From Actinomycetota bacterium (GTDB lineage Bacteria > Actinomycetota > Thermoleophilia > UBA2241): a stretch of DNA of 64,000 nt. The notes under the pieces were generated by a model. The model saw only the letters and a list, made by a program, of their open reading frames with translations, did no database searches and was not told the origin of the DNA. Where the stretch lies: assembly GCA_003132585.1 (NCBI GenBank), contig PKYG01000097.1, positions 1,790-65,789 of the forward strand, in the 5' to 3' direction. Made by a program: the position numbers and the translations under genes. Position 1 is the first letter of the stretch, and each line of letters starts with the position of its first letter. Of this stretch, positions 1-64,000 are shown piece by piece.

Positions 1-1
1 G

Positions 2-1165
2 GTGTTTACGGGTACGTTCGCGTCTGTCGTCTGGCACTACGTCAACGCCCAGTATTGGTTGAAGAGCTACCCGTCGAGCACGTTCCTCTTCAAGCCCCGC
101 TACCGCCTCGGGGACTTCTTCGAGGTCTACCGGAACGCACGGCACTTCGGCGCGGCCGGGCAGGAGAACCTCGTCTACTCGCCCGTATTCCACGTCTTCA
201 CCAAGGTGATGACGGTGTTCCCCGACAAGCTCGCGCTGGGGCTCGTCGTCACTGCCTTTCTGGCGACGCTCGCGGCGATCGCGTGGAACTGGCTGACGCC
301 CGATTTCGGCGGACCGCTGGCGCGTCTGCCGCACACGCTCGTGCTGACGCTCTTCGCCTATCCGGTGCTCGTCGCCGTCGATCGCGGCAACCTCGAGATG
401 GTCGTCTTCGTGCTCCTGGCGGCGTTCTTCTACCTGTACTACGCCGCGCACTCGCGCTGGGCGTGGCTGCCGCTCGCCCTGGCGATCGCCGCCAAGTACT
501 ACTGGGCGACGCTGCTCGTGCTGCCGCTCTGCGACAAGCACTATCGGCAGCTGGTCTACAGCGTCGCGGGGGCGATCGCGAGCACGCTCCTGAGCGTGCT
601 CGCGATCGCCTGGTCCTCCGGTGTGGGCATCGGCAAGGTGCTGTCGATCACGGGCGGCACACTCAGAGGCCACGTGGAGATGGACAACACGCTGTTCACG
701 GTGCAGCACGGGCATAGCCTCTGGGGCGTCGTCTGTGTCATCGATCGCTGGACGGGCGGCGACATCCAACTGTGGCTGCTTGGCCGCAACAATATTCTCC
801 GGCTCTACGTGGTCGCGTGCCTGCTCGCGTTTCTGTGGATCTGCGGGCGGCTGCTCACCCACGAGCTCGCCGACTGGCAGCGCGCCACGGTGCTCGTCGT
901 CTGCGCGCTGCTGCTGCCGATGGAGAACCACGACTACACGCTGATCCACCTCTTCCTGCCCCTGGCGCTCTTCGTGCTCGCCGCCGGCCGGGTGCGCCGC
1001 TGGTGGCTGGTGGCGCTGCTGTTTGTGCTGCTGCTCGTGCCCATGGACTACGTATACTTCTCGTTCCAGAACTACGCGAACAGCGACGTGAGCACGTCGG
1101 TGCTGGTCTACCCGGCGGCGCTGGTGGGGTTGCTGGTCGTGGCGCTGAGAGGAGAACGCTCGTGA
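2..1165 (+). CDS. Polytopic membrane protein, 5'-truncated by the window edge. Possibly a GT-C/DUF2029-like polyprenyl-phosphate-sugar-dependent glycosyltransferase or polymerase.
   Basis: Open frame from window start. Many hydrophobic/aromatic TM-like segments (e.g. LEMVVFVLLAAFFYLYYAAH, WLPLALAIAAKYYWATLLVL). Stop overlaps next gene start (GTGA). Confidence 0.4.
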   Translation: MFTGTFASVVWHYVNAQYWLKSYPSSTFLFKPRYRLGDFFEVYRNARHFGAAGQENLVYSPVFHVFTKVMTVFPDKLALGLVVTAFLATLAAIAWNWLTPDFGGPLARLPHTLVLTLFAYPVLVAVDRGNLEMVVFVLLAAFFYLYYAAHSRWAWLPLALAIAAKYYWATLLVLPLCDKHYRQLVYSVAGAIASTLLSVLAIAWSSGVGIGKVLSITGGTLRGHVEMDNTLFTVQHGHSLWGVVCVIDRWTGGDIQLWLLGRNNILRLYVVACLLAFLWICGRLLTHELADWQRATVLVVCALLLPMENHDYTLIHLFLPLALFVLAAGRVRRWWLVALLFVLLLVPMDYVYFSFQNYANSDVSTSVLVYPAALVGLLVVALRGERS

Positions 1166-2049
1166 AGATCATCGTGACGGGCGGCAGCGGGTTCGTCGGC
1201 GCCGGCCTGGTGGCCGGGCTCGGCGCCGACGGCTCCGGCCACGAGCTGCTGGCGCCGACCCACGCCGAGCTCGAGCTGCTCGACGCGGCGGCGGTGCGCG
1301 CCTACCTCGAGGCGCAGCGCCCGGACGCCGTCGTGCACTGTGCCGTGCGCCCCGGTCATCGCAACGCCGCCGACCCGAGCGGGCAGCTCGAGCACAACAC
1401 GCGGATGTTCTTCAACCTCGCGCGCTGCGCCGGTCTCTACAGCCGGATGGTGTTCATGAGCTCCGGCGCCGTGTATGCGGCCGGGCACTACGCGCCGCAG
1501 ATGGACGAGTCGTACTTCGACCGCTTCGTGCCCGTCGACGAGCACGGCTTCTCCAAGTACATCTGCGCGAAGTACGCCGAAGGCCGGCCCGACATCGTCG
1601 AGCTGCGGCCCTTCGGCGTCTTCGGCCGCGGCGAGGACTACGCCGTCCGCTTCATCAGCAACGCGATCTGCAAGACGCTCTTCGACCTGCCGATCACGAT
1701 CAAGCAGAACCGGCGACTCGACTACGTGTACGTGGACGACCTGGCGGCGGTCGTCGACTACTTCTTGCGCGAAGGGCCGCGCCACGGCGCCTACAACGTG
1801 TGCAGCGGCCGCGCCCCTGAGTTGCTCGAGCTCGCCGAGCTCGTGCTCAGTGTGGCCGGCAAGCAGCTGCCGATCGCCGTCGCGCAACCGGGCATGGGCG
1901 AGGAGTACAGCGGCAGCAACGCGCGGCTGCGCGCCGAGTACCGCGACCTGCGCCTGACCCCGCTGGAGGCGGCGGTGGGCGCGCTCTACGCCTGGTACGC
2001 GAAGCGCAAGAAGAGCCTCAACCGCGAGCTGCTGTTGACCGACAAGTAA
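1162..2049 (+). CDS. NAD-dependent epimerase/dehydratase (extended SDR; nucleotide-sugar epimerase or reductase).
   Basis: Starts MKIIVTGGSGFVGAGL (Rossmann GxxGxxG) at GTG 1162, 4-bp overlap with upstream stop. The 772..2049 ORF-track N-extension is an Arg-rich overlap artefact. Confidence 0.8.
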   Translation: MKIIVTGGSGFVGAGLVAGLGADGSGHELLAPTHAELELLDAAAVRAYLEAQRPDAVVHCAVRPGHRNAADPSGQLEHNTRMFFNLARCAGLYSRMVFMSSGAVYAAGHYAPQMDESYFDRFVPVDEHGFSKYICAKYAEGRPDIVELRPFGVFGRGEDYAVRFISNAICKTLFDLPITIKQNRRLDYVYVDDLAAVVDYFLREGPRHGAYNVCSGRAPELLELAELVLSVAGKQLPIAVAQPGMGEEYSGSNARLRAEYRDLRLTPLEAAVGALYAWYAKRKKSLNRELLLTDK

Positions 2050-2082
2050 ACGGAGCGGCAGGATGCTCCGAAAGAGGTTGAC

Positions 2083-3963
2083 GTGATCAAGGTCTCCGAT
2101 TACATAGCGCGGCGGATCGCCGAACTCGGTGTGAAGCACGTGTTCCTGGTCACTGGGGGCGGCGCCATGCATCTCGACGACTCGCTCAGCCGCCGCCCTG
2201 AGCTGACCCTGGTCTGCAACCATCACGAGCAGGCGTGCGCGATCGCCGCCGAGGGCTACGCGCGCATCGGCGAGACGATCGGCGTGACCGTCGTCACGAC
2301 GGGGCCGGGCGGCACGAACACGATCACCGGCGTGCTCGGCCAGTGGCACGACTCGGTGCCGGCGCTCTACGTGTCGGGCCAGGTGCGCTTCGACACGACG
2401 GTCGCCAGCACCAAAGTGCCGCTGCGCCAGCTCGGCGACCAGGAGGCGAGCATCGTCGAGCTGGTACGGCCGATCACCAAGTACGCCCAGATGGTCGTCG
2501 ACCCGCGCACCGTGTGCTACCACTTCGACAAGGCGGTGTACCTGGCGCGCAGCGGGCGCCCCGGCCCGGTGTGGCTCGACCTGCCGTTCGACGTGCAGGC
2601 GGCGCAGGTGGACGAGGCGTCGCTGCCGGGCTTCAACCCCGCGGTGGAGCCGATGGCGCGCGGGGTGGACGACGTCGACCTCGCGCGCGTGCGCCGGCAG
2701 GCGGCCGATCTGGTGGAGCGTCTGCGCACCGCCGAACGGCCGGTGCTGCTCGGCGGCGGCGGCGTGCGCGTCGCCGGGGCTGCCGCCGACTTCCGCACCC
2801 TGGCTGAGCGTCTCGGCATACCGGTGGTGACCGCCTGGAACGCGCACGACCTGATGTATGAGGACCATCCGCTGTACGTCGGCAGGCCGGGCACCGTCGG
2901 CGACCGCGCCGGCAACTTCGCCGTGCAGAACGCCGACCTGCTGATCTCGGTCGGCTGCCGGCTAAACGTGCGCCAGATCGGTTACGAGTTCAAGGCCTTC
3001 GCGCGCCATGCGTACAAGGCGATCGTCGACATCGACGCAGCGGAGCTGCGCAAGCCGACGATCGCCCCCGACATGCCGATCCGCAGCGACGCGCGCGTCT
3101 TCGTGCGGGAGCTGCGAGCCGCCCTGGATGCGGCCGGGTGGCAGGCGGCTGGGGGGCGCGCCGCCGGCGATGCTGCGGCAGACCGCTCCGCGAGCGGCGC
3201 GACGCCGGCCGACTGGCTCGCCTGGTGCCTGGAGCGCAAGCGCCGCTACCCCGTGGTGCTGCCCGAGTACCGGGCCGAGCGCGGCGCCGTGAATCCCTAC
3301 GTGTTCGTCGACGTGCTGGCGGAGCACCTCGAGCACAGCGATGTGGTCGTCTGCGCCAACGGCGCCGCCTGCGTCGTCGCCTTTCAGGCGCTGCGCCTCA
3401 AGGACGGCCAGCGCCTGCTCGGCAACTCCGGCACCGCCGGCATGGGCTACGACCTGCCGGCGGCGATCGGCGCGGCGTTCGTCTGCGGCCACCGCGTCAT
3501 CTGCCTCGCCGGCGACGGCAGCATCCAGATGAACCTGCAGGAGCTGCAGACGATCGTGCACCACCACCTGCCGATCAAGATCTTCGTCTTCAACAACGGC
3601 GGCTACCTCTCGATCCGCCAGACCCAGGACAACCTGTTCGCCGGCCACCGGGTGGGCGAGGGGCCGGCAACCGGCGTCAGCTTCCCCGACATGGTGGCGA
3701 TCGCCGAGGCTTACGGCATCGAAGCGACACGGGTAGAGTCGCACGAGACGCTCGACGAGGCGATCGGCGCGACGCTCGAGAGCCGCGGACCGGCACTGTG
3801 CGACGTGGTCATGCCGGCCGAAGCGGTCTTCGCGCCCAAGGTCGCCGCCGCGCGCCGGCCCGACGGGCGCATCGTCAGCAAGCCGCTCGAGGACATGTCG
3901 CCCCTGTTGCAGAGAGACGAGTTTGCCGACAACATGCTGGTACCGGAGTGGGAGGCGGAATGA
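2083..3963 (+). CDS. Thiamine-diphosphate-dependent enzyme of the acetolactate-synthase large-subunit family. YerE-like candidate two-carbon branch donor or carboligase.
   Basis: 626 aa. N-terminal Pyr domain (HVFLVTGGGAMHLDD) and C-terminal PP domain (GTAGMGYDLPAAIGAA...CLAGDGSIQMNLQEL). AAAGAGG SD 6 nt upstream of GTG 2083. Confidence 0.8.
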   Translation: MIKVSDYIARRIAELGVKHVFLVTGGGAMHLDDSLSRRPELTLVCNHHEQACAIAAEGYARIGETIGVTVVTTGPGGTNTITGVLGQWHDSVPALYVSGQVRFDTTVASTKVPLRQLGDQEASIVELVRPITKYAQMVVDPRTVCYHFDKAVYLARSGRPGPVWLDLPFDVQAAQVDEASLPGFNPAVEPMARGVDDVDLARVRRQAADLVERLRTAERPVLLGGGGVRVAGAAADFRTLAERLGIPVVTAWNAHDLMYEDHPLYVGRPGTVGDRAGNFAVQNADLLISVGCRLNVRQIGYEFKAFARHAYKAIVDIDAAELRKPTIAPDMPIRSDARVFVRELRAALDAAGWQAAGGRAAGDAAADRSASGATPADWLAWCLERKRRYPVVLPEYRAERGAVNPYVFVDVLAEHLEHSDVVVCANGAACVVAFQALRLKDGQRLLGNSGTAGMGYDLPAAIGAAFVCGHRVICLAGDGSIQMNLQELQTIVHHHLPIKIFVFNNGGYLSIRQTQDNLFAGHRVGEGPATGVSFPDMVAIAEAYGIEATRVESHETLDEAIGATLESRGPALCDVVMPAEAVFAPKVAAARRPDGRIVSKPLEDMSPLLQRDEFADNMLVPEWEAE

Positions 3964-4775
3964 ACGAACTCGAACGGCGAATGGTCGAAGTGCTCGGCGA
4001 CCTGCGCGAGAACCATCACGTGAACGGAGTCAAGGCGGAGTTCGAGGCCGAAGGCACACGACTCGAAGAGGCGCTGCGGCTGAAGGAGGTCGTGTCGGCC
4101 GCCGGCCTCGGCCTGACGCTCAAGATCGGCGGCTGCGAGGCCGTGCGCGACATGTACGAGGCGCGCGTGATCGGTGTCGAGCGCATCGTCGGGCCGATGG
4201 TGGAATCGCCCTATGCGCTCACCAAGTACCTGCGCGCCGTCGCCCTGGCGTTCCCGCCGGACGAGCGCGAGCAGGTCGATTTCGCGATCAACGTGGAGAC
4301 GCTGACCGGATTCGCGAACTTCGACACGATGCTGGCGCTGCCGGAGATCGCGCAGCTCGACGGCATCGTGCTCGGCCGCGTCGACATGACCGGCTCGATG
4401 GGGCTGACGCGTGAAGACATCAACGACCCGCGCGTGTTCGCGATCGCCGAGGAGCTCTTCGTCAAGGCGAAGACGAAGAACCTGGAGACGGCGCTTGGCG
4501 GCGGCGTCGGCGCCGAGTCACTGCCGTTCATGCGCGAGCTGCCGGCGGGCACGATCGACCGCTACGAGACGCGCAAGGTGATCTTCAAGTGCCCCGAGGC
4601 GCTCGCCGACGACGCCGACAAGGGCATCCTCAAGGCGGTCGGCTTCGAGCTGATGTGGCTGAAGAACAAGCGCAGCTTCTACGGCCTGATCGCCGACGAA
4701 GACGCCAACCGCCTGCAGATGCTGCAGTCGCGCTACGATCACCTGATCGAGGCCGCCGGCGGCCGCTACAACTGA
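3960..4775 (+). CDS. HpcH/HpaI-family aldolase-like TIM-barrel protein (2-keto-3-deoxy-acid aldolase / citrate-lyase beta-like).
   Basis: ATG 3960 overlaps upstream stop (ATGA). VGPMVESPYALTKY and DGIVLGRVDMTGSMGL resemble HpcH LVPMVQNADEA / DGVFIGPADLSADMGY. The long upstream extension of ORF 3138..4775 is an artefact. Confidence 0.5.
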   Translation: MNELERRMVEVLGDLRENHHVNGVKAEFEAEGTRLEEALRLKEVVSAAGLGLTLKIGGCEAVRDMYEARVIGVERIVGPMVESPYALTKYLRAVALAFPPDEREQVDFAINVETLTGFANFDTMLALPEIAQLDGIVLGRVDMTGSMGLTREDINDPRVFAIAEELFVKAKTKNLETALGGGVGAESLPFMRELPAGTIDRYETRKVIFKCPEALADDADKGILKAVGFELMWLKNKRSFYGLIADEDANRLQMLQSRYDHLIEAAGGRYN

Positions 4776-4804
4776 CGGCCGCCGGCGCGCAAGGAGAGTG
4801 AACC

Positions 4805-5473
4805 GTGAACGGACGCACGGCGCTGGTCACAGGCGCATCCCGGGGTATCGGGTCGGCGATCGCGCAACGCTTCGCGGAGCTCGGCGCGCGTGTGCTGGCG
4901 CCGTCGCGCGCCGAGCTCGATCTCGCTGACGACGACTCGGTTGATGGGTACCTGGCCGACCTGCAGGGACCGGTCGACATCCTCGTCAACAACGCCGGTG
5001 TCAACTCCCTGGGCGCGGCCGCCGAGGCGAGCGACGAGGAGATCGCGGAGACGCTGCACGTGAATCTCGTGTCGCCGATGCGGCTGGCGCGCGCCGTCGC
5101 TCCGGTGATGGCGGCGCGCGGCTACGGCCGCATCCTCAACGTGAGCTCGATCTGGGCCGTGGTCGCCAAGCCGCGCCGCTTCGCCTATGCCGCCAGCAAA
5201 GCCGGTCTCAACGGCATGACACGCACACTGGCGGTGGAGGTGGCGTCTGCCGGCGTGCTGGTCAACGCCATCGCTCCCGGCTTCGTCGACACCGAGCTCA
5301 CGCGGGCCAACAACACGCGCGCCGAGCTCGCCGCCATCGTATCGGGCATCCCGCTGGGGCGGCTCGCGCAGCCGGCGGAGATCGCGGAGCTCGCCGCCTT
5401 TCTCTGCTCGTCGCGCAACTCGTTCGTCACCGGCCAAGTGATCGTCGCCGACGGGGGCTACACGTGCCTGTAG
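4805..5473 (+). CDS. Short-chain dehydrogenase/reductase (classical SDR).
   Basis: TALVTGASRGIGSAIA Rossmann motif. Catalytic Y-x3-K pattern AYAASKAGL. AAGGAGAG SD before GTG 4805. Confidence 0.8.
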   Translation: MNGRTALVTGASRGIGSAIAQRFAELGARVLAPSRAELDLADDDSVDGYLADLQGPVDILVNNAGVNSLGAAAEASDEEIAETLHVNLVSPMRLARAVAPVMAARGYGRILNVSSIWAVVAKPRRFAYAASKAGLNGMTRTLAVEVASAGVLVNAIAPGFVDTELTRANNTRAELAAIVSGIPLGRLAQPAEIAELAAFLCSSRNSFVTGQVIVADGGYTCL

Positions 5474-6537
5474 CCGGGTTGGCCGTACGGTCGCTGTTCG
5501 GCGACTACCGTGTGGAGCTCGCCGAATCGCCGGGTTTCGTCGGCGAGCTCGCCGCTCTGCCGCAGTCGTTCGTCATCGTCGACGAGAACGTATGGCGGTG
5601 TCACCGCGACGGCGTGCTCCGCCCGCTCGCCGATGCCGATGTGCACGTGCTGCCGATCGCCGAACAGCGCAAGGTGTTGGCGAGCGTCGAGGAGCTCTAC
5701 GCGGCGATGACGGCGCGCGCGGCCAAGCGCAACACCACGGTGATCTCGATCGGCGGCGGCATCACGCAGGACCTGACCGGCTTCCTCGCGTCGACCATCT
5801 ACCGCGGTGTCCCCTGGATCTTCGTGCCGACCACGCTGCTCGCGCAGGCGGACAGCTGCATCGGCAGCAAGACGTCGCTCAACTTCCGCCAGTTCAAGAA
5901 CCTCATCGGCACGCTTTACCCGCCCGAGCGCGTGCTTGTCTACCCGGGGTTCGTCGCCACGCAGGAGGAAGAGGATTACTTCAGCGGGCTCGGTGAAGTG
6001 CTGAAGCTCCACTTGATCGGCGGCGAGGAGGCGGCCGCGGTGTATGCGCGCGAAGCGCCCGCCCTGACCGGCCGCCGACCCGCCGCCGTCGGCGACGCGG
6101 TCTGGCGCTCGCTCGAGATCAAGCGCGCCTTCATCGAGGAGGACGAGCGCGACACGGGCCGCCGCCGGTGGCTCAACTTCGGCCACTGTTTCGGCCACGC
6201 GCTCGAGTCCGCTTCGGACTTCGCGCTGCCGCACGGTCAGGCGGTCGTCGCAGGGATGATCCTCGCCGGGCTGGTGGCGCGCGCCCGCGGGCGGCTCTCG
6301 GCGGCGACGGAAGAGCGCCTGCGGCGCGCGCTTCTGCGGCCGGCCCTGGTCGTGCCGCCCGACCGTCTCGCGCTCGACGCCGACACCGTGATCGGGGCGA
6401 TGGGGCAGGACAAGAAGCGTACGGGGCCGAAGCTGGCACTGGTGATGCTCTACGACGGCTTCGCGATGGAGGTCGTCGACGATCTCGGTGAGGATGAGGC
6501 CAGAGAAGCCTTGCGCGAGCTCCAGGGGGTGCTGTAA
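5464..6537 (+). CDS. 3-dehydroquinate-synthase-like (DHQS/sugar-phosphate cyclase superfamily) enzyme.
   Basis: IGGGITQDLTGF ... VPTTLLAQADSCIGSKTSLNFRQFKNLIGTLYPP matches DHQS metal/NAD-binding core (PTTLLAqvDSSvGGKT). GTG start overlaps SDR stop. Confidence 0.7.
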   Translation: MPVAGLAVRSLFGDYRVELAESPGFVGELAALPQSFVIVDENVWRCHRDGVLRPLADADVHVLPIAEQRKVLASVEELYAAMTARAAKRNTTVISIGGGITQDLTGFLASTIYRGVPWIFVPTTLLAQADSCIGSKTSLNFRQFKNLIGTLYPPERVLVYPGFVATQEEEDYFSGLGEVLKLHLIGGEEAAAVYAREAPALTGRRPAAVGDAVWRSLEIKRAFIEEDERDTGRRRWLNFGHCFGHALESASDFALPHGQAVVAGMILAGLVARARGRLSAATEERLRRALLRPALVVPPDRLALDADTVIGAMGQDKKRTGPKLALVMLYDGFAMEVVDDLGEDEAREALRELQGVL

Positions 6538-7284
6538 GTGGTCAGCGCCGTGGCCTTCGACCTCGACGGCATGCTCTACGTCGGCGAGCAGGCGCTGCCC
6601 GGCGCGGTCGAGGTCGTGGGCTGGTGCCGGCGACGCGGGTTGCGCGTGCTCTACCTGACCAATTCGACCGTGCGCACGCGCCAGCAGATCGCCGACAAGC
6701 TGGCGGCGATGGGCTTTGCGGCCGCGATAGAGGACGTGTACTGCTGCAGCAACGCGGCGGCGCGTTTCGCGCGGGAGAGCGGGTACTGGCAGGTGTACGT
6801 GATCGGTGCGCGCGCCCTGCGCGCCGAGATGACGGCGCAGGGCGTGCCGCTCACCGAGCAGATCGCGGCCGCCGACGCGCTCGTCGTCGGTCACGACCCC
6901 GAGTGGCACCTCGAGCTGTTCGGCGGATACACGCTGGCGCACGACGCCGCGTTCGTCGCCTGCAACCGCGACATGACCTATCCGGCGGCCGACGGTCGCC
7001 GGCTGCCGGGCTGTGGCGTCGTCGTCGAGCGCGTCGAGCGCGCCGTCGGCCGGCGCGCCAACGTCGTCGTCGGCAAGCCGGCGACGTACATGCTCGAGCT
7101 GATCGAGCGCGATCTCGGCTTCGCCGCGGCCGATGTGCTCGTCGTCGGCGATATGGAGGAGTCCGACATCGCGATGGCGCGCCGCGCCGGGGCGCCGGCG
7201 GCGCTCGTGGCAGGGGAGAGCGCGGTCGAAGTCGAAGGTGCAATGGTGATCGAATCGTTGGCGAAGCTCGAGGAGCTGTTGTGA
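6538..7284 (+). CDS. HAD-superfamily (subfamily IIA, NagD-like) sugar-phosphate phosphatase.
   Basis: N-terminal FDLDGMLY (DxDG) motif. Later VVGKPATYML and LVVGDMEESDIAMARRAGA motifs. Confidence 0.7.
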   Translation: MVSAVAFDLDGMLYVGEQALPGAVEVVGWCRRRGLRVLYLTNSTVRTRQQIADKLAAMGFAAAIEDVYCCSNAAARFARESGYWQVYVIGARALRAEMTAQGVPLTEQIAAADALVVGHDPEWHLELFGGYTLAHDAAFVACNRDMTYPAADGRRLPGCGVVVERVERAVGRRANVVVGKPATYMLELIERDLGFAAADVLVVGDMEESDIAMARRAGAPAALVAGESAVEVEGAMVIESLAKLEELL

Positions 7285-8330
7285 TCGACACGCCCGCCAA
7301 CCCGCTGGAGCCGCTCGGCCACGCCGAGCGCCGGGTCACCGACATGGGCGAGCGCGAGACGGCGCGGCGGGCGACGCGCGAAGCCGCGCACGGCGGCGGC
7401 CGCAAGCTCGTCAGCATCGTCACGCCGGCCTATAACGAAGAGGAGTGCATCGACGAGCTCTGCCGGCGGCTGCAACAGGTCTTCGCCGACAATCCCGACT
7501 ACGACTTCGAGGCGGTGGTTGTCGAGAACGGCTCGACCGACGGCACGCTGGCCAGGCTCACGGCGATCCGCGCGGCGGACGCGCGCTTCAAGATCCTCCG
7601 GCTGGCGCGCAACTTTCGCATGGACGGCGGCATCACCGCCGGGCTCGACTACGTCTCCGGCGACGCCTGCGTGATCATGACCGCCGACCTGCAGGACCCG
7701 CCGGAGCTGATCGGCGAGTTCATCCGTAAGTGGGAGGAGGGCTTCGACAACGTCTACATGAAGGTCACCCGGCGTGTCGGCACCGGCCCCGTGCGGCGGA
7801 TGAACGCGCAGATCTTCTACTGGCTGCTCGGGCGCATGACCGGCGGCGTGTTCCCGCGCAACGTCAGCGACTACCGCCTGGTCGACCGCAAGGTCTACGA
7901 GACCGTCAAGGGCATGCACGAGCGCAACCGCTTCATGCGCGGCATGTTCTACTGGGCGGGCTTCTCGAGCGTCGGCATCGAGCACGAGCGCCTGCCGCGC
8001 TTCGCCGGCGAGACCAAGGCGTACACGCTGCAGGTGATCGAGCTGGCGATCAAGGGCATCCTCAGCTTCAGCTACGTGCCGCTGCGGTTGATCACCTGGA
8101 TGGGCCTGGCGATGAGCGGCTTCGCCTTCGCCTTTCTCATCTACGTCGTCGTGCGCGCCTTCGTCTGGGGCGTGCCGTTCGCCGGGTTCGGCACGATCAT
8201 GGGCGTGATGCTCCTGCTCTTCGGCTTTCTCTTCACGATGCTCGGCGTGGTCGCCGAGTACGTCGGCCTCATCTACGACGAGGTCAAACAGCGGCCGAAC
8301 TACATCGTCCGCGATACCTTCGGCCTCTAG
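7281..8330 (+). CDS. GT2 polyprenyl-phosphate sugar synthase (GtrB/ArnC/DPM1-like) with C-terminal TM helices.
   Basis: VSIVTPAYNEE...VVVENGSTDGT...DADLQDPPE GT-A motifs plus two C-terminal TM segments. AGGAG SD 5 nt before GTG 7281 (alt ATG 7344). Long 6624..8330 extension rejected. Confidence 0.75.
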   Translation: MIDTPANPLEPLGHAERRVTDMGERETARRATREAAHGGGRKLVSIVTPAYNEEECIDELCRRLQQVFADNPDYDFEAVVVENGSTDGTLARLTAIRAADARFKILRLARNFRMDGGITAGLDYVSGDACVIMTADLQDPPELIGEFIRKWEEGFDNVYMKVTRRVGTGPVRRMNAQIFYWLLGRMTGGVFPRNVSDYRLVDRKVYETVKGMHERNRFMRGMFYWAGFSSVGIEHERLPRFAGETKAYTLQVIELAIKGILSFSYVPLRLITWMGLAMSGFAFAFLIYVVVRAFVWGVPFAGFGTIMGVMLLLFGFLFTMLGVVAEYVGLIYDEVKQRPNYIVRDTFGL

Positions 8331-8339
8331 AGCTCGCGC

Positions 8340-10544
8340 ATGGACCGCGTACCCGGTCTCCTGAAGCGGCACGAACAGCAGGTGCGCTACCTGCTGGTCG
8401 GCGGCTGGAACACGCTCTTCGGCTACGGCGTGTACGCGCTCCTCTACTGGCTGCTGCGCCGGCACATGTCGTACGTGCTGATCCTCGTGCCCGCCAACGT
8501 GATCGCGATCACGCAGAACTACTTCGGCTACAAATTCGTCGTCTTTCGCACGCACGGCAACTATCTGCGCGAGTACTTCAAGACCTACCTCGTGTACGGC
8601 GCCGCGTTCGTGGTCAATCTGGGCCTGCTGCCGCTGCTGCACGAGGTCGCCGGCTTGCCGGTGCTGGTCGCGCAGGCGGTGGCGATGGCGGTCACCGTGG
8701 TGCTCAGCTACTTCTTCTACAAGTACTTCGCCTTCCGGCCGGCGGACGGCGCAGGGGAGCGGTGGTCGCCGGCGGGGGAGCGCTGGTCGAGGCTCGACAT
8801 CGGTCTCGGCGCCGTCGCCGTCTTCGTCTTTCTCGCGGCGCTCGCCTTCACCTACAGCCGCCTCTACCGCGGCATCGACCTGCTCGACGAGAGCTTCTAC
8901 ATCGCCGTGCCGTATCGCTTCGCCCTCGGCGCGCGGCCGTTCGTCGACGAGGTCAACCTGCTGCAGCTCGCCGGGCTCGTCGTCTACCCGTTCGTCAAGG
9001 CGTTCGTGGCGATCAGCGGTGGGGCGACGGGGTTGATGCTCTATACGCGACACCTGTATCTGCTCTTCGCCCTCGGTGTCGCGACCTCGGTCTTCTGCCT
9101 GCTGCGTACGCTGATGCGCTGGCAGTACGCGGCGCTGGCGGCGACGCTCTACGTGAGCTACTTCGCCTTCGACCTGCCGCAACTCAACTACAACACGCTC
9201 GCCTCCGGGTTCCTGACGCTCGGCGTGGTCCTCGGGCTGTGGACGATCCTGCACGGACGCAGCCACTGGTACATGGTGGCGGCGGGCGTCTGTCACGGCG
9301 TCGCCGTGTTCGTGTTTCCGACGCTGATCGTGATCGTGCCGCTGTACGCGATCGCGGCGGCGCTCGTCAGCGCCGGGCGCCGGCGCGCGGCGTGGGCGTA
9401 CGTTGCCGGCGCCGGAGCCGCAGGCGCTGCCGGCGCCATCGTGCTCGTCTCCTTCGGCGTCGGCAATGTGCTGCGCAGCGTGCGCTTTCAGCTCGCCGAC
9501 GCCAAGCGCGTCGGCCAGGGCGGCGGGTTCGCGAAGGTCGGCAACGTGATCTCGGGCTGGGAGCGGCTGATGATGTCGCGCGCGCACCTGCTGGTCATTG
9601 CCGCGGTGCTCTATCTCATCTACCGGCGCTACCCGCGCGCGCGCCTGCTGCTGCTCGCCTACGTGCCGCCGTCGCTCTTCATGGGCGGCCTGCGCTGGCT
9701 GCTCGAGGCGGCGGGCTTTGCGATCGCCTTCATGTTCGTCAGCTTCTTCCTGCTGCTCTTCACCGATGCGCGCGATCGCAGCCTCGTCGTCAAGCTCGCC
9801 GCGTGGGGCCTCGTGCCGGCGCTCGCCGCCGGCATCATGACCGGGTACACGAGCGCCTCCAGCTTCGTCAACAGCGAGGTGGGGTTCCTCCCGGCGATGC
9901 TCTGTTGCGCGGCGCTGCTGGTGCTTGTCGCCGCGCCGCGCCCCGGCGAGCCGCAGGACCGGCTGGCGCGGGCGCTGCCGTGGCTCACGGCGGCGGCGCT
10001 CACGCTCACCGTCGCGGCGACGATCGTCTACCAGTTCGCGTACATCCCGCGGATGGTGCCGTACCGCACGCTCACAGTGCAGATGCGCGCGGGCCCCTAT
10101 GCGGGCATCTACACGACGGTCCCGCGCGCCGCCTTTCTCACCAAGTTCAGCGCCGACCTCGCCACGCTCGTGCGCCCCGACGAGCGCATCATCGTCTTCA
10201 ACGGCCTGCCGGCGGCGTACCTGATGTGGCCGCACGCCGCCGCCGCCAACACCGTGTGGATCACCACGTCCGGCGGGGCGCCGGGCGTGCTGCCGCCGGC
10301 CACCTGGGACTACTTCAAGCAGGCGGGCGTCGTGCCCGATGTCGTGATCCGCATCGCCAACCCTGCCGAGGCGACGCCGTGGGCGGTCGCGCACCAATTG
10401 AACGGGGGATTGCCGTACCCGCTCGTGCTTACCCGTACCGACGTGCTGCCGAACTACATCGTCTACCGGCGACCGGCGTGGTTCTCGATCGACACACTGC
10501 CGGCGCAGCCGACGCTGCCGCAGTCACCGGCGGCGACTCCCTAG
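8340..10544 (+). CDS. GtrA-like domain fused to a large GT-C-type polytopic membrane glycosyltransferase (ArnT/PMT-like).
   Basis: N-terminal ~130 aa LLVGGWNTLFGYGVYALLYW...YFGYKFVVF = GtrA family (4 TM), followed by ~600 aa with >12 predicted TM helices. ATG 8340. Confidence 0.7.
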   Translation: MDRVPGLLKRHEQQVRYLLVGGWNTLFGYGVYALLYWLLRRHMSYVLILVPANVIAITQNYFGYKFVVFRTHGNYLREYFKTYLVYGAAFVVNLGLLPLLHEVAGLPVLVAQAVAMAVTVVLSYFFYKYFAFRPADGAGERWSPAGERWSRLDIGLGAVAVFVFLAALAFTYSRLYRGIDLLDESFYIAVPYRFALGARPFVDEVNLLQLAGLVVYPFVKAFVAISGGATGLMLYTRHLYLLFALGVATSVFCLLRTLMRWQYAALAATLYVSYFAFDLPQLNYNTLASGFLTLGVVLGLWTILHGRSHWYMVAAGVCHGVAVFVFPTLIVIVPLYAIAAALVSAGRRRAAWAYVAGAGAAGAAGAIVLVSFGVGNVLRSVRFQLADAKRVGQGGGFAKVGNVISGWERLMMSRAHLLVIAAVLYLIYRRYPRARLLLLAYVPPSLFMGGLRWLLEAAGFAIAFMFVSFFLLLFTDARDRSLVVKLAAWGLVPALAAGIMTGYTSASSFVNSEVGFLPAMLCCAALLVLVAAPRPGEPQDRLARALPWLTAAALTLTVAATIVYQFAYIPRMVPYRTLTVQMRAGPYAGIYTTVPRAAFLTKFSADLATLVRPDERIIVFNGLPAAYLMWPHAAAANTVWITTSGGAPGVLPPATWDYFKQAGVVPDVVIRIANPAEATPWAVAHQLNGGLPYPLVLTRTDVLPNYIVYRRPAWFSIDTLPAQPTLPQSPAATP

Positions 10545-11281
10545 GAGCTCGACTCCGGGAACGCGTCGGCGACGGCTTTGCGGACGAAATCGAGCAGGTC
10601 GCCAGTCTTGTACAGGAAGCCCCTGATGCCGGCAGCCCCGGCCGCGGCCATGTCGCTCACCTTGTCGCCGATGAAGATGCAGTCGGAGGGCGCGGCGGCG
10701 AAGTCGGCCAGCGCCTGCAGAAGGAGTCCCGGTTGCGGCTTGCGCGCGGGGCAGTCGAGCCGGTAGGCGTCGAGCCCCGCCTCCGGATGGTGCGGGCAGT
10801 AGTACACAGCGGCGAGCGCCGCGCCGTCGGCGGCCAGGCGCTCGCCCACCCAGCCCATGAACTGCGCGAACTCCGCCTCCGTGTACAACCCGCGGCCGAT
10901 GCCCGCCTGGTTGGTGACGACGACGACGGTGAAGCCCCAGCGGTCGAGCCAGCGCACGGCCTCGACCGCGCCGGGCATCCAGACGAAGTCCTCGGGGCGG
11001 TGCACGTAGTCTCCGTCGACGTTGAGCACGCCGTCGCGGTCGAGGAAGGCGAGGCGGAGCTGGGCGGCGGCGACTCCGCCGCTGCCGGCGCCGATGGGAC
11101 GCGGATCGGTCGTGTCCCCCGAAACGATGGAGAGAGGAGGAGCCGGGGCACCGGAGCCCGCGGCCGCAGCGGTCACAGCCGCGGGCGCCGCGGCAGATGC
11201 GATCGCGGCAGCCGCAGCCTGAGCTGCCGCGGCCGCCGCGGCCGCGATCGCCTGAGCTGCCGCGCACGGCCGGATCAACAT
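10541..11281 (-). CDS. gmhB: D-glycero-D-manno-heptose 1,7-bisphosphate phosphatase (HAD, GmhB). N-terminal ~70 aa Ala-rich low-complexity stretch of doubtful reality; alt GTG start near 11176.
   Basis: FLDRDGVLN (DxDG), VVVVTNQAGIGRG, CPHHPE...CxCRKPxPG and FIGDKVSDMAAA motifs typical of GmhB. Confidence 0.7.
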   Translation of the reverse strand: MLIRPCAAAQAIAAAAAAAAQAAAAAIASAAAPAAVTAAAAGSGAPAPPLSIVSGDTTDPRPIGAGSGGVAAAQLRLAFLDRDGVLNVDGDYVHRPEDFVWMPGAVEAVRWLDRWGFTVVVVTNQAGIGRGLYTEAEFAQFMGWVGERLAADGAALAAVYYCPHHPEAGLDAYRLDCPARKPQPGLLLQALADFAAAPSDCIFIGDKVSDMAAAGAAGIRGFLYKTGDLLDFVRKAVADAFPESSS

Positions 11282-11844
11282 AGCGAGGCCTCGGCAAGCT
11301 CGCTGAGGATGTGCTCGATCACAATGTGTGCCTCCTGAGTGCGCGCGGTGTCGGTGCTGGGCACGGCGAGGAGCACGTCGCAGACGCCGGCGAGCCGGCC
11401 GCCGCCCTCGCCGGTGAGCGCGATCACCCTGAGGCCGCCGGCGCGCGCCGCGGCGGCGGCCTTGAGCACATTCGCGCTCTCGCCGCTGGTGGAGATCGCG
11501 AGCAGCACGTCGCCGGCGCGGCCGAGCGCCGCGACCTGCCGCGCGAAGACCTCGTCGAAGCCGTGGTCGTTGGCGACCGCCGTGACGATCGACGTGTTGG
11601 TCGTGAGTGCGATCGCCGGCAGGGCGCGGCGCTCGAGCCGGAAGCGGCCGACGAACTCGGCGGCGACGTGCTGGGCGTCGGCGGCGGAGCCGCCGTTGCC
11701 GCAGACCAGCAGCTTGCCGCCGGCCGAGAGCGAGTCGTGGATGAGCGCGTGCGCCCGGCAGATCTCGGCGCTCAGCGCCGAGACTGCCGCCATCACGCGC
11801 TCATGCTCCGCCAGGCGCTTGGCGACGATGCTCACACCGTCCAT
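11275..11844 (-). CDS. gmhA: Phosphoheptose isomerase (SIS domain).
   Basis: MDGVSIVAKRLAEHERVM... LLVCGNGGSAADAQHVAAEF... AISTSGESANVL SIS motifs. True start ATG at 11844. Longer ORF-track extension is an overlap artefact. Confidence 0.8.
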   Translation of the reverse strand: MDGVSIVAKRLAEHERVMAAVSALSAEICRAHALIHDSLSAGGKLLVCGNGGSAADAQHVAAEFVGRFRLERRALPAIALTTNTSIVTAVANDHGFDEVFARQVAALGRAGDVLLAISTSGESANVLKAAAAARAGGLRVIALTGEGGGRLAGVCDVLLAVPSTDTARTQEAHIVIEHILSELAEASLC

Positions 11845-12845
11845 GAGCGCACCCCCTCGTGCGTGAACTTGAAGTTGGCGATCTGCGCGCCGCCGCGCTG
11901 CAGCATGGCCTGCACGGCGAAGCGGCTGCCCGGCTTGCAGATGAAGAACATGAAGCCGCCGCCGCCGGCGCCGGGGATCTTGCCGCCGAGGGCGCCTGCC
12001 TTGCGCGCCTCGGCGTACAGCTCGTCGATCGGCGCCGTACTGATGCCGTCGGCCATCTGCTTCTTCGCCTCCCACGCCTCGTGCAGCAGCTCGCCGAGCG
12101 CCGGCACGCGGCCGAGCAGGAGCGCGTTCTTCATCTCGTAGGCGAGCGCCTTGAGGCGGTCCATGGCGGCGATCGCCGGGGCGTTGCCGGAGCGGTAGTT
12201 CTCCACCTGGCGGTCGATGATGTGCGCCGAGAAGTGGGTGCCGCCGACGTGCGCGAAGAGCAGGCTGTACTCGAGCTCGTAGAGCGTCTCCGGGCGCAGA
12301 CGCAGGGCGTTGACGATCGCGTGACCGTCGGCGAACTCGATGAAGTTGAAACCGCCGAAGGCGGTGGCGTACTGGTCCTGATGGCCACCGCCGATACCCG
12401 CCTCGATGCGCTCGATCTGATAGGCCTTCTCGGCGATCTGGTAGTCGTCGAGCGGCAGGCGCAGGTGCTGCGCCAGCGCCGCGATCAGCGCGACCGTGAC
12501 CGCCGAGGACGAGCCGAGGCCCGAACCGGGCGGCGCGTCGTTGTGGAGCAGCACCTCGAGACCGTCACTGAGACCGTGCTCCCGGCGAAAATGATCGAGC
12601 ACGGTCTTGGCCAGGTCGAGCTGCCCGTCGTAGACGAACTCCTCGTCGACCGAGCAGGCGACGCTGGAGTCGTAGTCGAGGCTCGAGATGCGCAGGTCCG
12701 GGCCGCCGGCGTCGAGCGTGGCGTAGGCGTAGCGGTCGATACTGGCGCTGAGCACGGCGCCGCCACGCTCGTCGCAGTACGGCGACACGTCGGTGCCGCC
12801 GCCGCCGAAGCTGATGCGCAGTGGCGCTCGCGCGCGGATGGTCAC
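11832..12845 (-). CDS. hddA: D-glycero-D-manno-heptose 7-phosphate kinase (GHMP kinase).
   Basis: GHMP motif PPGSGLGSSSAVTVALIAAL. GTG start at 12845 with GGAGGA SD 9 nt upstream. 13-bp overlap with gmhA. Confidence 0.8.
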   Translation of the reverse strand: MTIRARAPLRISFGGGGTDVSPYCDERGGAVLSASIDRYAYATLDAGGPDLRISSLDYDSSVACSVDEEFVYDGQLDLAKTVLDHFRREHGLSDGLEVLLHNDAPPGSGLGSSSAVTVALIAALAQHLRLPLDDYQIAEKAYQIERIEAGIGGGHQDQYATAFGGFNFIEFADGHAIVNALRLRPETLYELEYSLLFAHVGGTHFSAHIIDRQVENYRSGNAPAIAAMDRLKALAYEMKNALLLGRVPALGELLHEAWEAKKQMADGISTAPIDELYAEARKAGALGGKIPGAGGGGFMFFICKPGSRFAVQAMLQRGGAQIANFKFTHEGVRSWTV

Positions 12846-12895
12846 GCAGGGTCCTCCAATCGAGAAACGTGCATGGGCGCATTGTAGCAGGCGGG
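12707..12895. repeat. Copy A of a ~190-bp direct repeat: hddA 5' end (first ~46 codons) plus its RBS and upstream leader.
   Basis: ~94% identical to 14305..14493 by eye (CGTAGGCGTAGCG.TCGATACTGGCGCTGAGCACGGCGCCGCC...GTCACGCAGGGTCCTCCAATCGAGAAACGTGCATGGGCGCATT). Confidence 0.8.
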
Positions 12896-12967
12896 TGAGT
12901 GGGGGGCAGTGGTCGAGAAAGTGCCCACGAACTTCGAGTAGGTCTCAGCGCGCACTAGCGCGCTGCG

Positions 12968-14251
12968 TCAGCGAAGGGGCAGTGCGTAGCAGACCGTGTC
13001 GTCGATCTCCCGGCTGTAGTGCCTGAGGTACACACCGCTGCGCGGCATCAGCCGCTTGATGAGTAGAGGTATCGTCCACAGGTCGGTGGGAAAGTGATAG
13101 GCGGAGACGGCAAGGGTGGGTGCGGCGTCCGCGAGCAGGCGCGCCGCACCCAGGAGAGCCTCAGCCTCGGCGCCCTCGATGTCCATCTTGATCAACGACG
13201 GCGCGCGGCGGCCGTCGAAGTACTCGTCGAGGCCGACGACGGGCACGCTCTCACCTCCCAGCTCGTCGTCGCCGAGCAGCCGTGAGCCCGTACCAGCAGT
13301 GCTGAGGAGGCGCGCGCTGCTCATGTGGCGGGCGAGACCTGCCCGTATGGCGGTGATGCGCGCAGGGTCGGTTGCCGCGACATCGGCGAGTTTCGCAAAG
13401 CTCGCCCGGTCCGGCTCGAAGGCGACGTACGAGCGAAACCGCCCTGTGCAGCACACCAGGAACGATCTGAGGGTATCGCCGACGTAGGCACCTCCGTCGA
13501 CCACAACTTCGTCGACGCCGAGCTCATGCACGCTCGAATCGAAGTAGATGGTCGCCGCCGACGTGATCTCGTCCAGGCGCTCCTTGTCAAGGCTGACATA
13601 GAATGCGAGCTTGCCGGCGAACACGCGGCGTGACTCTTCGTCGGCGAGGAGGGCCTGCGCATCCTCGATGGCGGTGCGGTTGGCGGTGTCTGTGGCTGCC
13701 GCCCAGGCGCCCTCGTACTCCCGCGCCCGGAAGATCTCAGGCAGTCGCAGGTTCAAGTAGCCTGCCGGAACGACGGCCTCGCAGCCGAGCGCACGCAGAT
13801 CTTCACAGATCGCGGAGTCGAACATGGTGCTGGCTACGAGGACGGCGTCCCCTGAGTGGGCCGCGGCGACCTCGGTGGGGGAGAGTACCGGCAGGCCGTC
13901 GATGCGGCCGCCCTGCACCGCAGGGTCGCTGTCACCGAAAGCGACGACGCGCGCACCTTGCGCCGTCAGGCCCGCGGCTGCCTGACGGCCCATCCGGCCG
14001 GCTGGATAGACCACCGCAGGACGACGCCCGGCGAGAACCTCGTCAAGCACGCCGTAGCGTCTGTCCAGGGCTGCGCGCCACACTCGCGGGTCGCAGTCAA
14101 GGAGAGCGGCGAGGCGCGAGCCCGTGCTTGGGGCGTGCGCATCGCCGCGCGAGGACGAGCCTTCGTTCACGGCATCGTCGCCGGTGACAGACACTCGCCG
14201 ACGACGGAACACGGGCTCGCACGCCCGACCGACGTATGTCCGATGATGCAT
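12968..14251 (-). CDS. FkbM-family SAM-dependent methyltransferase with an N-terminal Rossmann-like domain (putative sugar O-methyltransferase).
   Basis: C-terminal VVDGGAYVGDTL...IKMDIEGAEAEAL...VSAYHFPTDLW matches FkbM (Methyltransf_21) family. ATG at 14251. Confidence 0.7.
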   Translation of the reverse strand: MHHRTYVGRACEPVFRRRRVSVTGDDAVNEGSSSRGDAHAPSTGSRLAALLDCDPRVWRAALDRRYGVLDEVLAGRRPAVVYPAGRMGRQAAAGLTAQGARVVAFGDSDPAVQGGRIDGLPVLSPTEVAAAHSGDAVLVASTMFDSAICEDLRALGCEAVVPAGYLNLRLPEIFRAREYEGAWAAATDTANRTAIEDAQALLADEESRRVFAGKLAFYVSLDKERLDEITSAATIYFDSSVHELGVDEVVVDGGAYVGDTLRSFLVCCTGRFRSYVAFEPDRASFAKLADVAATDPARITAIRAGLARHMSSARLLSTAGTGSRLLGDDELGGESVPVVGLDEYFDGRRAPSLIKMDIEGAEAEALLGAARLLADAAPTLAVSAYHFPTDLWTIPLLIKRLMPRSGVYLRHYSREIDDTVCYALPLR

Positions 14252-14266
14252 GATTCCATGGCCGTG

Positions 14267-14452
14267 CTATATCACGGGGCTTACGAGTCTCGGTGCGAGC
14301 AATACGCCACCGGCGTCGAGCGTCGCGTAGGCGTAGCGATCGATACTGGCGCTGAGCACGGCGCCGCCCCGCTCCTCGCAGTACGGCGACACGTCGGTGC
14401 CGCCGCCGCCGGAGCTGATGCGCAGTGGCGCTCGCGAGCGGATCGTCACGCA
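14267..14452 (-). pseudogene. Truncated duplicate of the hddA 5' end (hddA'). Potential 61-aa leader ORF directly upstream of the FkbM methyltransferase gene.
   Basis: [48 protein letters not shown] matches hddA residues 1-47, then diverges to a stop 15 nt before the fkbM start. Confidence 0.6.
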
Positions 14453-14493
14453 GGGTCCTCCAATCGAGAAACGTGCATGGGCGCATTCTAACA
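14305..14493. repeat. Copy B of the ~190-bp hddA 5'-end/leader direct repeat.
   Basis: See copy A. Includes the same GGAGGA SD and GTG start context. Confidence 0.8.
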
Positions 14494-14609
14494 GGCACAG
14501 GCTGACGAAGTTCTGATACCATTCGGCCGGATTCTGGATGAGGCTTCCAAGTTGGTTGCCCTGACATTCGTGAGAGGAACGTGCTCCTGAGCGTCCCAAG
14601 CGAGAAGCG

Positions 14610-15614
14610 GTGAAGGGTCACATCGTCGTGACTGGCTGCGCCGGGTTCATCGGGTCGCACCTGACCGACAGGCTGCTGGCCGACGGGCACACGGTGGTCG
14701 GCATCGACTCGTTCGAGGACTACTACCCGCGGGCGGTCAAAGAGGCGAACCTCGAAAGCGCGCGTGCCAACCCCGCCTTCACGCTGCATGAGGCGAACAT
14801 CCTCGACCTGGCCGCCGAGGCTGCGCCGGGCGGCCTCGAAGCAGGCGGCGCCAAGGGCTCCGCCCTCGCCGCCCTTCTGCGCGGCTGCGCCTGCGTTTAC
14901 CACCTCGCTGCCCAGGTTGGCGTGCGCGCCAGCTGGGGCATCTCGTTCGAGGTCTACACGCGCAACAACGTGCTGGCGACGCAGCAGCTGCTCGAGGAGT
15001 GCGTCGCTGCCGAGGTGCCCAAGGTGATCTACGCCTCATCTTCGTCGGTCTACGGCGACCAGGACGAGTTGCCGCTGCGCGAAGACATGCTGCCGCGGCC
15101 GCGCTCGCCCTACGGGGTGACCAAGCTGGCCGGCGAGCACCTCTGCGGCCTCTACCACGCCAATCACGGGCTCGACACGGTGTCGCTGCGCTTCTTCACC
15201 GTGTACGGCCCGCGGCAGCGCCCGGACATGGCCTTCCACAAGTTCATTAGGGCCACGCTCGAGGGCCGCGAGATCGTGATCTACGGCGACGGCACGCAGA
15301 CGCGCGACTTCACCTACGTGGACGACATCGTCGAGGGGCTGGTGCTGGCGCAGAACGCTCCGGCCGGCGCCGTGATGAACCTCGGCGGCGGCAACCGGGT
15401 GAGCCTTGACGAGGCGATCGCGACGCTCGGCGAGGTCATGGGGGCGGAGCCGAAGCTCGCTCGACAGCATGTGGAGGCAGGAGATGTGAGGGACACTCTG
15501 GCGGACGTGTGGAAGGCGGAGGAGTCGGTGGGCTACCGGCCTACGACAACGCTGGCAGGCGGACTGGCACAGGAATACACATGGCTGGCCGGGGAGAGGA
15601 GCGTGAGCTCATGA
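14610..15614 (+). CDS. NAD-dependent epimerase/dehydratase (nucleotide-sugar 4-epimerase or 4,6-dehydratase-like).
   Basis: [15 protein letters not shown] Rossmann. YASSSSVYG ... [11 protein letters not shown] (YxxxK) catalytic motif. GTG 14610. Confidence 0.8.
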
Positions 15615-16024
15615 CACCGTGGACCTCTGATTTCGAGATCATCGAGAAGGACGGCGCGGAACTGTGCTACGTCATCCGCGCCGAGCTCGCTCCCGACACC
15701 ACCACGTTCGTCACGCCATCCCACTACAAGCAGCAGGTGGGCTTCATCGCCTATCCCGCCGGCGGCGAAGTGCAGCGTCACCTGCACCTGCCCCTCGAGC
15801 GGCACCTCGTGGGCACGTCCGAGGTACTCTTCGTCCGCAAGGGTCGCTGCATTCTGGATGTGTACGACGACGCGAAGGAGCTTGTGGCCAGCCGTGAGGT
15901 CAAGGCCGGCGACCTTGTGCTGATGGTGGGCGGCGGCCATGGGTTCCGCATGCTCGAAGACACGCTCTTCCTCGAGGTGAAGCAGGGCCCATACCTCGAG
16001 TGCGAGGAGAAGGAGCGCTTCTGA
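15611..16024 (+). CDS. Cupin-fold protein (WxcM/FdtA-like sugar 3,4-ketoisomerase candidate).
   Basis: 137 aa, ATG 15611 in ATGA overlap with upstream stop. Small beta-barrel-type composition with His residues (QRHLHLPLERHL...GGGHGF). Confidence 0.55.
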   Translation: MTPWTSDFEIIEKDGAELCYVIRAELAPDTTTFVTPSHYKQQVGFIAYPAGGEVQRHLHLPLERHLVGTSEVLFVRKGRCILDVYDDAKELVASREVKAGDLVLMVGGGHGFRMLEDTLFLEVKQGPYLECEEKERF

Positions 16025-16959
16025 TGCACCCGATTCGTCATGCGAAAGCCCTCGTGCGTGAGCGCCTGACGAATGTCGTCCGTTCGGAGGTCCGGGCGGA
16101 GATGAGAACCACCGCCACTCTTGCCGCGCAGGTGGTCGAGGCACGCCAGGCTGGTGCAAGTCGTCTCGCTTCGACCTATGACCACACCAAGAGTCCCAGC
16201 GACGAGTTCTACGGCGATCTAGCTGAGAGGCTGCGGGGCGCCGGCGTGCATGTACAGACCAAACAGGTCGATGTGGCGCGCTTCTCGGACTGGGCCGAGG
16301 GACACCCCGGCCTCTGGGACTGCTATTACGGGGATCCTGCGACTCGCGTGGAGAAGCTGCTTGAGCACTTCCTCTCCGAGGAATCGACCCGTCTCACTGC
16401 GGGGATGGCCTACATCGATGTCGCGGCAGCCGGTGGTCACTGGGTCTCATGTCTGCGAGGTGCAGGACTGAATGCACTGGCCTTGGACCTGAGCTACCCG
16501 CAGGGAGTGCACGGGTGGCGCATCGGTGCAGATGCCCAGGAGATACCGCTTCCCAGTGGCTCGGTCGATGCCGTGTCCGCTCAGTGCGCGTTTGAATGCT
16601 TCCAGGGCGGTGCCGATGTTGGGTTCATGCGTGAGGCTGCGCGACTACTGCGCCTCGGAGGGAGGCTGGCGATCGTTCCCTTGTACGTGGAAGACGCTCA
16701 CTTCATCGCGACGAGTCCCTACACCATCGTCGAGCCGGGCTGTTTCGACGAGGGTGCAGCGGTGGTGTGGCGTGATGATGAGTACGATGAGCCGTTCGCT
16801 CGACACTACTCGCCGGAAGCTCTGGTCGATAGGCTGGGCGACGCACTCGGTCTGTTCTCGGAAACGAGAGTCGTGCACATGACCAATCTCGAGTCACTCC
16901 GAGAGCGTTGGCCCGGATCACGCCTGTACGCCTACTTCATGTTGGAGTGTCGCAAGTGA
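16024..16959 (+). CDS. Class I SAM-dependent methyltransferase.
   Basis: Methyltransf_11-like: IDVAAAGGHW (motif I-like) ... LLRLGGRLAIV (post-II). ATG 16024 overlaps upstream TGA (TGATG). Confidence 0.65.
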   Translation: MHPIRHAKALVRERLTNVVRSEVRAEMRTTATLAAQVVEARQAGASRLASTYDHTKSPSDEFYGDLAERLRGAGVHVQTKQVDVARFSDWAEGHPGLWDCYYGDPATRVEKLLEHFLSEESTRLTAGMAYIDVAAAGGHWVSCLRGAGLNALALDLSYPQGVHGWRIGADAQEIPLPSGSVDAVSAQCAFECFQGGADVGFMREAARLLRLGGRLAIVPLYVEDAHFIATSPYTIVEPGCFDEGAAVVWRDDEYDEPFARHYSPEALVDRLGDALGLFSETRVVHMTNLESLRERWPGSRLYAYFMLECRK

Positions 16960-16981
16960 CGCCCGACCTGCTGGTGAGCCG

Positions 16982-18097
16982 ATGATCCCGGTCAACGAGC
17001 CGGCGCTCGGCGAGCGCGAGATCGAGCTTGTCGCCGACTGCGTGCGCAGCGGCTGGGTATCGTCCGCAGGCCGCTACCTGGACGAGTTCGAGCGGCGCTG
17101 GGCGGAGTACTGCGACATGAAACACGGGGTCGCCGTTTCCAGCGGTACGGCGGCGCTGGATGTCGCTGTCAGCTGTCTCCGGCTGCAGCCGGGTGACGAG
17201 GTCATCCTGCCGTCGTTCACAATCATCTCGTGCGCCCAGGCGATCACTAAGCACGGTGGGCTGCCGGTGCTGGTGGACTGCGATCCGGACACATGGTGCC
17301 TGGACGTAGACCAAGTCGCCGCACGCATCACGCCGCGCACGCGCGCGGTCATGGCCGTGCACATGTATGGCCACCCCGCCGACATGGACCCCCTGCGCGA
17401 GCTGGCGGACCGTCATGGGTTGGTGCTCATCGAGGATGCGGCCGAGGCGCATGGGGCCGAGTACAAGAGGAAGCGCTGCGGAGGGCTAGGAGACATCTCG
17501 TGCTTCAGCTTCTACGCTAACAAGATCATCACGACGGGCGAGGGCGGCATGATCCTCACGGACCGCGACGACTGGGCGGCCCACGCGCGTGCGTATCGCA
17601 ACCTCTGCTTTGGCAGCGAGCGACGCTTCCACCACGAGGAGCTTGGCGAGAACTACCGTATGACCAACATGCAGGCGGCTCTCGGGGTGGCCCAGCTCGA
17701 CCGGGTGGACGAGATCGTGGCGCACAAGCGCGCCATGGCCGCGGCGTACACTGAGCGCCTGCAGTCGTGCAAGGCTCTGCGGCTCCCCACAGAGCGTGAG
17801 TGGGCGCGCAGCACGTTCTGGATGTACGGCGTGGTGCTCAAGGACGGCGGCCGCGGCGCTGCGGGTCTCGCGGTGGAGTTGGCGAAGCGGCTGCAGGCGC
17901 GCGGTGTGCAAACGCGGCCGTTCTTCCTGGGCATGCACGAGCAGCCGGCCTTCCACCGCATGGGCCTGTTCGCAGGCGAGGAGTACCCGGTCACGGAGAT
18001 GCTCGCCCGCCAAGGCCTGTACCTGCCGTCCGGGACGGCTCTGCAACTAAGCCAGGTGGACCAGGTCGCCGCCGCCGTCAACGAGGTGATGAGATGA
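16982..18097 (+). CDS. DegT/DnrJ/EryC1/StrS-family PLP-dependent sugar aminotransferase.
   Basis: VSSGTAALDVA ... IEDAAEAHGAEY ... FSFYANKIITTGEGGMI (Schiff-base Lys present). Confidence 0.85.
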   Translation: MIPVNEPALGEREIELVADCVRSGWVSSAGRYLDEFERRWAEYCDMKHGVAVSSGTAALDVAVSCLRLQPGDEVILPSFTIISCAQAITKHGGLPVLVDCDPDTWCLDVDQVAARITPRTRAVMAVHMYGHPADMDPLRELADRHGLVLIEDAAEAHGAEYKRKRCGGLGDISCFSFYANKIITTGEGGMILTDRDDWAAHARAYRNLCFGSERRFHHEELGENYRMTNMQAALGVAQLDRVDEIVAHKRAMAAAYTERLQSCKALRLPTEREWARSTFWMYGVVLKDGGRGAAGLAVELAKRLQARGVQTRPFFLGMHEQPAFHRMGLFAGEEYPVTEMLARQGLYLPSGTALQLSQVDQVAAAVNEVMR

Positions 18098-18161
18098 GCG
18101 CGTGGTTTGTCGGAGCCGTGTCTAGTACTGCGACGTTAACCGCAAGCGGGAGTGAGACCAG

Positions 18162-19100
18162 ATGACGCCGCGCATCCTAGTCACGGGCGCGGCGGGCTAC
18201 CTTGGGTCGGTCCTCGTCGGCCGGCTTCTCGACGGCGGCTTCGCGGTTCGCGCGGTCGATGCCCTGATCTATGGGCAAACGAGCCTGCTTCACTACTGCG
18301 GTCAAGCCGGTTTCGAGTTCGTCCGAGGCGACGTCAGAAACGAAGACCTCGTGCAACAGTCGCTTAGTGCTGTGGATGCCATCGTACCGCTGGCTGCACT
18401 CGTCGGTGCGCCCGTGTGCAGTCGCGATCCGTGGTCGGCCCGTGCGGTGAACTTCGAGGCCATCGCCATGCTGGCGCGTTTGCGGTCGCCATCGCAGCTG
18501 ATCGTGTTTCCGAACACCAACAGTATCTACGGGCACACTGCGTCTGGCTCGGTCTGTACCGAAGACTCGCCACTTGCTCCCGTGTCGGTGTACGCGCAGA
18601 CCAAATACGAGGCGGAGCAGACGGTGCTGGGGGCTGGGAACTCGCTCAGTCTGAGGATGGCGACGATGTTCGGTGCCTCGGCACGGATGCGCACCGATCT
18701 GCTCGTCAACGATTTCGTGTACTCCGCGTGCACCGCGCGTTCCATCGTGGTCTTCGACCACACCTTCCGCCGGAACTTCGTACACGTGCGCGATGCTGCG
18801 GACTGCATCACCCACTGCCTTGAGAACGCAGGGGACATGGCGGGTGGTGTCTATAACCTTGGTCTCGATGAGAGCAACCTTACAAAAGGCGAGCTTGCCA
18901 TGCGCGTTGCGAGCCACGTGCCCGGGTGCCATGTGGAGTTGGCGCAGATCGAGACTGACCCAGACAGACGCAGCTACACCATCTCGAGCGCGGCTCTCGC
19001 GGGAAAGGGCTTCGTTGCCAGGCGCTCCTTGGACGCGGGCATCGAGGAGCTCAAGACGGCATTCGAAATGTGGCCCCGCAGTCGCTTCGGCAACGTATGA
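18162..19100 (+). CDS. NAD(P)-dependent epimerase/dehydratase or reductase (extended SDR).
   Basis: ILVTGAAGYLGSVLV Rossmann. SVYAQTKYEAE (YxxxK). ATG 18162. Confidence 0.75.
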   Translation: MTPRILVTGAAGYLGSVLVGRLLDGGFAVRAVDALIYGQTSLLHYCGQAGFEFVRGDVRNEDLVQQSLSAVDAIVPLAALVGAPVCSRDPWSARAVNFEAIAMLARLRSPSQLIVFPNTNSIYGHTASGSVCTEDSPLAPVSVYAQTKYEAEQTVLGAGNSLSLRMATMFGASARMRTDLLVNDFVYSACTARSIVVFDHTFRRNFVHVRDAADCITHCLENAGDMAGGVYNLGLDESNLTKGELAMRVASHVPGCHVELAQIETDPDRRSYTISSAALAGKGFVARRSLDAGIEELKTAFEMWPRSRFGNV

Positions 19101-19936
19101 GCGATGGTACTTCCGGAGGAGGCGGCCGTGACTGGAGTGGGATCGTGAGCGGAATACCGTTCGGACCCGGTTATGCGTCTGCGTACGATGTGCTCTATGG
19201 CGACAAGGACTACGAGGCAGAGGTCGACATCCTCGAGGCTCTCTTTGCGCGGCACGCCTCATGCGCCGTCCATAGCGTGCTGGATCTGGGCTGTGGTACG
19301 GGGTCCCACGCGCTGCCGTTGGCGGGTCGCAGCTACGCTGTGACCGGAGTGGATGTTTCGTCGGACATGTTGGCTCGTGGCCGCAGCAAGCTGTCAGAGA
19401 CGGAGGTGGAGGTCGAGTTCCGCGAAGGCGACATCCGCAGTTACCGAGACGGGCGGGAATACGACGCGGTCATCATGATGTTCGCTGTGCTCGGCTACCA
19501 ACGCACCAACGCGGACGTTCTCGCCGCTCTCTCCACGGTCGCTGCTCATCTCCGCCCAGGTGGTGTGTTCGTTGCCGACTTCTGGTACGGGCCAGCGGTG
19601 CTGTCCTTGGGTCCCGGGAGTCGACAGAAGACGGCCATGCACGGGAACAGGCGGGTGTTCCGCTTCGCAAGCGGTGTTTGCGACGAGTCGCGTCACACCT
19701 GTGTGGTGGCGTACGACGTACTGACCACAGAGGGTGCGCACGTCTTGTCTGAGGCTCACGAGGACCACGAGATGCGGTTCTTCTTTCCCCTGGAGCTTGA
19801 CTTCGCGCTGGCAGATGCGGGCCTCTGTCGGCTAGCGCTCACCGCATACCCGGACGTGGAGAGTCCGCCCAGTGCCGCGGATTGGTGTGCCTGTCTCGTG
19901 GCACAGCTCGCCCCAGGCCGGTCAGCGTCGCGTTGA
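19097..19936 (+). CDS. SAM-dependent methyltransferase resembling TylM1/DesVI-type amino-sugar N,N-dimethyltransferases.
   Basis: YDVLYGDKDYEAEVDILEALF...VLDLGCGTGSHALPLAG...VTGVDVSSDMLA...EGDIRSY layout as in TylM1. ATG 19097 in ATGA overlap. Confidence 0.65.
   Translation: MSDGTSGGGGRDWSGIVSGIPFGPGYASAYDVLYGDKDYEAEVDILEALFARHASCAVHSVLDLGCGTGSHALPLAGRSYAVTGVDVSSDMLARGRSKLSETEVEVEFREGDIRSYRDGREYDAVIMMFAVLGYQRTNADVLAALSTVAAHLRPGGVFVADFWYGPAVLSLGPGSRQKTAMHGNRRVFRFASGVCDESRHTCVVAYDVLTTEGAHVLSEAHEDHEMRFFFPLELDFALADAGLCRLALTAYPDVESPPSAADWCACLVAQLAPGRSASR
19881..19907. repeat. Short diverged direct repeat (copy A) within the 3' end of the N-methyltransferase gene.
   Basis: ATTGGTGTGCCTGTCTCGTGGCACAGC vs CTTGGCGTGCGTGCCTCGTGGCACAGC at 21461..21487. 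Confidence 0.5.
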
Positions 19937-20140
19937 GAATGGACCCGGCCACCGTGCAGACCAGCCCAAGCGTCGCCTCGAGCCAAGGCGACACGACGCA
20001 ACGCCCCGACCAGGAGGATTGGACGCTCGTGATCCGGCCGAAGGGCCGGTTGGTCGACCTTCGCCTCCGCGAGCCCTGGGCGGCGAGGGAGCTCGTGTGG
20101 TTTAATGGGGGCGTCTCACTTGAGCGCGCCGGTCACCGCA

Positions 20141-20311
20141 ACCTACTGGCGTCTTTTCCTCATGCAGCGGGTGGTTGTGACCATTGCCAGCGTTTATTCG
20201 GCCGACAAAGTCAAGAACCGCATCCATCTGTCTCTCGGCCAGGAAGCCGTCGCTGCCAGGACGTGGTCGCGCAGTGAGCTCAAACGACCCCGTTCCGGAG
20301 TCCATCTGTAA
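20141..20311 (+). pseudogene. Decayed fragment of a PDH-E1-alpha-like (ThDP) gene N-terminus.
   Basis: TYWRLFLMQRVVVTIASVYSADKVKNRIHLSLGQEAVAA aligns to QVYRRLYLIRRVEETIVDIYPTDKVKSPVHLSLGQEAVAA of the intact gene at 21798. Followed by an ~8-codon deletion/frameshift and stop. Confidence 0.55.
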
Positions 20312-20447
20312 CAAGGCTGAAAGGCAACCTAACCAATCTGGAGCGTGCGACCCGCCAACGAGGTGATGGGCTGCGCGCCAACCAAGTAGGTTGGGCCGGG
20401 GCTCGCGTACAGGTTGACGGGGCTGGCGGGGAGGAGTGAAGGCAACG

Positions 20448-21416
20448 ATGGACCCAGCTGAAGAAAGAATCGAGATCATTCCACGCGATTGGCAGTCGGC
20501 TAGGACCTACCTCTGCGATCCGGGAGGATTCCTGAAGCAAGCTGCTGGGGTGGCGCGCAGGTCCATACTGGCAAGCAGAATGGGACGTCCGCTTCGCGCA
20601 GCAAAGCGGCAATACGGACTGATACGTAGTCTCAAGAGTACGCTGCTGTGGCCGTTTCATGATTTCTGGCTAAGCCCCCCGCCGATGACAGTCACCGTCA
20701 GGCGGTATACGCAGTTCTATAGGGACCTGAGGAGTTACTTTGGGTTGCCGGGTGCAGAGCCTTTTGACATCCGCTGGATGATCCCGCTCATCCACGACAA
20801 GTACTCTGATGCGGGGGATACTGGGCAGTATTTCTATCAAGACATCTGGGCAATGAAGCGCATCATGGAGACCAAAACAAGTTCACACGTAGACGTTGGC
20901 TCGAGAATGATTCTCGTCGGCATGATGAGTGCGATAACGCGTGTGACTTTTGTAGATGTCAGACCACTGCAGTGCAATCTGCCCAATCTGGAGAGCAGAA
21001 TTGGCGATATCACCAATATGCCCTACCCCGATAGCTCGATACCGTCGCTTTCGTGCTTGCATGTAGCTGAACACATCGGTCTAGGTAGGTATGGAGACAA
21101 GCTTGATCCCAAAGGAACCGAGAAGGCAGCTGCGGAGCTTGTTCGGGTTCTCGCGCCAAGTGGGAACCTGTTCTTCTCTGTACCCGTTGGGAACCCGGAG
21201 AGGGTGTATTTCAACTCGCACAGGATGTACTCAGTATCCACCATCATGGCGATGTTCTCAGACCTCGAGCTAGTCGAAGCATCGGGAATTGATGGCGAGA
21301 ACAACTTCATTGAGAATATAGACGTGCGACTGTTCGATGAAGTGAAACACCGTTGGGGTGGCGTGTGTCTGTTGTGGCTTAGGAAGCCTGCTGAAGTAGG
21401 TCGCTCCGATGGATAG
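20448..21416 (+). CDS. DUF268-like (methyltransferase-fold) protein of unknown function. Paralog of 44632..45465.
   Basis: YFYQDIWAMKRIM...HVDVGSR...VTFVDVRP...HVAEHIGLGRYGDKLDP...VLAPSGNLFFSVPVG, shared with the second copy. Confidence 0.55.
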   Translation: MDPAEERIEIIPRDWQSARTYLCDPGGFLKQAAGVARRSILASRMGRPLRAAKRQYGLIRSLKSTLLWPFHDFWLSPPPMTVTVRRYTQFYRDLRSYFGLPGAEPFDIRWMIPLIHDKYSDAGDTGQYFYQDIWAMKRIMETKTSSHVDVGSRMILVGMMSAITRVTFVDVRPLQCNLPNLESRIGDITNMPYPDSSIPSLSCLHVAEHIGLGRYGDKLDPKGTEKAAAELVRVLAPSGNLFFSVPVGNPERVYFNSHRMYSVSTIMAMFSDLELVEASGIDGENNFIENIDVRLFDEVKHRWGGVCLLWLRKPAEVGRSDG

Positions 21417-21460
21417 TCACAGCCTGGCCAGACGGCGCGATCAGCCGACAACCGTGCAGG

Positions 21461-21487
21461 CTTGGCGTGCGTGCCTCGTGGCACAGC
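21461..21487. repeat. Copy B of the N-methyltransferase 3'-end remnant repeat.
   Basis: Translates in one frame to AWRACLVAQPG, cf. DWCACLVAQLAPG at the N-methyltransferase C-terminus. Confidence 0.5.
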
Positions 21488-21797
21488 CGGGCGACGCCGA
21501 CACGGTTGCGCGTTGCTGGATGACCGTGGCTGCCCGACAGGTGGACCTGAACAAACGCGAGGGTCGAGTCGGTGTTTCGGGGCAGACTGATTGGCACAAG
21601 TGGACGCCGGTCATTTGTTCCGAGGCTGAGTGGTGCGACCATCGTCTCCGCGGACTCCTCCTGACAAGAGATCTGGGTTGGCTGTTCTTCTGTCGCGACT
21701 CTGTGGCTGCGCCCGAGCGACTGTCCTGTGCCGACATGTGGTATGCCTCCCGCTCTGTGCCAACGACGACTCTTTCAAGGTCAGGGTTGGTGGCTGA

Positions 21798-22805
21798 TTG
21801 ACCGAGGACATCGGATCGATCGGGCGCCATGAGGCGCATAGTCTTCTAGTGGGAGTTCGTAACTTGACCACTGACATACGGCAGGTCTACAGGCGTCTCT
21901 ACCTGATACGCCGGGTCGAAGAGACGATCGTCGACATCTACCCGACCGACAAGGTAAAGAGCCCCGTTCATCTGTCTCTTGGTCAGGAAGCCGTCGCCGC
22001 GGGGGTGTGCTCGGCATTGCGCCCCGAAGATGTCGTCTTTGGCTCCTATCGGGGTCACGCGAGCTACCTCGCCAAGGGCGGGAACCTCAATGCCATGATG
22101 GCCGAGCTCTTCGGCAAGGCGACTGGGTGCACCAAAGGCAGGGGCGGCTCGATGCATCTCGCCGACGCACGGGCCGGCGTGATGCCCACCTCGGCAATCG
22201 TCGGCTCGACGATAGCGAATGCGGCAGGATACGCCTTTGGGCTCCGTCGACTCGGTACGGATGCGGTGGTAGTCAGCTTTTTTGGTGACGGTGCCACCGA
22301 AGAAGGGGTGTTCTCGGAGGCGCTCAACTTCGCTGCTCTGAAGCGGCTCCCGGTCCTGTTCGTGTGCGAGAACAACAGCTATGCGATTCACACGCATGTG
22401 AGCCGCCGACAGTCGGCGCAGCGCCTGGTCGAGCGCGTCCGCACCTACGGCATTGCTGCTTCACGCGTCGCAGACGCAGATGTCCTGCGCATCGCCACGG
22501 AGGCGCAGGAGTGTGTGCAGGCATTGCGCGAAGGCCGCGGGCCGCGGTTTCTCGAGTGCGCGACGTATCGACTCAGGGAGCACGTGGGGCCGGGTGAGGA
22601 TTGGGACTTGGGCTACCGCTCGCGTGACGAAGCCCTACCCTGGATCCAGAGTGATCAGGTGACGCGACTTGGAGAAATGCTAGAGCCGCGAGAACGAGCG
22701 GCTCTTGAAGCGGCAGTGGAAGGGGAGATCACTGCCGCCGTGGCTTTTGCAGAGGAGAGCCCCTTCCCTGCCGCCAGCGACCTACAGAACGATGTGTTCG
22801 CATGA
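21798..22805 (+). CDS. ThDP-dependent 2-oxoacid dehydrogenase E1 component alpha-subunit-like (PdhA/AcoA-like).
   Basis: SYRGHAS...GGSMHLADARAG...FFGDGATEEGVFSEALNFAALKRLPVLFVCENNSYA (ThDP GDG-N motif). Start assigned to TTG 21798, uncertain. Confidence 0.75.
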   Translation: MTEDIGSIGRHEAHSLLVGVRNLTTDIRQVYRRLYLIRRVEETIVDIYPTDKVKSPVHLSLGQEAVAAGVCSALRPEDVVFGSYRGHASYLAKGGNLNAMMAELFGKATGCTKGRGGSMHLADARAGVMPTSAIVGSTIANAAGYAFGLRRLGTDAVVVSFFGDGATEEGVFSEALNFAALKRLPVLFVCENNSYAIHTHVSRRQSAQRLVERVRTYGIAASRVADADVLRIATEAQECVQALREGRGPRFLECATYRLREHVGPGEDWDLGYRSRDEALPWIQSDQVTRLGEMLEPRERAALEAAVEGEITAAVAFAEESPFPAASDLQNDVFA

Positions 22806-23854
22806 TTGAAGAACGCTCGCTGAGCCAGATAGACGCGATTCGCGAGGCCCTCTCGCAGGAGATGGAGCGGGATGATCGCGTTCTCGTGCTCGGCTTGGGC
22901 GTGGACGATCCGAAGGCGATACTCGGCAGCACGCGCGGTCTCGCGGAGCGCTTCGGCTCCGAGCGCGTGATGGACACGCCTCTCTCTGAGGATTGTATGA
23001 CCGGCGCATGCATAGGTATGGCGATGGCGGGCTTGCGTCCGGTTCATATCCACATTCGCGTCGATTTCCTCATGCTCGCCATGAACCAGATTGTGAATGT
23101 GGCGGCGAAGTCGATGTACATGTCCGGCGGCCAGCAACCCGTACCACTCGTTGTGCGGGCCATCATCGGGCGCAGCTGGGGTCAGGGCGCACAGCACTCT
23201 CAGGCGTTGCACAGCATGTTCATGCATGTGCCGGGCCTCAAGGTCGTGGCCCCCTCGACCCCGCTCGATGCGAAAGCCGCCCTGACCTACGCCATCCGCG
23301 ACGACAACCCCATCATCTTCATCGAGCACCGCATGCTGCATGGCTTCACGGGCGCGGTCCCAAGTGGCGAGGTCCTGAGAGGACCAGGTAGCTGCCGTGT
23401 TCTCAGGCGTGGGGGAGATCTGACCTTGGTGGGCATCTCCTATATGGTGCCCGAGTGCCTGCGCGCTGCAGAGTGGCTGTCCACCGTGGGCATCGAGTGC
23501 GAGGTCCTCGATCCCGTGTGGCTTAGCCCATTAGATGTCGAGGGCATCAACGCATCGGTCGCGAAGACAGGGCGTCTGCTCGTTGCCGACAACGCCTGGC
23601 TTGAGTGCGGCGCGAGCGCCGAGATTGTGGCGGGGGCCTGCGAGGCTTTGGGCTCGACGCGTCGCTTGGCCGTGGGGCGTGTGGGCTTCGCCGCGACCCC
23701 CTGTCCGACGACGCCTGCCCTCGAGGCGGTCTTCTACGCAAGCGCAGCCTCCATCGCGAGCGAGGCGTTCCGCCTGGTCAAGGGCGAGCTACCAGAGCGA
23801 GGCTGCGATCTCGACATGCCACGCGAGGTCCGGGAGTTCAGGGGGCCTTTCTGA
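22802..23854 (+). CDS. 2-oxoacid dehydrogenase E1 component beta-subunit-like (transketolase-like Pyr and C-terminal domains).
   Basis: MDTPLSEDCMTGACIGMAMAGLRP...GLKVVAPSTPLDAKA. ATG 22802 in ATGA overlap with alpha-subunit stop. Confidence 0.8.
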   Translation: MIEERSLSQIDAIREALSQEMERDDRVLVLGLGVDDPKAILGSTRGLAERFGSERVMDTPLSEDCMTGACIGMAMAGLRPVHIHIRVDFLMLAMNQIVNVAAKSMYMSGGQQPVPLVVRAIIGRSWGQGAQHSQALHSMFMHVPGLKVVAPSTPLDAKAALTYAIRDDNPIIFIEHRMLHGFTGAVPSGEVLRGPGSCRVLRRGGDLTLVGISYMVPECLRAAEWLSTVGIECEVLDPVWLSPLDVEGINASVAKTGRLLVADNAWLECGASAEIVAGACEALGSTRRLAVGRVGFAATPCPTTPALEAVFYASAASIASEAFRLVKGELPERGCDLDMPREVREFRGPF

Positions 23855-24894
23855 TGTCCTGTGAGAGTGCCGTCCGGCTTCTGCTTGAGGACGGAGAACT
23901 GGCTTCCCGTCACGCGGGCCTTCACCGGCTGGAGGGCGCCCGCCTACTCATCACGGGGGCCTCCGGCATCATCGGCCTTAATCTCCTTGCAGCCCTCGCG
24001 GCCGCGAGGGCTGCGGGCGTCTCGATGGACATCTACGCGAGCGTCCAGCGGCCGCCTTCCGACGCGCTCAACCGAGTGGCACATGCGGCGGGCGCCATCG
24101 TGGTGGCGAGCGACCTGTCGACGCCGCAGGGAGTGGAGGACTTGCCGATCGCGGACATCATCGTCCATGCCGCCGGCTCGGGCGACCCTGGCGTGTTCCT
24201 GGCAAGAAAAGCGGAGACCCTGTCGATCGGGGCTTGCGCGACCCTTGCCCTGATCCGCCGCCTTCCTCCTAACGGTCGGCTGTTGTTCCTCAGCTCATCA
24301 GAGGTGTACCAGGGCTTGGACGGCCGAATCGCGGACGAGTCCTTGTGTGGCACCACGACGCCGCAGCATCCCCGTGCTGCATATATCGAAGCCAAACGCG
24401 CGGGCGAGGCCGCCTGTGTGGTGGGCCGCGAAGCCGGACTGACAACCACGGTGGCCCGAATTGCGATCACCTACGGCCCTGGGGCTCGCTTGGGCGACAC
24501 GCGTGTCGTGAACGCGCTGATTGAGCGCTCTCTGCGACAGCCCACCACGCAGCTTCTGGATTCCGGGGCCGCCATCAGGACGTTGATCTACACGCGAGAC
24601 GCTGTGGAACTGCTGTGGCGCATCGCTTTGCAGGGGAGAGAGTCCATCTACAACGTAGCCGGGAAGACAGTGGTGACTGTCAAGGAGATGGCCGAGATCG
24701 TTGCTGGAGCGACACACAGTCGCCTCGAGTCGGGCCGCGGCGATGGTGCAGCGGGAGCTGCACGAGAGGTGCGCCTCGACCTAACACGTGTATTGACGGA
24801 GTTCCCCAAGACGGATTTCCTTGATCTTGAAGGCGGTATCGCGAGAACCGTTGAGTGGTACCGTTCTCTGCTGGAGGTGGATGCGCGGGCATGA
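23854..24894 (+). CDS. NAD(P)-dependent epimerase/dehydratase/reductase (extended SDR).
   Basis: LLITGASGIIGLNLL Rossmann. AAYIEAKRAGE (YxxxK). ATG 23854 overlaps upstream TGA. Confidence 0.75.
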   Translation: MSCESAVRLLLEDGELASRHAGLHRLEGARLLITGASGIIGLNLLAALAAARAAGVSMDIYASVQRPPSDALNRVAHAAGAIVVASDLSTPQGVEDLPIADIIVHAAGSGDPGVFLARKAETLSIGACATLALIRRLPPNGRLLFLSSSEVYQGLDGRIADESLCGTTTPQHPRAAYIEAKRAGEAACVVGREAGLTTTVARIAITYGPGARLGDTRVVNALIERSLRQPTTQLLDSGAAIRTLIYTRDAVELLWRIALQGRESIYNVAGKTVVTVKEMAEIVAGATHSRLESGRGDGAAGAAREVRLDLTRVLTEFPKTDFLDLEGGIARTVEWYRSLLEVDARA

Positions 24895-26078
24895 GGGACT
24901 ACAAGTGGAGACTGCAGGAGAACGTCATCAGTGACGCAGACCTGGAGCTGCTGGTGCACTTCATAAGGACGACCAAGCGTTTCACGCAGTTCACAAAGGT
25001 GCGTGAGTTCGAAGAGGCATTTGCTGCGTGGCAAGGATGCAAATACTGCATCATGGTCAACTCGGGCAGCTCCGCCAATCTCGTGGCCGTGGCCGTGGCC
25101 AAGGAGATGCATGGTTGGTCAAGCGGTGACGAAGTGCTCGTGCCTGCGGTGACCTGGCCAACTACGGTGACGCCGGTCATGCAGCTAGGCCTCAAGCCGG
25201 TCTTCGTCGACGTCAACCTGCGGGATCTTTCGTTCGACTACGATGCGCTGGAGAACGCAGTCACGCGTCAGACCAAGGCGGTCTTTGCACCGCACCTCCT
25301 TGGTTTTCCTGCAGATGTTGCCCGCCTCAAGGCCGTCTGCGCGAGTCACGGGCTGATTCTTCTTGAGGATTGCTGCGAATCTCAGGGTGCGGTGGTCGAA
25401 GGAGCCAAGGTCGGGAATCACGGTTTGGCCGGCACCTTTAGCTTCTACTGGGGCCACCATATGACTACGGTCGAGGGCGGGATGATCTGCACCAACGACG
25501 ACGAGGTCCGGGATCTTGCTCTGCTGAAACGCTCACACGGGCTGGCCCGAGAGCTGCCGCAGGACGCTCACGCTGCCTTGCGTCGGCGCTACTCAGACGT
25601 CGTGTTTGACTTCCTCTTCCTGACCGACGGCTTCAACGTTCGCAACACAGAGTTCAATGCTGTCCTCGGGTTGGCCCAGCTCGCTCGCTTGGACGACTTC
25701 ATCCGCATCCGCAACCGCAACTACACACGGTTCCTGGAGATCTGTACACCTTTTGAAGACGAACTTATTCTTCTTCGCGGTTTGGGCATGAGCGCGTTTG
25801 TGCTGCCTTTCGTCTTTCGCGACGTGGCTCGCAAGACGGCCTTTGAAGCCATTCTTCGGCGAGCGGGCATCGAATCACGCCCCTTGATCAGCGGTAATCT
25901 CCTGCGGCAGCCGGTGTTCTCGACGTTTGGCGAGAGCTGCGACTTCCCCAATGCGGAGTATCTGCATCTGCATGCTTTCTACATCGGGAACAACCAGTTC
26001 GTCGAGGCGGAGCGACTTGCGGCGCTTCAGGAGCTGATGGGAGCATTCTTCGCGCGCCCGACCGGGGTTGCCCGCTAG
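24891..26078 (+). CDS. DegT-family protein with His replacing the PLP-lysine. Candidate PMP-dependent sugar 3-dehydratase (E1/RfbH/ColD-like).
   Basis: MVNSGSSANLVAV ... FSFYWGHHMTTVEGGMI, contrasting with FSFYANK / FSFYPGK in the two bona fide aminotransferases of this window. ATG 24891 in ATGA overlap. Confidence 0.65.
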   Translation: MRDYKWRLQENVISDADLELLVHFIRTTKRFTQFTKVREFEEAFAAWQGCKYCIMVNSGSSANLVAVAVAKEMHGWSSGDEVLVPAVTWPTTVTPVMQLGLKPVFVDVNLRDLSFDYDALENAVTRQTKAVFAPHLLGFPADVARLKAVCASHGLILLEDCCESQGAVVEGAKVGNHGLAGTFSFYWGHHMTTVEGGMICTNDDEVRDLALLKRSHGLARELPQDAHAALRRRYSDVVFDFLFLTDGFNVRNTEFNAVLGLAQLARLDDFIRIRNRNYTRFLEICTPFEDELILLRGLGMSAFVLPFVFRDVARKTAFEAILRRAGIESRPLISGNLLRQPVFSTFGESCDFPNAEYLHLHAFYIGNNQFVEAERLAALQELMGAFFARPTGVAR

Positions 26079-26982
26079 CCATGACGAGAGCGCCTTGGGA
26101 CGGGCATCACTAGTGGGAGCTCATGCCGATACGGAAAGGCCAAGCGTCCCTTGGACCTATGTCGTCGGGCCCAAGAGAGGATGGTTTGACCTCCGCCTGC
26201 GAGCAGTGTGGGCTGCACGTGGACTCGTTCGGCTGTTCGTCTGGCGGGACTTCGTGGCCCTCTACAAGCAGACAGTGCTCGGGCCACTGTGGTACGTCGT
26301 GCAGCCATTGCTGACTACAGTGGTGTTCACAGTCGTATTTGGTCGAATCGCGAGTCTCCCCACCGATGAGTTGCCACAGTTCCTCTTCTATATGTCCGGC
26401 ATCGTGATATGGACCTACTTCGCGGGGTGCCTAACGAAAGTGTCCCTCACGTTCATCAGCAACACGCAGTTGTTCGGGAAGGTCTATTTCCCGCGCCAAA
26501 CGGTCCCGCTTTCGCTGGTGGTTTCGAACCTCATCACCTTTGCGGTCCAGTTGGCTCTCCTGATGGGCTTCATCGTTTACTTCGTGATCGTGGGAGGCGC
26601 GGTGCACCCCAATGCGTACGCTCTCTTACTCCCCGTATTGGTTCTGATGACGGCTGCACTTGGATTGGGCGCTGGACTGGTCGTGACGTCGGTCACGATC
26701 CGATATCGCGACCTTCAATACCTGCTTACCTTCGGCGTCCAGCTTGCGATGTTCCTGGCACCGGTTGTGATGCCGCTTTCGAGCGTTCATGGAAAGCTCC
26801 GATGGCTGATGATCGCCAACCCGATGACATCCATCGTGGAGAGTTTCCGCTTCGGACTTCTGGGCGCGGGGGAAGTCAACCCTTGGCAGTTGGCCTTTAG
26901 TGCCGGCGTTGCGGTGGCGTTATGCGTCGTAGGGTTGGGTCTGTTCAACCGAGTAGAGCGGACCTTTATGGACAGCGTATGA
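26068..26982 (+). CDS. wzm: ABC-2 type polysaccharide export permease.
   Basis: Six predicted TM helices (FLFYMSGIVIWTYFAGCL, LVVSNLITFAVQLALLMGFIVYFVIV, etc.), ABC-2 family layout. Start uncertain (TTG 26068 or GTG 26113). Confidence 0.75.
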   Translation: MPASHDESALGRASLVGAHADTERPSVPWTYVVGPKRGWFDLRLRAVWAARGLVRLFVWRDFVALYKQTVLGPLWYVVQPLLTTVVFTVVFGRIASLPTDELPQFLFYMSGIVIWTYFAGCLTKVSLTFISNTQLFGKVYFPRQTVPLSLVVSNLITFAVQLALLMGFIVYFVIVGGAVHPNAYALLLPVLVLMTAALGLGAGLVVTSVTIRYRDLQYLLTFGVQLAMFLAPVVMPLSSVHGKLRWLMIANPMTSIVESFRFGLLGAGEVNPWQLAFSAGVAVALCVVGLGLFNRVERTFMDSV

Positions 26983-28268
26983 CTCAGCATGCCGTTTCTG
27001 TTGAAGCCCTTTCGAAGTGCTATCAACTTGGCACTATCGGCACAGGCACGCTGCACGGCGATCTCAGCAGGGCGTGGGCGCGAGTTCGAAATAGGCCTGA
27101 TCCTTTCTCTGTGATTGGCAGTCAGGTACCCACTAAGACAGCCACGGGTCCGGCGTGGGCTTTGCGAGATGTGTCTTTCGAAGTCGCTGAAGGACAAGTC
27201 ATGGGAATCGTGGGTAGAAACGGTGCGGGCAAGACCACGCTTCTGAAGATCTTGGCTCGAATCACGGCGCCAACCTCGGGGGTGGCGAGAGTCCGTGGTC
27301 GGCTTGCCAGCCTCCTTGAGGTTGGAACCGGCTTCCACCCTGAGCTCACGGGTCGCGACAACGTGCTGTTGAGCGGCACACTTCTCGGGATGAGTAGGAG
27401 AGAGATAGCCGCGCGTTTGGACGAGATTGTGGAGTTCTCCGAGGTAGGCAAGTACTTGGACACGCCGGTCAAAAGGTATTCAAGCGGGATGTACGTGCGC
27501 CTCGCATTCTCGGTGGCTGCGCATCTGTCTGCTGAAGTGCTGCTACTTGATGAGGTCCTGGCAGTCGGGGATGTGGAATTCCAACGAAAGTGCCGAGCTC
27601 ACATACGGTCGCTCGCCGAAGATGAAGGTAGGACCATTCTCTTTGTCAGTCACAATCTGGCCGCCGTCTCTGAGCTTTGCCCACGAACGCTGCTGTTGGA
27701 TCAAGGTGCACTCGCGGCGAATGATTCAACGAGTGAGGTCTTGAGGTCATACGTTCAAGGACTGGGCTCAAGGGATCCCGGCGTGGATGTCTCGGATCCC
27801 GGACTGCGATCTCAGGCCTCTTTGGTGGATAGCTTGTTCAAATGGGTAGGTGTTGAAGTGCGCGGCATCGACGGCGAAATCCTGCCGGAAGTACCCTTCG
27901 GGCAGCCGTTTGAGGTGTCTCTGGTTGGCGAAGCCAGTGCCGATTGCCAGGACTTGCTGATCGGACTTGCGGTGGTGTCGAACATCAGAGGCGTCATTCT
28001 CACTACTCACCAGGCCTACAGCGGGCTGCCGACCTCATACGCCAAAGGACGGCACGAATTCCGCGTGCTGTTCGACCCGAATCTTCTCGCGCCAGGCGCC
28101 TATGACCTCACTGTCGACGTTTTGGGGCCAATGGTGAGGGATCAGATACCAGCGGCTCTTGAGCTGAGCATCATCGATGTCGGGGCCGGAACGCGCGGTA
28201 TCTGGGCAGTCCCAGGTAGAGACGGAATACTTGATGCCCCATGCTCCTGGGACCACTCGCGATGCTGA
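26979..28268 (+). CDS. wzt: ABC transporter ATP-binding protein Wzt with ~180-aa C-terminal carbohydrate-binding (Wzt_C-like) extension.
   Basis: Walker A GRNGAGKTTLLK, signature YSSGMYVRLAFS, Walker B LLLDEVLAVGD. Extra C-terminal beta-rich domain. ATG 26979 in ATGA overlap with wzm. Confidence 0.85.
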   Translation: MTQHAVSVEALSKCYQLGTIGTGTLHGDLSRAWARVRNRPDPFSVIGSQVPTKTATGPAWALRDVSFEVAEGQVMGIVGRNGAGKTTLLKILARITAPTSGVARVRGRLASLLEVGTGFHPELTGRDNVLLSGTLLGMSRREIAARLDEIVEFSEVGKYLDTPVKRYSSGMYVRLAFSVAAHLSAEVLLLDEVLAVGDVEFQRKCRAHIRSLAEDEGRTILFVSHNLAAVSELCPRTLLLDQGALAANDSTSEVLRSYVQGLGSRDPGVDVSDPGLRSQASLVDSLFKWVGVEVRGIDGEILPEVPFGQPFEVSLVGEASADCQDLLIGLAVVSNIRGVILTTHQAYSGLPTSYAKGRHEFRVLFDPNLLAPGAYDLTVDVLGPMVRDQIPAALELSIIDVGAGTRGIWAVPGRDGILDAPCSWDHSRC

Positions 28269-29553
28269 GTTGGCGCGTCGCGCCAAGCCTCGCTTTGAAG
28301 GTGACACAACAGTGACCGGCGACCTGTCCGCTAGAGTAGGGATTGTCTACCGTTCTCAGGACTTTGCCTTGGCCAATGGAGCCCTTTCCCTCAAGGCCTA
28401 TCATGCGGGGGAGCTGCGCAACTTGACGGGCGCGACTGGTCTCGACTACCTCAGTGTGTATGAGAGTCTCGGCCCCGTTGGGTTCGAGAAGTACGTCAAG
28501 AAGTGGGTCACTGACAACGAAATCCGCATCCTGTTCTTTGTCACCACCTTGTGGCTCGAGTTCGACACGGAGCTTCTGCTGTGGCTCTCGCAACGAGTCT
28601 TCATTGTTCATTGGATGTTCGACGATGTTACGGAGTTCGACGTGTTCTCTCGCTACTACGGTCAGTTCGCGGACCTAGTGTTGGTCGAGGACTACGTTAC
28701 TGCCCTGCGCTACGAGCAGATGGGGGTCAGTGCGCACTTTCGCACGCCGATCTACAGTGCCGAGATGTACAGCCCGATGGACCTGCCTCGCAGCGTGGAC
28801 GTGTCAATGGTTGGCATCCTGGCGGCGCAAGGGCGGGGTGAGTGCGTGCGTCGTCTCCGCCAAGAGGGTTTTGCCGTCGCGACCTACGGTGTCGATAGCC
28901 CGGCGGGACCCGTGTCACTTGAGCGGATGAGGGAGATCTTCTGCACGAGCAAAGTGAACCTTAACACGGCTGGAGTGACTCCTAGCAGGCGTGCTGCACG
29001 AGACCCTTCCGTGGCTCTTCGCAGACAGATCAAAGGCCGAATCACTGAAGTCGCGTTGACGCGATCCTTCGTCCTGACTGAGTATAGCCCAGGCCTTGAG
29101 CAAGCGTGGGGCATCGACACCGAAATCGGTGTTTTTCATACGCATGCGGAGCTGATCGCCAAGACTCGTTACTACTTGAGTCACGACGACGAGCGAGAGG
29201 CCATATCGTCTGCCGCATATGCGCGGGCCATTCGTGATTACGCTGGTCCCGCAGCCTTCGCTCGAGTCTTCGAGGAGGTGCTGGCACGGTTCTACGAGAC
29301 GGACTGGGCTGCAAAGCAGACTCGGACCAAACCCCCTCGCCTGGGCGAGGATGTGGGCCGAATCGTCGTAGCCAACCGCTTGGGGCGCTCCTGGCAGTTC
29401 GCGCGTGCCCATTCCTGGCGGGCGGCTGGTCAAGAAATGTCAATCGCTTGCACCGAGGCTTCTTCGGCTGCGCGCGCTCGTAGAGGCCGCGTTTGTCGCC
29501 CCGCTAGGTACCTGAAGATCGGTGCTAGGGCCGTGCTCGGACGGCTCCGGTAG
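28234..29553 (+). CDS. CgeB-like / DUF3880 glycosyltransferase-family protein (paralog 1 of 3).
   Basis: C-terminal region ...TRSFVLTEYSPGLEQAWGIDTEIGVFHTHAELIAKTRYYL resembles CgeB/GT1-like C-terminus shared with 29660 and 46933 genes. Start ATG 28234 uncertain. Confidence 0.45.
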   Translation: MPHAPGTTRDAELARRAKPRFEGDTTVTGDLSARVGIVYRSQDFALANGALSLKAYHAGELRNLTGATGLDYLSVYESLGPVGFEKYVKKWVTDNEIRILFFVTTLWLEFDTELLLWLSQRVFIVHWMFDDVTEFDVFSRYYGQFADLVLVEDYVTALRYEQMGVSAHFRTPIYSAEMYSPMDLPRSVDVSMVGILAAQGRGECVRRLRQEGFAVATYGVDSPAGPVSLERMREIFCTSKVNLNTAGVTPSRRAARDPSVALRRQIKGRITEVALTRSFVLTEYSPGLEQAWGIDTEIGVFHTHAELIAKTRYYLSHDDEREAISSAAYARAIRDYAGPAAFARVFEEVLARFYETDWAAKQTRTKPPRLGEDVGRIVVANRLGRSWQFARAHSWRAAGQEMSIACTEASSAARARRGRVCRPARYLKIGARAVLGRLR

Positions 29554-29659
29554 TGAGAGGAGAGTCGTTTGCGGTGAGGTCGGGGTCTTTGCCGCGAAAG
29601 CACGCATCTCCGTCTTGCAGCGCTTCGGCCATGCGGCGCAATCCGGTGAGGGTCGAAGG

Positions 29660-31021
29660 ATGATACCGCGGTCCGTACTCTTTCTGACCGTGAAGCCCTT
29701 TGGCGCAGGTCGGTTCCGAAAACCCGATCTGCTAATGCCCGCGCAGCTGGACTATGAGGTCACGTACGTGCAGCCACTTCGCCGCGTCTTCGCGGACGTG
29801 TCAACGTACGACTTCTGGACTGACTACGTTGTTCGTGGGCCCGCCAAGGCGAACCGGGGTTTAGTGGAGTGCGTCAAGTCAACTCTGCCTTCCTACGTGG
29901 TGTGGCCGGCACGCATGTATGAGGTTTTCGAATCAACCTTGCTAGGCCTCGCGGACGCCGGCGCAATCGTTGTCGGCTGGTTCTTCGATGATGACCTGCG
30001 ATTCCACGACTACACTGCTGGCTGGCTCCCCTACCTTGACTATTGCATGACGCATCAGAAAGGGGCTCTTCAGGCCTATCGTGCGGCGGGTGCGAGAGCC
30101 TTCCACCTTATCCCTGGCGCAAATGCTGACGTCTATATGCCGCTCAAGTTGGATTTGCGCTATGACGTCACATTCGCTGGGAGGCACATGCCCCATCGCG
30201 TAACCTGGCTTGCTGAGTTCGCTCGGGGTGGGATTTCGGCCCAGGCTTTTGGCCGCGGGTTCCCGAGCGGCTTTCTGTCGACGCCGGATCTCGTGAGACT
30301 TTTCAACGAATCGCGAATCAATCTCTGCTTGAGTCGCTCGTACCGGGACGGCGGCGGCGTTCAATTGAAAGCGCGAGTGTTCGAGATTTGCATGAGCGGC
30401 GGCTTCTGCTTGTGCGAATGGACACCTGATCTGGAGGAATACTTCGACGTTGGCCGGGAGATAGAGGCCTTCAGAACCGTGAGTGAGGCGGTAGAAAAGG
30501 CTCGCTTCTACCTGGACGACGAGGCTTGTAGGACGGCCATCGCGCATGCTGGTTTGGAGCGAGCTCAGCGATGCTATCGAGAAGATCTACTTCTGGGTCG
30601 TGTATTCAACGCCATAGAAGAGGATAGGCGCTCTCCCCATTGTCACCGGAGGCGTAGTGTCGTGCCAGGCGCCAGTATCCATTCGGCACCAAACGCTGCT
30701 TCGTGGCACGCGGGCGTCTCAAGGGGGCTCCTGATGAATGCTGCACCACGCGACCGTTGGTTGGAGGAGGCGCGGCTAGCTCTGGAGTATGCTCCCCGGA
30801 ATGCGGAAGCGTTGCGTCTTCTGCGATTGCGCGCTTTGCCACACCGCATCGCAACTCCGGCCTTGCAACTCTCGGAGCTCTTGGACCAGCTGCGTGGGGC
30901 CTTGGCAAGGGGCAAGCACCTCGTGCGCGAGTGCGGTGCCTTCGCTAGACACCGGCGAAGCAGTCGAGATAGGCGCGATCCCTCTGGCCCGCCAAACGAG
31001 AGCAAGGGGGCCGCCCGGTGA
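29660..31021 (+). CDS. CgeB-like / DUF3880 glycosyltransferase-family protein (paralog 2) with helical/TPR-like C-terminal tail.
   Basis: KARVFEICMSGGFCLCEWTPDLEEYFDVGREIEAFRTVSEAVEKARFYL (RxFE...G motif). ATG 29660 preceded by GAGGG. Confidence 0.5.
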   Translation: MIPRSVLFLTVKPFGAGRFRKPDLLMPAQLDYEVTYVQPLRRVFADVSTYDFWTDYVVRGPAKANRGLVECVKSTLPSYVVWPARMYEVFESTLLGLADAGAIVVGWFFDDDLRFHDYTAGWLPYLDYCMTHQKGALQAYRAAGARAFHLIPGANADVYMPLKLDLRYDVTFAGRHMPHRVTWLAEFARGGISAQAFGRGFPSGFLSTPDLVRLFNESRINLCLSRSYRDGGGVQLKARVFEICMSGGFCLCEWTPDLEEYFDVGREIEAFRTVSEAVEKARFYLDDEACRTAIAHAGLERAQRCYREDLLLGRVFNAIEEDRRSPHCHRRRSVVPGASIHSAPNAASWHAGVSRGLLMNAAPRDRWLEEARLALEYAPRNAEALRLLRLRALPHRIATPALQLSELLDQLRGALARGKHLVRECGAFARHRRSSRDRRDPSGPPNESKGAAR

Positions 31022-31512
31022 TCACAGTGGCCATACCCACTCTGGACCGCAAGCCGTATGCCCTCCGCGCGTTGAAGCCTTTGGCCCGGCAGACCGCCGA
31101 TGACTGCGCATCGTCCTGCCCATGTGCGGAGAAGGGACAACGATGACTTCCGAGCGAGTGTGCGGCCGTTGGGTGCCGGAGTCTCGGCTTGCGCGCTTCT
31201 GCTTGCGCGCTTCTGCCTTGGGCGTTGCGTGCGCATACAGGATGCATCTCCTGTTGTCGGGTCTACTCACCGCGGACCGACGCCGCGAACGGGCCAGCGC
31301 AACGTGGTTGCTGGGTTGGTGGGCAGTGCGCGCATCCTGTTCGTCGGCAGCCTCCTCGGTCTGCCAGATTCCCGGCGCTTCTGGATGATCGCGCGCTCGA
31401 TGAACGGCGCAGCCCGGCAGGTCTGCAGCCAGTATCGCCCCAGCATCCACGGCGCCATTGTTCGCGCCGCACCGGTCTCCGGTGATGGCTATCGGAGCGC
31501 GGCGGTGGCGGA

Positions 31513-33036
31513 ATGACTGGGCGCGTGCTCGTCCATTCTCGAGTTGCAACCGGGCTCTCGACACTCGTGGGTGGCTCGCTCCTTGCCGTCGTTTTGGGCT
31601 GGGCTGCGGTTGGTCACCACCAGAAGACCATCATCTTCCTGCTTGCTCCGCTGGCGCTGGCTCTGATTCTCCGAGCCGGCAGCAAGAACCGTTTTGCCAT
31701 CCTGTTGTTTGTGTCGGCGGCGATTCCCATTCTAAGCCGCAACATGCTTCCCTTGGGCGTGTTCTTCGGCTTGGCTCTGGTTGCTGCACTCGTCGTCGCG
31801 CATTGGACCAGTCGCGTCTCTTCCCGCGTCACCCACGGCATGGCCGTTGGCCTTCCACTCGTGCTCTTCTTGGGCTTGGGCATGGCGGCGATGCTCGTGA
31901 ACGGCGACGGCATGCGTGCCGGTGCGGTGTGCTTCACACCCGCGGTTTGGTACTTGGCTGCGGCAGCGTTCGTAAGGGGGCCACGTGAGGCTCTACGGGT
32001 CCAAGCGGCGTGCGCCATCGGGGGGTTGGTCTACTTGCTCATTGTGTTGGTTTCGGGGGCGCTGGGGTGGGGCGGCGCTTCTCTCTCGGCAGTGGCCGGT
32101 GATCCTGGGCAGACTGGGATGTCCAGATTGGGGGCGCAGGCCTGGACGCTGCACAGCAACTTGCTGGCCATCCAGTTCTATCCCACATGGCTCGCTACAC
32201 TTCTTGCTTTGGCGATGCCGGCAGCGTTTCTGCTGTTCTTTCGCGCGACCGGCCGTTGGGGCGCGAGGTTTTGGTGGGCCCTCGCCGGGCTGTCCTTGGC
32301 GTATGGTCTTCTTCTCACAGGCGCCCGAGCGGGAGCAACTGGCGCACTTGTCGGCACCAGCGTCACTCTGGTCGCTTCGGGGCGGTTCAGAATCCGTCGA
32401 GTACTGGTATGGTCGGCTACAGCAGCAGTTTCGGTCCTTGCCTTTGGCTTTCTCCTCATGCGCCTCCTGAGCAGCGTTGTGCCGTCCGCGAACGTGGCTC
32501 GCATTGTCGCGGTATTGTCCACCGCACACGACCCAACCGGGAATCTGGCAGGCAGGCTCAGGATCTTGCGCGAGACGCTGGCTCTCGCGAGCGGCGCCCC
32601 TTTGGGTCACGGCTTCGCCTACTGGAGTCTTCGTGGCAGAGACGATGCAATCGTCTTCGCGATGCTTCTCAATGGAGTGGGGCCTCTTGCGGTTCTCTGC
32701 ATGACCGCCCTGCTACTGGTTCTTCTGACGGCATTCGTCAGGCGGGCACGAGGTTCGGTTTCGGATGGGCGCGACGCAGTCGCGATAGGCTTGGGAGTGC
32801 TGGTTGCGGGGTTCTTAGCTGGAGTAGGCAGCCACAGCGTCCTCATTGAGCCGGTTCAGAGCTTCATCTTCTGGGGGTTCGCGATGACGGCGTACTGGGC
32901 GGCGCATCCGCTTGAGCCCATAGGATCGGCTCGATCCCTCCAGCTGAGCACCGGGGAGCTACGTCCCCAAGGAGTCGGCGGAGTGCGCACTGCCCCAGCC
33001 GGCAGCTCGGTCTCTGGCACAAGGCACAGGTCGTGA
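31513..33036 (+). CDS. O-antigen-ligase/polymerase-family (Wzy_C domain) polytopic membrane protein, copy 1.
   Basis: ~12 TM helices. LLLTGARAGATGALVG (Wzy_C signature-like) and periplasmic loop with HGFAYWSLRGRDDAIVFAMLLNGVGPLA. ATG 31513. Confidence 0.6.
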   Translation: MTGRVLVHSRVATGLSTLVGGSLLAVVLGWAAVGHHQKTIIFLLAPLALALILRAGSKNRFAILLFVSAAIPILSRNMLPLGVFFGLALVAALVVAHWTSRVSSRVTHGMAVGLPLVLFLGLGMAAMLVNGDGMRAGAVCFTPAVWYLAAAAFVRGPREALRVQAACAIGGLVYLLIVLVSGALGWGGASLSAVAGDPGQTGMSRLGAQAWTLHSNLLAIQFYPTWLATLLALAMPAAFLLFFRATGRWGARFWWALAGLSLAYGLLLTGARAGATGALVGTSVTLVASGRFRIRRVLVWSATAAVSVLAFGFLLMRLLSSVVPSANVARIVAVLSTAHDPTGNLAGRLRILRETLALASGAPLGHGFAYWSLRGRDDAIVFAMLLNGVGPLAVLCMTALLLVLLTAFVRRARGSVSDGRDAVAIGLGVLVAGFLAGVGSHSVLIEPVQSFIFWGFAMTAYWAAHPLEPIGSARSLQLSTGELRPQGVGGVRTAPAGSSVSGTRHRS

Positions 33037-34184
33037 TGTCACAGTTCGAGAGCCAGGCCTTGGAAGTATCCGTTGTTATTCCCACACGTAATCGAGCGCC
33101 GAGGGTTGCCGCTCTACTTGACTCGATCGCCAGGGTCCGCGAGACGCAACTCGCATGGGAAGTCATCGTCGTGGACAACGGATCGACCGACAGGACGGCT
33201 ACGGTTGTGCGTCAGGCTGCGAGTATGGCTCACATGCCGATCAGGTACGTGAGCGAGCCTGAGCCCGGACTCCACGCTGGCCGGCACCGCGGTGCTCGGG
33301 AGGCGCGCGGTGAGGTTGTCGCCTATCTGGACGACGACACGCAAGTGCACGAAGACTGGCTGCGAGGCGCAGAGCCTGTGCTCCGGGGGCTGGCCGACGC
33401 GGTGGCTTGCAGGATCCTTCCACAGTGGGAAGCGCCGGTCACCTCATGGCTCGAGGACCTGGTGAGCACGGGAGTGTACGGACCCCTCACCCTCTTGGAC
33501 CTTGGCGAGGAGCAACGTGAAGTAGAACCGGAGTTCGTCTGGGGTGCGGGCTTCTTCATCCGGAGGTCTCTTGTGTTCGACCTGAATGGTTTCCATCCCG
33601 ACAGCATGCCCGCTGAGCTCCTGCGGTTCCGGGGGGACGGCGAGAGCGGGCTCATGCGCAAGTTCGCGGCTGCGGGGCATCGTGCGTGGTACGACCCCTC
33701 GTCGGTGGTTGAGCATGCCATGTCCACTAAACGGATGACCCACCTGTACTTGCGCGAACGGTTCTATCGCCAAGGTATCAGTGACTCGTTCGCTGAGCTG
33801 CGCGCGGAGCTCCTATCGCGCGTTGACCTCGGACCAGCGGCTGGGCTTGCTGAGAGCCCGCGGCCGGCAGCCAGGACTCAGCCACGCGTTGCGCCTGAAG
33901 GCTTGCTCCATGTGACGCCGCGGCGGATGGCCGGCGGAATCCGGCGTGGTCGGGCCTGGGCTTCGCGCAACTTGACGGCGTCGCGCAGATCGAGGTTGCG
34001 GTTTGACGAAGACATGCGGCGTGCGGCCCTGCGAGGTCGTGATTTCCATCGGCGAGCAGCGGAAAGCGATACGGGTGTCATGGCGTGGGTGAGACTGCCG
34101 CACTACATCGACGTGTCGCTGTCTGATTTCTCCTCCTTCGCAGGGCCACTTGATTCCCATGACGTGACGCGACCCGAAGGATGA
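33033..34184 (+). CDS. GT2 (GT-A fold) glycosyltransferase, copy 1 of a paralogous pair.
   Basis: VSVVIPTRNRAPRVAALLDSI...VIVVDNGSTDRT...YLDDDT (DxD). Paralog of 38764..39804. Confidence 0.75.
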   Translation: MMSQFESQALEVSVVIPTRNRAPRVAALLDSIARVRETQLAWEVIVVDNGSTDRTATVVRQAASMAHMPIRYVSEPEPGLHAGRHRGAREARGEVVAYLDDDTQVHEDWLRGAEPVLRGLADAVACRILPQWEAPVTSWLEDLVSTGVYGPLTLLDLGEEQREVEPEFVWGAGFFIRRSLVFDLNGFHPDSMPAELLRFRGDGESGLMRKFAAAGHRAWYDPSSVVEHAMSTKRMTHLYLRERFYRQGISDSFAELRAELLSRVDLGPAAGLAESPRPAARTQPRVAPEGLLHVTPRRMAGGIRRGRAWASRNLTASRRSRLRFDEDMRRAALRGRDFHRRAAESDTGVMAWVRLPHYIDVSLSDFSSFAGPLDSHDVTRPEG

Positions 34185-34220
34185 ATGCGTGAGCGGCATT
34201 CGGGCTGAGGAAAAGACTCG

Positions 34221-34514
34221 ATGAAGAAGGCAGATGAGGCTGGTCACCGGAGACTGGCCCTGTTCTACCCGTACCGGTACTGGGCGACGTTCGCCGCGCT
34301 CGACGACCTGGGTGCACTCCTGGGGCAGGCGGGGTGGCAGATCGATCTCTTGGCGCCGGCAACGCCCGATCCCGCAAGTCACGTCGAAGGTTCGTTTCGT
34401 GGGATCAAGTCAGGAGCGAGCTTGGCTGCAGCAAGGCCCAGGACAGTGCCCGCTGCTACAGCCCAACGAATCCGCGGAGACATGAGGCGGCCGCAGGATG
34501 CCAAGGTGCCGTAG
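34221..34514 (+). pseudogene. N-terminal fragment of a GT1-like glycosyltransferase paralogous to 39970..41190 (truncated after ~97 codons).
   Basis: LALFYPYRYWATFAALDDLGALLGQAGWQIDLLAP vs VGVIYPYAWPLPNLVDVGALLRDRGYVVDLLAA. Premature stop, no remaining C-terminal domain. Confidence 0.4.
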
Positions 34515-34559
34515 GGGCCTCAGCCAACCAACATTCGACGAGCGAGACCGACAAAGGAA

Positions 34560-35071
34560 TCACCGTTTCCTCCGAATTCGAACGTGAAGCCAGTCGGTGT
34601 CATGATGGTTCTGCCGTTCAAGCAAGAGCAGGTCGGCCTCTGGCAGGCTCCCGAGTACGTTTTCGTATCGAATGGAGCGATTCCATGCAAGAAACTCGTT
34701 GCCCCTAGCGCTGAAGTTCCATTGATGAAGCTCTCGATAGCCTTCCTTTTCCCCCTCGTTTTCGACTTGCCAGATCGCCAACCAGCAAGAAGGTCTGACA
34801 ACGTGCAGGCAGGCGCGAAAGGCCTGCAGAGGGTCGTGTCCGTGATCGAGTGAGTTGTGGGCGACGACGAGGTCAAATGACGACTCAGGGAAGGCCGAGT
34901 CGATGCTCTCTGCATCGCCCGGCATGACGGGCACCAGCTGCTGCAATGGAAGGCGAGCAAGGATACGTTCGTAGTCGCTGGCCAGCGGGTCGACCGCTGT
35001 GATTTCAATAAGCCGTTCCGGCCATTCCTTCCCGATGACGGTGAAAGGTCCTGAGCCAACATCTAGTATTT
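34560..35071 (-). pseudogene. 3' portion of a small class I SAM-methyltransferase gene interrupted by the IS21-family element. 5' portion (start ATG at 37312) lies on the other side of the IS.
   Basis: Frame opens immediately with motif I LDVGSGPFTVIG right at the IS boundary. Downstream FDLVVAHNSLDHGHDP...VVRPSCWL (motifs II/III). No start codon upstream of motif I. Confidence 0.55.
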
Positions 35072-35160
35072 TGTGTCACTGCCGGTGTGAAACTGACCCA
35101 CTATTGTGTCAACGCCGCCCCAATCCTGAACAGTTTTCGCCGCTCCAATTCTGAACACTC

Positions 35161-35931
35161 TCAGCCGTCGACCTCACCCTGTAGCACCTCCTTGCCCTTG
35201 CCTTTGAGCCGGTAGCTGTCGCCGCGCAGGACGAGCACCTCGGCGTGGTGCACGAGACGGTCGACCAATGCCGCCACGGCCACCGGATCGCCGAAGATCT
35301 CCGCCCAGCCCGAGAACGTTTTGTTCGAGCTCACGATGATCGAAGAGCGCTCGTAGCGGCTCGAGACCAGCGCGAAGAACAGCGCCGCCGCCTCGGGGTC
35401 GAAGGGGATGTAGCCGACCTCGTCGACGACGATCAGCGGCAGACGGCCGATGCGCTCGAGCTCCTCGTCGAGACGGCCCTGTCGTTTGGCGGCGGCAAGG
35501 CGCGCCACCCATTGCTGCGCCGAGGCAAAGGCCACCCGGTGGCCGCGGCGCGCGGCCTGCACCCCGAGGGCGATCGAGAGGTGCGTCTTGCCGGTGCCCG
35601 GCGGCCCTAAGAAGATCACGTTCTTGTGCTCGATCAGGAAGTCGAGCTGGGTGAGGTGCAGGACGGCCTCGCGCTTCAGCGAGCGCTGGAAGGCAAAGTC
35701 GAAGTCGTCGAGCGTCTTCACCTGGGGGAAGCGTGCCGCCTTGACGCGCGCCGCACCGCCGTGGCTCTCACGCGCGGCGACCTCCTCACCGAGCACCGCC
35801 GCCAGGTAGGCCTCGTAGCTCCAGCCCTCCTCGCGGGCGCGCTCGGCCAGCGTCTCGGCCAACTCGCGCACCCGCGGCGCCTTCAGGGCCCGGGCGCAGA
35901 AGGCGACCTCGCTGGCCGCCTTGGCGCTCAC
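35161..35931 (-). CDS. istB: IS21-family transposition helper ATPase IstB.
   Basis: Walker A GPPGTGKTHL, Walker B LIVVDEVGY. GTG start in GTGA overlap with istA stop. Confidence 0.85.
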   Translation of the reverse strand: MSAKAASEVAFCARALKAPRVRELAETLAERAREEGWSYEAYLAAVLGEEVAARESHGGAARVKAARFPQVKTLDDFDFAFQRSLKREAVLHLTQLDFLIEHKNVIFLGPPGTGKTHLSIALGVQAARRGHRVAFASAQQWVARLAAAKRQGRLDEELERIGRLPLIVVDEVGYIPFDPEAAALFFALVSSRYERSSIIVSSNKTFSGWAEIFGDPVAVAALVDRLVHHAEVLVLRGDSYRLKGKGKEVLQGEVDG

Positions 35932-37152
35932 GAGCTCACCCCGAGCAGAGCGTCGTAGCGGGCGAGATCGACCGCCTCAAGCTCGGGCTCGCCGCCCTTG
36001 AGGCGTCGCTGGGCCTCCTGCGCAGCGGCCAGAGCTCTCATGTGCTCGTGGTCGCGCACCACGTCGGCCGGCACGTAGCTGTGCGCATGGCGGGCAATCT
36101 GGCGCGCTTCGCAGAACAGGGAGAGCTCAGAGAGGCCGAGGTGCACGCACACCCGCCGCCCGGCGTAGCCCGGCGGCAGCGAGTAGTCGACGCCGGCCAC
36201 GCGCGCGAAGCCGTCGCGGCTCACCCGCACCTCGAGGCGCCGGTCGGTGGCCGGCGCCGGGTCGGGCAGAGGGGCGAGCTCGGCGCGCTCGACGGCGAGC
36301 GCCTCCGCCACCCGCGCGCCGAGACGCCGGAGGTAGCGCGTCCAGGCGACCTCGCGCGTCCAGGCATCGCTCTGCGCCTGCAAGGTCGGCGAGGCCGGCA
36401 AAGCGGCGCAGCGGCAAGAACGAGCTCTCCAAGTAGCCGTTGGTGCGCTCCACCGATCCCTTGCTCTGCGGGCGCGCGGGGGGCAGCACGATGCAGCCCA
36501 TGGCGAGCGCGCCGAGCAGGCCGGCGAGCTCGTCGACGGGGCGCGGACGTGCATGGCCACGACGCACGACGAGGCTCGTGTCGTTGTCGACGACCAGCTT
36601 CGCCGGCACGCCGCCGAGGCGCGCGAGGCAGCCGAAGAGGGCGGGCACCGCGTCGGCCGTGGTCTGCGAGTGCGTGTAGACCACGGCGTGGGCGGCCGAG
36701 AAGGGCAGCGTGGCGACCAGGCCGTGGGCGCGACGGCGCGCGCCCTTGCCCACGGGCACGTCGATGCCGGTATCCCACCAGTCGGCCTGCAAAAGCTCGC
36801 CCGGCGCGTAGCTCGTGCGCCCGAAGTCACGGGCGGCCTTGAACTGCGGGCGCACCGCCGCCAGGTAGTCCTTCAAGATGGTGATGCCGCCAGCGTAGCC
36901 GGCGCGTTGCAGATGCTCGCGGATCACCGTCGCCGGCACGCTTGCATCTTCGCTGAGCATCTCGAGCACGGCACCCTTGAACGGGTCGAGCAGAGATGCG
37001 GCCGGTTCGCGCTCGTAGGCTGGGGGCTCTGCCAGGGCCAGCAGCCGGTAGACCGTCGTGCGGCTCATCTCCAGCCGCCTGGCGATCGCTCGCTTGGAGA
37101 GGCCTTCGCGATCGAGCCTGCGGGCCTCCGACCAATCATGCACCTGATACAC
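35928..37152 (-). pseudogene. istA: IS21-family transposase IstA, disrupted by a +1 frameshift near 36380.
   Basis: N-terminal frame (HTH plus DDE core ...SKGSVERTNGYLESSFLPLRRFAGLADL) switches to another frame for the C-terminal part (QAQSDAWTREVAWTRYLRR...). Junction sequence GCCGACCTTGCAGGCGCAG. Confidence 0.75.
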
Positions 37153-37275
37153 CCCTTCCTCCCTTGTGCGCCTTGAAGTTCACACAAGGGTTCGTCACCA
37201 GTCCTTCACTGCGGCGTGGACTGTCCAGTTTTCGACCGGCGAAGAGTGTTCAGTTTTGCAGCGGCGTCGACACAA

Positions 37276-37312
37276 GGGCCGTGCTCTCGTCTGATGGCCA
37301 GAGAAGAGTCAT
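37276..37312 (-). pseudogene. 5' end (MTLLWPSDESTA) of the IS-interrupted methyltransferase gene.
   Basis: ATG at 37312 reads in frame into the 34560..35071 segment if the 2204 bp between the IS inverted-repeat termini are removed. Confidence 0.45.
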
Positions 37313-37363
37313 CGCACTTGCAAGGGTGTTACGACAAGAAGCCGTGGGCGGGGTGAAACTGCC

Positions 37364-38767
37364 ATGACCGCTGGAGCAATCGGCCGCCTGCGGATGCCAG
37401 CGTATCTGGCTATGACGATTCTGATGGCCCTCATTGCCCTGCGTGTGGGTTGGGCGGTCTCCGGTCAGCACTACAAGGTCCTCGGTGGCCTGCTGCTCGT
37501 CCCCGCGTTGGCCGCTCTGGGGTTGCTGGGGCGGAGCGTGCGCTTCAAGCTTCTGCTTCTCGCGGCTGCGCTGACCCCTCTTCAGACGCCCTCTCTCCTT
37601 CCCTACGGCTTGTCGATGAGTGAGCTGCTCCTGCTCGGCCTAATCGCTGTGCAATGGACTCCCGCGGTGTCCCGCCGCCTCAGCAGAGGCCTGGGGGTGC
37701 TGGTCCCCCTGATGTTCTTTCTTACGCTGGGTCTGCTCGCCGGCTACCTGCACGGAGAGCTCGGTGCATCGCAAGTCGTGTGCGTCACCCCGTTACTCTG
37801 GTTTCTGGCCGCAGCTGTCTTCGTCAGGAGTCCGCGAGACGCGTTGAGAGTCCAGGTAGCGTGCATTTTGAGCGCGGCCCTCTATGTTGCCATCGTGCGT
37901 CTTGCCTCGGCCCTCGGTTATGGCGGGACGGTGTTCGCCGTCGCGGCTGGGTCCGCATCTCGACTGGGGGCAGCGGGTTGGGCACTTGACGTCGGGCCGG
38001 TGTCCGTGCGGTTCTGGTCCACATGGCTTGCCGCGCTCGTGGGTGTAGCAATGCCAGGCGCGGCGCTCTTTTTCGTGCGCGCCAAAGGCCATGCTTTGGC
38101 GAGGTACTCGTGGCTCGCGATCATGGCGCTCTTCGTATACGCAATCGTGCTGAGCGCAGGTCGAGGCGGCGCCCTGGGTGGAGCCATCGGCATCGCAGTC
38201 GCTCTTCTCACTTGTGGGCGGTTGTCACCGAGGCGCGTGCTCTTGGCATCAGCCGGGCTTGGGGTCTTTGGAATGGTTTTTCAGTCCATCCTTACGAAGG
38301 CGGCACTCAGCGTCTTGCCAGGCTCGAACCTGTCGCGTATCGGGACCCTCCTGAGATTCTCGACTGACCAGACGGGCAACTTCCAGTACCGCGTCAGAGT
38401 GTTGCAGGAGACTGTTGCCGGCGTGGCGGAGGCTCCTTTTGGCCGCGGTTTCAACTATTGGTACAGCCGTGGCGTGGATGATCCGATTGCGTATGCCATG
38501 CTCTTGAACGGCGTCGGAGTGCTGGGTGTTCTCGCCTTCGGTGCGCTCATCGCCGTGCTGGCAGCGACCTACATGCGACGAGTGGCACATGCGACTGGTG
38601 CTGCGCGGGATGCTATAGCGGTCGCCCTTGGCACGTTGGTGGCTGCCATGGTGGCCGGCGGCTCGAGCCACACTGTCTGGATCGCGCCAGTGCATACGTT
38701 CCTTTTCTGGGGTATCTTGATGAGCACCTACTGGGGCGTCGTCACCCAAGCGAGGCGCTCGGATTGA
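37364..38767 (+). CDS. O-antigen-ligase/polymerase-family (Wzy_C domain) polytopic membrane protein, copy 2.
   Basis: Collinear similarity to 31513 gene (VRSPRDALRVQVACILSAALYVAIV vs VRGPREALRVQAACAIGGLVYLLIV; VLSAGRGGALGGAIG vs LLTGARAGATGALVG). Confidence 0.6.
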   Translation: MTAGAIGRLRMPAYLAMTILMALIALRVGWAVSGQHYKVLGGLLLVPALAALGLLGRSVRFKLLLLAAALTPLQTPSLLPYGLSMSELLLLGLIAVQWTPAVSRRLSRGLGVLVPLMFFLTLGLLAGYLHGELGASQVVCVTPLLWFLAAAVFVRSPRDALRVQVACILSAALYVAIVRLASALGYGGTVFAVAAGSASRLGAAGWALDVGPVSVRFWSTWLAALVGVAMPGAALFFVRAKGHALARYSWLAIMALFVYAIVLSAGRGGALGGAIGIAVALLTCGRLSPRRVLLASAGLGVFGMVFQSILTKAALSVLPGSNLSRIGTLLRFSTDQTGNFQYRVRVLQETVAGVAEAPFGRGFNYWYSRGVDDPIAYAMLLNGVGVLGVLAFGALIAVLAATYMRRVAHATGAARDAIAVALGTLVAAMVAGGSSHTVWIAPVHTFLFWGILMSTYWGVVTQARRSD

Positions 38768-39804
38768 TTACCGTGGCCGTTCCAACCTATCGTCACCCAG
38801 ATTACGCGATGGATGCACTACGGAGCTTGGTCGACCAGCGGTTCGCCCCCGCCTTCGAGATTCTCGTGTTGGACAATGCATGCGACGAGCGGCTCGCACA
38901 GCGCGTGAGACGGATGGCCGAGCGAAGCAGCGCACGGGTCGAGTACGTCGGCGTGCCGGCGATTGGCCTGCACAGAGGTCGGCACGAGGCTGCCCGCAGA
39001 GCCCTTGGGGACGTTCTGGCGTACGTGGACGACGATGTCATTGCCGAGGAAGGCTGGCTCGCTGGCCTTGCTGAGGCTTTTGAGGATCCGAGCGTGCATC
39101 TGGTGGGCGGCCGAAATCTGCCGCTGTTCGAAGCGGAAGTGCCGTCATGGCTGGGAGCCTTCTGGTCCCCCGGCGCACAGCAGTGCGGGCTGCTGACACT
39201 GATCGACCTGGGCAGCGAATCGAAGGATGTGGATCCTCTGCTTGTATGGGGTGCGAACTTCGCGATCCGCAAGGCCACGCTGCATCAAGTCGGTGGTTTT
39301 CACCCTGATGGTTTCCCGTGGGAACTGTGCAGGTTCCGTGGCGATGGGGAGACGGCAGTCTCAAGAGAGATCGCGCGCCTACGGCTGCGAGCCGTGTATT
39401 GCCCACAGGCTACGATCCATCACCGGGTGTCGCCGGACCGGCTGACCGAAGCGTACTTCAAGCGACGTGAGTTCCTGCAGGGTGTGTCTGACTCGTATTT
39501 CGCAGCGCGCCTGAGCGGAGGCAAGCCGGCGGCAGTGCCTCGGACGTCGCGGATCCGCGCGTTGGCAAGCGGAGGCAAGGCTGCCATGCGAAGCTGCTTC
39601 CCGGTCAATGGAGTGCCGTCTCAGTGGCGCGCAGTCCGTGAGCGAGTCTGGAGGACACACTCGGAGGGCTATCGGTACCACCAGGAGGTGCTCCGGAGGG
39701 ACGAGAGCCTGCGGGCTTGGGTGACCTTGCCGGACTACTGGACGTCCGACGTGTCTCGATTCGACGGCAAGGCGCCCAGCCCGGGGGGGACACATGCGAG
39801 TTGA
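38764..39804 (+). CDS. GT2 (GT-A fold) glycosyltransferase, copy 2.
   Basis: VAVPTYRHPDYAMDALRSL...ILVLDNACDE...YVDDDV. TTG start overlapping upstream TGA. Confidence 0.75.
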   Translation: MITVAVPTYRHPDYAMDALRSLVDQRFAPAFEILVLDNACDERLAQRVRRMAERSSARVEYVGVPAIGLHRGRHEAARRALGDVLAYVDDDVIAEEGWLAGLAEAFEDPSVHLVGGRNLPLFEAEVPSWLGAFWSPGAQQCGLLTLIDLGSESKDVDPLLVWGANFAIRKATLHQVGGFHPDGFPWELCRFRGDGETAVSREIARLRLRAVYCPQATIHHRVSPDRLTEAYFKRREFLQGVSDSYFAARLSGGKPAAVPRTSRIRALASGGKAAMRSCFPVNGVPSQWRAVRERVWRTHSEGYRYHQEVLRRDESLRAWVTLPDYWTSDVSRFDGKAPSPGGTHAS

Positions 39805-39969
39805 GCTGGATGGCGTCGCGCTGGGCTTGGCCTGCCTGATGCGATGTAGCCACCCCATGAGAGGCCTCGCTGCAGCACCTGTGTCGGGGGTCTACTCCGG
39901 CGGCAGGTATCCTTGGGTCTACCCAGTCGCTGCGACGGCCGGCAACCGACGATCACCGCGAGGTCTCTG

Positions 39970-41190
39970 ATGGATCGAGTCGGCGTGATATATCCGTACG
40001 CGTGGCCCCTCCCGAATCTCGTCGACGTTGGGGCTTTGCTTCGCGACCGCGGGTACGTCGTCGATCTTCTTGCTGCGCGAGAGGCGGTCGGCAGTTCCTC
40101 CGAATGGAGCGGTCAGCTTTCGTGCGATCTTGTCGGCCATCCGGGCGTCATGACTGGACGTTTCGTGCATGCGCCAGGCTGGATGCGGGGTAGAGCGCAG
40201 AGGCCGTATCGGCGTGCCGCATTCCTCGTCGGTCGCGCGTCGCTTGTCCACAGGATGCGACATCGCCACGAGTCTGACCGCTACGTGGCGCTGGTCGGGT
40301 GCGATGCAGAGGGCGTCCTTGAGGCGGCGCGACTGGCCAAAACGCTGCCCGTCCCGTATCTCTATTGGTCGCTAGAGATAGCTACATTCCACGCGGACAT
40401 GACACCGGCGGAGCGTGCGTTGAAGGATCTAGAAACGGTAGTCAGTCGAAACGCGGCGGCCGTCATCGTTCAAGATCAATGGCGGGCCCGGTTGCTCGCG
40501 ACGGAGAACGGACTCGAGGGAGTCAGGACTGTCTACTTGCCCAACTCACGACGGCAAGTGACACGCCTGCCTCGAGAGACCTCGACGCTACGAGCGCGCC
40601 TAGGCATTCCGCAGGATGTGCATCTGGTTATCTACACGGGCTTTCTGGCTGACTGGGCAGAGTGTCGGGGCATTGCCCAGAGCGCCGCTCATTGGCCCAA
40701 CGGAACAGCACTCCTGTTGAATTCCCGAGCCGCCGCTGACAGGTCGCTTGCCGACACGTTCAGGAGCCTGGCACCACCGGGGCGCGTGTATGTCAATCTC
40801 GACCCGGTACCCGACTCGGAGTACGGGGCTCTGCTGCGCTGTGCGTCCGCCGGCGTCGCCCTGTACTCCCCAAAGGAGTCGCCGGCAGGCTTCAGAGAGA
40901 ACCTGGAGGTCGTTGGCTTTTCCTCGGGCAAGATCGCCGCCTACCTGCAGTTCGGATTGCCCGTGATCGTCGGCATGAACACAGGTCCGCGGGAATTGGT
41001 TGAGGAGTTCGACTGTGGAGTCTGCGTGGAGGATCCGCACGGGATAGGGGCCGCCCTCCGCCGAATACTCGCGGACCGTCCGGCATTCTCCGAGCGAGCG
41101 CGTACCTGCTTCGCCCAGAGGCTCGCACTCGAGCCTGGCGTGAGCGCTCTTGCGGATTGCCTGGACTCCTTGCGTGATCAGAGATGCTGA
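39970..41190 (+). CDS. GT1/GT-B-like glycosyltransferase.
   Basis: 406 aa, ATG 39970. Two-Rossmann-like organisation with C-terminal ...GLPVIVGMNTGPRELVEEFDCGVCVED (GT-B nucleotide-binding-like). Confidence 0.55.
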   Translation: MDRVGVIYPYAWPLPNLVDVGALLRDRGYVVDLLAAREAVGSSSEWSGQLSCDLVGHPGVMTGRFVHAPGWMRGRAQRPYRRAAFLVGRASLVHRMRHRHESDRYVALVGCDAEGVLEAARLAKTLPVPYLYWSLEIATFHADMTPAERALKDLETVVSRNAAAVIVQDQWRARLLATENGLEGVRTVYLPNSRRQVTRLPRETSTLRARLGIPQDVHLVIYTGFLADWAECRGIAQSAAHWPNGTALLLNSRAAADRSLADTFRSLAPPGRVYVNLDPVPDSEYGALLRCASAGVALYSPKESPAGFRENLEVVGFSSGKIAAYLQFGLPVIVGMNTGPRELVEEFDCGVCVEDPHGIGAALRRILADRPAFSERARTCFAQRLALEPGVSALADCLDSLRDQRC

Positions 41191-41404
41191 CCTCGCTGTC
41201 ACTGGGACCGGCGCGTTCGACCGGGGCATTGCCGGCACGGGGAAACGACCGCGACGATCGGCGCGCCATCCTGTGGAGGGGGTTGCTCGACTGGTCACGG
41301 CCGCTTTCGGGCAGCGGCTGGGCATGGGGAGCGCCCCTCAGCCGCACGCAGCACACGATCTCGGACTTTGTTGAGTCCGAAGCTGCGGATGCGCAGCGAC
41401 AGCC

Positions 41405-42016
41405 ATGAGCGCTCGCATCATTCGATGCCTCTGGCTCGTGTGGGATCAGATTCGAGCCCAGCGGAATGCTCAGGTCGTGGACGCGATACGCTCAAGCCTT
41501 GCTTCCTGCGGCCCCGAGACCCTGATCCATCCGTCTGTTGTCGTCGTGGCTCCCGAGAACGTCCGCATCGGTGAACATGTGCTGGTCGGCCCCGGAGGGT
41601 GGATCTCGGCGGTCAATACGTCCATTAACAACATAGGTGGGCACGTGATGATGGCGCCACAGGTCGCTCTGGTGGCAGGAAACCACAACACCTCGGTCGT
41701 CGGGCGCTTCATGGACGAAGTGGACGAGAAGCGTCCTGAGGATGACCAGCCCATCGTCATCGAGGATGATGTGTGGCTCGGCATGCGCGCGATCGTGCTC
41801 AAGGGGGTGACAATCGGCCGAGGCTCTGTTGTCTCAGCCGGATCCGTCGTGACCCACGACGTTGCCCCGTACTCCGTGGTCGCCGGGGTTCCCGCGCGCT
41901 TGGTGCGCGTGCGCTTTGACCGGGAGCAGGTCGAAAGCCACGAGCGAGTATTGTATAGCCAAGTGATCACGATGACGACGAATCCCGATAGGCCGCCAGT
42001 TGGTGATACTCCGTGA
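41405..42016 (+). CDS. Hexapeptide-repeat (left-handed beta-helix) acyl/acetyltransferase (sugar O-acetyltransferase candidate).
   Basis: Repeated [LIV]-G-x-x-x-x hexads: IGEHVLVGPGGWISAV, VWLGMRAIVLKGVTIGRGSVVSAGSVV. Confidence 0.75.
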   Translation: MSARIIRCLWLVWDQIRAQRNAQVVDAIRSSLASCGPETLIHPSVVVVAPENVRIGEHVLVGPGGWISAVNTSINNIGGHVMMAPQVALVAGNHNTSVVGRFMDEVDEKRPEDDQPIVIEDDVWLGMRAIVLKGVTIGRGSVVSAGSVVTHDVAPYSVVAGVPARLVRVRFDREQVESHERVLYSQVITMTTNPDRPPVGDTP

Positions 42017-43302
42017 AGGTCCTTCACCTCACCTGCAACGATGCTCGGACTGGCGGTGCCAACGCACTGCACAGGCTCCACGTATCATTGTTGGCCGCGG
42101 GCGTTGACTCACGTGTCATTCTGGGGGCCGACGAGGACAAGAGCCCGAGCGAACGACACATTCCGCGCTCGTTTGCCTGGAGGATCGCCGACAAGCCGTT
42201 CCGGATCATAGCTGAGCATACCGGTCTACACGGTGTTGTTCGGCCCTCGTTCCGACTGTGGTGTAGAGCCATTGACGCTTTCAACCCGGATGTCGTCCAC
42301 ATCCACTGGACGTACTCGGGTGGCACGCCTCCGCTGGTCAGCCTGCGAAGTCTTGCCGCTGCGTATCCGATCGTATGGACCTTCCACGACATGTGGGCCT
42401 TCACGGGTGGCTGCACAATCTCCAAAGGCTGCGAGCGTTGGCTATCAGGATGTGGCTCGTGTCCTCTGCTAGCAACAGGCGAAGGATCCAGCGCGATGAT
42501 GCCGATGCCGTGGGACCTGACCGCCGTCCAGTGGAAGATCAAGAGGTGGGCCTTTCGAGGGATTCCGGTGACGGTCGTCGCACCATCGCCGTGGATGGCC
42601 GACCTTGTGCTCCGCAGTCCCATCATGAGCGGGGCCATGGTGGAGTGTGTGCCCAACCCGCTCGATACTGCCGTGTTTGCGCCGCGCGACAGAAGAGCGG
42701 TGCGCGTGCGCCTCGGCCTGCCATTGTCGGCCAAGGTGGTTTTCTACATCGGGAAGCCAGAGCCTGGCAGTGTGTTCTCGTATGAGGGTAGGGTGCCGCT
42801 CTTGCTTGAGACCCTGAGGCTTGTGCGAGTTGACGATCCCGACCTGGCGCGCAACATGCAGCTGCTCATTGTGGGAGGGATGGGGGAGGAACTCATCCGC
42901 TCATCGGGCTATCAAGGGGTGGCAATTGGTTCACTGAACGATGAATCAGAGATGGCCGATTGCTTGTCGGCAGCCGACGTGATGATCAACACCACCCAAT
43001 ATGACAATCTGCCGGGTGTCGTCCAAGAGGCGATGAGTTCCGGGCTAGCCGTCGTGGCCTCCAGGGTCGGAGGCCTGCCGAACATGATCGACAATGGGGT
43101 CTCGGGCATCTTGGTCGACCATACCTCCCCTCGGGCTTTCGCGGACGCGGTCCAGATGGTATTGACGGATACTGATCTCCGCAACCGGCTGGGGTCGCAA
43201 GCCCGCGTGGTGGCCATAGAACGCTATGATTTCGGTCGCGTCGCGGCTGACATGATCTCGGCCTATGAGCGGTCCCGCGAAACACGCGCAGACATTGCCT
43301 AG
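42013..43302 (+). CDS. GT4 (GT-B, 'glycosyl transferases group 1') glycosyltransferase.
   Basis: MKVLHLTCNDARTGGANALHRL ... C-terminal EGLPNMIDNGVSGILV (E-x7-E-like motif). GTG 42013 in GTGA overlap. Confidence 0.8.
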   Translation: MKVLHLTCNDARTGGANALHRLHVSLLAAGVDSRVILGADEDKSPSERHIPRSFAWRIADKPFRIIAEHTGLHGVVRPSFRLWCRAIDAFNPDVVHIHWTYSGGTPPLVSLRSLAAAYPIVWTFHDMWAFTGGCTISKGCERWLSGCGSCPLLATGEGSSAMMPMPWDLTAVQWKIKRWAFRGIPVTVVAPSPWMADLVLRSPIMSGAMVECVPNPLDTAVFAPRDRRAVRVRLGLPLSAKVVFYIGKPEPGSVFSYEGRVPLLLETLRLVRVDDPDLARNMQLLIVGGMGEELIRSSGYQGVAIGSLNDESEMADCLSAADVMINTTQYDNLPGVVQEAMSSGLAVVASRVGGLPNMIDNGVSGILVDHTSPRAFADAVQMVLTDTDLRNRLGSQARVVAIERYDFGRVAADMISAYERSRETRADIA

Positions 43303-43632
43303 TGGCCTGTCGGTCTCGACCGCATCGCATGCCATCATCGCCATGGGCGACTTCGGTTCAGTGATGCCTGACGACGGGCCGGTGGGAATGTGTTGGAGTA
43401 TCTTCTCAGGGTGCCTCCTGGGGCTCCAGTCGACGTGAGCTGCCGGTGGCCGGCGATTCGAGGGGGCGAGGAGTTGTGAGTGGTGAGCGCGGCGAAGACC
43501 TGCTGATGGGGGGACATGGCCGCCAGGCTTTGACATACTCAAGCTCAAGCGCTGGCGTCGCTGGGGCTGGCGAGGCAGGAGTCGTTCCCGGAGCAGCACG
43601 CTCCGCACGGCATCGGCCGACACACGCAAGGG

Positions 43633-44412
43633 ATGTGCACCAAGGTGCTTAGTCAGAAAGGTGTCGGTCTGCGCAAACGCATCAAGGAGATGCTGGCGCG
43701 CAAGAACGTCAGGGACGACTTCGACTGGAACAGATACTCAACCGAGTATCAAGAGCAGCTGGAGGAAATCGCGCGGGTTCATACTGAGGTTCTCACGGCC
43801 GGCGACTACGTCTTCCAGAACGACCGGCTTCAGTTGAGACGGGACATACTGCCGCTGCATCCAAACCATCAGCTGCTGTACGAGACCGTGCTCCAGATGA
43901 ACCCGTCTTCAGCTATGGAGATTGGCTGCGGAAGCGGTGACCATCTCCACAACCTCGGCCTCCTTGACCCCAGCATCGACCTGTATGGGGTAGACAGGTC
44001 AGCTGAGCAGATCAGACTCCTCCACAAGCGGCACCCCGGCATTGCAGCCAACGTCGTAAGGATGGACGCCACCGTAGTGCAGGGCGCCAGAACCGTGTGT
44101 GACCTCGCCTTCACGCAGGCCGTGATCATGCACATTCAGACCAAGACGCATCACCTGGTTGCCTTGGAGAACCTCTTCAGGTGTGCACGCAGACATGTTG
44201 TTCTGATGGAGAATTGGACGCGACATGCGTTCATGGACGACATCAGGGGACTCTTCGAAGGTGGACGAATACCGTGGAGCGACCTGCACTTCCATTACCG
44301 CGCGTCCGAGACGGATGCCGCGACACGCATCATGGTTCTGTCGGCTATGGACCTCGCTGACTATCCCACACTCACAGACTACGATACGCTCCTTGCACAC
44401 TCCGAGGGTTAG
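43633..44412 (+). CDS. Class I SAM-dependent methyltransferase.
   Basis: Motif I MEIGCGSGDHLHNL, motif II LYGVDRS, post-I/III AFTQAVIMH. Alt start ATG 43690. Confidence 0.65.
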   Translation: MCTKVLSQKGVGLRKRIKEMLARKNVRDDFDWNRYSTEYQEQLEEIARVHTEVLTAGDYVFQNDRLQLRRDILPLHPNHQLLYETVLQMNPSSAMEIGCGSGDHLHNLGLLDPSIDLYGVDRSAEQIRLLHKRHPGIAANVVRMDATVVQGARTVCDLAFTQAVIMHIQTKTHHLVALENLFRCARRHVVLMENWTRHAFMDDIRGLFEGGRIPWSDLHFHYRASETDAATRIMVLSAMDLADYPTLTDYDTLLAHSEG

Positions 44413-44631
44413 TCGGGATGGAGGCGACATGAGCGGTAGGCTTCGACGTGCTTTGGCCCAGGTTCACTGGCGGCTAGTGGAGGTTGGGGACTTACACGGT
44501 ACGTCGGCTGGCCTTTCGCTCCCTTCACTACCCTCCAACTGGAGTCCAGCCAAGAACCTGGCTGGTGGCTTGGCTGCCCACGGGCGGTGGTTTGCCGAGT
44601 TCCACGGTCCGCATGGGATGGTACAGCACTG

Positions 44632-45465
44632 ATGGAAGCAGTGCCCGGAGGTGTGCGCCGCACCGCAGTACTCAAGCGCTTCTGCAGCGCGAGTCCAGGG
44701 CTGCGCCATGTAGCCGCTGTTGCCGAATTGCAGGGCCTCAATGTTGTGCAGATGACCAAGAGCCTGGTGGGAGTGCCCCGGTTCCTACGGGATTTGGCTG
44801 CCTACTGTCGTGAGGCGAGAGCGGATGACTCGTTTAGGCCGTCCCTCAGAGAGTTGCTGCCCGTCATGTTTGAGTGGGGCAGTCAAGCCGGTATTGCCAA
44901 GGGCCACTACTTCCATCAAGATCTCTGGGCAGCCCGGATGATTTGGCACGCGATGCCGCGTTCCCACGTCGATGTCGGGTCGCGCATCGACGGCTTCGTC
45001 GCCCACCTCCTCGTGTTCACTCAAGTGACAGTTGTGGACGTTCGACCGGTTTCAAGCTCTGTCGAGGGTTTGACGTACGTAGCCGATGATGCGCGGTACC
45101 TCGCGTCTTTCCCAAGTGGGAGCGTGGAATCGTTGTCTAGCCTCCACGCTGTAGAGCACTTCGGTTTGGGCCGCTACGGCGACTCCATCGATCCCGCGGC
45201 GTGGCGCAGTGCATTGCGGGCATATGAGCGGGTGCTGTCGCCCGGCGGACGCCTTTATCTCGGCGTTCCAGTCGGACGTCAGCGGCTGCTCTTCAATGCC
45301 CATAGGGTATTCCGACCACAGACTATCCTCGAGGAGTTGTCTGCCCTTCGGTTGGTTTCGTTCGCTGCCGTAGATGACAATGGCGACCTGAAGCTGGACG
45401 CATCCCCCCGCGATTACGAGAACGCCGACTATGCCTGTGGGCTCTTCGAGTTCGCGAAGGTATGA
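44632..45465 (+). CDS. DUF268-like (methyltransferase-fold) protein, paralog 2.
   Basis: YFHQDLWAARMIW...HVDVGSR...VTVVDVRP...HAVEHFGLGRYGDSIDP...VLSPGGRLYLGVPVG. Alt start 44587. Confidence 0.55.
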   Translation: MEAVPGGVRRTAVLKRFCSASPGLRHVAAVAELQGLNVVQMTKSLVGVPRFLRDLAAYCREARADDSFRPSLRELLPVMFEWGSQAGIAKGHYFHQDLWAARMIWHAMPRSHVDVGSRIDGFVAHLLVFTQVTVVDVRPVSSSVEGLTYVADDARYLASFPSGSVESLSSLHAVEHFGLGRYGDSIDPAAWRSALRAYERVLSPGGRLYLGVPVGRQRLLFNAHRVFRPQTILEELSALRLVSFAAVDDNGDLKLDASPRDYENADYACGLFEFAKV

Positions 45466-45719
45466 GATGTCGGCGCGGTGGTGAGCGACGTGATGATGTG
45501 TTCGGGAGGCGGGGATGCTGGGGTGGCGCAGGAAGTGGTGATCCGGCCACAGAAGGCCTGGGCTGCAATCGAGTTGGCTGATTCGCGGCGCAACAGGTGA
45601 CTTCTCTCTGTTCTCACGTTGCGAGGCATCCCCATGCGCAGGTGGTCGGCTGCGACGACTCTGAAGCTTGGACTGGAGAAGACCTACCGTTGGATCGAGA
45701 ATCGAGTGCGTGACGAGTC

Positions 45720-46811
45720 GTGAGTAGCATGGCGTCGGTGCGGCGAGACACGCGGGTGATTCTGCTCAGCTACCCGGGGGATCCCGAGTCAGACCTGTTC
45801 AATGCTTCTGCGAGAGACAACTGCTGCCAGCCGTTCCTGATGCTGAGGGCAGAGCTGGCGAAGCGGGGGTTCGTCATAGAGCAGGTGTCTGATCAGCCGT
45901 TGCGGCAATGCGCATGCATCGTCTATTGGAACGTCAACAATCTGCGGCTATCAGGTGGCCTGCGTGGCGTTGCACGACGGCTCAGGTCCGATACCCGCGG
46001 GGCTGCGCGTGACCTGATTTCCGAGGCTCGCAGGCAGGGCCTGACCGAGCGGTTGGCTCTGGTGCTATGGGAGCCGCCGTCCGTGTGTCCGGAAAACTGG
46101 GACCTTAAGACCCACGATCACTTTCCGAGAATTCTCACGTGGAACGACGAGCTAGTTGACGGGGTTCGGTATCACAAGTTCAGACCGCCAGTACCGTCAA
46201 GCTTTCCAGTCGTTCCTGCCAGGCCGTTCGAGTCGAAGAAGCTGCTCACGATGATTGCGATGAACAAGGTCTCCAGTTACCCGAGCGAGTTGTATTCGGC
46301 CAGGGAGCGCTCAATCACCTACTTCGAGACTCATCATCCGGCGGATTTCGACCTATACGGCATAGGCTGGGACGATTCCCCGCAAGTGCCGTCTGGCACG
46401 GGCTCGACACGCTCGGGGCACAGAGCCTCCCAGCGACATCCCTCCTACCGGGAACCGGTGGCAAACAAGTGGAATGTGTTTCCCATATACCGTTTCGCAC
46501 TCTGCTACGAGAACGTGTTCGATCAGTCTGGCTGGGTCACTGAGAAACTCTTCGATTGCATGAGGGCGGATTGTGTCCCCGTGTATTGGGGTGCGCCGAA
46601 TGTCGATGAATACGTTGACAGCCGCGCGTACATCGACAGACGTCGGTTTCAATCGGACTCCGAATTGGCCAGCTACCTCGCCGGAATGTCGGAAGCGCGC
46701 TACGAGGAATACCGGACGGCCGTTCGACAGTATCTCCAGAGTGAAGCCTTCCATCTGTTCGAATCCCCAGCATTTGTCGTAAGTATGTTGCGGGGGCTGG
46801 GCCTATGCTGA
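45720..46811 (+). CDS. GT10-family (alpha-1,3/4-fucosyltransferase-like) glycosyltransferase.
   Basis: YRFALCYENVFDQSGWVTEKLFDCMRADCVPVYWGAPNV corresponds to the GT10 YKFxLxFENS...YxTEKx...VPVxxG C-terminal signature. Confidence 0.6.
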   Translation: MSSMASVRRDTRVILLSYPGDPESDLFNASARDNCCQPFLMLRAELAKRGFVIEQVSDQPLRQCACIVYWNVNNLRLSGGLRGVARRLRSDTRGAARDLISEARRQGLTERLALVLWEPPSVCPENWDLKTHDHFPRILTWNDELVDGVRYHKFRPPVPSSFPVVPARPFESKKLLTMIAMNKVSSYPSELYSARERSITYFETHHPADFDLYGIGWDDSPQVPSGTGSTRSGHRASQRHPSYREPVANKWNVFPIYRFALCYENVFDQSGWVTEKLFDCMRADCVPVYWGAPNVDEYVDSRAYIDRRRFQSDSELASYLAGMSEARYEEYRTAVRQYLQSEAFHLFESPAFVVSMLRGLGLC

Positions 46812-46932
46812 GGCGAGGGGACCCTCCCGGATTGAACGTGGCCGTTCTGGCGGGGGTCTACCACGAGATTGGCCAGGGAACCCCCCAGATGGTGGGTCGC
46901 GGGGTCGACGCGACTTTGCCGCGAGAGGCCCG

Positions 46933-48126
46933 ATGCCACAGCCATGTTGGCCAAGTCAGTGGCTGCGTCGGCGCATGAACGAAAGGCTCCGCATCCTGAT
47001 GATCCTGGCTTCGTCCACGAACGACGCCGTCCCGTACAACACCGTCTGGCGGCGGAATCTCTACGACACGTTGTGCAAGATGGGGCACGACGTTGTGCTC
47101 CTGGCGGCCGAGCCAGGCCGGCGGGCGATGGTGACGCGTGATGCCAAGGCACGCGAAGCATTCAGCGAGGCGGTCCTCACACGGTTCAAGCGCGAACACG
47201 CGAAGAGGCCGTTCGATCTGCTTTTCGGCTACCTCATGGACGGCATGATCGATCCCGCAGTCATCGACGAGATACGCCGTGCCGGTGTGCCGACCTGCAA
47301 CTTCTCCTGCAACAACGTACACCAGTTCGATCTCGTCGACGGGTTGTCCCCGCATTTCGACTTCAACCTGCATTCTGAACGCGACGTCGGTGACAAGTTC
47401 CGTCGAATCGGGGCTACGCCACTCTGGTGGCCGATGGCGTCGAATCCCCAATTCGCGCACCCGGTCGATACTCCGCGCACGCTGGGGGCGTCGTTCGTCG
47501 GAGGCAACTACGGTCTGCGTGCCGACTATGCGCTTCATTTGCTCGAGAACGGCGTGGACCTTCACCTTTACGGGCCCGGCTGGATGTTGTCCGGCCGCAT
47601 CGCCCGCGCCAAGCGCAGACTGCATCGCGACCTCACCATGGGCGCTGCGCTGTTTGCCCCGTCGCTGGCTACCCAAGCGACGCTTACTGCTCGAGCCGCG
47701 CGGATGGACATGATGCGCAGGCTCGCCGCTGCGCATCCCGGCAACGTCCACCAGCCCGTGTCTGATGATGAGGTGATACGCCTCTACAGCAGGAGCAACG
47801 TGTCCCTAGGCTTTCTTGAGGTCTTCGATCATCACGATCCGAGCGGACCGGTCCTGCAGCATCTTCACCTCCGCGAGTTCGAAGGTCCCATGAGCGGCGC
47901 ACTGTACCTGACGAACTACTCCGATGAACTCGCGGAGATGTTCGAACCTGACAAGGAAGTTCTCGTGTGGCGCAACCGCCACGAGCTGCTCGAGAAGGCC
48001 CGGTTCTATGCGGAGCACCCGGAGGCAGGCGACAAGATCCGAGCGGCCGGTCGCAAGAGAGCGCTCGCCTGCCACACCTATCGACATCGGTTTGAGCAGC
48101 TGTTCGAGAAGATCGGGCTGGTCTGA
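46933..48126 (+). CDS. CgeB-like / DUF3880 glycosyltransferase-family protein (paralog 3).
   Basis: LHLREFEGPMSGALYLTNYSDELAEMFEPDKEVLVWRNRHELLEKARFYAEHPE. Alt start ATG 46975. Confidence 0.5.
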   Translation: MPQPCWPSQWLRRRMNERLRILMILASSTNDAVPYNTVWRRNLYDTLCKMGHDVVLLAAEPGRRAMVTRDAKAREAFSEAVLTRFKREHAKRPFDLLFGYLMDGMIDPAVIDEIRRAGVPTCNFSCNNVHQFDLVDGLSPHFDFNLHSERDVGDKFRRIGATPLWWPMASNPQFAHPVDTPRTLGASFVGGNYGLRADYALHLLENGVDLHLYGPGWMLSGRIARAKRRLHRDLTMGAALFAPSLATQATLTARAARMDMMRRLAAAHPGNVHQPVSDDEVIRLYSRSNVSLGFLEVFDHHDPSGPVLQHLHLREFEGPMSGALYLTNYSDELAEMFEPDKEVLVWRNRHELLEKARFYAEHPEAGDKIRAAGRKRALACHTYRHRFEQLFEKIGLV

Positions 48127-48127
48127 C

Positions 48128-49057
48128 ATGTTGCAGGGGTCGCAAGGCAGGAATCGACGTGCGCCGACCGTCCGGGCTGGCGGCGGAGTTGCCAGGGTCA
48201 TGTCGGCCCTGTCGACCCAGTGGTGCGTCGAGGATGCGATCCACGACTATCGCGATGTGTATCTGAAGCTGGTGGGGCGCCTCGAGGAGCTCGTGCACGG
48301 GCGGTCACTCAGCGACGCGCGCATCCTTGAGCTGGGGTGCGGCTATTCGTATCCGAACGTTGCCCTCTTCCATGCCAACGGGCTCGATGCGTGCGGCGTG
48401 GATATCGAGAGAGTCTTCTACCGGGACGGTCGCGTCGCGACGCTCCGGGCTCGGCTTCGAGAGAAGGGACTCTTGCGCGCCATCTATCATGCAGGACCGC
48501 TGTACAGCGGCTACGGGCGCTTCTTTGCGACGCTCTCGGCGTTGGCTCAAACGACTATCGACCACGCCGCCTTGTCGATTCACACCTATGACGGGCAGAG
48601 GTTGCCGTTCCCCGATGAGTCTTTCGATGCAGTGTGCTCAAATGCAGTCCTTGAGCATGTGCACGATATGGGCTCATTCGTTGGCGAGGCAGCGAGAGTG
48701 CTGAGGCCTGGCGGTGTCGTCGACATGGTGTGGCACAACTTCTTCAGCCCGTCCGGCGGGCATCGCACAGAGACCGAAGTCGCACGTTCTCCCTGGGGCC
48801 ACATCACCGGGGATTCCCCACCCTCCTGTTACCTGAATCGAATGCGGCCAAACGAGATCAGGGAAGCGTTCGACCGGTGCTTCACCGTCCTTGACGTTGC
48901 GGGCATCGACCGGGTCTACTCGCTCAAGGGACAAGAGGGCTACATGCCTGAAGGCGCAGAGCTGCTGAGCCCGGAATGGAGGCGGCGGCTACCGGCTTTT
49001 GCCGACGACCTCCTGGCCACTCGCGGTTTTCTCCTTCAGGCAGTGCGCGACAGGTAG
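48128..49057 (+). CDS. Class I SAM-dependent methyltransferase (Methyltransf_11-like).
   Basis: ILELGCGYSYPN (motif I), GVDIER, FDAVCSNAVLEHV, LRPGGVV. ATG 48128 directly after upstream TGA. Confidence 0.7.
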   Translation: MLQGSQGRNRRAPTVRAGGGVARVMSALSTQWCVEDAIHDYRDVYLKLVGRLEELVHGRSLSDARILELGCGYSYPNVALFHANGLDACGVDIERVFYRDGRVATLRARLREKGLLRAIYHAGPLYSGYGRFFATLSALAQTTIDHAALSIHTYDGQRLPFPDESFDAVCSNAVLEHVHDMGSFVGEAARVLRPGGVVDMVWHNFFSPSGGHRTETEVARSPWGHITGDSPPSCYLNRMRPNEIREAFDRCFTVLDVAGIDRVYSLKGQEGYMPEGAELLSPEWRRRLPAFADDLLATRGFLLQAVRDR

Positions 49058-49105
49058 CTCCATGAGAGCCTACTTGATCAAGATCGAAAGGAGTGACCCA
49101 GGGCG

Positions 49106-50014
49106 ATGCCTCGCGTCACCGTGATCACTGCCGCGTACAATGCGGCAGAGTACCTGGCTGAGACCATCGAGAGCGTCCTGGCGCAAACGTACTCCGACTT
49201 CGAGTACATCGTTGTGGACGACGGCTCGGATGACGCGACGCCTGACATCATTGCGGAATACGCCTCACGAATCGTTAGCCTTCGCCAGCCGAACGCTGGC
49301 GAAGGCGCCGCGAGGAATCGTGGATTTGAGATCGCCACCGGAGAGTACGTCGCTATCGTCGATGCCGACGATGTCTGGGCTCAAGAGAAGCTCGAGTGCC
49401 AGGTCCTGGCGATGGAAAGTCAGCCTGACGCAGGACTCTGCTACACGAACGGCTCCTCCATTCGGGCCGATGGTTCCGTCTTGGAAGCTGTCTTGGTTCC
49501 GCCACACTCGCGGCTAACCTGCCTGCGAGCGATGACAGGGCAGAACCCGCTTGTGACGTCTTCCGTGATGTACCGCCGCAGATTCCTGGAGGCGCGCCCA
49601 TACCGAAGCTTGCCTGTCGCAGCGGACTTCTATGTCCATTTGAAAGTTCTCTGGAGAGCTTGCGAGCAATCGGTTTTCGTTGATGAGCCGCTTGTGCGCT
49701 ATCGGGTTGTGGAGACGTCGGTGTTGCGCCAGGTCGACGCTTGGGAGAGAGGACGTCTGACCCTGAAAGCGGTGGAGGCGTTCATCGACGACATGCGCTC
49801 TGAGAAACCGGTGCCGCAAGATCTTCAGCGCCGGGGAGTCGCCTACTCGCGCTTCCTGTGGGCGTGGTACTGCATCGATGGGCGAACGCGCTACCGCTTC
49901 GCGATTGGTCAGCTGGTGTGGGCAGTCCGAGACGACCCCAGACTCGCGTGGCGCGCGGGCCGCCAGGTGGCCAAGCTCACTCGGAACGCGCTTCTTGGTG
50001 CAAGGGGATCCTAG
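49106..50014 (+). CDS. GT2 (GT-A fold) glycosyltransferase.
   Basis: VTVITAAYNAAEYLAETIESVLAQTY..YIVVDDGSDD...IVDADD (DxD). AAGGAG SD upstream of ATG 49106. Confidence 0.8.
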   Translation: MPRVTVITAAYNAAEYLAETIESVLAQTYSDFEYIVVDDGSDDATPDIIAEYASRIVSLRQPNAGEGAARNRGFEIATGEYVAIVDADDVWAQEKLECQVLAMESQPDAGLCYTNGSSIRADGSVLEAVLVPPHSRLTCLRAMTGQNPLVTSSVMYRRRFLEARPYRSLPVAADFYVHLKVLWRACEQSVFVDEPLVRYRVVETSVLRQVDAWERGRLTLKAVEAFIDDMRSEKPVPQDLQRRGVAYSRFLWAWYCIDGRTRYRFAIGQLVWAVRDDPRLAWRAGRQVAKLTRNALLGARGS

Positions 50015-50015
50015 T

Positions 50016-51260
50016 TTGGTCTCACCGATCGCCATTGCCTACGTCACTGACACCTGGCGGCGCCAGGGAGGGGGCGGAGCCGAGAAAGCACTGTTCTCGC
50101 TCATCTCGGGGCTCGACCGTCGCCAGTTTCGCCCACTACTCGTCTCAGTTGCCGGCGACGGAAGCAGCGACTACTTCCGACTCGCTCGCGAAGCGGGCGT
50201 GCCAACTGTTCTGCTGCCAATGACCTTGCGCGAGGGGCGCTGTCGGTCCGCGTCCAACTTCCTGCGTCTTGTCCGGCTTCTCAGACGTCATCGTGTGCGT
50301 ATCGTGCACAGCACACAGGATCAAGGCGCAGGAATTCTCGCAGGCGCCATTGTGGGCGTTGGCGCGCGTTTGTACACGACTCACTGCGTTCTGCCGACAC
50401 CCAGCATGCAACGCTACTTGCTGTCGCGAGCCGTTGTTGCTCATGCCGCCTCGAGGAACATCGCCGTGTCGCAGGTTGTGTCAGGGCATCTTGTCGATCG
50501 CTATCGCGTAGATCCCGCCCGCGTGACCGTGATCTACAACGGCGTGCGAGCAGCCGCGGGCACAAGGCTGGATGCAGCGGTGCAGTGCGAAGCCGAGCGG
50601 CGAGATGCCCCGCCGACGGTGGTCAGTGTGGGCAGGCTCTCTTGGGAGAAAGGAGTCGATATCTTGCTGGACGCGATGGCTGTCGTGGTCGCTCAAGTGG
50701 GGGGTGCGCGCTTGATCGTGGTCGGCGATGGACCAGAGCGTACCGCGCTCGAGTGCCGCGCGGCGGATCTCGGGATCAGCGACAGCGTTCGTTTTGTCGG
50801 ACACCAGACAGAGATCGCGAGCTGGCTGAACCAAGCCACAGTTCTTGCCATGCCGTCTCGATCTGAGGGCATGGGCATGTCGGCGGCAGAAGCACTTGCA
50901 TACGGCATTCCCGTGGTCTGCTCGGGCGCCGGCGGCCTTCCTGAGGTCGTGGAGGATGGCCGCTGCGGCACCGTCGTGGCGGGACCCACGATTGGGGAGG
51001 CCATCGAAGTAGACCCAAGAGCGCTCGCCGAGGCCCTGCTCGTCCTCCTGACCGATCGCGACCGCGCCCAGCGCCTCGGCGCAAACGGGAAAGCGCGGTA
51101 CGATGCCCTCTTCACCGAGGAGGAGTTCCTGCGCCGACACGTCGAGACATACCTCGATGAGCTCGAGCGCACCCGGCGGCGTCGTGCGCGGTCGTGGGCG
51201 CTGTCGTCGTCAACTGACCCCTGCCCTACTGACCAAGGCCCGCCGTGCGCATCGTCGTAG
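50016..51260 (+). CDS. GT4 (GT-B) glycosyltransferase.
   Basis: VVSVGRLSWEKGVDILLDAM...EGMGMSAAEALAYGIPVVCSGAGGLPEVVEDG. Start (TTG 50016) uncertain. Confidence 0.7.
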   Translation: MVSPIAIAYVTDTWRRQGGGGAEKALFSLISGLDRRQFRPLLVSVAGDGSSDYFRLAREAGVPTVLLPMTLREGRCRSASNFLRLVRLLRRHRVRIVHSTQDQGAGILAGAIVGVGARLYTTHCVLPTPSMQRYLLSRAVVAHAASRNIAVSQVVSGHLVDRYRVDPARVTVIYNGVRAAAGTRLDAAVQCEAERRDAPPTVVSVGRLSWEKGVDILLDAMAVVVAQVGGARLIVVGDGPERTALECRAADLGISDSVRFVGHQTEIASWLNQATVLAMPSRSEGMGMSAAEALAYGIPVVCSGAGGLPEVVEDGRCGTVVAGPTIGEAIEVDPRALAEALLVLLTDRDRAQRLGANGKARYDALFTEEEFLRRHVETYLDELERTRRRRARSWALSSSTDPCPTDQGPPCASS

Positions 51261-52474
51261 CCAGCAGCTTCCACTACAGGCGCGGCGGCGATTCTGCCCA
51301 CTTCCTCGATCTCATCGCTGCGCTGGAGAGCCGCGGTCATGAAGTCGCCGTGTTCTCCATGCAACACCCGCTCAATCTGCCGTCTGCTTGGTCTGAGTAC
51401 TGGGTGCCATACATCGAGTATCGGGGCGATCTGAGGCAAGCAGAGCGGCTGCGGGCTGGATGGCGCAGCATCCACACGGCTGAGAGCGCCCGTTGCATGA
51501 GTCGCCTGCTAAGCGATTTCCAGCCCGCTGTCGTCCACTTCCACAGCGTGCAGCATCACCTGACGCTAGGCGCGGTCGAAGCCTGTGTGTCCGCGCATAC
51601 CCCGGTGGTGTGGACCCTCCACGATTACCGGACGGTGTGTCCGGCTACTTCGCTGCTGCGCGGCACCGAGGTCTGCGAGCGTTGTGCGAACGGTCACTTC
51701 TGGCACGGGGTCGCAGGGCGCTGCAAGTCGGGTGAGCTCTCGCGCAGCGTCGCGGCGGTGGTTGAGTCATACGTGACGCGGGCGCGCGGCACACTCGGCG
51801 CGGTGGATTGCTACGTGGCGCCGAGTCAATTCCTAGCGCGCACAGTTGTTGGAATGGGTCTGCCGGCAAAGAGAATCGAGGTAGTACCGAACGCGGTCTT
51901 TGATGAGACCATGCCGATGGCCGCAGGTCATTCGGGCGGCCTGCTCTACGTCGGGCGCCTCTCGGCGGAGAAGGGTGTGGACTGCCTGATCCGTGCCGCA
52001 GCAGGTCTGCCCGAGGTACCCCTGCGCATCGTAGGCGACGGGCCGGGGGCAGAGAGCCTCAAGGCACTTGCGCTGCGTCTAGGCGCCGACGTTGTGTTCG
52101 AAGGATGGGTGGATAAGGTCGGCGTACTTGCTCGCATGTCTGCGGCCGAGCTGCTTTGTGTCCCTTCGATCTGGTACGAGAACTGCCCCGGAGTAGTGCT
52201 GGAGGCAATGGTCGCAGGTCTGCCGATCGTCGCCAGCGATCTTGGCGGCCTCCCTGAACTCCTTGAAGGAGGCCAGGCGGGCTGGCTTGCCCCGGCGGGC
52301 GATGTGGGAGCTCTGCGCTGCGTCATCCGCAGAGCACTCGATGACAAGGCACGCACGGCGCAGCAGGCAGCGCGTGCTCGGTCTCGCGTACTCTTGCGCC
52401 ACGACCCTGACAGATTCGTTTCGCGCATAGAGGGCATCTACCGTTCGCTGGAGACTCCCAATCGAAGGTCGTAG
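51245..52474 (+). CDS. GT4 (GT-B) glycosyltransferase.
   Basis: MRIVVASSFHYRRGGDSAHFL ... YVGRLSAEKGVD...ENCPGVVLEAMVAGLPIVASDLGGLPEL. Confidence 0.8.
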   Translation: MRIVVASSFHYRRGGDSAHFLDLIAALESRGHEVAVFSMQHPLNLPSAWSEYWVPYIEYRGDLRQAERLRAGWRSIHTAESARCMSRLLSDFQPAVVHFHSVQHHLTLGAVEACVSAHTPVVWTLHDYRTVCPATSLLRGTEVCERCANGHFWHGVAGRCKSGELSRSVAAVVESYVTRARGTLGAVDCYVAPSQFLARTVVGMGLPAKRIEVVPNAVFDETMPMAAGHSGGLLYVGRLSAEKGVDCLIRAAAGLPEVPLRIVGDGPGAESLKALALRLGADVVFEGWVDKVGVLARMSAAELLCVPSIWYENCPGVVLEAMVAGLPIVASDLGGLPELLEGGQAGWLAPAGDVGALRCVIRRALDDKARTAQQAARARSRVLLRHDPDRFVSRIEGIYRSLETPNRRS

Positions 52475-52564
52475 CCGCCCTCAGGATCCATGACGCGCTG
52501 GAGGCCGCGCCTCACGGTGGCCAACAGCCACCAGCGTTGTCGCCGGTGAAGTAAAGTACCGGGC

Positions 52565-53539
52565 ATGGACGCCGCCATCATCACCACATATCGCTGCAAC
52601 GCCCGTTGCCGCATGTGTAAGACGTGGCAGTTTCCGACGACGCCGACCGAGGAGTTCGAGCCCGAGCTGCTCCAGAAGCTCCCGGACGGTCTCGGACGCG
52701 TCAATATCACCGGTGGCGAGCCGCTGATCCGGCAGGACCTCCCCGAGATCGTCGACATCCTGGCGCCCAAGGCTAAGCGGCTTGAGATCTCGACCAACGG
52801 CTACTTCACTGACCGACTTGTGGCCATCGCTCGCCGCCACCCCGACCTCACAATCCGTATCAGCATCGAGGGTCTGGCTGAGACCAATGACGGCGTGCGC
52901 GGCATTCGCGACGGCTTCGAACGGGCGATCCGCTCGTTCCACGCGTTGCGAGACGTCGGCGTCGAGGACCTCGGCTTTGCCGTGACCATTCAGGACGACA
53001 ACGCGCACGACCTCCTGAACCTCTACGAGTTCGTCTCAGCCGAGGGCGCGGAGTTCGCTCAGGCCGTGCCGCACAACAGCTACTACTTCCACACGAACGA
53101 GAACGAGATCCGTGACGTGGCGGCAGTCCAGTCGGCCATACGGGGGCTCATGGAAGCATTCCTGCGTTCCCGCAAGCCCAAGGAGTGGTTCCGGGCCTAC
53201 CTGAACCGCGGTTTGGTCGACTATGTTGGCGGGGCTGAGCGGCGCTTCGCATGTACGGCCGCGACCGACATCTTCTTTCTCGACCCGTTCGGCGAGGTGT
53301 ACCCGTGCAACGGCTGGGACCTGAGCATGGGCAACCTGCACGACTCCTCGTTCGATCAGATCTGGACGGGGGAGAGGGCAGAGGCGGTGCGCGCGCAGGT
53401 CGCGGGCTGCGAGCGCCGCTGCTGGATGACGGGCACGGCGGTGCCGGCGATGAAGCATCACTTGCCGTCGGTGGCATGGTGGGTGGCGCGCAACAAGGTG
53501 CGTGTGGCGCTCGGCAAGCCCGTCGACCTGGGGGACTGA
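52565..53539 (+). CDS. Radical SAM enzyme with C-terminal Cys-rich SPASM/twitch-like domain.
   Basis: N-terminal CNARCRMC (CxxxCxxC) 11 residues from ATG. C-terminal CTAATDIFFLDPFGEVYPCNGW...CERRCWMTG cysteine cluster. Confidence 0.75.
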   Translation: MDAAIITTYRCNARCRMCKTWQFPTTPTEEFEPELLQKLPDGLGRVNITGGEPLIRQDLPEIVDILAPKAKRLEISTNGYFTDRLVAIARRHPDLTIRISIEGLAETNDGVRGIRDGFERAIRSFHALRDVGVEDLGFAVTIQDDNAHDLLNLYEFVSAEGAEFAQAVPHNSYYFHTNENEIRDVAAVQSAIRGLMEAFLRSRKPKEWFRAYLNRGLVDYVGGAERRFACTAATDIFFLDPFGEVYPCNGWDLSMGNLHDSSFDQIWTGERAEAVRAQVAGCERRCWMTGTAVPAMKHHLPSVAWWVARNKVRVALGKPVDLGD

Positions 53540-53543
53540 CGCC

Positions 53544-54698
53544 GTGCGCATCGCCCACATCGGGTCCAAAGGCATCCCGTCCAAGGGCGGGACCGAACGT
53601 GTTGTCGAGGCCATTGCGACGCGCCACGCCCGTGAGCACCAGGTCACCGTGTACGGGAGTGCGCGCGTCTGTTCGACCGGGATGCACCGAGGCGTGCGCG
53701 TGCTCGCGATCCCTGCGCCCGCGGCCAAGCACGTGGGCCCCGTGGTCCTGCAGCTGCGCGCTGCGCTGCACGCGCTGACGCGGGAGCGCTACGACCTCGT
53801 CCACGTCCACGCGTCTGAGAACGGTTTCATTGTGCCGCTGCTGCGGCTTCGCTACCCGGTGGTGACGACCAACCATGGACCTGCCTACGAGCGCGAGAAG
53901 TGGGGAGCTGTCGCTCGCTGGCTCATCCGCGCCAACGAGCGCTTCTCAGTCAAGCAAGCGACGATCGCGACCGCCGTCGCGGCGACTCAGGCGCGATCGC
54001 TGTCCGAGCGCTACCGGCGGCCGGTGGAGCACATTCCCAACGGCGTGGATGCAAGCGAGCCCAGCGCGAGTACCGAAGCACTCGATCTGCTCGAACGCTA
54101 CGGCCTCAGGAGCCGGGGCTATGTCCTCTTCGCTGCCGCGCGGGTGGACCGGACGAAGGGGTGCCACACGCTTCTCGGGGCGTGTCGCCTCATGCACGCG
54201 CCTCCCGCGGTGCTCGTGGTCGGCGACCTTTATCACGCGCCGGGGTATGAAGCCCAGCTTCGAGAGCTGGCCAATGGCCTGCCGGTCACGTTCCTGCCTC
54301 GCCTTGATGAGAAAGCGGTGCTGATGGGCCTCCTGCAGCACTGCCGCGTGTTCGTCTTCCCGTCGACGGTCGAGGCCATGTCGATGATGTTGCTCGAGGC
54401 GCTCGCCGTGGGCACCGTCGGCATCGCCAGCGACATCCCCGAGAACACGTCGATCCTGCCCGAGGGATACCCGACGTTCGCGGCCGGGGACTCCGCCGCG
54501 CTGTGCCGGCAATTCGAGGGGGTTCTCGAGTGGGATGACGCGGCGCGTGCAGCGTTCATTGAGCGGGGCAGGGAGTGGGTGCGAGGCCGCTACGACTGGG
54601 GCGGCATCGCGACCCAGTACGAAGCACTCTACCGTCAGGCCTGCATTGGCGTTGACGCAGGAGCCGGGCGAGCCCCTGAGGAAGTAGGTAGCAACTAA
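53544..54698 (+). CDS. GT4 (GT-B) glycosyltransferase.
   Basis: VRIAHIGSKGIPSKGGTERVVEAI ... FPSTVEAMSMMLLEALAVGTVGIASDIPEN. GTG 53544 with GGGGGAC SD. Confidence 0.75.
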   Translation: MRIAHIGSKGIPSKGGTERVVEAIATRHAREHQVTVYGSARVCSTGMHRGVRVLAIPAPAAKHVGPVVLQLRAALHALTRERYDLVHVHASENGFIVPLLRLRYPVVTTNHGPAYEREKWGAVARWLIRANERFSVKQATIATAVAATQARSLSERYRRPVEHIPNGVDASEPSASTEALDLLERYGLRSRGYVLFAAARVDRTKGCHTLLGACRLMHAPPAVLVVGDLYHAPGYEAQLRELANGLPVTFLPRLDEKAVLMGLLQHCRVFVFPSTVEAMSMMLLEALAVGTVGIASDIPENTSILPEGYPTFAAGDSAALCRQFEGVLEWDDAARAAFIERGREWVRGRYDWGGIATQYEALYRQACIGVDAGAGRAPEEVGSN

Positions 54699-54735
54699 TC
54701 CGTTCGTTCGTTACGACCAAGGGGGGTACGTCGCT

Positions 54736-55866
54736 GTGACGATTGTGCCGTTCGTCGATCTTCGCGCGCAGGCGCGCGACCTGCACGACGAGTTCCACGA
54801 GGTGTTCGAGTCGGTCACCTCGCGCGCCGCCTACACGATGGGGCCGGAGCTCAAGGAGTTTGAGGCCGCCTTCGCCGCGTTCTGTGGCTGCGAATGCGCC
54901 GTTGGAGTCAGTTCGGGTACAGACGCGGTCAAGCTGGCGCTGCTCGGGGCGAATGTGCGACCGGGGGACGAGGTGTTTGTCCCAGCGAACACGTTCATCG
55001 CCACCGCCGAGGCCGTGAGCCACGTCGGCGCCGTGCCCGTGTTCGTCGACTGCCTGGAGGAGACGGCGCTGATGGACGCGGCCGCCCTGGAGGCGGCCGC
55101 TGCGGAGCACGAGGGCAGTGCCACGGCCGTCATACCGGTACACCTCTACGGCCAGCCGTGCGACATGGATGCGATCCAGGAGGTCGCCGACCGCCACGGG
55201 CTTGCGGTGGTGGAGGACGCCTGCCAGGCGCATGGAGCGACCTATAAGGGGCGGCCGTGCGGCAGCATGGGCGTCACGGCCGCCTTCAGCTTCTACCCGG
55301 GCAAGAACCTGGGAGCGCTCGGCGACGGCGGCGCGGTCACAACCAACAGCGCCGAGCTGGCCGAGCGCCTGCGCCTGCTGCGCAACCACGGCCAGGCCGA
55401 CAAATACACCCACACGCTGATCGGCTACTGCGACCGGTTGCACAACCTGCAGGCGGCGTTGTTGAGCGTGAAGCTAGCTCGTCTGGCCGGCTGGAACGAG
55501 GCGCGGCGAGCGGCCGCCGAACGCTACGCACGAACACTTCAAGCAATCGCGGGGGTACGGCCGATTGGCAGAAGCGACGATGCTACTCCTGTTTTTCACC
55601 TCTACGTCGTGCGCCTTCTCGGTCGGTCCGCCGCCTTCCGCGACGCCGTCCGCGAGCGCCTCGTCGAGGCGGGCGTGGAGAGCGGCATCCACTACCCCGT
55701 GCCGCTGCACCTGCAGCCCGCCTACGCGCATCTTGGCTACCGTCCGGGTGACTTCCCCGTGGCCGAGCGCCTGGCCGCCGAGATCCTCTCGCTGCCGATG
55801 TTCCCGGAGATCACGGAGGAGCAGCAGGACCATGTGGCCTCGGCATTGGCGGCGGCGCTGCACTGA
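54736..55866 (+). CDS. DegT/DnrJ/EryC1-family PLP-dependent sugar aminotransferase (WbpE/PglE-like).
   Basis: VSSGTDAVKLAL ... VEDACQAHGATYKG ... FSFYPGKNLGALGDGGAV (Lys present). Confidence 0.85.
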   Translation: MTIVPFVDLRAQARDLHDEFHEVFESVTSRAAYTMGPELKEFEAAFAAFCGCECAVGVSSGTDAVKLALLGANVRPGDEVFVPANTFIATAEAVSHVGAVPVFVDCLEETALMDAAALEAAAAEHEGSATAVIPVHLYGQPCDMDAIQEVADRHGLAVVEDACQAHGATYKGRPCGSMGVTAAFSFYPGKNLGALGDGGAVTTNSAELAERLRLLRNHGQADKYTHTLIGYCDRLHNLQAALLSVKLARLAGWNEARRAAAERYARTLQAIAGVRPIGRSDDATPVFHLYVVRLLGRSAAFRDAVRERLVEAGVESGIHYPVPLHLQPAYAHLGYRPGDFPVAERLAAEILSLPMFPEITEEQQDHVASALAAALH

Positions 55867-55869
55867 GGC

Positions 55870-55942
55870 TTGTACAAAACGGCGTTAGCCCTGTGACAAT
55901 ACTCTATTCTCCATCCGCAGCACCTGATATGCTGCATCTCCT
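55870..55942 (+). promoter_or_regulatory. AT-richer intergenic stretch upstream of the phosphoglycosyl transferase. Candidate promoter (TTGTAC ... ~18 nt ... GACAAT/AATACT).
   Basis: Locally low GC relative to surroundings. Hexamers only loosely match sigma-70 consensus. Confidence 0.2.
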
Positions 55943-57433
55943 TTGCCTAGGCGGCAACACACGCGCCGGGGGACACTGCTGCACAGGGGACCAAGAGTGA
56001 TCAGGAGACTGCCGCGCATCGTCGGTTCTGCCATCTTGGATGGCACAGCGCTCGCTGCCGCCTACTTCATCGCCCTCGCTATCCGCGACGGCATGCCTTC
56101 CGGGCAGTACCTCTCGCAGGGCACCTACGTCACCGACTGGTCGCTCTGCGTCATGCTCGTGGCCACCGCGGTCTCCTTCGCCGCCTTCGGCCTGTACACG
56201 GCCGAGGTCTACGTGTACCGGCCGCTGCTGCTCCGCACGCTCGTCAAGGGCTGGGCCAGCGCGCTCATCGTCTCCGCGGTCACGGTGTACTTCGTTAAGT
56301 CGCCCCACATAAACCAGTCGCGCTTCCTGCTGCTCGCCACCTTCGGCCTGTTCGCGCTGTTCAGTGCCTTGCTGCGCCTGTCGATCCATGCCCGCGCGTA
56401 CCGGCGCAAGGTCGCCGAGCAGAAGCCGATAGTGTTGGTGGTCGGCCAGTCGGCGCGCTCAGAAGTGCTCAAGAGCCACCTCAGCGATCTTTGCGGCTTC
56501 AGCCGCTGGAAGGCCATTGTCTGCCCAGGCGGCGCTCGCGAGTACTCTCTCGCGGTCACGGCGGCCCTCGACGGCGCGGCCGCTAACGGTCGCGTCGTGC
56601 AGGCCGTCATCATCGACGTGGGTGGCATGCCGTTGCAGGGCGTGCTGCCGGTGGTGCAGCAGGTACGCGCACGCCGCTGCTGCGAGGTCTACATGCTCTC
56701 CGAGCTTGCCTGGCCCTTGCGACCTACGCCGCTGCTCGGCGAGCTCTTCGCGGCACCGGTGGTGCGCGTGCGCCGTCGGGCGCCCAACGGCGCCGAGCGC
56801 CGCGCCAAGCGCGTGCTCGACATCCTGCTCTCGTCACTGGGTCTCGCCGCTTTCGCCCTGCCCATGGGCGCCATCGCGGTGGCGATCGAGCTCAGCTCGC
56901 CCGGCCCGCTCTTCCACCGCCAGGAGCGCATCGGTCTGCGCGGCCGCAGCTTCCACTTCGTCAAGTTCCGCAGCATGGTGGTCGGCGACCACCAGCAGCG
57001 CCACCGTGAGTACGTGCAGGCGCTGATCGCCGGTGAAACGGAAGGGTGTGATCAGGGGGACCCGGAGGAGCACGTCAGGGTCCTCAAGATGACCGAGGAC
57101 GATCACGTTACACGGGTGGGCCGCTTCCTCCGCCGCTATTCGCTCGATGAGCTGCCACAGCTCTGGAACGTGCTGCGCGGCGACATGAGCCTGGTGGGGC
57201 CGCGCCCGCCGCTTCCTTACGAGGTCGACGCCTACACCGGCTGGCACCGCCAGCGGCTGCAGTCGCTGCCCGGCCTCAGCGGCCTGTGGCAGGTCGGCGG
57301 CCGTAGTCGCGTCACCTTCGACGAGATGGTCTTCCAGGACCTGCTGTATGCCACCAACCAATCGCCGCTGCTCGACCTGGCCATCTGCCTGCGCACGGTG
57401 CCGGCGATCATCAATGGCCACGGGGCAGCGTGA
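55943..57433 (+). CDS. Polyprenyl-phosphate glycosyl-1-phosphate transferase (WbaP/WcaJ 'bacterial sugar transferase' family), initiating enzyme.
   Basis: N-terminal TM helices plus C-terminal KRVLDILLSSLGLAAFALP...SPGPLFHRQERIGLRGRSFHFVKFRSM...DELPQLWNVLRGDMSLVGPRP. Start TTG 55943 or GTG 55997. Confidence 0.8.
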   Translation: MPRRQHTRRGTLLHRGPRVIRRLPRIVGSAILDGTALAAAYFIALAIRDGMPSGQYLSQGTYVTDWSLCVMLVATAVSFAAFGLYTAEVYVYRPLLLRTLVKGWASALIVSAVTVYFVKSPHINQSRFLLLATFGLFALFSALLRLSIHARAYRRKVAEQKPIVLVVGQSARSEVLKSHLSDLCGFSRWKAIVCPGGAREYSLAVTAALDGAAANGRVVQAVIIDVGGMPLQGVLPVVQQVRARRCCEVYMLSELAWPLRPTPLLGELFAAPVVRVRRRAPNGAERRAKRVLDILLSSLGLAAFALPMGAIAVAIELSSPGPLFHRQERIGLRGRSFHFVKFRSMVVGDHQQRHREYVQALIAGETEGCDQGDPEEHVRVLKMTEDDHVTRVGRFLRRYSLDELPQLWNVLRGDMSLVGPRPPLPYEVDAYTGWHRQRLQSLPGLSGLWQVGGRSRVTFDEMVFQDLLYATNQSPLLDLAICLRTVPAIINGHGAA

Positions 57434-57455
57434 TCGTGTCGTGAGCCTTGATCAA

Positions 57456-58481
57456 GTGAAGACGCTAGCGCTCATCGGCTCTGGCTACTGGGGACCCAAC
57501 CTATTACGCAACTACATGGACATCCCCGATGTGAACCTCAAGTGGGTCTGCGATCTGCTCCCGGCGGTTCTCGACAAAGCACATAGCCTCTGTCCGACGG
57601 TACAGACGACCACCTCGGTCGACGATGTGCTCCGCGACCCCGAGGTAGACGGCGTGCTCATCGCCACGCCCATCGGTACGCACTATCAGCTCAGCAAGGC
57701 AGCCCTGCTTGCCGGCAAGCACGTGTTCGTAGAGAAGCCGCTCACCACGTCGGCCACGCAGTGCGCCGATCTCACGGTGCTCGCCGCCGAGCGGAAGCTC
57801 ACGCTCATGGTGGGCCACACCTTCATCTACAGCCCGCCGGTGCGCAAGGTCAAGGAGCTCATCGATGCGGGCGAGCTCGGCGAGGTGCGTTTTGTGACCA
57901 TGCAGCGCGTCAACCTCGGTCTGCACCAGAAAGACGCCAGCGTCATCTGGGACCTCGCCGCTCACGACCTGTCCATCCTCGACTACTGGCTGGAGGAGAT
58001 GCCCTGCGTCGTCGACTCCATCGGTCGCGACTGCATGCGTAACGGCATTCCGGACGTCGCCTTTGTCAACCTGCAGTACCCCTCCGGCGTGGTGGCTCAG
58101 GTCACTGTCTCCTGGCTCTCTCCCGTCAAGCTGCGGCGCACCGTGGTGGTCGGGGACCGCAAGATGCTCGTCTACGACGACACGGAGCCGGTGGAGAAAG
58201 TCAAGGTGTTCGACCACGGCGCTGAGTTCAAGGAACCGGAGTCGTTCGCCGAGTTCCAGATGGTCTACCGCACCGGCGACATCATCAGCCCGAAGATCGG
58301 CAACGCGGAGCCGCTACGGCTAGAGGCCGAGCACTTCCTGGACTGCATCGGCAATGGGCACAACCCGATCACCAACGGTGAGATGGGCCTGCGCGTGGTC
58401 GCCGTCTTGGAGGCCGCCGATGCCTCCTTGCGCGAAGGCGTCCGCAAGACCGTCGAGCTCGGACCGAGCGTCCTTGCCTGA
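57456..58481 (+). CDS. Gfo/Idh/MocA-family NAD(P)-dependent oxidoreductase (WbpB-like nucleotide-sugar 3-dehydrogenase candidate).
   Basis: Start chosen at GTG 57456, giving MKTLALIGSGYWGPN Rossmann N-terminus. Downstream HVFVEKPL, MVGHTFIY typical of the family. Confidence 0.7.
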   Translation: MKTLALIGSGYWGPNLLRNYMDIPDVNLKWVCDLLPAVLDKAHSLCPTVQTTTSVDDVLRDPEVDGVLIATPIGTHYQLSKAALLAGKHVFVEKPLTTSATQCADLTVLAAERKLTLMVGHTFIYSPPVRKVKELIDAGELGEVRFVTMQRVNLGLHQKDASVIWDLAAHDLSILDYWLEEMPCVVDSIGRDCMRNGIPDVAFVNLQYPSGVVAQVTVSWLSPVKLRRTVVVGDRKMLVYDDTEPVEKVKVFDHGAEFKEPESFAEFQMVYRTGDIISPKIGNAEPLRLEAEHFLDCIGNGHNPITNGEMGLRVVAVLEAADASLREGVRKTVELGPSVLA

Positions 58482-58506
58482 GCCCGCCGTATACGACGGG
58501 GTACAG

Positions 58507-59145
58507 GTGGCGCCGGGCGTGGTCATCGGACCGGGCGCCGACCTGCAGGCACCCTGCATCCTCGGCAAGGCGCCACGCGGGGCGGCCGACGGAGAGCTGC
58601 CGCTCGTCATCGGCGCCAACGCCGTCGTTCGGCCCTTCACCACGATCTATGCCGGCAGCACCTTCGGCGATCGCCTGCAGACCGGCCAGGGCGCCAGCAT
58701 CCGCGAAGACAACGTCGTCGCCGACGACGTCTCTATCGGCGCCAATGCCGTTCTGGAGTTCGGAAACAGAATAGGCAGCCGGGTGCGCATCCACTCCGGC
58801 TGCTTCCTCGAGATGGTGACGATCGAAGACGACGTGTTCGTAGGTCCCCACGTCGTCTTCACCGACGACCCTCACCCCATGAACTGTCCGCGCTACAAAG
58901 ACTGCAAGGGTGGCCCGGTGGTGCGCCGTCTGGCCCGCATCGGTGCCAATGTCACCATCCTGCCGGGTGTGGTCGTCGGCGAGAACGCTCTCGTGGGGGC
59001 CGGCTCGGTCGTTGTCGACGATGTCCCGCCGGGGGCCGTCGTCGTCGGCAACCCGGCCCGGGTGGTCAAGTACGTCGGCGACCTCACCTGCGGTCCAGGC
59101 CTTGTCGCCAGGCCCTTCGACTGGCCCCCGTACGCGGGCGTGTGA
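58507..59145 (+). CDS. Hexapeptide-repeat acetyltransferase (WbpD-like amino-sugar N-acetyltransferase candidate).
   Basis: Left-handed beta-helix repeats (VVIGPGADL, VIGANAVVRPFTTI, SIGANAVLEFGNRIGSRVRIHSGCFL, ARIGANVTILPGVVVGENALVGAGSVV). GTG 58507 with GACGGGG SD. Confidence 0.7.
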   Translation: MAPGVVIGPGADLQAPCILGKAPRGAADGELPLVIGANAVVRPFTTIYAGSTFGDRLQTGQGASIREDNVVADDVSIGANAVLEFGNRIGSRVRIHSGCFLEMVTIEDDVFVGPHVVFTDDPHPMNCPRYKDCKGGPVVRRLARIGANVTILPGVVVGENALVGAGSVVVDDVPPGAVVVGNPARVVKYVGDLTCGPGLVARPFDWPPYAGV

Positions 59146-59240
59146 CGGCATGCTGCTACTGATAGGATGATGATGCTTCATCCCTCGATCCCCCGGAGAT
59201 CAGCTTGACTGAGGTGAACGGCCTCAACGGTGAGCCGCAG

Positions 59241-60878
59241 GGCATGACACTACGCGACTACGCTCAGGTGATCGTGCGGCGACTGTGGCTGATTCTCCTC
59301 ATCGTCGCGGTCGCCACCGGCGCGGCGTTCTTCTTCTCCTCGCGACAGACGAAGATGTACGCGGCGACCGCCAAGATCATGTACACGGCCTCGCTCAATG
59401 TGGCCGATCCGCTGACCGGGCAATCCTATGTCGATCCGAATGCGCGGGCAGCCGATCTGGCGAGCGTCGCCACCGTCATCAGCAGCCCAGACATGCAGCA
59501 GCGCGGTGCCGCCTTGGTGCGCACGCAGGAGCCTGCGCCCGCCGCATTCAGCGTCACGGCCGTGGTGCAGAGTGACAGCACCACCGTGAACACGGGCACG
59601 AACACGGTCGTCGACATCAACGGCACCAGCAGCGCCCCCGCGACAGCCGAGATCGCCGCCAACGCCTATGCGAAATCGTTCATCGAGTGGCGCAAGGAGA
59701 TAGAGAGAGCGCAGATCGGCAGCGCGCTCGATGCGTTGAAGACGCGCATGGCCGAGTTCAAGACGGCCGTCGCCCAACAAAGCACCGAGTACCTCATCCT
59801 CGTCCAGCGCGTCCAGGACCTGGAGATCCGCAAGGCAACGGTCACGGGCAACTTCAGCTTCGTCGTGCCCGCCTCGCTGCCTGCGGCGCCGTACGCACCG
59901 AAACCGCTGCGCAGCGCCATCCTCGGCCTGGCCGTGGGCCTCTTCGCCGCCATCGGCCTCGCCTTCCTGCTCGAGCAGCTCGACACGAGCATCCGCACCG
60001 AGGATCGGCTCCTCGGCATCATGCGCCAGCCGATCCTCGGGCGCATCCCGCGCATCGCCAAGAAGGCGCTCGAGCACGGCGTGCTGCTCACGATCAGCGC
60101 GCCGACCAGCGCGGCGGCGGAGGCGTTTCGCATGCTGCGCAGCAACCTCGACTTCACGCAGGTCGACGGCGATCTTTCGTCGGTGCTCGTGACCAGCTCG
60201 GTGCAGGGCGAGGGCAAGTCCGTCACCGCCTGCAACCTCGGCGTCTCGCTGGCGCTTGCCGGCAAGCGCATCGTCGTCGTCGACGGCGACCTGCGTCGGC
60301 CACGCGTGCACGCCTACTTCGGTCTCAGCAACGAGACTGGCGTCTCCACCGTGGCCTCGGGCAGGACCAAGCTCACCGACGCCCTGCAAGCCGTGTGGCT
60401 GCGGCCGGGCAACGACAACGGACCGGCCGCCGCCGCGTCGCTCGCCGACGGCGGCTCGGCGAACGTCCCGAAGCTGTACGTGCTGTCCAGCGGCCCGCTG
60501 CCGCCGAACCCCGGCGAGGTCGTCGCCTCCAAGCGCTTCGCGGCGATCGTCAAGCAGCTCGAGCGGGAGGCCGACCTTGTCATCGTCGACTCGCCGGCGA
60601 TGCTCGCCGTGGGCGACACGGCGGAGTTGGCGAGCAAGGTCGACGGCATGGTCTACCTCGTCGACATGAAGCTCATGCGCCGTCCGATGTTGGAGGAGGC
60701 GGTACGCCGGCTCGGCCAGGTGCCCTGCCGCAAGCTGGGGCTCGTCGTCATCCGTCACTCTCAGAACTCGGCCTACTACCGCCGGCACTACTACTACTAC
60801 ACGTACGGCCAGGACGGCGGCAAGCAGGTCAAGTCGCGCTTCGGCGAGAAGCGGGAGAAGGCGCCGGTCGAGTCGTAG
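59241..60878 (+). CDS. Polysaccharide co-polymerase / tyrosine autokinase (Wzc/BY-kinase-like: Wzz-type periplasmic domain plus P-loop kinase plus Tyr cluster).
   Basis: N-terminal TM plus coiled region. Walker A-like SSVQGEGKSV, VVVDGDLRRP, DLVIVDSPA. C-terminal YYRRHYYYYTYGQ. Alt start TTG 59205. Confidence 0.8.
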   Translation, partial: GMTLRDYAQVIVRRLWLILLIVAVATGAAFFFSSRQTKMYAATAKIMYTASLNVADPLTGQSYVDPNARAADLASVATVISSPDMQQRGAALVRTQEPAPAAFSVTAVVQSDSTTVNTGTNTVVDINGTSSAPATAEIAANAYAKSFIEWRKEIERAQIGSALDALKTRMAEFKTAVAQQSTEYLILVQRVQDLEIRKATVTGNFSFVVPASLPAAPYAPKPLRSAILGLAVGLFAAIGLAFLLEQLDTSIRTEDRLLGIMRQPILGRIPRIAKKALEHGVLLTISAPTSAAAEAFRMLRSNLDFTQVDGDLSSVLVTSSVQGEGKSVTACNLGVSLALAGKRIVVVDGDLRRPRVHAYFGLSNETGVSTVASGRTKLTDALQAVWLRPGNDNGPAAAASLADGGSANVPKLYVLSSGPLPPNPGEVVASKRFAAIVKQLEREADLVIVDSPAMLAVGDTAELASKVDGMVYLVDMKLMRRPMLEEAVRRLGQVPCRKLGLVVIRHSQNSAYYRRHYYYYTYGQDGGKQVKSRFGEKREKAPVES

Positions 60879-60932
60879 CCGATCTCGCTCTTGCTGCCGG
60901 TCACGACCGAAGTTGTCACGCTGTTGCTTTCG

Positions 60933-62402
60933 TCAGTACGCGCCGCGGCTCGAGAAAACGGTCCCCAGCGTCTTGAAGAAGATCGCGATATCGGTGCCCA
61001 GCGACCACGTGTCGATGTAGTGGAAGTCGAGCGTCACCATGTCGTCGAAGCCGAGGTTGCTGCGCCCGCTGATCTGCCACAGGCCGGTGAGACCGGGCAG
61101 TACCACGTGACGGCGCTTGCACCAGTCCTCCATCAGGCGGTTGTCGCGCAGCGACAGCGGTCGCGGCCCCACGATGCTCATGTCGCCCTTGAGCACGTTG
61201 AAGAGCTGTGGTAGCTCGTCGAGACTGAAGCGCCGCAGCGTACGACCGGCGCGTGTGATCCGCGGATCGCCGGTCATCTTGAAGATCGCTCCCGTCGCCT
61301 CGTTGAGCTCCTCGAGCTCGGCCTGCCGGACGTCGGCGTTGGCGTGCATGGTGCGGAACTTGTAGCACTTGAAGAGGCGCTGCCCGAGGCCGACGCGCTC
61401 GCTTGCATAGATCACCGGACCCGGAGAGGTGAGCTTGACGACGAGAGCGACGGCGAGCAGAAGCGGTGCTGCGACGACGACCATCAGCGACGCGAAGAGC
61501 AGGTCCATCGCGCGCTTGGCGACGAACTGGCTGGCGCGACTCGGTGGTCCGCTCACCGCGAACAGCGGCGAGGAGAAACCGGGGAGGAAGGCGACGCGCT
61601 CCGGCGCGAGGTCGCTGGGCGGCGCCACTTTGAGCGTCACATGGCGCCGCTGGCAACTGAAGATGATCCCCTCCAGGTACTCGCGCACGAGGTCCGTGTC
61701 GGCGAGCACGACCTCGTCCGGCATGTGTTGTTCGAGGATGTCGTCAAAACGCTCGAGCGCTCCCAGCGACGGCAGGCCGGTGAGCTCCTGCCAGCGCCGC
61801 GGCAGCGGCGTGTCGCTGAGCACGCCGAGCAGCTTGTAGCGCATGCCGGGCGTTGCCGCCGGCAGCATCTCGCGCACGCGCTCGCACTCCACGGCCGAGC
61901 CGACGAGGACCACACGGCGAACGTCGAGGCCTGGTCCGAGGAACGCGTCGAGCATCAGGTCATAGGCTCGCCGGAGACTCAGGAAGACGATCACGGCGAG
62001 CAGCCACATAAGCAGCAGCGAGCCGCTCGTCACGTGCGTTGCGAAGACGCCAAGGAGCAGGGCGAGGATGAAGAGCACCCAGAACGCCGCGTGCATAACG
62101 CGCAGCCGGTTGCGGCGAGTCCCACGCAGGCCGTAGAGCCCGAGCCCGCCGGCGACTGCCACGGTGAGCACCGCGGCCATCAGCACCGCCGGCATCGACG
62201 GCGGCGTGACGTGCAGGCGCGGGATGCGGTTCCAAAGAGGGTCGGCGGCATAGGCGGCGACAAAGACGGCGGCGACGTCGAAGAGGACCAACGCGAGAAT
62301 GCTCAGCGTGCGGCCCAGGACGAACTGGTGGAGGATCGCGTCGACCGACACGCGGTAGGGCGATCGGACATCGCGATCGAGAACTACTTCGCGGACAGAC
62401 AC
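60933..62402 (-). CDS. Second polyprenyl-phosphate glycosyl-1-phosphate transferase (WbaP/WcaJ family).
   Basis: AKRAMDLLFASLMVVVAAPLLL...SPGPVIYASERVGLGQRLFKCYKFRTM...DELPQLFNVLKGDMSIVGPRP. GTG start at 62402. Confidence 0.8.
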   Translation of the reverse strand: MSVREVVLDRDVRSPYRVSVDAILHQFVLGRTLSILALVLFDVAAVFVAAYAADPLWNRIPRLHVTPPSMPAVLMAAVLTVAVAGGLGLYGLRGTRRNRLRVMHAAFWVLFILALLLGVFATHVTSGSLLLMWLLAVIVFLSLRRAYDLMLDAFLGPGLDVRRVVLVGSAVECERVREMLPAATPGMRYKLLGVLSDTPLPRRWQELTGLPSLGALERFDDILEQHMPDEVVLADTDLVREYLEGIIFSCQRRHVTLKVAPPSDLAPERVAFLPGFSSPLFAVSGPPSRASQFVAKRAMDLLFASLMVVVAAPLLLAVALVVKLTSPGPVIYASERVGLGQRLFKCYKFRTMHANADVRQAELEELNEATGAIFKMTGDPRITRAGRTLRRFSLDELPQLFNVLKGDMSIVGPRPLSLRDNRLMEDWCKRRHVVLPGLTGLWQISGRSNLGFDDMVTLDFHYIDTWSLGTDIAIFFKTLGTVFSSRGAY

Positions 62403-62612
62403 TGTTCCCGCTTCTTTCCGCCGAGAGAGGCCCCTCAGCCCGCGCTAAGGGGTCCCAACATTATATGCACGCTACCTGCGCGCGACAAGAAAACCGCGAA
62501 GCGTTGGCCCAAATGGCGTTTACTGCGCTGGCGACACGCAGCGGCGCGAGCGCCCATCGCGCTGCCTGTCATATCCCTCCGGCGCGGGTGACGCTCTGGT
62601 ACAATCGCGGCG

Positions 62613-63581
62613 ATGTCGAGCCTCACCCGCATCCTCGTCGCCGGTCACACCGGCCTTGTCGGCAGCGCCGTCGTGCGCGCCCTGCACGCGCGTGGCTACG
62701 AGAATCTCGTCTGCCGCGACATCGCCGATGTCGATCTGACCAATCAAGCCGCCACGCGCGCTCTTTTCGCCGAGGAGCGTCCCGACGTCGTCGTGCTCGC
62801 CGCCGCCAAGGTCGGCGGCATCCTCGCCAACTCGGAGCAGCCCTACGAGTTCATCGACGTCAACCTCGGCATCGAGCTCAACGTCGTCGGCGAGGCGTTC
62901 CGTCACGAGGTCAAGCGGCTGATCTTCCTCGGCAGCTCCTGCATCTATCCCAAACTGGCGCCGCAGCCGCTCAAGGAGGAGTTCCTCCTGACCGGCCTGC
63001 TCGAGGAGACGAACCGCGCGTATGCGATCGCCAAGATCGCCGGCATCGAGCTGTGCCGCAGTCTCAACCGTGAGTACGGCACCGACTACCTGTCGCTGAT
63101 GCCGACCAACCTTTACGGCCCCGGCGACAACTTCGATCTGAAGACGAGCCACGTGCTCCCGGCGATGATCCGCAAGTTCCACGAGGCCAAGCTCGGCCTG
63201 CCGGACGAAGAGGGGCGCGAGCGCGCGCCGCAGTCGGCGGTCGTCCTGTGGGGGAGCGGCACGCCGCGGCGCGAGCTGCTGCACGTCGACGACCTCGCCG
63301 CGGCGATCGTCTTCCTGCTCGAGGGCGTGCATGCCGGCGACGTGCCCGACGCGCTGGTCAACGTCGGCACAAGTCGCGACCAGACCATCCGCGACCTGGC
63401 CGCCATCGTCCAGCGCGTCGTCGGCCACACCGGCCCGGTCGAATGGGACGCCAGCCGGCCCGACGGCGCGCCACAGAAACTGCTCGACGTGAGCCGCATC
63501 ACGGCGCTGGGCTGGACGCCGACGATCGGGCTCGAAGAGGGCATCCGTAGCACCTACGAGTGGTACTGCGCGCGAGCTTGA
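62613..63581 (+). CDS. fcl: GDP-L-fucose synthase (GDP-4-keto-6-deoxy-D-mannose 3,5-epimerase/4-reductase).
   Basis: [15 protein letters not shown]...LGSSCIYP...[12 protein letters not shown]...[15 protein letters not shown], the characteristic Fcl motifs. Confidence 0.85.
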
Positions 63582-63591
63582 GGAGGGCGCG

Positions 63592-64000
63592 ATGGCAAAG
63601 ACCGCACTGATCACCGGCATCACCGGCCAGGACGGGGCATATCTGGCGGAGCTGCTGCTCGAGAAAGGCTACATAGTGCACGGCATCAAGCGTCGCGCCA
63701 GCCTCTTCAACACGCACCGGGTCGACCATCTCTACTCCGATCCGCACAACACGGGCGTGCGCTTCTTCATGCACTACGGAGACATGACCGACGCCACCAA
63801 CCTGATCCGCATCGTGCAGGAGACGCAGCCCGACGAGATCTATAACCTCGCGGCACAGTCTCACGTGCTGGTGAGCTTCGAGACGGCCGAGTACACGGCC
63901 AACGCCGACGCGCTGGGCACACTGCGGCTGCTCGAGGCGATGCGCATCTGCGGCCTCGAGCACACGTCGCGCTTCTACCAGGCGTCGACGTCCGAGATGT
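63592..64000 (+). CDS. gmd: GDP-mannose 4,6-dehydratase, 3'-truncated by window end.
   Basis: [41 protein letters not shown]...YNLAAQSHV...[18 protein letters not shown] before ATG 63592. Confidence 0.85.

Follow-up and report, generated by a model that had tools for sequence, protein, structure and literature searches.

A predicted twitch-type radical SAM enzyme adjoining a DUF1972-type glycosyltransferase in a surface-glycan locus is a candidate sugar-tailoring enzyme

The window analyzed here is a single stretch of 64,000 nucleotides, of which the region from approximately 16 to 64 kb is a large surface-glycan locus. This is in agreement with a first-pass annotation, made from the sequence alone, in which the radical SAM gene (rSAM) was described as embedded in such a cluster. 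The features discussed below are collected in Table 1. As that annotation also stated, rSAM is flanked by two genes whose products match the Pfam GT4 glycosyltransferase family, referred to here as GT4b (upstream) and GT4c (downstream). The GTG start codon of GT4c is found 4 nt past the stop codon of rSAM, and the 90-nt spacer between GT4b and rSAM includes a mini-ORF, which shares the frame of GT4b and starts 15 nt past its TAG stop codon. No structured RNA is predicted in this spacer (fold z = -1.17), its promoter and terminator signals do not rise above those of shuffled sequences, and no Rfam match is found in the window.

Table 1. Positions of the genes and motifs of the locus, numbered from the first nucleotide of the window.
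Feature	Position	Strand	Basis
GT4b, upstream GT4 glycosyltransferase, frequent partner	51245..52474	+	Pfam GT4, synteny
GT4b Cys4 insertion (C132, C144, C147, C160)	51638..51724	+	Conserved motif
19-codon mini-ORF, MTRWRPRLTVANSHQRCRR followed by the stop codon	52490..52549	+	Chance ORF in lineage-specific 90-nt spacer
rSAM, radical SAM/twitch enzyme gene	52565..53539	+	324-aa ORF, Pfam, homologues at 94-45% identity, AF2 model
CX3CX2C motif (CNARCRMC, residues 11-18; C11, C15, C18)	52595..52618	+	Sequence
Predicted twitch-type auxiliary-cluster domain, residues ~226-290 (C230-x17-C248 ... C282-x3-C286)	53240..53434	+	Alignment, AF2
GT4c, DUF1972-type GT4 glycosyltransferase, near-constant partner	53544..54698 (alternative start 53502)	+	Pfam GT4, synteny
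DegT/DnrJ/EryC1-type sugar aminotransferase, lineage-specific part of the block	54736..55866	+	Pfam, 388 bits
Polyprenyl-phosphate glycosylphosphotransferase (initiating enzyme)	55943..57433	+	Pfam Bac_transf; TIGR03025, 306 bits > 295.55
Gfo/Idh/MocA oxidoreductase, UDP-GlcNAc 3-dehydrogenase-like (start uncertain)	57348..58481	+	Pfam
Hexapeptide-repeat sugar N-acetyltransferase-like protein (start uncertain)	58354..59145	+	Pfam Hexapep
Wzz/BY-kinase chain-length regulator	59205..60878	+	Pfam Wzz/GNVR/CbiA; TIGR01007, 129 bits > 108

The genes further downstream provide some information on the glycan that is made at this locus. The best NCBIfam match of the Gfo/Idh/MocA oxidoreductase is NF040723 (UDP-N-acetylglucosamine 3-dehydrogenase; 141 bits, below the cutoff), and the hexapeptide-repeat protein scores 78 bits, also below the cutoff, with the NeuD/PglB/VioB family. 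The adjoining 3-dehydrogenase, aminotransferase, N-acetyltransferase, and priming phosphotransferase suggest that a di-N-acetylated amino sugar is probably the first residue of the glycan. A uronic-acid-forming dehydrogenase is not seen in the window. The aminotransferase gene is not a universal neighbor of rSAM, being syntenic in the related loci L001-L003, L006, L010, L012, L013, L056, and L084-L088.

The rSAM translation opens with MDAAIITTYRCNARCRMC, and both the translation and Pfam agree with the first-pass description of a 324-residue radical SAM protein having the CNARCRMC cluster motif near its N terminus. Only 10 residues precede this motif, and there is no N-terminal extension. The GC3 value of the ORF (0.86) is usual for coding sequence of the window. 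Pfam detects Radical_SAM (PF04055; 65.4 bits, GA 29.5) and SPASM (38 bits, GA 21.5) and no further domain, neither B12-binding (PF02310) nor RRE, such that the reported lack of a cobalamin-binding domain is confirmed; in this respect, rSAM differs from the class B cobalamin-dependent sugar methyltransferases, which have an N-terminal B12-binding domain. Among 189 aligned homologues, the CX3CX2C motif is invariant, N-terminally truncated gene calls excepted. Invariance is also seen for G50-G51-E52 (the GGE motif) and S76-T77-N78 (the ribose motif) and for many polar residues (R98, E102, N108, D109, R112, H170, N171, Y174, N180, and R226). A second rSAM paralogue was not found in the window.

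The C-terminal region, including the stretch CTAATDIFFLDPFGEVYPCNGW...CERRCW, had been described as Cys-rich and SPASM- or twitch-like. The stretch is present and the Pfam SPASM model is matched, because this model covers twitch domains too, but the assignment can be refined. The only C-terminal cysteines are C230, C248, C282, and C286, which are invariant in all 189 homologues, and the seven-Cys signature (CX9-15GX4C...CX2CX5CX3C...C) of SPASM enzymes of the anSME/PqqE/AlbA type, which have two auxiliary clusters, is not found. Four C-terminal cysteines point to one auxiliary cluster and therefore to a twitch enzyme rather than a full seven-Cys SPASM enzyme. Judged by its cysteines, rSAM is a member of the twitch subclass, together with BtrN, SkfB, SpeY, and MoaA-like enzymes, with a single predicted auxiliary cluster. 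The AF2 model (pLDDT 92) has a partial TIM barrel of six beta/alpha units, followed by a C-terminal hairpin/helix domain with predicted strands at residues 236-239 and 244-247 (beta-hairpin 236-247) and helices at residues 263-278, and this twitch domain can be aligned to those of SkfB and BtrN. A possible role of the C-terminal helix as a membrane anchor was also considered and dropped, as this helix does not stand out in a hydrophobic-moment scan. The gene is best explained as encoding a functional twitch-type radical SAM enzyme.

A homologue search gives 2111 matches, and a search of GTDB species gives 582, in Bacteroidota, Bacillota, Desulfobacterota, Chloroflexota, Nitrospirota, Planctomycetota, Omnitrophota, and other phyla. 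At E<=1e-30, the family comprises 804 clusters at 50% identity and it extends over more than 20 phyla. The relatives at 77-94% identity are found on metagenome contigs only, and the nearest GTDB species representative is 55% identical. Cultured carriers of an orthologue include Parabacteroides acidifaciens 426-9, Blautia luti, Desulfobulbus elongatus DSM 2908, and Desulfosarcina ovata. When scanned against NCBIfam, rSAM remains below the cutoff of all curated equivalogs, with scores of 40-73 bits compared with cutoffs of 225-850. The best match is TIGR04347 (72.9 bits, cutoff 525), and AhbD (70.8/500), NirJ (69.4/515), MftC (62.2/265), HpnH (52.3/225), and MoaA (51.6/284) score lower. This HMM classification, which the first-pass annotation had proposed as a check, places rSAM outside the housekeeping families (AhbD, NirJ, MoaA, MftC, anSME-like, and others). 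Partner genes of housekeeping pathways are absent from the window and from approximately 90 related loci, the surroundings consisting of glycan-assembly genes only.

GT4 is the sole gene family that recurs around rSAM (66 of 70 loci). The adjacent downstream gene on the same strand is GT4c-like in 45 of 67 loci, and a GT4c-like gene is present within two genes of rSAM in 58 of 71; in nearly all loci, GT4c is found about +1 kb from rSAM. The downstream glycosyltransferases also form a coherent group, as the best cross-locus match of such a protein is another GT4 from the same position in 41 of 47 cases, and the DUF1972 domain is matched by 27 of 39 GT4c orthologues. GT4c is only a distant relative of Cps2T, scoring 28 bits with that model (cutoff 500). 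GT4b is a less constant neighbor: a GT4b-like gene lies within two genes of rSAM in 37 of 71 loci, and the positional orthologue group covers 35 of 47. Its Cys4 motif is kept in 83-87% of 29 orthologues. The median gap is 27 nt on the upstream side of rSAM and 4 nt on the downstream side, most gaps being shorter than 100 nt, and in many loci rSAM and the downstream gene overlap by 4 nt. Clearly, rSAM tightly adjoins a DUF1972-type GT4, often with translational coupling, and often a second, Cys4-bearing GT4. No sugar-nucleotide biosynthesis gene is universal around rSAM in 70 loci, which counts against deducing the substrate from the neighborhood, and the rml genes are not consistently present.

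In a sister clade, the same association is found as gene fusions. These include GT4-rSAM fusions (P0223, with two members, and P0253, with three members from JGI/ENA/NCBI) and a GT2-rSAM fusion on seven contigs (P0242), the locus of which also encodes Wzy, Wzz, a GT4, and a DUF1972 GT4. The fusion partners have unrelated folds, being GT-B (GT4), GT-A (GT2), or methyltransferase. Outside the sister clade, there are only two exceptions. One is a singleton rSAM-DUF1972 GT4 fusion (P0144), in which the CX3CX2C motif is degenerate. The other, an apparent GT1-rSAM fusion in close relatives (P0019), is rejected as a probable frameshift artifact; in L001, GT4b is split over two frames. The glycan-biosynthesis role that was proposed earlier is strongly supported by the fusions of the sister clade together with the synteny across phyla with specific GT4 orthologues. 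In this context, the rSAM family is best explained as an uncharacterized, very widespread, and dedicated component of surface-glycan assembly lines; a literature search for radical SAM enzymes linked to capsule, O-antigen, EPS, or undecaprenyl gave no report on it.

The arrangement of rSAM and GT4c can be compared with that of gacA and gacB, which are reportedly adjacent in the streptococcal rhamnose-polysaccharide loci. The layouts are analogous in that a gene for tailoring or donor synthesis immediately precedes that of the DUF1972 glycosyltransferase (a rhamnosyltransferase in the case of GacB), but gacA encodes an NAD(P)H-dependent reductase, whereas the gene upstream of GT4c encodes a radical SAM enzyme. 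GT4c is of the DUF1972 type, like GacB, the substrate of which is the lipid-PP-linked first sugar; in GacB, whose reaction immediately follows priming, DUF1972 is the proposed domain for the lipid-PP-sugar acceptor (PMC6802508).

Among the solved structures, those of several carbohydrate-acting enzymes are among the nearest relatives of rSAM. BtrN (PDB entry: 4M7T) and SpeY (PDB entry: 7WZX) are twitch radical SAM dehydrogenases from the biosynthesis of aminocyclitol antibiotics; like rSAM, they are small and RRE-less, and these enzymes, with a fully Cys-ligated auxiliary cluster, use a carbohydrate-like substrate. The similarity is nevertheless weak and restricted to twitch or core segments (BtrN matches the rSAM profile at residues 217-282 with E = 1.6e-6, and SpeY is among the Foldseek matches). 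The substrate of BtrN is also a free aminocyclitol, and its gene belongs to an antibiotic cluster, whereas the rSAM locus is of the Wzy/Wzz glycan type. In butirosin biosynthesis, the keto product is passed on to a DegT-family aminotransferase, and the second gene downstream of rSAM is a DegT gene, but the window also has the NAD-type 3-dehydrogenase candidate. BlsE, a cytosylglucuronate decarboxylase (PDB entry: 7VOB; TM 0.64/0.63, profile E = 3.6e-11), is comparable in size and fold, and AbmM (PDB entry: 8WM2) matches the family profile with E = 2.9e-11. These two enzymes demonstrate that this fold class can work at the C-H bonds of sugars in glycosylated or nucleotide substrates, but they are antibiotic pathway enzymes that act on nucleoside-linked sugars, and the confident alignment with rSAM is limited to the N-terminal core (residues 10-157 or 10-100).

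These comparisons suggest that rSAM is probably a sugar-tailoring radical enzyme, active in early lipid-linked glycan assembly or in the synthesis of the donor for the DUF1972 GT4. In the proposed mechanism, the predicted SAM-cleaving [4Fe-4S] cluster would be bound by C11, C15, and C18 and the predicted auxiliary cluster by C230, C248, C282, and C286. The reduced cluster would cleave SAM, and the resulting 5'-deoxyadenosyl radical would abstract a hydrogen at one of the carbons of the sugar. The substrate might be an early polyprenyl-PP-linked mono- or disaccharide that is bound or made by the DUF1972 GT4, or a nucleotide sugar serving as the donor for this enzyme, and these two possibilities are considered about equally likely.

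It is possible that the substrate radical is resolved by a two-electron oxidation to a keto-sugar, as in BtrN and SpeY, with the fully Cys-ligated auxiliary cluster as the electron sink; this is the leading guess, but a tentative one. The architecture of rSAM agrees with that of a BtrN-like sugar dehydrogenase, having the four-Cys twitch and no RRE, but the architecture alone matches, since the similarity is seen in the twitch part only. In addition, the GT-fused sister clade lacks all four twitch cysteines, such that the auxiliary cluster would be dispensable for the shared role of the wider family, and this weakens the argument for a BtrN-like oxidation. Return of a hydrogen on the opposite face, resulting in epimerization, is the other leading guess and is considered somewhat less likely than the oxidation. 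In known radical SAM epimerases, a noncluster cysteine is the hydrogen donor, and the 189 homologues share no further conserved cysteine outside both clusters. Dehydration, decarboxylation, and rearrangement, taken jointly, are considered about as likely as epimerization.

A more far-reaching proposal is that the rSAM family and its GT-fused sister clade form a new class of radical enzymes, which would edit a sugar either immediately before it is transferred to the polyprenyl-PP carrier or once it has been, for example through oxidation or epimerization at an unactivated C-H of a lipid-linked sugar, and in a complex with the DUF1972 GT4. This proposal is speculative. If true, radical SAM chemistry would become part of mainstream surface-polysaccharide assembly in bacteria of more than 20 phyla, gut Bacteroidales and Clostridia among them. 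Antibiotic pathways supply nearly all known examples of radical SAM enzymes with sugar substrates (DesII, BtrN, AprD4, BlsE, GenK, and similar enzymes). The rSAM family is large and phylogenetically broad, and its link to the glycosyltransferases of capsule, O-antigen, and EPS loci is seen in synteny, in translational coupling, and in fusions. If the family tailors sugars, unusual residues (keto, epimerized, deoxy, or rearranged) would be expected in surface glycans of many anaerobes; among these are human-gut Bacteroidales and Lachnospiraceae, whose capsule chemistry shapes immune and phage interactions. The GT4, rSAM, and DUF1972 GT4 genes constitute a three-gene cassette that can be tested by enzymology.

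Of the other explanations, an anSME-like modification of a glycosyltransferase partner, for example of a residue of the Cys4 insertion of GT4b, or of GT4c, instead of a sugar, is unlikely but the one that survives best. The closest solved relative is the peptide-modifying enzyme SkfB, the thioether synthase of the sporulation killing factor (PDB entry: 6EFN), which is both the best sequence match of the family profile (E = 2.4e-21, residues 3-283) and the best structural match (Foldseek E = 7e-14, TM 0.64). The archetypal SPASM enzyme anSME (PDB entries: 4K36-39) is the second-best structural match (E = 2e-12, TM 0.63), and ChlB, CteB, and SuiB also rank high, which counts against sugar tailoring. 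Moreover, the strict partner of rSAM is a specific protein family rather than a sugar pathway, and GT4b has the conserved Cys4 motif. However, GT4b is missing from about half of the loci, and the GT4c orthologues have no conserved cysteine, nor is a target motif of the Cys/Ser-X-Pro-X-Arg type seen. The unrelated folds of the fusion partners are also better suited to a shared small-molecule or glycan substrate than to one specific protein target. As for anSME itself, it has at least seven auxiliary cysteines and two clusters, compared with four cysteines and one predicted cluster in the rSAM family, and the sulfatase or target motif partner is absent from the rSAM locus.

An action on the lipid carrier or another nonsugar part, such as an HpnH-like addition to the polyprenyl chain, is very unlikely. 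The adenosyl-hopene transferase HpnH does align, though weakly, with rSAM over nearly its full length (residues 8-248), and the DUF1972 domain of the partner, as proposed, would recognize the acceptor at its lipid-PP end, which are points in favor. The HpnH score is, however, far below the cutoff. For such a modification, the literature search gave no precedent, and the invariant polar residues may fit a sugar/phosphate pocket better.

The first-pass annotation had considered a peptide maturase as an alternative and had pointed to the Arg-rich mini-ORF, although most likely a chance ORF, as the place where a RiPP-type precursor would sit. That the mini-ORF, or another small ORF nearby, is such a precursor now appears extremely improbable. 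The position just 5' of a SPASM/twitch enzyme is suitable, its Arg-richness is equaled by only 1% of the short ORFs of the window, and SkfB, the best PDB match, is a RiPP maturase that shares with rSAM the radical SAM core and the single-cluster twitch, with a Cys-hairpin-Cys arrangement followed by a C-terminal Cys. However, SkfB is only ~20% identical to rSAM, has a peptide-binding N-terminal extension of ~100 residues and a precursor gene, skfA, both of which rSAM lacks, and the context of rSAM is one of glycosyltransferases. The mini-ORF does exist, but ATG-initiated ORFs of at least 19 codons are common in the window (498, or 7.8 per kb), and it is not conserved. In L091, with a 94%-identical rSAM and the same 90-nt spacer, the sequence reads ATG GCG GGC TGA, with the stop at codon 4; in L090 (91% identity), a 56-nt insertion results in an unrelated peptide; elsewhere it is absent, and in L084, L085, L088, and L089 there is no spacer at all, the upstream GT4 overlapping the start of rSAM. 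The short gaps beside rSAM provide no conserved space for a small ORF, an RRE, frequent though not universal among such maturases, is absent, and the loci share no recurring partner of the protease, exporter, or leader type. The mini-ORF is not a gene and plays no part.

That rSAM is a misplaced housekeeping cofactor enzyme (AhbD, NirJ, MoaA, or PqqE), as its top NCBIfam matches (AhbD, NirJ, and MoaA-type models) and the JGI names of some homologues would suggest, deserves next to no credence, considering its scores of 40-73 bits, where the curated cutoffs are 225-650, the absence of heme, Moco, and PQQ partner genes from about 90 loci, and the four twitch cysteines of rSAM compared with the full SPASM signatures of AhbD and NirJ. 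Automatically assigned names such as "Fe-coproporphyrin III synthase" and "PqqE/MoaA family" are misleading annotations for the genes of this family.

The protein encoded by rSAM, the radical SAM gene, contains according to Pfam a Radical_SAM domain (65.4 bits, residues 5-157) and a SPASM domain (38 bits, residues 230-286) and zero domains beyond these, so that neither a cobalamin-binding nor a peptide-recognition domain is present. The ORF, its N-terminal CX3CX2C motif, its C-terminal cysteine stretch and the absence of a cobalamin-binding domain agree with the first-pass annotation, and the GC3 of 0.86 is similar to that of the remaining genes of the window (65% G+C). When aligning 27, and later 189, homologues, exactly seven cysteines are found to be invariant, being C11, C15 and C18 of the CX3CX2C motif and, in the C-terminal region, C230, C248, C282 and C286. 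In the structural model, the latter four follow the pattern C-x17-C, spanning a predicted beta-hairpin, then helices, and then C-x3-C, and this is predicted to be the single-cluster twitch architecture, as in BtrN and SkfB. The seven-cysteine, two-cluster SPASM signature is ruled out, as just four C-terminal cysteines are invariant; of the previously proposed "SPASM/twitch-like" C-terminus, the twitch assignment is therefore retained and the SPASM assignment is not. Confidence is high for the AlphaFold2 model derived from the alignment (pLDDT 92, pTM 0.89), and a Foldseek comparison with the PDB matches it to the SPASM/twitch class without discriminating among the members (SkfB, anSME, ChlB, BlsE, CteB, MoaA, SuiB, PqqE, viperins, AbmM and SpeY; for BlsE the TM values are 0.64/0.63). 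The family profile matches SkfB across residues 3-283 (E = 2.4e-21), as well as the twitch segment of BtrN (E = 1.6e-6). Judged by its sequence, rSAM is an unremarkable radical SAM enzyme of the twitch class.

All curated NCBIfam models score rSAM far under their cutoffs, the top model being TIGR04347 (72.9 bits versus 525), followed by the models of AhbD (70.8 versus 500), NirJ (69.4 versus 515), MftC (62.2 versus 265), HpnH (52.3 versus 225) and MoaA (51.6 versus 284). As these cutoffs are not approached, the names given to homologues in some sources ("Fe-coproporphyrin III synthase", "MoaA/NifB/PqqE/SkfB family") are generic. This places rSAM outside the housekeeping radical SAM families, and the alternative raised at first, of such an enzyme with its usual partners nearby, is rejected. 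The word-indexed search finds 2111 homologous proteins at E<=1e-5, the best 120 of which range from 94% down to about 45% identity. With E<=1e-30 as threshold, the exhaustive profile search recovers 804 clusters of 50% identity. Relatives are encoded at no fewer than 582 loci of GTDB species representatives, with carriers among Alistipes, Parabacteroides, Muribaculaceae, Blautia, Lachnospiraceae, Desulfobulbus, Desulfosarcina, Smithella, Anaerolineae, Nitrospirae, Kuenenia, Omnitrophota, Armatimonadota, Verrucomicrobiota, Crenothrix and others; relatives being more than 70% identical come from metagenome contigs only.

Coordinates and composition of rSAM, its neighbours in the window and the related fusion proteins (P-numbers are family representatives)
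Feature	Coordinates	Strand	Description
GT4b	51245..52474	+	GT4 glycosyltransferase, flanks rSAM upstream
mini-ORF	52490..52549	+	19 codons; in the GT4b frame, 15 nt beyond the GT4b TAG stop
rSAM	52565..53539	+	324 codons; product starts with MDAAIITTYRCNARCRMC and ends with a Cys-containing stretch
GT4c	ORF listed from 53502	+	GT4 glycosyltransferase, flanks rSAM downstream
Sister-clade fusion gene (loci L092/L093)	6797..8596		
P0223			GT4-rSAM; two members, independent sources
P0253			GT4-rSAM; three members (JGI, ENA, NCBI)
P0242			GT2-rSAM; seven contigs
P0169			GT2-rSAM
P0246			rSAM-methyltransferase
P0251			rSAM-GHL15-FG-GAP
P0144			rSAM-DUF1972 GT4; 717 aa; singleton cluster; JGI contig of 24.8 kb

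The surface-glycan setting with flanking GT4 genes, as described initially, is borne out. The conserved N-terminus of GT4c, VRIAHIGSKGIPSKGG, begins at GTG 53544, 4 nt past the rSAM stop codon, and nearly all genes between 16 and 64 kb are surface-glycan genes on the + strand, coding for SDR epimerases/dehydratases, DegT aminotransferases, methyltransferases, a Wzm/Wzt exporter, Wzy-like proteins, GT2, GT4 and GT10-like transferases, two polyprenyl-phosphate glycosylphosphotransferases (PGT), Wzz/BY-kinase and a GDP-fucose-synthase-like protein. About 90 homologous loci were fetched and their neighbours compared to the genes of the window. By tblastn, nearly every locus has a same-strand GT4c homologue about 1 kb downstream of rSAM, and a GT4b homologue is often present about 1.25 kb upstream. 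ORF calling places a GT4c-like gene at +1, adjacent and on the same strand, in 45 of 67 loci, and a GT4c-like or GT4b-like gene lies within two genes of rSAM in 58 and 37 of 71 loci, respectively. In eight loci GT4c precedes rSAM instead of following it, so it is the adjacency that is conserved and not the order. The best cross-locus match of the +1 GT4 is another +1 GT4 in 41/47 cases, and that of the -1/-2 GT4s has the same position in 35/47, showing that these are orthologue groups, beyond being just some GT4. The downstream gap of rSAM has a median of 4 nt, with frequent 4-nt overlaps, and the upstream gap a median of 27 nt. When the neighbours within five genes are clustered over 70 loci, GT4 is the sole recurring family (66 loci), PGT (16), DegT (12) and others being minor, and no sugar-nucleotide gene co-varies with rSAM. 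The only conserved partners of rSAM are thus glycosyltransferases, chiefly the DUF1972 GT4, this Pfam domain being matched by 27 of 39 GT4c orthologues. DUF1972, proposed to be an acceptor site for lipid-PP-sugar, is also the N-terminal domain of the rhamnosyltransferase GacB, which acts directly after priming, with GlcNAc-PP-undecaprenol as its acceptor (PMC6802508).

In the lineage of the window and in several Desulfobacterota, the cassette is extended by DegT, PGT, Gfo/Idh/MocA and hexapeptide acetyltransferase genes. The Gfo/Idh/MocA protein of the window is closest to UDP-GlcNAc 3-dehydrogenase, which, together with the DegT/PGT/acetyltransferase block, would suggest a priming sugar of the 2,3-diacetamido type. 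GT4b has a four-cysteine insertion (C132-x11-C144-x2-C147-x12-C160, residues 132-160; window 51638..51724), kept in 83-87% of 29 positional orthologues, which resembles a Zn-ribbon or Fe-S site within the GT-B acceptor domain. In the 86%-identical relative L086, a second, different radical SAM/SPASM gene (356 aa), following DUF362 and ATP-grasp (RimK-like) genes (2389..5969), precedes the GT4-rSAM-GT4 cassette by a few kb; such a gene is not found in the window. In the 88%-identical relative L084, the glycan locus is interrupted by an IS21-type element (rve transposase and IstB; 3744..5515), which would fit a mosaic make-up of such loci.

Several of the 150 top-scoring family representatives are multidomain fusions. 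Except for P0144, these form a sister clade (29-36% identity), which retains the CX3CX2C motif and the C-terminal fold markers K206, W208, W287, W306 and K311 and has none of the four twitch cysteines. Its fusions recur in independent assemblies, in Wzy/Wzz loci beside a DUF1972 GT4 and a GHL15/FG-GAP protein; the P0242 locus is such a Wzy/Wzz locus, in which genes for a GT4 and a DUF1972 GT4 lie downstream. In P0144 the CX3CX2C motif is degenerate, with the first cysteine alone left, and the twitch cysteines are present; its rSAM part may be a 'pseudo-radical-SAM' domain, kept as a GT accessory domain. The apparent P0019 fusion among close relatives is probably an assembly artefact, because GT4b is split over two frames in its locus. 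The wider family is therefore physically fused to glycosyltransferases of two different folds, and rSAM represents a very broad, uncharacterised family tied structurally to glycosyltransferases of surface-glycan loci. No prior description of this tie was found, nor any literature placing this family in capsule, O-antigen, EPS or undecaprenyl settings; its value is that of a cassette (GT4, rSAM, DUF1972 GT4) seen at the family level rather than that of the single locus of the window.

The initial observation is thus confirmed, and its interpretation as a sugar-acting enzyme is partly supported. Probably, rSAM abstracts hydrogen at a sugar carbon, acting either on an early polyprenyl-PP-linked intermediate or on the nucleotide-sugar donor used by GT4c; the latter option has a parallel in the gacA-gacB arrangement, where the gene for donor synthesis is followed by that of a DUF1972 GT. 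BtrN and SpeY oxidise an alcohol to a ketone with a single, fully Cys-ligated auxiliary cluster as the electron sink, and, as the predicted cluster of rSAM matches this arrangement, such an oxidation is the leading, tentative guess. Epimerisation is rated somewhat less likely, and no conserved free cysteine for an epimerase-type hydrogen return is seen in the 189-homologue alignment; dehydration, decarboxylation or rearrangement, when considered jointly, are rated about as likely as epimerisation. That the closest solved relatives are peptide-modifying, and that the GT-fused sister clade has no auxiliary cysteines, counts against over-reading the sugar role. A maturase modifying the glycosyltransferases themselves, beside which the conserved four-cysteine insertion of GT4b is noted, is improbable.

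The RiPP maturase reading is rejected, as its candidate precursor, the mini-ORF, is not conserved and, by sequence comparison, is a chance ORF, as was initially considered most likely. In the closest relative (L091, rSAM 94% identical) the same 90-nt GT4b-rSAM spacer reads ATG GCG GGC TGA, with a stop at codon 4; in L090 (91% identical) a 56-nt insertion generates an unrelated 20-residue peptide; and in L084, L085, L088 and L089 (82-88% identical) the spacer is absent, GT4b reaching or overlapping the rSAM start. ATG-ORFs of at least 19 codons occur in the window at 7.8 per kb, and the arginine content (6/19, top 1% of short ORFs in the window) carries no rescue, since the reading frame is not conserved. 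In the spacer, the RNA fold is not significant (z = -1.17 versus shuffles), Rfam gives zero matches, and no promoter or terminator signal exceeds shuffles. Its 3' half (52510..52564) is nearly identical in the 91-94% relatives, the spacer being absent from other relatives, and, immediately ahead of the rSAM start, holds a pair of short inverted repeats, GGTGGC...GCCACC and CCGGT...ACCGG.

The window seems to encode more than one glycan pathway, having two full-length EPS-type polyprenyl glycosylphosphotransferases (55943..57433, +, and 60933..62402, -), each of which exceeds the TIGR03025 cutoff, two Wzy-like genes (31513..33036 and 37364..38767) and a Wzm/Wzt pair. The latter ABC exporter (26068..28268) belongs to the same gene group as a thiamine-diphosphate E1 alpha/beta-like pair (21798..23854; E1_dh; Transket_pyr plus Transketolase_C), surrounded by SDR sugar epimerases/dehydratases, two DegT aminotransferases and methyltransferases (including DUF268), and this group looks like a pathway to a two-carbon-branched amino sugar of an ABC-transporter-dependent glycan. 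The region 1..14300 is a separate gene set, including a GT87-like membrane transferase, a three-domain ThDP enzyme (2083..3963), an SDR, a 3-dehydroquinate-synthase-like sugar-phosphate cyclase (5464..6537), two HAD phosphatases, a 734-aa GtrA-domain membrane protein, a GHMP kinase and an FkbM methyltransferase, and may specify a route to a cyclitol or an unusual sugar phosphate. The G+C content is 66-72% in the first 14 kb, 58-64% at 20000..50000 and 65-68% beyond 50 kb; horizontal transfer may have brought in the central glycan genes, the rSAM block having the higher G+C content.
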